Source of the DNA: Bdellovibrionota bacterium FG-1
GTDB lineage: Bacteria > Bdellovibrionota > UBA1018
Reading direction: 5' to 3'
DNA length: 15,362 nucleotides
NCBI GenBank assembly: GCA_051382295.1
Contig: JBBCAW010000024.1
Coordinates: forward strand, 1 to 15,362
Positions within the stretch are counted from its first letter, which is position 1. The number at the start of each line of letters is the position of its first letter. The translations under genes were made by a program, and so were the position numbers. Positions 1 to 15,362 of the stretch are shown here, one piece after another. The notes below the pieces were generated by a model, which searched no databases, was not told the origin of the DNA, and worked only from the letters and a program-made list of their open reading frames with translations.

Positions 1-1
1 C

Positions 2-106
2 CCCAAGGGTGTCAAGATCGCGGATTCAGAAATGAAAGCCCTGCGCATGGACCTCCATCCAAATTTACCCAAATGGAACTACACCATCCGTCCTCAAAAA
101 ATGTGA
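2..106 (+). CDS. ISAzo13-family DDE transposase, C-terminal fragment (5' partial)
   Basis: Manual translation of frame 2: PKGVKIADSEMKALRMDLHPNLPKWNYTIRPQKM*. This matches the recalled ISAzo13 C-terminal signature YPKG(I/V)K(V/I)xDxEM...WNYTIxP. Not in the ORF track. Confidence 0.85.
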   Translation, partial: PKGVKIADSEMKALRMDLHPNLPKWNYTIRPQKM

Positions 107-129
107 AGTTATTGTTGGGCGGCCCCTTA
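107..129. mobile_element. Probable right terminal inverted repeat of the ISAzo13-family IS plus a 3-bp target (TTA, 127..129)
   Basis: AGTTATTGTTGGGCGGCCCC-TTA lies immediately after the transposase stop and resembles the ends of this family. The left IR is outside the window, so the boundary cannot be confirmed. Confidence 0.55.
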
Positions 130-167
130 TCTGCGGGGGCAGCAGCTACGGTGGCGGAGGAATTTGA
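129..167 (+). pseudogene. C-terminal remnant (ICGGSSYGGGGI*) of a gene interrupted by the IS; candidate RiPP precursor core
   Basis: ATC TGC GGG GGC AGC AGC TAC GGT GGC GGA GGA ATT TGA. The stop overlaps the TTG start of the next gene (TTGA), the same coupling seen at 8850..8853. Confidence 0.45.
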
Positions 168-1231
168 GCTTGGCTCATTGGGCTGACCTCCATAATTTTG
201 GTCAGCAAGTGAAGCGATTTGCGCGGGCTTCTGGGACATTTTACCAGAAGCCCCGCACGCTATTTTGGGAATGGCTATTTTTTGGAACGACGAGCCCGCT
301 ACATGCGTACCTGGACCGGCTCGACGTCCCCAATCTCACGGGCTGGTACGGCCTTGAAATCGAGTCGATGGGCCCGGATTTTTGCGGCGAGGCAAGAGAA
401 GTGATCGACGACCCTGCGGGTGTAGCGGACAATGAGGCGGCGCTTGAAAACTTTGGCGCGCTCCTGGGATATTGCTACGCCTTCGGGATTCGGGATCTGC
501 ACCGCTTTAATTTGGTGCGTGGGCCGAACGGGCTTCAAGTCATCGACGCCGAGGTGGTCTTCACGCGGCTGTTGCTCCCCAAGGAAACCCTCCTCCTCCC
601 GTTCAAGGACACGCCGTTTAGCGAGTGTGGGTTGAGCCTTTTGCTCGACAGCGAGGATCAGCTCACAACCTCAAGGGTTCAAGCTATTTTGCGAGGGTAT
701 TGCGAATCGCTCACGCTTCTCGGAACTCATGCCCCCGAACTTTTAGAAATCATCGAGCGCGAGCTAAGCCAAGCGCCCGAAATTCCGGTTCGTCACATTT
801 TGCGCGATACGCGACGCTACTTTGAATGGGAGAAAAGAAAAACGGAGGAAGAGTATTTACCAGAGGAGCTAGCGCAACTTGAGCGAGGTGATATCCCTTA
901 TTTTTTCAAATTTCTGGGTCGCCCGGAGCTTTGGTTTTACACCTCTCCCAAGGGTGATCGCGACCCTGTGACCGTTCCTGCGAAGCTTTGGGATGGCGTC
1001 GAGCGCGATGCTAGTCCTGCGGGTATCCTTCTTGATCGTAAACGCCTTCTGAGTCAACTATTGCCCGTTGGGGTTCTGTATTTGGCTCGAACCCTGCTCC
1101 CCAAAGATTGGGTGGGGAATTTACCGCTGGGTCGGGACCAGGCGCTCGGTTGTACTGAGAATCGTCTGGAGCTATCGGTGGGCCCGCTTAGATTTGGTTC
1201 AGCTCGGCATCGGGGCACTCCTCAGAGCTGA
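164..1231 (+). CDS. Stand-alone LanM-type dehydratase/kinase domain protein (DUF4135), no LanC cyclase domain
   Basis: Class II lanthipeptide synthetase motifs in the right order: ADLHNFGQQV (cf. GDxHxxGxxV), YQKPR, FGALLGYCYAFGIRDLHRFNL (cf. DLHxEN), IDAE, RHILRDT, EELAQLERGDIPYF. SD-like GGAGGA at 156..161 lies very close to the TTG. Confidence 0.85.
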   Translation: MSLAHWADLHNFGQQVKRFARASGTFYQKPRTLFWEWLFFGTTSPLHAYLDRLDVPNLTGWYGLEIESMGPDFCGEAREVIDDPAGVADNEAALENFGALLGYCYAFGIRDLHRFNLVRGPNGLQVIDAEVVFTRLLLPKETLLLPFKDTPFSECGLSLLLDSEDQLTTSRVQAILRGYCESLTLLGTHAPELLEIIERELSQAPEIPVRHILRDTRRYFEWEKRKTEEEYLPEELAQLERGDIPYFFKFLGRPELWFYTSPKGDRDPVTVPAKLWDGVERDASPAGILLDRKRLLSQLLPVGVLYLARTLLPKDWVGNLPLGRDQALGCTENRLELSVGPLRFGSARHRGTPQS

Positions 1232-1234
1232 ACT

Positions 1235-1519
1235 TTAAGCCACCCGAAGGGTAACCATTAGGCCAAGATTTTGAGCAATATCGATCAGCCTGTCTGTCGA
1301 GATATGGGTCGTATTACCATTCAGAATCGCTGTAATGACGGTTCTCCCTACCCCTGCGCGTTTGGCTGCCTCGACATGGGTCAGATGTTTTTTTTCAACA
1401 GTTTTCCTGATTGCAATAGCGAGGTTAGTTCGCATCTCAATTTTGGTGGCTTGGCCCTTTGGAAGCTTGAGGACCTTCGCTAGGTCTTTCATGTTTTTTG
1501 CTTCAGTATAGTTTTTCAT
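1235..1519 (-). CDS. higA: XRE/HTH antitoxin (HigA-like)
   Basis: HTH LTHVEAAKRAGVGRTVITAILNG...ISTDRLI. Lies downstream of a RelE-type toxin with a 4-bp overlap (toxin-first order). Confidence 0.85.
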   Translation of the reverse strand: MKNYTEAKNMKDLAKVLKLPKGQATKIEMRTNLAIAIRKTVEKKHLTHVEAAKRAGVGRTVITAILNGNTTHISTDRLIDIAQNLGLMVTLRVA

Positions 1520-1836
1520 GCCATTTCTCCTAATCTTCTTTGGCCCGTCTGAATTTCGATTTTAGGTGTTTCTCGGGTTTTCTTTTTAAAAGCATGGAAC
1601 ACCAAAACCGCGTCTCGGAACTTAACAAAATAAAAAATTCGATATTGTCCGGCAGCGTTTTTTACCCGAAGCTCATGTGCGCCTTGCGCAATGCTCGGCA
1701 TAGGGCGACTCGCTGGCATTCCTAATGATTCACCCTTGGCGATCAAGGCCAACAATTCCATTATGTCGGCTCGGGTAAATACGTCAATACCTTCAAGTTC
1801 TTTTTCGACTTTCTTGTGAAAACGGATCGGCTTCAT
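1516..1836 (-). CDS. higB: RelE/ParE-superfamily toxin (HigB / phage Gp49-like)
   Basis: SRPMPSIAQGAHELRVKNAAGQYRIFY...VLVFHAFKKKTRETP is the typical Gp49-like HigB pattern. SD GAGG upstream. Confidence 0.9.
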   Translation of the reverse strand: MKPIRFHKKVEKELEGIDVFTRADIMELLALIAKGESLGMPASRPMPSIAQGAHELRVKNAAGQYRIFYFVKFRDAVLVFHAFKKKTRETPKIEIQTGQRRLGEMA

Positions 1837-1861
1837 CTTGACCTCATCCTAAAAAGAAGGA

Positions 1862-1879
1862 TGTCATAATTTTATGACA
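1862..1879. promoter_or_regulatory. Palindromic operator upstream of higBA (probable antitoxin autoregulation site)
   Basis: Perfect inverted repeat TGTCATAA-TT-TTATGACA, 25 bp upstream of the toxin ATG. It contains TAAAAT on the - strand. Confidence 0.7.
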
Positions 1880-1927
1880 ATTGCCAGATTTTTTTAGCTT
1901 GGTTCATTTAAAATGATCCTGTTTCCC

Positions 1928-1966
1928 CGTCTTCCCATAAAGACGCGCTGTCTTTGTTCCAAGACG
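1928..1966. repeat. Two tandem palindromes YGTCTT-N6-AAGACG with a 21-bp period
   Basis: CGTCTT-CCCATA-AAGACG (1928..1945) and TGTCTT-TGTTCC-AAGACG (1949..1966). Confidence 0.7.
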
Positions 1967-2115
1967 TTTTCCAAAACCACTCATTTTCACTTATCTCAAT
2001 TCGCGAACTAATTCGTGCGTTTGGCCGCTTGGCACGAGTGCGTCGTTTTCTTGCACATAGAGAGGTGTAGGGACGCTCAATCACGAGAGTCTCAAGACAA
2101 CAGGAGAAGTGGAAA

Positions 2116-2286
2116 GTGAGATACGAAAATGGTTTTCATAACTGCCCTAGGTGTGGCGACCAGAGCATGGATCGACTCAGCACCTACTATTACTGCGCCG
2201 CCTGCAATTTTAGCTCAGAGGACCTAAACCCGCCTGAGCCAATCATTCCGAAGTGGGCATTCGACTTTTTAAAGGTGCGCTTATGA
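2116..2286 (+). CDS. Small zinc-ribbon protein (56 aa), first gene of the transfer operon
   Basis: Manual translation: MRYENGFHNCPRCGDQSMDRLSTYYYCAACNFSSEDLNPPEPIIPKWAFDFLKVRL*. It has CxxC-x13-CxxC, SD AGGAG at 2102..2106, and an ATGA overlap with the next ORF. Below the ORF-track size cutoff. Confidence 0.75.
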   Translation: MRYENGFHNCPRCGDQSMDRLSTYYYCAACNFSSEDLNPPEPIIPKWAFDFLKVRL

Positions 2287-2567
2287 GCGGCCAACAAATG
2301 AACGATCTGACTTGGTCGCAACTCTTGAACGCCAAAGCGCATTTCGCTGTGAACGCACAATACGCCTTTGGAAATCTAAACAATGAAGGAAATGAAGTGA
2401 AGAATCTGAAAGTGAAAAATAAGAATTACGAATTAACCAGTCCAGTGGTCCTGACCCTGGCCATTCTGTCCTCGATGCTTTTTTCAGGATGCACGACCTG
2501 TTCGGCGCGTCCGAATCGTCACTTGATTTACGAAATGCGGGAGCCAGGGGGCCCGCGCCGCCTATGA
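2283..2567 (+). CDS. Small putative lipoprotein (alternative start GTG 2397)
   Basis: ATGA overlaps at both ends. An internal GTG at 2397 with SD GAAGGA gives a Lys-rich n-region, hydrophobic VVLTLAILSSML and lipobox FSG|C. Confidence 0.6.
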   Translation: MSGQQMNDLTWSQLLNAKAHFAVNAQYAFGNLNNEGNEVKNLKVKNKNYELTSPVVLTLAILSSMLFSGCTTCSARPNRHLIYEMREPGGPRRL

Positions 2568-2773
2568 CGGCGACGGTGTTTCCGTGCCCGGTGTGCGGAG
2601 AACCTCAAGGGATACTTGGCCAAGAGCCAATCACTTGTCGTTGTCCGGGGAGTGGCCTTGCGCCCATTCACCGAATTGGGCGGGCCGCGTATCGAATTCG
2701 ATGCGGGCTGAATGCAAGAAAATTTTGCGATCATGACGACGACTACTGGCCCGACGGGCCGGGTGCCGCATGA
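2564..2773 (+). CDS. Small Cys-rich protein (69 aa)
   Basis: ATGA-coupled start. MTATVFPCPVCGEP...TCRC...C...C. Confidence 0.55.
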   Translation: MTATVFPCPVCGEPQGILGQEPITCRCPGSGLAPIHRIGRAAYRIRCGLNARKFCDHDDDYWPDGPGAA

Positions 2774-2791
2774 AAACCAAGGGGGTGGCCT

Positions 2792-2974
2792 ATGTGCCAT
2801 GAATGTATGCCGTCCGCAGGATGGTACCAGGCGATTCAAAAGAAATGTGGCTGTTGCGGGTGGCGACTCCATGAAGCCTGCAACGATGTCGAAATGTGCT
2901 TCTACTGCGACTGGATCGAATCCGATGGCCAGCGCGAGCAGCGAATCAAACGAAAAAACAAAAGGGGTTACTAA
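2792..2974 (+). CDS. Small Cys-rich putative zinc-binding protein (60 aa)
   Basis: CHEC, CGCC, C and CFYC motifs with a basic tail. SD-like GGGGGTGG upstream. Confidence 0.5.
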   Translation: MCHECMPSAGWYQAIQKKCGCCGWRLHEACNDVEMCFYCDWIESDGQREQRIKRKNKRGY

Positions 2975-3092
2975 AAGCAACGATAACAAGAGGTTTTATA
3001 GGGATTTTGAGGCCATCAAAGAATGGCTCAGAGAATTACGAATCGAAAAAATTGAACGAAGGAGACACCAACGCAAATCAGTCAATGAGTGA
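2925..3092 (+). CDS. Small charged hypothetical protein (55 aa; start uncertain)
   Basis: 3' part of ORF 2712..3092. Amphipathic FYRDFEAIKEWLRELRIEKIE. The stop overlaps the pilin start by 8 bp, but the ORF also overlaps 2792..2974 by 50 bp. Confidence 0.35.
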   Translation: MASASSESNEKTKGVTKSNDNKRFYRDFEAIKEWLRELRIEKIERRRHQRKSVNE

Positions 3093-3414
3093 AAATAATC
3101 GAGTTCAGGGTCTAGCCATCTCACGCTTGCTCACGCAAGCCGTGGGGGTGGTCGGCCTCAGTCTGATCCCCCTAATGGCCGGAACCAATCCGGCATTTGC
3201 AGGGATCGAAAGCATGATGGGCAATCTTCAGTCCGCCATCTTAAACGTCTTGGCTCCCATGATCTGTGTGGGTGGGATTATCTTCGCAGGATTTAAGCTC
3301 GCCATGGGGGATGAGTCGGCCAAACGAATGCTCTTTTGGAGCTGCGTCGGGACCGTCATCACCTTTACCGCGCCCTCGATCTTGTCCTTCCTGCAAACGC
3401 GGGTGGCATCATGA
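3085..3414 (+). CDS. Conjugative pilin, VirB2/TrbC family
   Basis: Long leader ending PAFA|G followed by two hydrophobic helices split by a charged loop (KLAMGDESAKR). Lies upstream of virB3/virB4. Start reassigned to ATG 3085. Confidence 0.8.
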   Translation: MSENNRVQGLAISRLLTQAVGVVGLSLIPLMAGTNPAFAGIESMMGNLQSAILNVLAPMICVGGIIFAGFKLAMGDESAKRMLFWSCVGTVITFTAPSILSFLQTRVAS

Positions 3415-3701
3415 TGAAGGATATAAGGGAAACAGCGGATTTAGCGGGGTTTCTTATTTGCCTCTGTCTGGGCTTTACCTTTTCGTTTGAGGTCATGATC
3501 CCGACTCTTCGGGATATCCAGGTGGAGATGATGAAATACCTGTTTGGCGTGGGCTTAGGATTTGGCCTGGGTGTTTGCTTTTATCTGATCTGGGTCCCGA
3601 TCCAGCATCTCATTGGCATAGCCCTTGAGAAGTTCGGAGCATTCTTGGACTCGCGCGGAAAAAAGCCAGGCAAAGGCAAGGAGGAGGGCTCCGATGAGTA
3701 A
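3411..3701 (+). CDS. Hypothetical 2-TM membrane protein (96 aa)
   Basis: ATGA-coupled to the pilin gene. Two hydrophobic segments and a charged tail. Confidence 0.65.
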   Translation: MMKDIRETADLAGFLICLCLGFTFSFEVMIPTLRDIQVEMMKYLFGVGLGFGLGVCFYLIWVPIQHLIGIALEKFGAFLDSRGKKPGKGKEEGSDE

Positions 3702-4005
3702 TGCGCAAGGTCTCAGTTATCCAGTGGCTAGAACTCTGGATGAACCCCCGCGAATCCTGGGGCTCTCGCCCACCGAGCTTGCGGCGTCAGCCTTGTTTTA
3801 CGCGATTCTCAGTCCAGTTTTGAGGGGGGTGCCGTATTCGGCGCTCCTCTCCTTGGTTCTGAGCGCGGGACTCACGGTGACGCTTTTGATTTTGGGACGA
3901 ACCTATCCGCCCAATCATGGGCTGTTTTGGGGGCTCAGGATGGTTCGGCCCGGTGTCACGTGGGTGAGCCCCATTCAAGAGGAGGTGTATCGCAATGCAC
4001 GCTAA
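3694..4005 (+). CDS. VirB3 / F-type TraL-like inner-membrane protein
   Basis: YPVARTLDEPPRILGLSPTEL is TraL-like. Two TM segments, SD AGGAGGAGG, directly before virB4. Confidence 0.75.
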   Translation: MSNAQGLSYPVARTLDEPPRILGLSPTELAASALFYAILSPVLRGVPYSALLSLVLSAGLTVTLLILGRTYPPNHGLFWGLRMVRPGVTWVSPIQEEVYRNAR

Positions 4006-6499
4006 TGGAAACTTGAAAGAAGCAAAAACCCTTTCGGATCTACTCCCATATTTGGGGGTAGATCCCATTGATGGGGGCCTGTGCCTCAAAGATGGGAGCG
4101 TGACTCGAAGCTTTCGGCTCGTTCCCAAGTCCTGCCTGACGGCGACTGAAGCGGATTTGGAGGGGCTTCGTTCCTCGCTTATTCGTGCTCTTTCGTCGCT
4201 GCCGGAAGGGGTAATTGCCCAGGTATGGATGAGCCGTAGTCAACCGTCAGGGTTAAATTCCCAGGCGATTGTGAATTGGAACCAGAGCCATCAACCAGAC
4301 GGTAAGGCCACGCCTTGCGGTCGGCAGAAGCTCTTTGAGGCTAGGCAGGCTCTTACAAGATCTTGCGAAGACGGAGGTACGGTATTTCAAACGGAAATTT
4401 TCGTCACTCTCCGCGTCTCGCCCGAAATCAAGGCGCAGCCCCTGGCAAGAATGGGCGCGTTTGCGCATTTGGCGTTTTGGCACAAAGCTGGAAAAGCAAA
4501 AAGCGTTCAGGACAAAACGCCAAGAACCATCGTGCAAGAGTTGAACGCAGCGGCGGAAGGCTTTCTCATGGGGCTTGAATCCGCTGGGATTGAGGCCTCA
4601 CCCCTTTTAGAAGTAGAGCAGGCGGCGCGAATCGCTGCCTTCTTTAATCCTGACCGTGAGGTTGAAGTCCTGGGGGAGGAAGAGGTCGTGGTCCACCGTC
4701 AGAATCTTTCAGAACGGGTCACGCTCACCGATCTGATTGAATCCAAGTCAGGGCTTGCACTCGGAAAAACCCGCATTCGTATCGGGACTCTTAAAAGTTT
4801 ACCAGAAAGTACGGTCCCGGCGCTGATGCACATTTTATCGGGCCAGCGCGTTTCGTTTGATGCCGTGGTGACCATCATGGTCTTGCCCCAGGTTCCCGAA
4901 CGGGAGCGACTGTCTCGAAAACAACGGCTCGCGCAGGGAATGGCCTCCGGCAACCAAGTCAGAAATCTTTATGCTGAAGGCCAGCTCCAAGAGATTGAGA
5001 ACACGCTGGGCGCAATGATTGGTCGGGGGGAGCGCCTCGTGGTCGCATCATTCCACCTCATTACGAGAGAACGGGGTGAAGTCGCACGTGGTGAGCTTGA
5101 TATTTTGCTAGATGAGGGGGCGCGTCTGGGACCCGGCTGTCAGTGGTTTGAGGAAACCGTCGGTGCGTATCCCGTCTTTTTTGGAATCTTGCCATTTGCG
5201 CCAACTTTTATTACCCGGCCTAAACGCATTCTCACCCCGGCGCTTACGGATTTATTGCCGCTTTATGGGTCCGGGCCCGGCCACGTTGAGGCATCGGTGC
5301 TTTTTGAAACGCTCGATCAGGGGATCATGGGGTATTCGCTCTTTGAGAAGTCCCCCAGTGGTAACGCGATTTTAATTGGCTCGACAGGATCGGGCAAAAG
5401 CACGCTTGCGTGCGGTCTGATCCTCGGAATGAACGCGGGCGGATCGAGTGCCGCGCCATCGAGTTTTGTCATCGACGTGGGTAATAGCTTTAGGCGCTCG
5501 CTTTTGTATTTGGGTGGAACGTCGCTAGATCTTTCGCCGGAAAACGGTACCGTGATTAACCCGTTTGATTTACCAGTGGGAGAAAAGTACCCAAATCCCG
5601 AGAAGGTCAAATTTCTTACGGCTTTTTTTGATGAGATTCTGGGCGACTGCGGCTCCCTCACCAAACTGGAGCGTGCGCTTTTAGAGGGTGAAATCTTTGT
5701 CTTTTACCGAAAAGACGAACCACCCACTTTAAGCCGGTTCAAAGCCCATTTAGAAAGCGCCGATCACCCAGATCTAAAACGACTCGCGAAACTTTTGATC
5801 CTGTGGTGCAAGCCCCAGCCCTATGGGCTCTTATTTGACGGGACAACAAACGTTACACTGGACGGCCCGCACCTACATTTTGAACTCAAAGGCTGCCAGC
5901 GATACCCAGATTTACTTCGGGTCGCCATGCTCGTGGTGATGGATCTGATTTGGCGCGAGGTCCGTGCGCGGTTTCCTAAACGCTCTTTGGTTGTGGTCGA
6001 TGAGGCGCACACGCTGATTCGGCCCTCATCCGATGGACGCGCGAACGGAGCCGCGCGCTGGGTGGAGGATGGCTTTAGACAGATGCGTAAATTTTCGAGC
6101 GCCGCGATTGCCATTTCGCAGACCGCAAAAGACCTTAAAAGTCCCGAGATTGGGGATGGGATTTTGGCCAATGCACCCAATCGCTTCATTTTACGCCAGC
6201 GCGGGGACGAGGTCACACTAAGGGAGGATCTCAAGCTCAATGAGCGGGAACTTGCCGAAGTGTTTGCACTTTCTCAGGTGCGTGGTGAGTTTTCGGAGTT
6301 TTTCCTCCACTCCGAGTCCATCAAGGGGACGTTTCGTTATCGGCCCACCCCGCTTGAGCTGTGGTTATCGACCACCCACCCACCCGACCTATCCGCACTC
6401 AAGGAAGCAGAAAACCAGCATCCCGAGTGGTCGCTCATCGAGCTGATGGATTACTTGGCTACAAAATACCCCGAAGGGGCAGAAGGGAGAATGGTATGA
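3995..6499 (+). CDS. virB4: VirB4/TraC-family T4SS ATPase
   Basis: 834 aa. Walker A GSTGSGKS, IDVGNSF, INPFD, Walker B VVVDEAH, RQMRKF...ISQ. SD GAGGAGG. Confidence 0.93.
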   Translation: MHANGNLKEAKTLSDLLPYLGVDPIDGGLCLKDGSVTRSFRLVPKSCLTATEADLEGLRSSLIRALSSLPEGVIAQVWMSRSQPSGLNSQAIVNWNQSHQPDGKATPCGRQKLFEARQALTRSCEDGGTVFQTEIFVTLRVSPEIKAQPLARMGAFAHLAFWHKAGKAKSVQDKTPRTIVQELNAAAEGFLMGLESAGIEASPLLEVEQAARIAAFFNPDREVEVLGEEEVVVHRQNLSERVTLTDLIESKSGLALGKTRIRIGTLKSLPESTVPALMHILSGQRVSFDAVVTIMVLPQVPERERLSRKQRLAQGMASGNQVRNLYAEGQLQEIENTLGAMIGRGERLVVASFHLITRERGEVARGELDILLDEGARLGPGCQWFEETVGAYPVFFGILPFAPTFITRPKRILTPALTDLLPLYGSGPGHVEASVLFETLDQGIMGYSLFEKSPSGNAILIGSTGSGKSTLACGLILGMNAGGSSAAPSSFVIDVGNSFRRSLLYLGGTSLDLSPENGTVINPFDLPVGEKYPNPEKVKFLTAFFDEILGDCGSLTKLERALLEGEIFVFYRKDEPPTLSRFKAHLESADHPDLKRLAKLLILWCKPQPYGLLFDGTTNVTLDGPHLHFELKGCQRYPDLLRVAMLVVMDLIWREVRARFPKRSLVVVDEAHTLIRPSSDGRANGAARWVEDGFRQMRKFSSAAIAISQTAKDLKSPEIGDGILANAPNRFILRQRGDEVTLREDLKLNERELAEVFALSQVRGEFSEFFLHSESIKGTFRYRPTPLELWLSTTHPPDLSALKEAENQHPEWSLIELMDYLATKYPEGAEGRMV

Positions 6500-7218
6500 A
6501 ATTTGAAAAAATTCGAAAATATTTTGAATGGTTTTCGATTGGCGCGATTACTTTTTTGATCGTAAGCCTCTCGGTCCCTAAGCGGGCTTACTGCCTATTT
6601 GGTGAGGAAATTCCCTTCCTAATCCAGATTATTACGCAGGCGATTCAACAGGTTCAGGAGCTTCAAAGCATTATCGGTACGGGCCGTGAAACGCTGGGAG
6701 TTCTCGAAGAAATGAATCGTGGGGTGAGGGACGTATTAAGGCTTGCCGACACCGCCCACCTCACTCTTCCGAGCCAGGTCTATAGTGACGCCGCTCAGAT
6801 TGATTCGGCCACTCGAAAGGCGGGGTTGCTTTACGGCGGCCTTTCAGATCACTCGCCGCTTTACGCTCGCACTCATTATCAAAGCGGGGTCGAGGGCTTA
6901 TTTTTGAGTGAAGATGCGTTTCAGTATTCTACTCAGCTTGATCGACAAGGAAACCAAATCAAAAATGCGGCAGTCGTCTCAAACCAGGCCACCGCAACCC
7001 GGCTCACCGCCGAAACGCTGGGGGTGATCCTCCATGCGGTCAACCACCAAAGCCGCCTTGAGGCCAAGCAACTGGAAATTCAGTCCACCCGTCACATCGA
7101 GGAGGCCGCCAAGGAAGATTCGCGCTTGGAGTCCTTCGAACAAACTCACGACGCGATTCAAAAAGACATGAGCGACGCCCAGTTTTCGTCGCTCAACTCA
7201 TATGGCCAGCATGAATAA
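6496..7218 (+). CDS. Secreted helical T4SS protein, VirB5/TrbJ-like
   Basis: ATGA-coupled start at 6496. Signal peptide ending AYC|L, Gln-rich coiled-coil, position between virB4 and virB6. Confidence 0.6.
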   Translation: MKFEKIRKYFEWFSIGAITFLIVSLSVPKRAYCLFGEEIPFLIQIITQAIQQVQELQSIIGTGRETLGVLEEMNRGVRDVLRLADTAHLTLPSQVYSDAAQIDSATRKAGLLYGGLSDHSPLYARTHYQSGVEGLFLSEDAFQYSTQLDRQGNQIKNAAVVSNQATATRLTAETLGVILHAVNHQSRLEAKQLEIQSTRHIEEAAKEDSRLESFEQTHDAIQKDMSDAQFSSLNSYGQHE

Positions 7219-7328
7219 GCTGATGGTCACTCAGAAAGGATTTTCAAAATACTTACATCAATACTACCGATAATTTAAGAAATACCTCGATAGCTCTTTT
7301 CCAGGTCAGCCAAGGGCTGTTTTGGAAC

Positions 7329-8255
7329 ATGCTGCCTTCGGCGTTTTTGTTCGCGATGTTCCTGATTTATGCCAAAGGGGAGATTTCGGGAGCCAAGCTC
7401 GAATCTTTATTTCGAAGGCTGATTGTCGCGATCGCTCTGCTTGTGGCGTTTCCGGAGATTTCTGGTGCGGCCACCGGCTTAGAAATGTATCTCGTGGCTG
7501 CGTTTGGCGGCGAAGCATCCCTGGCCCAAGTCTTTGGCCATGTCGCCACACGGGCTCACGAAATGGCCGGGGCTGGTGGGAGCAACTGGCTCAAGGTGGG
7601 CCAAATCGGGCTCACCCTGATTGCCACTCTTTCATTTTTGATTCTGTCCGTCGTAAGGCATTTTTTGGATGTTCTGCACCTGACTACCTGGAATTTGCTT
7701 CATGTCTTGGGGCCTATTTCTCTGATTGGCTGCCTTTTTGACTCTTGGCAACAGGTGCCCAAGGGGATCTTTGCCGGAATGCTTGAGCTATCGCTCTGGA
7801 AACCCGTTTGGGTGATTTTGGCCCGAATCCTGATTGCGATTGGGTTTGGCGAATCGCCCGCCGATCCGTCGCAGTGGTTTGATACGGCGGTGATGAACTT
7901 CGCCGTGGCAGGATTGATTGCGACCACGCCGCTCATCGTTCATGGGATCTTAAGCGGGACGCTTGCCTCCATCGGGAGCAGTGTTCTTCAGACAGGACTT
8001 GCTGGAACCGGAGCGTTCTTAGCAACCGCACCGATGCGGACGATTCAAGGCGGAATTTCCAAAGGCCGCCACGTGGTTCAAATGGCAGGAGGCCGCGCAT
8101 TATCGCGAATGATGCCCACGCGGCCACAGAACGGCCCACATCCGACATCAGGGGCTCCAAAACACCAACAACCCACTCGAAGTAACGGTCCTGGGGGTGG
8201 CGCAAATCGCCCCCCTATGCAGCCCAATTCGAGTCTAAACAAAGGAAAATACTAA
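7329..8255 (+). CDS. VirB6/TrbL-like polytopic membrane protein (start uncertain)
   Basis: Five or more hydrophobic segments, LLHVLGPISLI core, Gly/Ala- then Pro/Gln-rich C-tail. The frame is open back to 7224. Confidence 0.75.
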   Translation: MLPSAFLFAMFLIYAKGEISGAKLESLFRRLIVAIALLVAFPEISGAATGLEMYLVAAFGGEASLAQVFGHVATRAHEMAGAGGSNWLKVGQIGLTLIATLSFLILSVVRHFLDVLHLTTWNLLHVLGPISLIGCLFDSWQQVPKGIFAGMLELSLWKPVWVILARILIAIGFGESPADPSQWFDTAVMNFAVAGLIATTPLIVHGILSGTLASIGSSVLQTGLAGTGAFLATAPMRTIQGGISKGRHVVQMAGGRALSRMMPTRPQNGPHPTSGAPKHQQPTRSNGPGGGANRPPMQPNSSLNKGKY

Positions 8256-8259
8256 TTTT

Positions 8260-8853
8260 ATGGATTATTTAAAACCCATTGAACAACTGAAATCTCGAAT
8301 CAAATTCAATCAAAGCGTGATCTTTAGCCTCCTCGTCCTGATTGGAGTGCTTTTGGTCGTCGTCCCTCACGTTTTAAAAGGAGAACCCTATCTTGTAGAA
8401 GCCGTGGACGGGCTTCCTCAGATTTTAAAATCCGAACCTTGGCGGCTCAGTACGAGTCGGATAAGGGGATTTTCTCGGGCCTATCTGGAAGCCCGTTTTC
8501 ATTGGTCACCCGAAAGCATGGGTCAAGCCCGAAGTCGGTTTGAACCCCTCACAACCGAGGCCGTCTTTGCCAAACTCAAGGATTCACTCTCAGTCAATGA
8601 GGCGATTGCTCAAAATCAAAAGGCCGAGAGCTTTTACATCATCGAGCGTGAAACGTACTCCAAAGCCATGGACGGGGCCGAGTTACAAATCACCCGAGTT
8701 TTGAGAATTCGCAACGTCGGGATCGCCACACCGCTGATCATCAAACTGACGATCCAAGCCGCCCCCATCACGGATCAAAACCCCTATGGCTTTGTCGTGT
8801 CTGGGCTTGAAGAAGAGGAGGCTCACGAGGCCACCGAGGGGGAAAAGCATTGA
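8260..8853 (+). CDS. VirB8 / TraE-like bitopic protein
   Basis: N-terminal TM. C-terminal TDQNPYGFVV matches the VirB8 NPxG motif. Confidence 0.75.
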   Translation: MDYLKPIEQLKSRIKFNQSVIFSLLVLIGVLLVVVPHVLKGEPYLVEAVDGLPQILKSEPWRLSTSRIRGFSRAYLEARFHWSPESMGQARSRFEPLTTEAVFAKLKDSLSVNEAIAQNQKAESFYIIERETYSKAMDGAELQITRVLRIRNVGIATPLIIKLTIQAAPITDQNPYGFVVSGLEEEEAHEATEGEKH

Positions 8854-9548
8854 ACCCAATTCACGTCTTTACCTGGATGGTGGCTCTTCTTGCATTTGCC
8901 CCGCTCAGTCAAGCAGGGCAGGTGCGCAAGATTGAACTCACGGAAGATCATCCGGCAACGGTGACGCTAGCGCTGGGGCGTTCAACTGCGATTTCGTTTT
9001 TGTCCCGACCGGAAAAAGTAGTTCCAGGATCACCCCAAGCCATTCAGATCAATTTTGTGGGCAGTGACCTTACCGTCACGCCAGTTAGTCGTAAGCCCGG
9101 CAATCTGCTCGTTTACACGAAGTCAGCTCGCTACGTGATCCTGTTTGTGATTGGGGGTGATTCTCACTATGACGATGTGGTGAAGGTGGGAACCATGGGC
9201 CGGGGGCACCCGCTTCGGCTCCTCACTGACTCATTCCGTTTGGTGAGCTTCAAAGTGGTAGCAAAATCGCAGGCTGGCGAGCCGATTGGCGGCATACCGA
9301 GGGAACTTACCCTGCGTCTCATGACCAATGAGCGCGAAATATCGGGCCCGGACCTCGATGAGCTTTGGGGTCTGCCAGGCGTCATGACCGGCGCATCCAA
9401 GACCAAACTCCATTGTGAGGGGTGCCTGGTTCGAATCAATCTTCGAATCAATCAGGGAGGGATTCGAATCACCTGCATCAAACCCATCGAAAAGATTCAT
9501 TGTGAATCCAAGACGGTAGGCCTGGATTTGGAAAGGAGTGTCCCATGA
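8850..9548 (+). CDS. VirB9 / TraK-like secreted core-complex protein
   Basis: Signal peptide SQA|G, beta-rich N-domain (VTLALGRSTAISF...GNLLVYT), position between virB8- and virB10-like genes. Confidence 0.6.
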   Translation: MNPIHVFTWMVALLAFAPLSQAGQVRKIELTEDHPATVTLALGRSTAISFLSRPEKVVPGSPQAIQINFVGSDLTVTPVSRKPGNLLVYTKSARYVILFVIGGDSHYDDVVKVGTMGRGHPLRLLTDSFRLVSFKVVAKSQAGEPIGGIPRELTLRLMTNEREISGPDLDELWGLPGVMTGASKTKLHCEGCLVRINLRINQGGIRITCIKPIEKIHCESKTVGLDLERSVP

Positions 9549-10450
9549 GTGGCTCCGTACAAAATGACGGTTGGACCCAAAAACCTACGCTCAAAAGTAA
9601 TGGCACCCTGGCAATTCTGACCCTCATCGTGATGGCTTTCACCGGATTTAAATTAAGGCCATACTTGATTCATGCGCCCACAGTCCACGCCTACAACGGG
9701 ACGGAACAAACTCAGCAACGCCACGCGGACGAGGCGGTAAAAAAGGACGGGAGCTTCTCGTTGGTTTCGTCGATGGCAGCGCTACGACAACTCAAATTGG
9801 GCACCGGTGCGCGTTCTTCGTTTCATCCTCACGTTAAAGTCATCGAAAGGCCGCTCATGGATGGACTCACGGTCACGATAAGCGCCACCCTTTCGCGGGG
9901 CGTTTCATCGCTTGAGCCTGATCCAAGTATTGAGGCGGTCCTGGGGGGCCTCATTCGTGCCGAGGAAACTCGCGAACTCGACGACAGCCCCCTACAAGGA
10001 GCTAAACTCGTGGGAATGGCCGTCCCCAATATGGATCTCAAGCGAATGGTTCTGAGATTTTCGGAACTCATCACCCGCGACGGTAGGAGTTACGCCATTC
10101 AGGCCACCGCAATCGACTCAGAAACTCAGACGCAAGGGGTCGCGGCAGAATACTCGTCCGGGCTTGGGTCACGCCTCGCAGGGGTAGGCATCAGCCGGGT
10201 CCTGACTGCCGGAGATCAGATTCTTATGGCCAAGCTCTTGCCGGACTCCGGCAGTGCTTCGGTCGCTCAACAGGCCAGTCATGAGGCCGCACGTCAAATG
10301 AACGACCAAGCGGCTAATGACATTAGTTTAGAAACCACACGCAACCTTCGGGAAACCAAGGCCGAGCTATCACTTGCAGCGGGAACTCCGCTCACGTTAC
10401 GCCTTCGCGCCTTACCCGAACAAACTCAAAGGAGTGATTCCAGCAACTAA
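9545..10450 (+). CDS. VirB10/TrbI/TraB-like core-complex protein
   Basis: N-terminal TM. GAKLVG...KRMVLRFSELITRDG...GVAAEY...LAAGTPLTL pattern of TrbI beta-barrels. Confidence 0.75.
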   Translation: MSGSVQNDGWTQKPTLKSNGTLAILTLIVMAFTGFKLRPYLIHAPTVHAYNGTEQTQQRHADEAVKKDGSFSLVSSMAALRQLKLGTGARSSFHPHVKVIERPLMDGLTVTISATLSRGVSSLEPDPSIEAVLGGLIRAEETRELDDSPLQGAKLVGMAVPNMDLKRMVLRFSELITRDGRSYAIQATAIDSETQTQGVAAEYSSGLGSRLAGVGISRVLTAGDQILMAKLLPDSGSASVAQQASHEAARQMNDQAANDISLETTRNLRETKAELSLAAGTPLTLRLRALPEQTQRSDSSN

Positions 10451-10505
10451 ACCTAATCGTTTTAAAAACGTAAAACTGCTTGTCCGATATACCGGAGTGA
10501 CGGTC

Positions 10506-11810
10506 ATGCAGTTTTTTTCTAATCCGGAATATTTTTATATTTGGCTCATCGCAAGCTCGCTTGCCGTGGGCTATTTTGAAACCATCAACTATTGGTATTG
10601 GGCCGCCATCGGCGTGTTCAATCTATGTGTCGGAATCCTTGCCGTAGGCTCCGTCGTTCGGGTCGTAGACCGGGCGATGATGAGTCTAGGCCTTGGATTC
10701 GAGAAAACCGGCTACGGGCTCCCCACCTGGATCGTTAGGGGAGCCCGACCTTTCCAACAAGAAACTATTCGGGTTAAGTCGGCGGGATTTGCCGCATCCG
10801 ACTTTGAAAAACACCTCGATCAGATTTCTTCGCGCCTGTGTCTCCCAATTGAAACAGTACGAAAACTGTCGCCTGCCGTCCCAATCATCGAGTTTGTCAC
10901 CAAGAATGCACGGGCACCCAACACGTTGGATTACACGAGTCTCAAGCTCGAAGATCTCAAACCCGGAGAGTTCTATGTTGGCTTGGACGGGGTTAAAATG
11001 GTCAGAAAGTTCCTCGCTGATTTGCCGCACATGATTACTGCCGGGCAGACAGGATCAGGAAAGACAAACTTTATCCTGCAACTTCTCGTTACGATTTTAA
11101 GCCGAACTCCGTGGGCTCACATTTGCATGATTGACATGAAAGGGGGCGTAGACTTCCATGCCTTTAACGGTTTGGCCAATTTTGAAATGTTCATTAATCG
11201 CGAGGACGCCGCAAGTTGTATCCAGTCGATCGAAACAATATACGATGCACGCAACCTGTATTTACGGAAAAAAAAGTTGATCAACTGGAGCCTCCTTTCC
11301 ATAAAAGAGCTGTCCTCCGATCCCGCCATGAAAGGATTGCCCATTGGGCCGCTTCTTCTTGTATTTGACGAGCTTGCAGAGCTTTCTTGGAAAGCCAACA
11401 CTGCAAATCAGGGCGAAGAATTACAAGAACAACTGGCGTCGTTCACGCGTAAATGCCGCCACGCTGGAATCCACCTCGTTTTTGGGTGCCAACGGCCGGA
11501 CAAGAAGGTTCTGGGCATGCAGAGCAAGGATAACTGTCCTGCCCGTATTTGCTTTTCCGTTCCCTCCGTGGCCGCAAGTAATACGGTGCTCGGTAATATG
11601 ATGGCAACAACGCTTGGAGGGCATCGAGGGCGGGCCGTCTTTCAACTTGGGGATAATACTATTGTTCAAACACCCTATATTCGGACTGCCACGATCCAAG
11701 ACATGATGACGCAGGTGAAGGAGCGGATGACGCGCAATAAATATGATCGTCGCGTGGTTCAGCCGATTCAGATCACTCAAATCGCACAAGGCGGAGGGCA
11801 CCTAAGATGA
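10506..11810 (+). CDS. FtsK/SpoIIIE-family ATPase (TcpA-like candidate coupling protein / DNA translocase)
   Basis: Two N-terminal TMs, PHMITAGQTGSGKT, IDMKGGVDF, LLVFDELAEL, RHAGIHLVFGCQRP, GRAVF. Start set at ATG 10506 (SD GGAG). Confidence 0.88.
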   Translation: MQFFSNPEYFYIWLIASSLAVGYFETINYWYWAAIGVFNLCVGILAVGSVVRVVDRAMMSLGLGFEKTGYGLPTWIVRGARPFQQETIRVKSAGFAASDFEKHLDQISSRLCLPIETVRKLSPAVPIIEFVTKNARAPNTLDYTSLKLEDLKPGEFYVGLDGVKMVRKFLADLPHMITAGQTGSGKTNFILQLLVTILSRTPWAHICMIDMKGGVDFHAFNGLANFEMFINREDAASCIQSIETIYDARNLYLRKKKLINWSLLSIKELSSDPAMKGLPIGPLLLVFDELAELSWKANTANQGEELQEQLASFTRKCRHAGIHLVFGCQRPDKKVLGMQSKDNCPARICFSVPSVAASNTVLGNMMATTLGGHRGRAVFQLGDNTIVQTPYIRTATIQDMMTQVKERMTRNKYDRRVVQPIQITQIAQGGGHLR

Positions 11811-12670
11811 GAATACACACCACCTACCTACTTTATCAGGTGAGCCGATTTGGCGTTCTGAGGACTACTGAACTCGAATCCCTTTGCGCTGATAAATGTG
11901 GAAAGACCATTCTGTATGCCAATCTCAAAGAGCTGATTCAGCATAGGTATATCGAACGGTTTTGTCATCCTGAGATCTACCGAACCGCTTATCGAGCTAC
12001 CCCTATCGGCGTTAAATCGGCGTTTGGGCGTGACTCTGTCGAGCTACCCCGGTTTCGTGATTTGGAATCCAAACATGCCTTGCGTGTGGCCCAGACTTTG
12101 ATCAACCTGGCCCGATTCGAGAACGTTAGCGGTTTTGCAACAGCGCTGGAATTACCCGATGAATCAATGCGCAAATTTTCTCATCCAAAGGTCCCGGATG
12201 GGATCATTCAGTTATCACGAGGCAATGCCAGCTATGAGGTTGCCATTGAGGTAGAAGTAACACCAAAAACCAATCAAAGGTGTGATGACTTCTTGGACAA
12301 GTACCAGGAGGCGTTTCTTCATTCGTCCTATTGTAGTGGAGTGATCGTCGTTTGTGACGCGAACGATATCTATGATCGCTACTCGACTCATCTTGAAAAA
12401 CGAGACGAATCCTTCAAGGATCGGGTCCTGTTGATTCGAGGGCCTGGGCTCGAATCCCTGAATCCAGTAATCTACGGTACCCCCCGGAATAACCCCGGAA
12501 AATGCGGTGAATTACGCCGAAGTCATTTCGGGGCGGTAATCTCATATTTCCCAATAGTTTCCGCAAATCGAGACCAAAAAGCAGATTCTGTACCCCCACA
12601 AAATGGGGGGCAGTCAGAATTTTTGACAAATAAGGAGTTTTTGCAGCCAATCAGTCATTCAGGCACCTAG
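11807..12670 (+). CDS. Replication-relaxation (Replic_Relax)-like protein: winged HTH plus PD-(D/E)xK domain
   Basis: wHTH-like N-terminus (RFGVLRTTEL...LKELIQHRYI...YRATPIG), then HALRVAQ, KVPDGII, VAIEVEVTPKTNQR...KY. ATGA-coupled to the FtsK gene. Confidence 0.72.
   Translation: MRIHTTYLLYQVSRFGVLRTTELESLCADKCGKTILYANLKELIQHRYIERFCHPEIYRTAYRATPIGVKSAFGRDSVELPRFRDLESKHALRVAQTLINLARFENVSGFATALELPDESMRKFSHPKVPDGIIQLSRGNASYEVAIEVEVTPKTNQRCDDFLDKYQEAFLHSSYCSGVIVVCDANDIYDRYSTHLEKRDESFKDRVLLIRGPGLESLNPVIYGTPRNNPGKCGELRRSHFGAVISYFPIVSANRDQKADSVPPQNGGQSEFLTNKEFLQPISHSGT
12585..12620. repeat. Stem-loop within the 3' end of the Replic_Relax-like gene
   Basis: ATTCTG-TA-CCCCCA-CAAAA-TGGGGG-GCAGT-CAGAAT. 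Confidence 0.45.
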
Positions 12671-13014
12671 TGCCAGTCGTATTATTGTTATCTGCTTGTT
12701 CGCATCATCAGGCAGTGAAAGATGGAAATGAAAGCAGGGCAAAGCTTGGAACCGATGCGGTCCAAGAAGCCGTTGTATTTGAGCCAGGAACGAAGGATGG
12801 CGCGGTTGTCCCAGAGATCTCAGCGCCAAGCCTTCGGGCCATTATTGTCGAGGAGAGGATTGAGGGCAACCGCCTCATCGAGCGCCATCGCGAGTGGATA
12901 TTGGAAGGCGACGTGCAGTTGATCGGGATTCCAAAGAGTGTTTCCAAGGCTGTGAAGGAGCCGATTAAGGGCGCATCGGCCAAGGCAAGTAGTGGAGGTT
13001 CCCATGAGAATTAA
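12670..13014 (+). CDS. Lipoprotein, TraV/VirB7-like (start uncertain)
   Basis: Lipobox LSA|C. APSLRAIIVEERIEGNRLIERHREWIL resembles the TraV beta-hairpin core. Confidence 0.55.
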   Translation: MPVVLLLSACSHHQAVKDGNESRAKLGTDAVQEAVVFEPGTKDGAVVPEISAPSLRAIIVEERIEGNRLIERHREWILEGDVQLIGIPKSVSKAVKEPIKGASAKASSGGSHEN

Positions 13015-13357
13015 ACTCACTGGAGAGGCCGAGAAGGCCATGGGTCTGATTGTCGATCAAATTCTCAAACAAAATCCATTTATCGAGCGGGACAATAGCC
13101 GTCTTATCAGCGCGATTGTGGTGACCCTTCAACGATATCTGCAACCCAGGTATAGGGACGAACTGATTCAGGCGATTTCAACGCCTGAGTCGGCCCGGCT
13201 TTCACTCATGCGGGAGGTAGAAATCCTGAGCCAGGGGATGGATGCCGACGCCATTCGGGGACTTGAATCGACGGTGCGTAAGCTTCGCGCTCAGGGGGCA
13301 AGCGGGGTGGGTGTAAAAAAATCAGCCGATAAAACTGAGGAGAATGTGTCGGGGTAA
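13004..13357 (+). CDS. Hypothetical protein (117 aa), possibly ribbon-helix-helix-like
   Basis: SD GGAGG and ATG 13004. The N-terminal strand-helix pattern MRIKLTGEAEKAM...SRLISAIV is only suggestive. Confidence 0.6.
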   Translation: MRIKLTGEAEKAMGLIVDQILKQNPFIERDNSRLISAIVVTLQRYLQPRYRDELIQAISTPESARLSLMREVEILSQGMDADAIRGLESTVRKLRAQGASGVGVKKSADKTEENVSG

Positions 13358-13383
13358 CGGTTACACAAAAAGCCTCAAAACCT

Positions 13384-13587
13384 TTGACACCAGGACCCAA
13401 AAAGCTCATCGAACCAGAAATTAATTCGGCGAATTTACCGAAAAAAACGCCAGATTTTTCCATTTGGGAGAAAAAATATGGTAGAGAATTAAGTGAGTTG
13501 GAGAGAGTGGAAATTCGAGAAAACTGTTTAGGGTTAATGCGAATTTTAATCTCCGAACATCAAAGGGAGTCGAAATATCATGGCTGA
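13384..13587 (+). CDS. Small integrase-adjacent protein (candidate recombination directionality factor)
   Basis: WEKKYGRELSELERVEIRENCLGLMRILI. Overlaps the recombinase start by 8 bp. Start uncertain. Confidence 0.6.
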   Translation: MTPGPKKLIEPEINSANLPKKTPDFSIWEKKYGRELSELERVEIRENCLGLMRILISEHQRESKYHG

Positions 13588-15362
13588 ATTTCAGAAAATC
13601 AATGACCTCTCCCAATTCGCTTTGAGACGCAAATTTCAAGATACCGTGTTCATGCCGGAGACGAACTTCGCGGTAGCAATGGGCCGGGTCAGCGTGAAGA
13701 AAAACAAAGATTCCGGTAATTCGGACGTAGCCCAGCTTGAGACGATTGATGAGTACAGCCAAAAGGAAAAACTCACGATCATTCGGACCTGGGACGTATC
13801 CGAAACCGCATCGAAGCATGATAAGCGAAAACATTTTTTGGACATGATTGAGTCTGTCCGGGCGAGCCAGAACTCGGCTCGCCCCATTAAACATATTTTA
13901 TTCAGCCATCAGTCGCGCTCGAACCGCAACCGCGAGTCGGCTCGTGAGATCGAAGCTCTGGTCCGGTCGATTGGGGTCACGCTCCATTGTGCACGGGACC
14001 ATCTCAAACTGACGTCGCTCTCCACGCTTGAGGATTGGATGCGCTGGGATCTTTTCAACAATCTGAACGAGAAATTTATCAAGGACCATACCCGCAACGT
14101 CATGGACGGAACCTTTAAACGGGTCGAGATGGGCCTGCTCCCTGGCAAGGGTCCATATGGCTACCGGAACTACCGGGCCTCCGAGCGCGACACGAGTATT
14201 TTCCAACTTGTGGAGCCAGCGGCCACCTACATGAAGACGGCCTTCGAGTTGTTTTCAACCGGACGTTACACCGAAACCTCTCTTGAGGACGAACTGAAGC
14301 GCCGGTTTCCTGAGATTAAAAAGAAGGCTACGGCTAAGCGGCTTTCGGTGCTCTTGCGGAATCCATTTTACTACGGCGATTTTGATTATGGCGGCCAGAG
14401 GCACCAGGGAAATCCCGATTATCACCCTAGACTCGTGAGTCGCCAGATCTGGGACCGCGTTCAAGACGTATTGAATCAGCCTTCTAGGAGCCGCAAGGTT
14501 GTGAAGCATAAGCAACACCCTTATCTGGGGCTTTTACGATGCGGGGGGCTGCTATTGGATGCCGAGGGCAAGACCACCGAGCAATCCTGTGGGGCCGCAA
14601 TCACCGCCGAAGAGAAGCGCAAGAAGCTCAAGGACGGGACTATCAAGACCTTCTATTACTATCATTGTTCGCGCAACTCAGGACTTGCTGGCTGCTGCAA
14701 CCAAAGGGACAAAGGCTATATGGCATCCACTGGACGCAAGCGGTTGAACTTCAGTGAGTCGGAGATTGAGGCGCTGTTTGAGGTGATCGTCAAGCCGCTG
14801 TCGTTCACGCCCGAGGTCACCCAATGGATGCAAGAGGTCGTGCTCGACTCAAGCCAAGACAAAACCAAGATCCATGAAAGCCATCTCTCATCGCTTCAGT
14901 TTCAGTACCGGACCCTCGACCGCAAGATTTCCGCGATCTACGAAGACAAGATCAACGGCGTGATCGACACTGCGCTCTGGAAAACGACACACGACCGCCT
15001 TTCCGCTGAAAAGCGTACGGTGGAGAGCCAGTTGAGTGCTGTGAATGAGGAAAGAGGCGATTATCTGGAGAGAGGCGTGCTTCTCATCGAACTGGCGCAA
15101 GGTACTAGGAATGCTTACGGAAAAGCCACTTCGGAAAATAAGCGTAAAATCATTGAATTCGTTTCATCGAACCACGTTTTGGAGGGCGGAAGCTTCCGAT
15201 TTTCTTACAGAAAACCGTTCGATTTATTAGCTTCCGCCCCCTCAAAGGAAAAATGGTGGTCCCACCAAGAATCGAACTTGGAACTGATCTTTAGGAAAGA
15301 TCCGTTATATCCATTTAACTATGGGACCCCTGCCTCTGAACACAGCACCCCACCTATACTAC
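13580..15362 (+). CDS. Large serine recombinase / integrase (3' partial, at least 594 aa)
   Basis: Translated by hand from ATG 13580 with no stop to the window end. Catalytic AMGRVS (S38), SETAS, HQSRSNRN; recombinase domain GPYGY and LLRNPFYYG...HPRLVS...WDRVQ; Zn ribbon LRC...SCG...YYHC...CC; coiled coil. Confidence 0.93.
   Translation, partial: MAEFQKINDLSQFALRRKFQDTVFMPETNFAVAMGRVSVKKNKDSGNSDVAQLETIDEYSQKEKLTIIRTWDVSETASKHDKRKHFLDMIESVRASQNSARPIKHILFSHQSRSNRNRESAREIEALVRSIGVTLHCARDHLKLTSLSTLEDWMRWDLFNNLNEKFIKDHTRNVMDGTFKRVEMGLLPGKGPYGYRNYRASERDTSIFQLVEPAATYMKTAFELFSTGRYTETSLEDELKRRFPEIKKKATAKRLSVLLRNPFYYGDFDYGGQRHQGNPDYHPRLVSRQIWDRVQDVLNQPSRSRKVVKHKQHPYLGLLRCGGLLLDAEGKTTEQSCGAAITAEEKRKKLKDGTIKTFYYYHCSRNSGLAGCCNQRDKGYMASTGRKRLNFSESEIEALFEVIVKPLSFTPEVTQWMQEVVLDSSQDKTKIHESHLSSLQFQYRTLDRKISAIYEDKINGVIDTALWKTTHDRLSAEKRTVESQLSAVNEERGDYLERGVLLIELAQGTRNAYGKATSENKRKIIEFVSSNHVLEGGSFRFSYRKPFDLLASAPSKEKWWSHQESNLELIFRKDPLYPFNYGTPASEHSTPPIL
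15184..15239. repeat. 11-bp perfect inverted repeat just inside the tRNA 3' end
   Basis: GGGCGGAAGCT (15184..15194) and AGCTTCCGCCC (15229..15239). The left arm overlaps the palindrome CGGAAGCTTCCG (15187..15198). Confidence 0.6.
15254..15328 (-). tRNA. tRNA-Arg(CCT)
   Basis: Reverse complement GGTCCCATAGTTAAATGGATATAACGGATCTTTCCTAAAGATCAGTTCCAAGTTCGATTCTTGGTGGGACCACCA. 7-bp acceptor stem, anticodon arm GATCT-TTCCTAA-AGATC, T arm CCAAG-TTCGATT-CTTGG, encoded CCA. Confidence 0.97.

Follow-up and report, generated by a model that had tools for sequence, protein, structure and literature searches.

The stretch of DNA analysed here, termed the window, covers 15,362 nucleotides of contig C24 of Bdellovibrionota bacterium FG-1. 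Its features are the following.

1-126, plus strand: right end of an ISAzo13-family insertion sequence (IS), with the last 34 transposase codons, a stop at 104-106 and an inverted repeat to 126
129-167, plus strand: putative 3' half of a precursor-peptide gene, 12 codons and a stop, read in frame 3
170-1231, plus strand: mini-LanM kinase/dehydratase with DUF4135 only, 353 aa (355 from the TTG at 164), assigned by Pfam, fold and profile
1235-1836, minus strand: type II toxin-antitoxin-like pair (Gp49/ParE-like 1516-1836, HTH 1235-1519; Pfam)
1929-1944 and 1950-1965: two copies, 21 nt apart, of the palindrome GTCTT-N6-AAGAC
2030-2035 and 2051-2055, plus strand: sigma-54-like boxes TGGCAC and TTGCA, their GG and GC 20 nt apart against the canonical 10
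2116-2286, plus strand: small zinc-ribbon gene (Pfam zinc ribbon, E 2.2e-5; family F7, present in 9 loci)
2896-10450, plus strand: type IV secretion/conjugation genes (Pfam and NCBIfam matches), the three named next being separated by unassigned genes
2896-3414, plus strand: VirB2 pilin
3995-6499, plus strand: VirB4 ATPase
9545-10450, plus strand: TrbI-like protein
10374-11810, plus strand: FtsK/TraB-like coupling ATPase, below curated NCBIfam cut-offs
11807-12670, plus strand: MobC-like replication-relaxation protein, a weak match (E 8.5e-5) below curated NCBIfam cut-offs
13580-15361, plus strand: large serine recombinase (Pfam Recombinase and Resolvase), its frame entering the attachment site
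15254-15328, minus strand: tRNA-Arg(CCT), its 3' end being the integration site

The window thus holds what is expected of an integrated conjugative element (ICE): a recombinase, a tRNA site, a VirB4-type secretion system, a coupling protein and a relaxase-like gene, the last a weak assignment. The sequence of 15248-15362 recurs unchanged at C52:19977-20091, an unoccupied copy of the site; a search for the left attachment site of the element did not find one. The tRNA is all that Rfam yields in the window. In related elements the zinc-ribbon gene heads the conjugation region, and secretion-system homologues come after the enzyme gene in related loci. The toxin-antitoxin-like pair, which separates the enzyme gene from the transfer operon, is absent from the families found in at least three related loci.

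The IS end matches Pfam DDE_Tnp_ISAZ013 and NCBIfam ISAzo13; an identical 127 bp terminate contig C35, and a whole copy on C13 is 83% identical. Beside it lies a three-base target duplication (127-129), followed by what reads as the tail of a precursor peptide, Cys-Gly-Gly-Ser-Ser-Tyr and then a run of Gly. The matching 5' half, 23 codons that include the leader, is found at G000:C119:8406-8474, adjoining the left end of the IS. Its flank carries the same three-base duplication, in frame with the window tail, and it is one of two matches in the genome to the precursor profile (E 0.0027). It closes a cassette of regulator, MFS exporter, binding-protein and kinase genes (RR-MFS-SBP-HK). The duplication also occurs at C2 and C72, and the body of the IS is not assembled. 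From these sequences we infer that the C119 and C24 halves are one precursor gene split by the IS, a join present in no single contig; the split at the start of the window is why no complete upstream peptide is found there.

A compact LanM-type enzyme

The open reading frame at 164-1231 on the plus strand is present as first described, with 355 aa if read from TTG at 164. However, the TTG at 170 is the more likely start, because a GGAGG (156-160) lies 9 nt before it and 3 nt before 164; the protein collection entry likewise has 353 aa. Residue numbers below follow the 355-aa form. The enzyme matches Pfam DUF4135 (E 1.1e-14) and gives no Pfam match to LANC_like; the NCBIfam LanM model (TIGR03897) scores it at 39.5 bits against a cut-off of 304. 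The nearest ESM Atlas clusters are DUF4135 families. A single-sequence search of the PDB gave only a chance match, a profile being required for the real one.

The predicted fold is lipid-kinase-like and superposes on CylM from residue 247 to residue 694, with Z 18.9 and an rmsd of 3.9 Å over 287 aligned positions; a second structural match of this fold has Z 16.4, rmsd 3.8 Å and 286 aligned. The original prediction had proposed CylM counterparts for both phosphorylation and elimination among the enzyme motifs (P-loop D8/H10, K29, D111/H113/N116, D128/E130, R210/T216), and a profile built from 120 homologues bears this out: it pairs D111/H113/N116/D128 with CylM D347/H349/N352/D364 and R210/T216 with R506/T512, and aligns the D8-x-H10...K29 stretch with the equivalent stretch of LicM2. 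The roles of the CylM residues and the numbers D252, H254 and K274 come from PMC4550811, and all nine catalytic residues named there have counterparts in the enzyme. The proposed spacings of 17 (D to D) and 6 (R to T) are right. The enzyme begins some 245 residues into CylM, close to the 240 said to be missing, and D128 and R210 are 82 residues apart against 142 in CylM, a shortening of 60 as had been claimed.

Compared with CylM, whose dehydratase domain has about 625 aa, the 353-aa enzyme is without the capping helices, the first half of the N-lobe, the LanC barrel and the zinc site. It has the DUF4135 domain with kinase and elimination residues of a class II LanM, but not the fused LanC-like zinc cyclase that brings such proteins to about 900-1000 aa. 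No LanC-type cyclase occurs among the conserved neighbours of related loci; a LanC search of the genome gave no match, but neither did the same search in control genomes, so this negative is uninformative. The description "no cyclase" does need one qualifier, since a three-stranded sheet (Ile666-Leu690) sits within the CylM cyclase domain (PMC4550811) and the enzyme seems to include its counterpart: the structural match extends to CylM residue 694, a basis of range and not of residue pairs.

All 246 homologues are 151-423 aa long, and among 8000 candidates of 619-2000 aa no longer fused relative was found, a weak test. In the 227 homologues of at least 300 aa, D111, N116, D128, E130 and R210 are each invariant; T216 is kept in 220 (Ser in the other 7), K29 in 224, H10 in 220, D8 in 215 and H113 in 205. 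Distant forms of 550-590 aa with an unassigned C-terminal extension do occur. Mini-LanM genes were found in 32 of 401 genomes, with a patchy distribution.

Could the gene instead be a LanM remnant cut by the IS, or its product act on a protein target? Only 37-43 nt separate the IS from the start, an open frame reaches back to the IS, and a paralogue on C8 is frameshifted. However, 201 of 227 homologues have their D-x-H-N motif inside the first 15 residues and no homologue exceeds 423 aa, to which the search of longer proteins adds a little; truncation was rejected on the ground that homologues begin at the same place, and a dedicated precursor (below) is conserved. We hold this pair of explanations to be extremely improbable. 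The prediction of an intact, stripped-down LanM-type Ser/Thr kinase-dehydratase stands.

The precursor peptide

A small gene for a precursor peptide lies directly upstream of the enzyme gene in 67 of 76 related loci, compared with 6 of 456 control genes (79 related loci, not dereplicated, and the C8 paralogue were examined, of which 4 had no 5' end or upstream DNA). The peptides have 23-33 aa at these loci, and 23-35 aa for the proposed circuit as a whole, with an acidic leader and a Ser/Thr tail. The leader, a 15-20-residue acidic motif of the form I-x-L-x-x-(L/I)-E, is by its sequence apparently of a new type, and I, L, E and one Ser are nearly invariant. Each of the 54 distinct precursors has Ser/Thr among its last 8 residues, 42 have Ser-Ser within the last 6, and there are 49 distinct tails of 9 residues. 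Cys is present in just 10 of the 54, at no conserved position, although the window tail has one. The precursors differ from those of class II synthetases in size and in lacking a regular core of Cys together with Ser/Thr, and in the main clade there is neither a double-glycine leader nor a peptidase transporter.

A complex model of the cognate precursor-enzyme pair of locus L069, whose enzyme is 35% identical to that of the window, scored 0.88 against 0.01 for the best control; of 157 solved complexes 116 attain the mark used, whereas only 2 of 215 mismatched pairs do. Runs share at least 88% of contacts, partner pLDDT is at least 74, and in the modelled pose the leader runs along the C-terminal strand with the tail beside the catalytic residues. 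The idea of a protein target was thus not borne out. At seven loci a precursor-like tail is carried on an ORF of 66-101 aa, six of them clearly hydrophobic at the N-terminus, and no MFS match is found; MFS genes co-occur with the short precursors. That the MFS and a signal peptide replace one another implies a need to export the peptide.

A stand-alone DUF4135 domain that keeps its elimination residues beside a precursor gene is the arrangement of PoyF and LanMD. An alternative is that the enzyme only phosphorylates, a phosphoserine peptide then being the signal in the same circuit as we propose below, as with the EmbM product phospeptin. In CylM the KA domain bearing R506/T512 is held by capping helices, which the enzyme lacks; moreover, the C-lobe of the enzyme is 60 residues shorter, the cyclase-less EmbM halts at the phosphate, and adjacent Ser-Ser close to a free C-terminus may eliminate poorly. 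EmbM, however, is without the elimination residues and acts on a Nif11 leader, which is not the case here: D8 is kept in 215, H10 in 220, R210 in 227 and T/S216 in 227 of 227 homologues, and the model is confident over the P-loop and the R210/T216 region. Phosphorylation without elimination appears to us unlikely.

A conserved cassette, probably for sensing and export

Examination of the neighbourhoods of short homologues, as the original prediction had suggested, revealed beside the precursor a sensing and export cassette. The full set has six genes, for the precursor, the enzyme, a family-5 binding protein, a membrane histidine kinase, an MFS exporter and a sigma-54 activator, the enzyme gene being the last. 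Linked precursor, maturation, export, receptor and regulator genes are what a peptide quorum-sensing system would have. The binding protein has no ABC permease alongside, and the kinase is a two-helix protein with a periplasmic domain. Among 53 distinct loci with at least 4.8 kb upstream, the binding protein and kinase are present in 43 and the MFS in 37; the 10 without binding protein, kinase or both are mostly distant, and several lie in other peptide contexts, which counts against a circuit. For the enzyme, kinase, binding protein and MFS, pairwise distances are correlated (Spearman 0.82-0.92, 31 loci), indicating co-inheritance, not interaction. No peptidase, tailoring enzyme or dedicated immunity gene is conserved in the related loci.

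It is possible to read these genes otherwise, the binding protein and kinase detecting an outside cue such as a prey or environmental peptide and the modified peptide being only an output of the regulon with some other site of action, such as the cell interior or the mating apparatus. Family-5 proteins are generic peptide binders, and the main layout puts precursor and enzyme after the activator's promoter, like ordinary regulated genes. Binding protein-kinase pairs are also common in this genome with other enzymes, a further point against the circuit. One such locus, on C120, has a YcaO-type enzyme with a small precursor, a family-5 binding protein, a kinase and a sigma-54 activator; it differs from the mini-LanM circuit in its enzyme chemistry, its signal-peptide precursor and the absence of an MFS. 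(A YcaO search over the 401 genomes was dominated by 730-aa proteins, and the own-genome matches were those followed.) Against an outside cue, the binding-protein clade hardly occurs outside mini-LanM loci: of its 23 best matches in the 401 genomes, 22 adjoin the enzyme, a figure that counts the C119 copy through the inferred join, one close relative (in G223) having no neighbouring mini-LanM. Moreover, the linkage is kept in three or more different gene orders, among them divergent layouts and an MFS-binding-protein fusion, and the exchange of MFS and signal peptide implies peptide export. We therefore regard the outside cue as improbable.

Promoters and a shared palindrome

A sigma-54 site lies 57-85 nt before the receiver motif in all 18 promoters tested, 13 of the sites having no more than two mismatches (0.16 expected), and sigma-54 itself is encoded in this genome. 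At 100-110 nt before the sigma-54 site, 12 of the 18 promoters carry a palindrome (0.46 expected). Members of the same motif family occur in 12 of the 17 regions compared ahead of the ICE zinc-ribbon gene (1.8 expected), with 26 sites in these regions against 1.9 expected. These ratios overstate the enrichment, because the pattern was chosen after both sets of regions had been viewed and the loci are related. At 5 of 5 loci the locus's own palindrome was best or tied. There are only four exact copies in the 4.4-Mb genome, two of them at window 1929-1965, and a copy with two mismatches is found 110 nt ahead of the sigma-54 site of the cassette on C119. The sigma-54 activator of the cassette probably binds at the window pair. 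Both sigma-54-like boxes recur in the aligned regions ahead of the zinc-ribbon gene, the motif being present in 14 regions, and they may be promoter elements of the transfer operon; their non-canonical spacing counts against the circuit.

Self-regulation is suggested by the sigma-54 site and palindrome that precede the operon, but divergent layouts showed no such site, no canonical sigma-54 promoter being found between divergent MFS and precursor genes. Nor does a canonical site follow the enzyme gene within 900 nt at any of 52 loci, which speaks against the circuit. The earlier description of the enzyme as ICE cargo is supported in part: the gene does lie on an integrated conjugative element, but a role as plain cargo is not supported, the gene being the last member of an export-and-sensing cassette whose activator appears to have sites before the element's own transfer operon.

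A role in antagonism also deserves consideration: a microcin- or bacteriocin-like peptide, with MFS and binding protein for export and self-protection and the two-component system for lantibiotic-style autoregulation. Dehydroalanine is electrophilic, and such reactivity would suit an antagonist, as would the patchy distribution (32 of 401 genomes); the antimicrobial hominicin needs a cyclase-less LanM domain. According to PMC12715929, lanthipeptide clusters are often found near mobile and defence genes. However, the tail is of some 5-10 residues, polar and often acidic, no conserved tailoring enzyme or dedicated immunity gene is seen, the activator palindrome recurs before the transfer operon, and unrelated maturases are found with this sensor chassis too. 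Antagonism has, in our estimation, a low probability.

The proposed circuit

With reasonable though incomplete confidence, we propose that the cassette encodes a quorum-sensing circuit based on a dehydro-peptide, in a Gram-negative phylum, controlling itself and often an ICE, with the enzyme as maturase of a small modified-peptide signal. The precursor leader would dock on the C-terminal sheet and helices of the enzyme, as the conserved gene pair and the complex model suggest. The full set of CylM residues predicts ATP-dependent phosphorylation of tail Ser/Thr followed by phosphate elimination, and the product would be a linear peptide containing dehydroalanine/dehydrobutyrine, no ring being closed enzymatically. 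It would exit the cytoplasm by the MFS, or by Sec if the precursor has a signal peptide, and be taken by the family-5 binding protein, which from its linkage may act on the periplasmic domain of the kinase. The kinase would set the phosphorylation of an NtrC-type activator, predicted from the statistics of the sites to bind a 16-bp palindrome, both ahead of the sigma-54 promoter of its own operon and, where the locus is on a conjugative element, ahead of the transfer operon. Transfer or other outputs would then be tied to the density of cells with the same element, and variation of the tail would provide element-specific signals. Of the 23 loci with at least 5 kb downstream, 14 have conjugation genes and 9 have none, so transfer cannot be the sole output.

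In this genome both mini-LanM copies look broken, and the circuit is probably mute in this assembly: the IS splits the precursor and would part the enzyme gene from its promoter. A search for sequencing runs that could reveal an IS-free allele or expression gave none.

A broader reading, to which we give slightly less than an even chance, is that Bdellovibrionota have a family of modified-peptide quorum-sensing circuits on one chassis (orphan family-5 binding protein, kinase and sigma-54 activator) with interchangeable chemistries, a private channel per mobile element deciding conjugation. These chemistries would be mini-LanM dehydration at this locus and, at other places in the genome, YcaO, B12 radical SAM and methyltransferases. 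The enzyme would then represent a new class of linear dehydro-peptide RiPP with a new leader, its near-minimal LanM core having its own leader-binding sheet.

Relation to known systems

Cyclase-less LanM domains are already known. PoyF (polytheonamide), HomMD/LanMD (hominicin) and EmbM (phospeptin) are, like the enzyme, stand-alone DUF4135 proteins acting on a RiPP precursor with no ring formed, and the phospeptin cluster, like the mini-LanM cassette, has a histidine kinase and response regulator. PoyF and HomMD, however, are each one of many tailoring enzymes, working on NHLP or 65-residue precursors to give cytotoxic or antimicrobial products. The mini-LanM enzyme differs from all three in being the sole maturase, in its new leader and in its partners (binding protein, kinase, MFS and sigma-54 activator). 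Its size was compared with that of CylM, which makes it compact but not demonstrably the smallest of its kind.

Peptide quorum sensing, and modified-peptide signalling especially, is a textbook Gram-positive feature, as in the autoinducer circuits Agr, ComX and nisin NisRK and in the control of conjugation by ICEBs1 RapI-PhrI, pCF10 and pLS20. The proposed circuit resembles these in having a ribosomal peptide that is modified or processed, exported and sensed, with feedback on its own operon and transfer genes and with variable cores. It differs in its Gram-negative host, a periplasmic binding protein as probable co-receptor, a sigma-54 enhancer-binding output, LanM-type dehydration and MFS/Sec export. 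Vibrio LuxP-LuxQ-LuxO likewise combines a periplasmic binding protein, a membrane kinase and a sigma-54 activator; but there the binding protein, LuxP, lies outside the family-5 peptide binders, the signal AI-2 is a small metabolite and LuxU acts as a relay, whereas here the genes for signal synthesis and export are within the same cassette on mobile DNA.

The literature searched describes neither this cassette nor a modified-peptide quorum-sensing family of this kind in Gram-negative bacteria; RiPP-mining tables may nevertheless mention the cassette. It was probably overlooked because of length cut-offs in mining (500 aa in PMC10676384) and because precursors of 26 codons escape gene callers.

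The compact LanM core with its short leader should be useful in working out how leaders are recognised and how elimination proceeds, and as a tool to introduce dehydroalanine, and the parts of the cassette are small and expressible in E. coli. A complete make-export-sense-respond cassette for a putative dehydrated peptide, in a Gram-negative phylum of predators and with activator sites predicted ahead of a conjugation operon, opens two matters to test: the use of RiPPs as density signals by diderm bacteria, and the timing of transfer by the mobile elements of Bdellovibrionota.

A compact stand-alone LanM-type enzyme, probably a dehydratase

The open reading frame predicted at 164-1231 (+) is present in the window, TTG at 170 being a likelier start than 164 in view of ribosome-binding spacing and a 353-aa protein-collection entry (residue numbers follow the 355-aa form). 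Among Pfam families the encoded protein, here mini-LanM, matches DUF4135 (E 1.1e-14) but has no LANC_like match; with the NCBIfam LanM model, whose cut-off is 304 bits, its score is 39.5 bits; the profile search thus bears out the original prediction of a LanM dehydratase domain lacking a cyclase. The closest structure to its AlphaFold2 model (120 aligned sequences; mean pLDDT 94.7, pTM 0.93) is CylM (Foldseek E 1e-8; Z 18.9, rmsd 3.9 Å, 287 aligned residues, CylM chain range 247-694), followed by LicM2 (Z 16.4) and then PI3K-like kinases (Z no higher than 10.6). The CylM study (PMC4550811) assigns roles to D252, H254, K274, D347, H349, N352, D364, R506 and T512, and places a P-loop at 247-262, capping helices at 5-131 and 180-200, and at 666-690 a three-stranded sheet proposed to bind the leader. 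Given the structural match and this layout, mini-LanM begins at the P-loop, without capping helices or LanC barrel (a start at the D-x-H loop and the lack of a LanC domain had been foreseen); that sheet seems to be retained, judging from the range of the match. The family profile pairs D111, H113, N116, D128, R210 and T216 with CylM D347, H349, N352, D364, R506 and T512, and aligns the D8/H10/K29 stretch with LicM2, so the catalytic set does appear intact.

A homologue search gave 134 matches (120 listed) and a representative search 427 at E <=0.001 (150 listed). The 246 listed proteins from both measure 151-423 aa (median 345), 221 of them falling between 300 and 400, and a weak search among 619-2000-aa proteins found no long relatives. 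D111, N116, D128, E130 and R210 are invariant in all 227 listed homologues of at least 300 aa; every one of them has Thr or Ser at 216, and D-x-H-N lies inside the first 15 residues in 201. The related loci are nearly all from Bdellovibrionota, where mini-LanM has a match in 32 of 401 genomes; this patchy spread is that of an accessory gene. Related short DUF4135 enzymes at five loci (L035, L071, L072, L074, L097) have a different RiPP setting, with 120-170-aa precursors (long leaders, Gly/Ser tails) beside a 2OG-Fe(II) oxygenase and a large ABC transporter, and neither binding protein nor kinase. Distant 550-590-aa forms (L096, L099, L119) start alike and go on for a further ~200 unassigned residues at the C-terminus; upstream of two of them, L099 and L119, lies a 57-59-aa peptide rich in Cys/Thr, and both have a glycosyltransferase-like neighbour.

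A probable dedicated precursor peptide

In 67 of 76 testable loci the enzyme gene directly follows a small ORF that has a clear ribosome-binding site; the same rule picks out an ORF before 6 of 456 other genes. The 54 distinct precursors (23-33 aa) combine the leader I-x-L-x-x-(L/I)-E with a short tail, usually of the form (F/Y)-x-x-G-x-S-S-x. Ser/Thr falls within the last 8 residues of all 54 and Ser-Ser within the last 6 of 42; Cys occurs in 10, and there are 49 different last-9-residue tails. For modelling we have employed the pair from locus L069, chosen because its precursor exceeds 30 aa; its enzyme is 35% identical to that of the window. The cognate complex scored 0.88 and the best control 0.01; of 157 solved complexes 116 attain the mark used, and of 215 mismatched pairs 2 do, a rough guide because the alignments were our own. 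Runs share at least 88% of contacts, with partner pLDDT at least 74. In the model, the last strand (338-340) carries leader residues 12-14, the leader helix rests on 133-137 and 299-306, and precursor residues 22-32 make contact with both the catalytic loop and the Arg/Thr region, which supports binding of the precursor by its cognate enzyme. Mini-LanM is very probably a dedicated maturase. A broken LanM is one rival reading, and a protein target had also been proposed; with listed homologues this short, rather than all full-length LanMs, and a precursor directly upstream, either is extremely improbable.

The enzyme would dehydrate Ser/Thr of the precursor tail in an ATP-dependent reaction. 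A phospho-peptide signal would suit an enzyme such as EmbM, described in PMC9505594 and PMC9259500 as without the elimination residues; mini-LanM keeps them, and we consider dehydration likely and phosphorylation alone unlikely.

In the FG-1 assembly (G000) this system occurs twice, on contigs C24 (the window) and C8:

Window 1-126: right end of an ISAzo13-family IS, followed by a 3-base duplication at 127-129
Window 129-167: precursor tail half, Cys-Gly-Gly-Ser-Ser-Tyr and then a stretch of Gly, matching the family tail in register
G000:C8:96056-94913: paralogous mini-LanM (L081), frameshifted

Left ends of a related IS lie at the tips of five contigs, three having the same 3-base duplication. 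At the end of contig C119, one of these three, a sigma-54 response regulator, MFS protein, family-5 binding protein and histidine kinase precede 23 precursor-leader codons (profile match E 0.0027, one of two in G000), in frame with window 129-167. We infer that both halves are one precursor gene split by the IS, whose body is absent from the assembly. On C8 the Thr-tailed precursor (25 aa) is intact and is accompanied by MFS, binding protein and kinase, but the enzyme is frameshifted. With one precursor split and the other enzyme frameshifted, both circuits as assembled look unable to make their own signal; perhaps the window enzyme might process the C8 precursor in trans. At the end of contig C72 the left end of the window's IS adjoins the end of another ISAzo13-like element, and several such families occur at G000 contig ends.

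Cassette partners and probable export

Clustering of genes from 79 related loci, three stretches of G000 and the window (many loci being short or redundant) gave families at 80 (enzyme), 61 (kinase), 53 (binding protein), 47 (MFS) and 32 (sigma-54 regulator) loci. Upstream DNA reaches 4.8 kb or further in 53 distinct loci, of which 43 have binding protein and kinase and 37 the MFS; 22 of the 23 best binding-protein matches in 401 genomes adjoin a mini-LanM gene, the exception being in G223, another genome of the phylum set. The layout is not fixed: the genes may form one operon, be divergent or begin with the enzyme, and an MFS-binding-protein fusion also occurs. Pairwise distances among enzyme, kinase, binding protein and MFS correlate at 0.82-0.92 (31 loci), which speaks for co-inheritance and no more. 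The conserved cassette neighbours include neither an ABC permease nor a peptidase. In the kinases examined, a ~100-residue outside domain is flanked by two hydrophobic helices.

At seven distant loci (L030, L087, L089, L090/L106, L092, L093, L105) an ORF of 66-101 aa finishes with the acidic motif and a Ser/Thr tail; the strict leader rule matches three of these ORFs, and six of them begin with a clearly hydrophobic segment (L093 is doubtful). None of the seven has an MFS match (L030 has only 2.2 kb upstream), whereas an MFS (L086, L088, L095, L104) or an unassigned 380-aa membrane-like protein (L101) accompanies the short precursors of other distant loci. This trade-off suggests that the peptide must be exported. 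A prolyl oligopeptidase (S9) lies inside two signal-peptide-precursor cassettes (L089:10345-12450; L105:8747-10870), whose precursor tails contain Pro; it is a candidate processing or clearing protease.

Leaving by MFS or Sec, the peptide would be captured by the family-5 binding protein, which would signal through the kinase to the sigma-54 activator. The regular linkage to binding protein and kinase makes it probable that the peptide is the ligand of this sensor. An exported peptide could also be antagonistic, and the binding protein and kinase could instead read an outside cue; we regard the former as quite unlikely and give the latter the same small chance.

Proposed regulation and conjugative transfer

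A GG-N10-GC site lies 57-85 nt before the regulator's receiver motif in all 18 distinct testable promoter regions (six partial loci left out). Against the sigma-54 consensus, 13 have at most two mismatches (0.16 expected) and the other five, including C119, have three; G000 encodes sigma-54. A 16-bp palindrome, GTCTT-N6-AAGAC, precedes this site by 100-110 nt in 12 of 18 promoters (0.46 expected), and recurs in 12 of 17 regions ahead of the zinc-ribbon gene with which the conjugation genes begin (26 sites against 1.9 expected; often tandem, 20-21 nt apart), figures to be read knowing that the pattern was chosen after viewing both region sets and that the loci are related by descent. At the five loci with both regions, the locus's own palindrome site is the best or tied match. 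The window holds two of the four exact copies in the genome:

Window 1929-1944: palindrome copy
Window 1950-1965: palindrome copy

The sigma-54-like boxes at window 2030-2055 are 20 nt apart, not 10, and so one helical turn too far. Across window 2030-2090, related elements have a conserved purine-rich stretch after a TTGCA box, which with its downstream complement could form a 5' hairpin.

The enzyme had been described as cargo of an integrated conjugative element. Of the 23 loci whose downstream DNA is long enough, 14 do have conjugation genes close to the cassette; plain cargo fits poorly with the conserved export and sensing cassette. The window element encodes VirB2, VirB4 and TrbI-like, FtsK-like and MobC-like proteins together with a serine recombinase, whose frame runs through the tRNA-Arg gene on the opposite strand. 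It is inserted at the 3' end of tRNA-Arg(CCT), and the occupied (window 15248-15362) and empty (G000:C52:19977-20091) sites are both assembled, suggesting either excision or a mixed population.

The sigma-54 activator would feed back on the cassette and, where present, control transfer genes. What was observed is anatomy, conservation, linkage and motif enrichment, and from there on all of the chemistry and signalling is inferred; taken whole, a modified-peptide circuit (dehydration, export, sensing, feedback, transfer control) is the reading towards which we lean.

Sister loci and comparison with known systems

Elsewhere in G000, binding protein and kinase are again paired, next to genes for YcaO, B12 radical SAM, methyltransferase and hydrolase/ICMT enzymes. 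Locus L146 (G000:C120:3747-9368) combines a short YcaO (353 aa), family-5 binding protein, histidine kinase, sigma-54 regulator and a 55-aa ORF that is hydrophobic at the N-terminus and ends in a Gly/Thr/Cys tail; by its gene content it is a probable sister circuit, a YcaO version of the same sensor chassis. Such pairs also stand beside YcaO and a 92-aa signal-peptide-like ORF (L147, C54), a 287-aa YcaO-looking protein without Pfam match (L148, C21), and a B12 radical SAM and M19 dipeptidase (L149, C10); L150 (C62) has an MFS-binding-protein fusion, kinase and double methyltransferase. A variant kept in many genomes (L151 on C19; L120-L132) has binding protein, kinase, sigma-54 regulator, alpha/beta hydrolase and ICMT/PEMT-like methyltransferase, often with an 85-117-aa signal-peptide-like ORF with Gly-Pro/Pro-Gly-type tail, and several adjoin VirB2/3/4 genes; it is possibly a methylated-peptide signal.

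Agr, ComX, NisRK, RapI-PhrI and LuxPQ-LuxO are the comparison systems for signalling. Mini-LanM is not a LanM proper, nor is the cassette a lanthipeptide cluster: there is no cyclase in the enzyme or among the conserved neighbours, and no conserved Cys in the precursors. PoyF (PMC9505594) and HomMD (PMC12749797), cyclase-less LanM domains, are alike in proposed working. Class II clusters are linked to genetic exchange genes in general, according to PMC12715929. As the DUF4135 mining in PMC10676384 had a 500-aa minimum, the mini-LanM family was left out of that survey. The literature searched (supplements aside) yielded no paper on the cassette. The logic of the circuit is of known kinds; what is new is the leader family, the compact enzyme and an undescribed architecture.

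Follow-up and report, generated by a model that had tools for sequence, protein, structure and literature searches.

The DNA analysed here (the window), 15,362 nucleotides of Bdellovibrionota bacterium FG-1, takes up all of contig C24 in a 4.4-Mb assembly of 158 contigs with 5% contamination, the nearest named genomes being Bdellovibrionota MAGs. It forms the right-hand end of an integrative conjugative element. The window opens with the end of a multi-copy insertion sequence (1..129, plus strand), presumably ISAzo13-like, which has 127 bases in common with contig C35 and matches a copy on C13 at 83%. Several variants of this insertion sequence lie at contig ends. Because C24 begins at such a multi-copy sequence, the contig is interrupted there, the left part of the element is hidden and its left end is missing from the assembly. 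The insertion sequence is followed by a cargo ORF (164-1231) that resembles DUF4135/LanM dehydratases and has no obvious cyclase part, and by a Gp49/RelE-like and HTH gene pair on the minus strand (1235..1836), which we take to be a likely toxin-antitoxin module. Type IV secretion (conjugation) genes occupy 3085..10450 on the plus strand and include a pilin, a TraL-like protein, a VirB4/TraC ATPase, a TrbI/VirB10-like protein and unnamed ORFs. The transfer module (10374..12670, plus strand) encodes an FtsK-type ATPase and a MobC-like replication-relaxation protein, the MobC match of which (E 8.5e-05) lies under the curated cut-off. Two more conjugation modules related to that of the window are present on contigs C115 and C140 of the same assembly.

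The right end of the window carries a large serine integrase gene (13580..15362, plus strand), the start of which is overlapped by a small conserved ORF (13384..13587, plus strand; alignment of 11). Among 21 loci whose integrases show 35% identity or more, 14 have an ORF of this kind immediately ahead of the integrase, 8 of which had gone into its model, and it is a candidate directionality factor or regulator. Searches of Pfam with the window member and of the Atlas gave no match. In several relatives the small ORF has an additional N-terminal segment of the form Cys-x2-Cys...Cys-x2-Cys.

Judged by its domains and fold, the window integrase is a large serine integrase. Pfam Resolvase and Recombinase domains are recognized, the former above its cut-off, with an N-terminal serine catalytic domain. 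Residues R36 and S38 (Arg-x-Ser) and the zinc ribbon cysteines C321, C337, C363 and C373 are invariant in 59 homologues, and the AlphaFold model contains a long helix pair (411-458/464-490) corresponding to the coiled coil. The model is confident to about residue 553, and residues 554-594 have pLDDT values below 50. A PDB sequence search gave a single match, to the catalytic domain, and the fold of homologue P0020 matched a serine integrase complex (Foldseek E 5e-18). By the alignment of 59 and the AlphaFold model, the catalytic, recombinase, zinc-ribbon and coiled-coil parts all lie N-terminal of W559, where the conserved part of the protein ends. The canonical large serine integrases (LI/A118, SPbeta, phiC31, Bxb1) have the same domain order and fold. 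To our knowledge, attP does not rewrite the integrase gene in these model systems.

The integrase frame contains no stop codon between 13580 and the contig end, a run of 594 codons, as the sequence-only reading of this DNA had stated. On the overlapping contig C52 the frame continues to a stop after 627 codons, giving a tail of 69 residues counted from W559. The stop codon of the integrated form is therefore supplied by the host, and its absence from the window is explained without an assembly error, one of the conditions under which the earlier claim would have fallen. The last 115 bases of the window (15248..15362, plus strand) are host chromosome identical to C52:19977-20091. They contain an intact host tRNA-Arg(CCT) gene on the minus strand (15254..15328; ARAGORN; Rfam 64.6 bits), which is the integration target, and a second, identical copy lies at C52:19983-20057. 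C52 holds the empty site, in which the tRNA is followed at once by the stop codon of a convergent gene for an MCP (chemotaxis receptor). Codon W559 (15254-15256) is the reverse complement of the CCA end of the tRNA, and identity between C24 and C52 starts at 15248, 6 bases ahead of this Trp codon. Thus, the join falls inside the integrase ORF, and the proposal that the attachment site lies within the 3' end of the gene is confirmed by the empty site.

Comparison of C24 with C52 defines a junction core at 15248..15259 (plus strand), in which the W559-W560 codons are the antisense of CCA plus the discriminator. The junction at W559-W560 is inside the ORF, leaves the tRNA intact and gives the integrated protein a host-derived filler. 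In relatives, the left and right junctions match over positions +0 to +5 or +6 from the Trp codon (the matching junctions include two left ends detected without scoring bases +3..+8), and identity drops after +5 to +9 from CCA. The crossover in the window probably falls within 15254-15259, and the last bases of tRNA-Arg(CCT) were probably supplied by the element. Further into the tRNA, the antisense of the T-loop (15272..15277, plus strand) is a candidate motif of the attB arm to which the zinc-ribbon domain is predicted to bind.

The sequence-only reading further held that the integrated and excised forms encode different C termini, and it called for the other attachment junction. That junction was not found in the window's own assembly by blast of the empty-site flank, motif scans, a weight-matrix scan of 23,371 sites or a search of contig-end overlaps. 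Since the left junction is missing, we infer rather than observe the free-form tail of the window element itself. The claim is borne out elsewhere: different C termini are found in 27 relatives with both ends, in a sister element and in a free phage genome. The sister element (C47:1-10966, L005; element of 10.7 kb) has both junctions at a tRNA-Glu gene and an empty site at C59:2236-2472 (L006), all in the one assembly. In the integrated state the integrase of this element has an antisense filler as its C terminus, and the left end of the element codes for a different tail of 17 residues. For two elements, therefore, the assembly holds the empty and the filled site together. The free phage is vB_MaeS-yong1, and its integrase is distantly related to the family, being 19% identical to the profile; the Trp of this integrase aligns with the family Trp, the tail motif described below is present and no tRNA lies behind it. 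A third integrase of the family in the FG-1 assembly (C28:5430-6950, L007) is frameshifted and ends in a 14-base tRNA- or tmRNA-like stub, behind which lies non-tRNA DNA.

The arrangement at the window is that of a whole family. Among 401 genomes drawn from the phylum, 61 matched the integrase profile, and 73 loci were analysed after exclusion of one-place duplicates and of loci without the integrase end; one locus without an in-frame Trp was dropped, leaving 72. The position of the Trp was set by the protein profile only. A complete tRNA or tmRNA begins exactly at the conserved Trp codon, in antisense, in 59 of the 72 loci, including that of the window, and at any other offset within 12 nt of the Trp in none of the 72. 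Three of the other loci have partial or T-loop-like sequence and ten have none. The register of Trp with CCA is far above chance. The targets comprise 25 tRNA types and tmRNA, the latter in 6 of the 59 loci. A fixed pairing of one integrase with one tRNA was rejected, as at least 23 target changes are needed on a quick tree of 56 and one pair of 87%-identical integrases has different targets. Targets cluster on this tree nonetheless (23 label changes against a shuffled mean of 39.7). The pair in question, G041:C9 and G145:C5, consists of 46-kb elements at tmRNA and tRNA-Ala, respectively, and the similarity between them (about 80%) begins and ends exactly at the predicted element ends. A 17-kb internal inversion separates the two.

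The sequence-only reading had emphasized that the integrase reads antisense through the entire tRNA. This is true at the window, but it is not a distinguishing feature of the family, in which integrated tails of relatives span 3-49 aa. The integrase frame crosses the whole tRNA gene in 16 of 53 tRNA loci, that of the window among them, and simple arithmetic gives a stop-free chance across a tRNA of (61/64)^25 = 0.30. Since 16/53 fits this expectation, read-through of the whole tRNA is accidental and was rejected as a selected feature. The layout reaches beyond the phylum, since a plasmid of Legionella adelaidensis (L153, NZ_LR134433.1) has the Trp at the CCA end of a tRNA-Asn, and on two gut scaffolds (L151 and L152) the integrase reads into tRNA-Glu and tRNA-Leu. 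Scans of viral contigs for the family gave 0 and 1 loci, the single locus being cut at the Trp.

The free-form tail was sought at the left ends of relatives. The motif Trp-x6-hydrophobic-Arg/Lys-Thr/Asn/Ile, defined post hoc from examples, five of which are natural proteins that a query truncated at W560 had retrieved, occurs at 18 of 109 upstream sites that share at least 7 junction bases, at 7 of 240 that share 6, and at 90 of 18,753 that share 5 or fewer. A weight matrix that ignores positions +3..+8 recovered 2 more left ends among the 20 remaining loci with at least 6 kb upstream; in the other 18 no left end was found, G255 among them having a weak candidate. The left-end set comprises 25 (23 via the motif and 2 by eye) and, with 3 natural junctions, 28 arms. 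In a set of 266 proteins, for part of which the underlying profile favoured motif tails, 217 have a C-terminal match; 88 of these carry a T-loop-antisense tail, 38 a very short tail, 18 the motif tail and 27 some other tail, and 46 have no Trp.

Part of the tail signal appears to belong to DNA. In 25 relatives (right arms only), a mimic of the antisense T-loop is present at the ends of the elements, displaced outward by 5 bp, with a mean identity of 0.57 at shift 5 and at most 0.34 at other shifts. In serine integrases the attP motif is reported to lie 5 bp further out than in attB (PMC3783163), and the available descriptions of integrases of the LI/A118, SPbeta, phiC31 and Bxb1 type give the same 5-bp shift between attB and attP as the relatives studied here (PMC3783163, PMC11722253). 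This geometry would place the crossover near +4/+5 from the Trp codon. Moreover, 24 of 27 Arg codons of the tail core end in A. Together with the shifted T-loop mimic, this suggests that the Arg-Thr core is largely a DNA site at which binding is predicted, and a purely protein motif was rejected on both counts. The same two observations suit an alternative in which attP merely happens to overlap the end of the gene, the part after the Trp is dispensable, the motif is a DNA site only and the two isoforms are alike, a separate factor setting the direction. It would also account for the position of every recognized domain ahead of the Trp and for the tolerance of such varied integrated tails, and the conserved small gene abutting the integrase start could alone supply directionality. 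A trivial reading of this sort was also given for another system by McMurdie and coworkers in 2011 (PMC3146451).

Three features of the tail argue against such a neutral overlap, which we consider unlikely. Firstly, conservation continues beyond the att site: the three closest long tails have 7 of 19 residues in common there, 5-6 of them via different codons. The remaining 12 pairs of long tails share 1-5 of 19 residues, and over all 15 pairs identity by codon position is 106/103/82 of 285, a modest skew. Secondly, tail codons 11-16 are free of stops in 27 of 28 arms, the corresponding counts for the other two frames being 21 and 20, and hydrophobic residues occupy positions 5, 8 and 12 in element arms. 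AlphaFold predicts a natural element tail as helical (pLDDT 64-68) and the antisense filler of the window as coil (below 50), although the value for the tail is moderate and both models were built on an alignment biased towards the element tail. Thirdly, the free-form tails are rich in terminal Ala. The counts are 23/46 for free-form tails, 9/58 for integrated tails and 120/1812 for long host ORFs, an enrichment of about sevenfold in free-form tails over host ORFs; terminal Ala-Ala is found in 10/46, 0/58 and 28/1812, respectively, in a post hoc comparison in which kin among the tails are not independent, so that p-values are overstated. Half of the free-form tails lack a terminal Ala, and one of these belongs to G094, which among relatives at tRNA-Arg(CCT) with both ends is the closest. 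Ala-Ala is the end of each of the six host tmRNA tags considered, and the host genome has ClpX- and ClpP-like signatures. The Ala and Ala-Ala ends resemble the ssrA degron, and they indirectly favour the stability switch that the sequence-only reading had suggested. The tail thus appears to carry both DNA and protein signals, and there is reasonable ground to think that it has a function.

The interpretation that we favour, and that is somewhat more probable than otherwise on these sequence features, is that the circle encodes a complete, short-lived integrase and that integration swaps off a helix and a tag, changing activity and turnover. The integrase would recombine at the 3' tip of tRNA genes, with attP some 17-30 codons ahead of its own stop; this geometry, taken alone, is very probable. 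It would read the conserved CCA end and the T-loop, and recognition of these conserved parts would allow the family to switch tRNAs easily. In the free circle an element-encoded tail would be restored, consisting of Trp-x6-hydrophobic-Arg-Thr and an amphipathic helix (about 29 aa in the clade of the window). The helix would complete the enzyme and would often be followed by an Ala or Ala-Ala end like those of the ssrA tags of the hosts, so that the circle would yield a complete but probably short-lived integrase. Integration would remove the helix and the tag in one step while the CCA end of the tRNA is restored. The integrated enzyme would keep all catalytic and DNA-binding domains and have altered activity and turnover. 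Renewed recombination of the inserted element would thereby be damped up to the point at which excision is licensed, the small protein encoded upstream probably taking part. A true switch of direction is doubtful. The full joint proposal is equally tentative: a widespread clade would set the direction and lifetime of its integrases by recombination within their own genes, the circle coding for an integration-competent enzyme, with the helix and a ClpXP degron stripped on integration to leave a stable, excision-poised form and with retargeting to nearly any tRNA or to tmRNA via CCA and the T-loop.

A stronger effect of the exchange would be an inactive integrated form, which would lock the element until an incoming circle or a tandem junction provides a full-length copy. 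Precedent is found in the SSV-type suicidal integrases (PMC8371274), McMurdie and coworkers made a comparable suggestion for the recombinase DsiB (PMC3146451), and the integrated form of the window protein is modelled as unstructured beyond its last short helix. However, no catalytic part is lost here, in contrast to SSV Int(N) (PMC8371274), and a review reports the recombinant integrase of phage Mx8 to be altered rather than dead (PMC6070905). The co-occurrence of empty and filled sites for two elements also fits excision, but it would fit a mixture of strains as well. Inactivation is accordingly improbable. More improbable still is a mainly transcriptional effect, in which the change of tail is incidental and the integrase, once integrated, is silenced by convergent transcription of the tRNA; such silencing had been raised as a possibility in the sequence-only reading. 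The tRNA does point into the 3' end of the integrase in 59 of 72 loci, but promoter and terminator consensus scans were at chance level, a T-run follows CCA in the empty as well as the filled site, the empty site already has the convergent MCP gene ending there, and the conservation of the tail would be left unexplained, so the idea gained no support. That misassembly or binning joined integrase and tRNA is barely credible, since despite a fragmented, partly contaminated assembly and a junction 115 bases from a contig end, the same register recurs at 58 other loci, several of them in single-contig genomes, and the sister element has both ends.

The favoured reading, in which integration exchanges the integrase tail, has relatives among known systems. 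The sequence-only reading cited SSV1-type tyrosine integrases and some mycobacteriophage repressors as att-in-gene precedents, but it overlooked a precedent among serine recombinases, DsiB of the Dehalococcoides ssrA genomic islands (PMC3146451). DsiB is a CcrB-like serine recombinase of about 540 aa, the gene for which always overlaps att at its 3' end. At ssrA the overlap of dsiB is with attL, the stop codon comes from beyond the island and the C termini diverge, and McMurdie et al. (2011) remarked that DsiB is perhaps fully functional only on the circle or beside a tandem island (PMC3146451). The overlap of integrase and att is therefore already published for DsiB at tmRNA (PMC3146451), and the layout of the window, with the gene/att overlap and the outside stop, works like the att-in-integrase systems of DsiB and Mx8. 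The target and module features of DsiB are absent. DsiB is specific for ssrA, whereas the window target is tRNA-Arg(CCT) and the family uses 25 tRNA types plus tmRNA; it has a 20-bp repeat with an inferred T-loop crossover, whereas the core of the window family is about 6-12 bp at CCA; and it belongs to a six-gene module, whereas the window element is conjugative (PMC3146451). No family matches to the dsiA-recF-parB-mom module were found among the upstream ORFs of the window, which are transfer genes. The CcrB match of the window integrase is weak and far under cut-off. A conserved tail on the circle, a degron-like end and an assay of activity are all absent from the part of the DsiB account consulted (PMC3146451), and the first two are reported here for the window family.

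In Myxococcus phage Mx8, attP lies inside int and integration creates a new 3' end, which reportedly changes activity without abolishing it (PMC6070905). The recombinant 3' end is shared with the window integrase (PMC6070905; Islander, PMC4383910), but the Mx8 enzyme is listed among tyrosine integrases (PMC6070905, PMC4383910), whereas the window encodes a large serine integrase, and the tail is conserved across the family. In mycobacteriophage BPs and its kin, which show integration-dependent immunity, attP is located within the gene for the repressor, and the tyrosine integrase retains a tag of its own (PMC9262239). There the rewritten gene is that of the repressor, which loses a tag, whereas in the window it is that of the serine integrase, with a putative tag read from sequence (PMC9262239). 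The SSV-type integrases are archaeal tyrosine recombinases; as in the window, an att site at a tRNA divides the integrase gene that contains it. They have their catalytic domain cut off, whereas the window family exchanges only the terminal 17-30 aa (PMC8371274).

In the main texts searched, for the most part outside subscription journals, no description was found of CCA-end targeting of 25 tRNA types by a serine family or of a conserved or degron-like circle tail. The main text of Durrant 2022 contains no occurrence of tRNA or tmRNA, and its supplements may list such integrases. Islander excludes serine integrases (PMC4383910), and programs that locate islands by means of tyrosine integrases and longer fragments of tRNA would be apt to overlook the family. 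Should the tail have a function, most of the family's sequences in databases represent the wrong isoform, because the motif tail is present in so few of the proteins with a C-terminal match (18/217), and integrases mined from integrated copies would carry filler ends. The family supplies serine integrases with natural targets at tRNA ends. The open remark on dsiB made by McMurdie and coworkers in 2011 becomes concrete and testable with three isoforms, and if the proposal is true, self-rewriting and proteolysis would join RDFs as means of setting the direction of serine integrases.

In the tRNA-Arg(CCT) locus of G094:C2 (L001:7650-7710), only about 60 bases of tRNA follow the integrase; a second island has probably displaced this fragment. 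At G255:C3:23020-27178 (L150), two integrase genes of the family lie head to head, and one alone adjoins tRNA-Pro. In G126:C1 and L099, two motif-bearing left ends lie about 1 kb apart, which suggests that they are relics of earlier tandem insertions.
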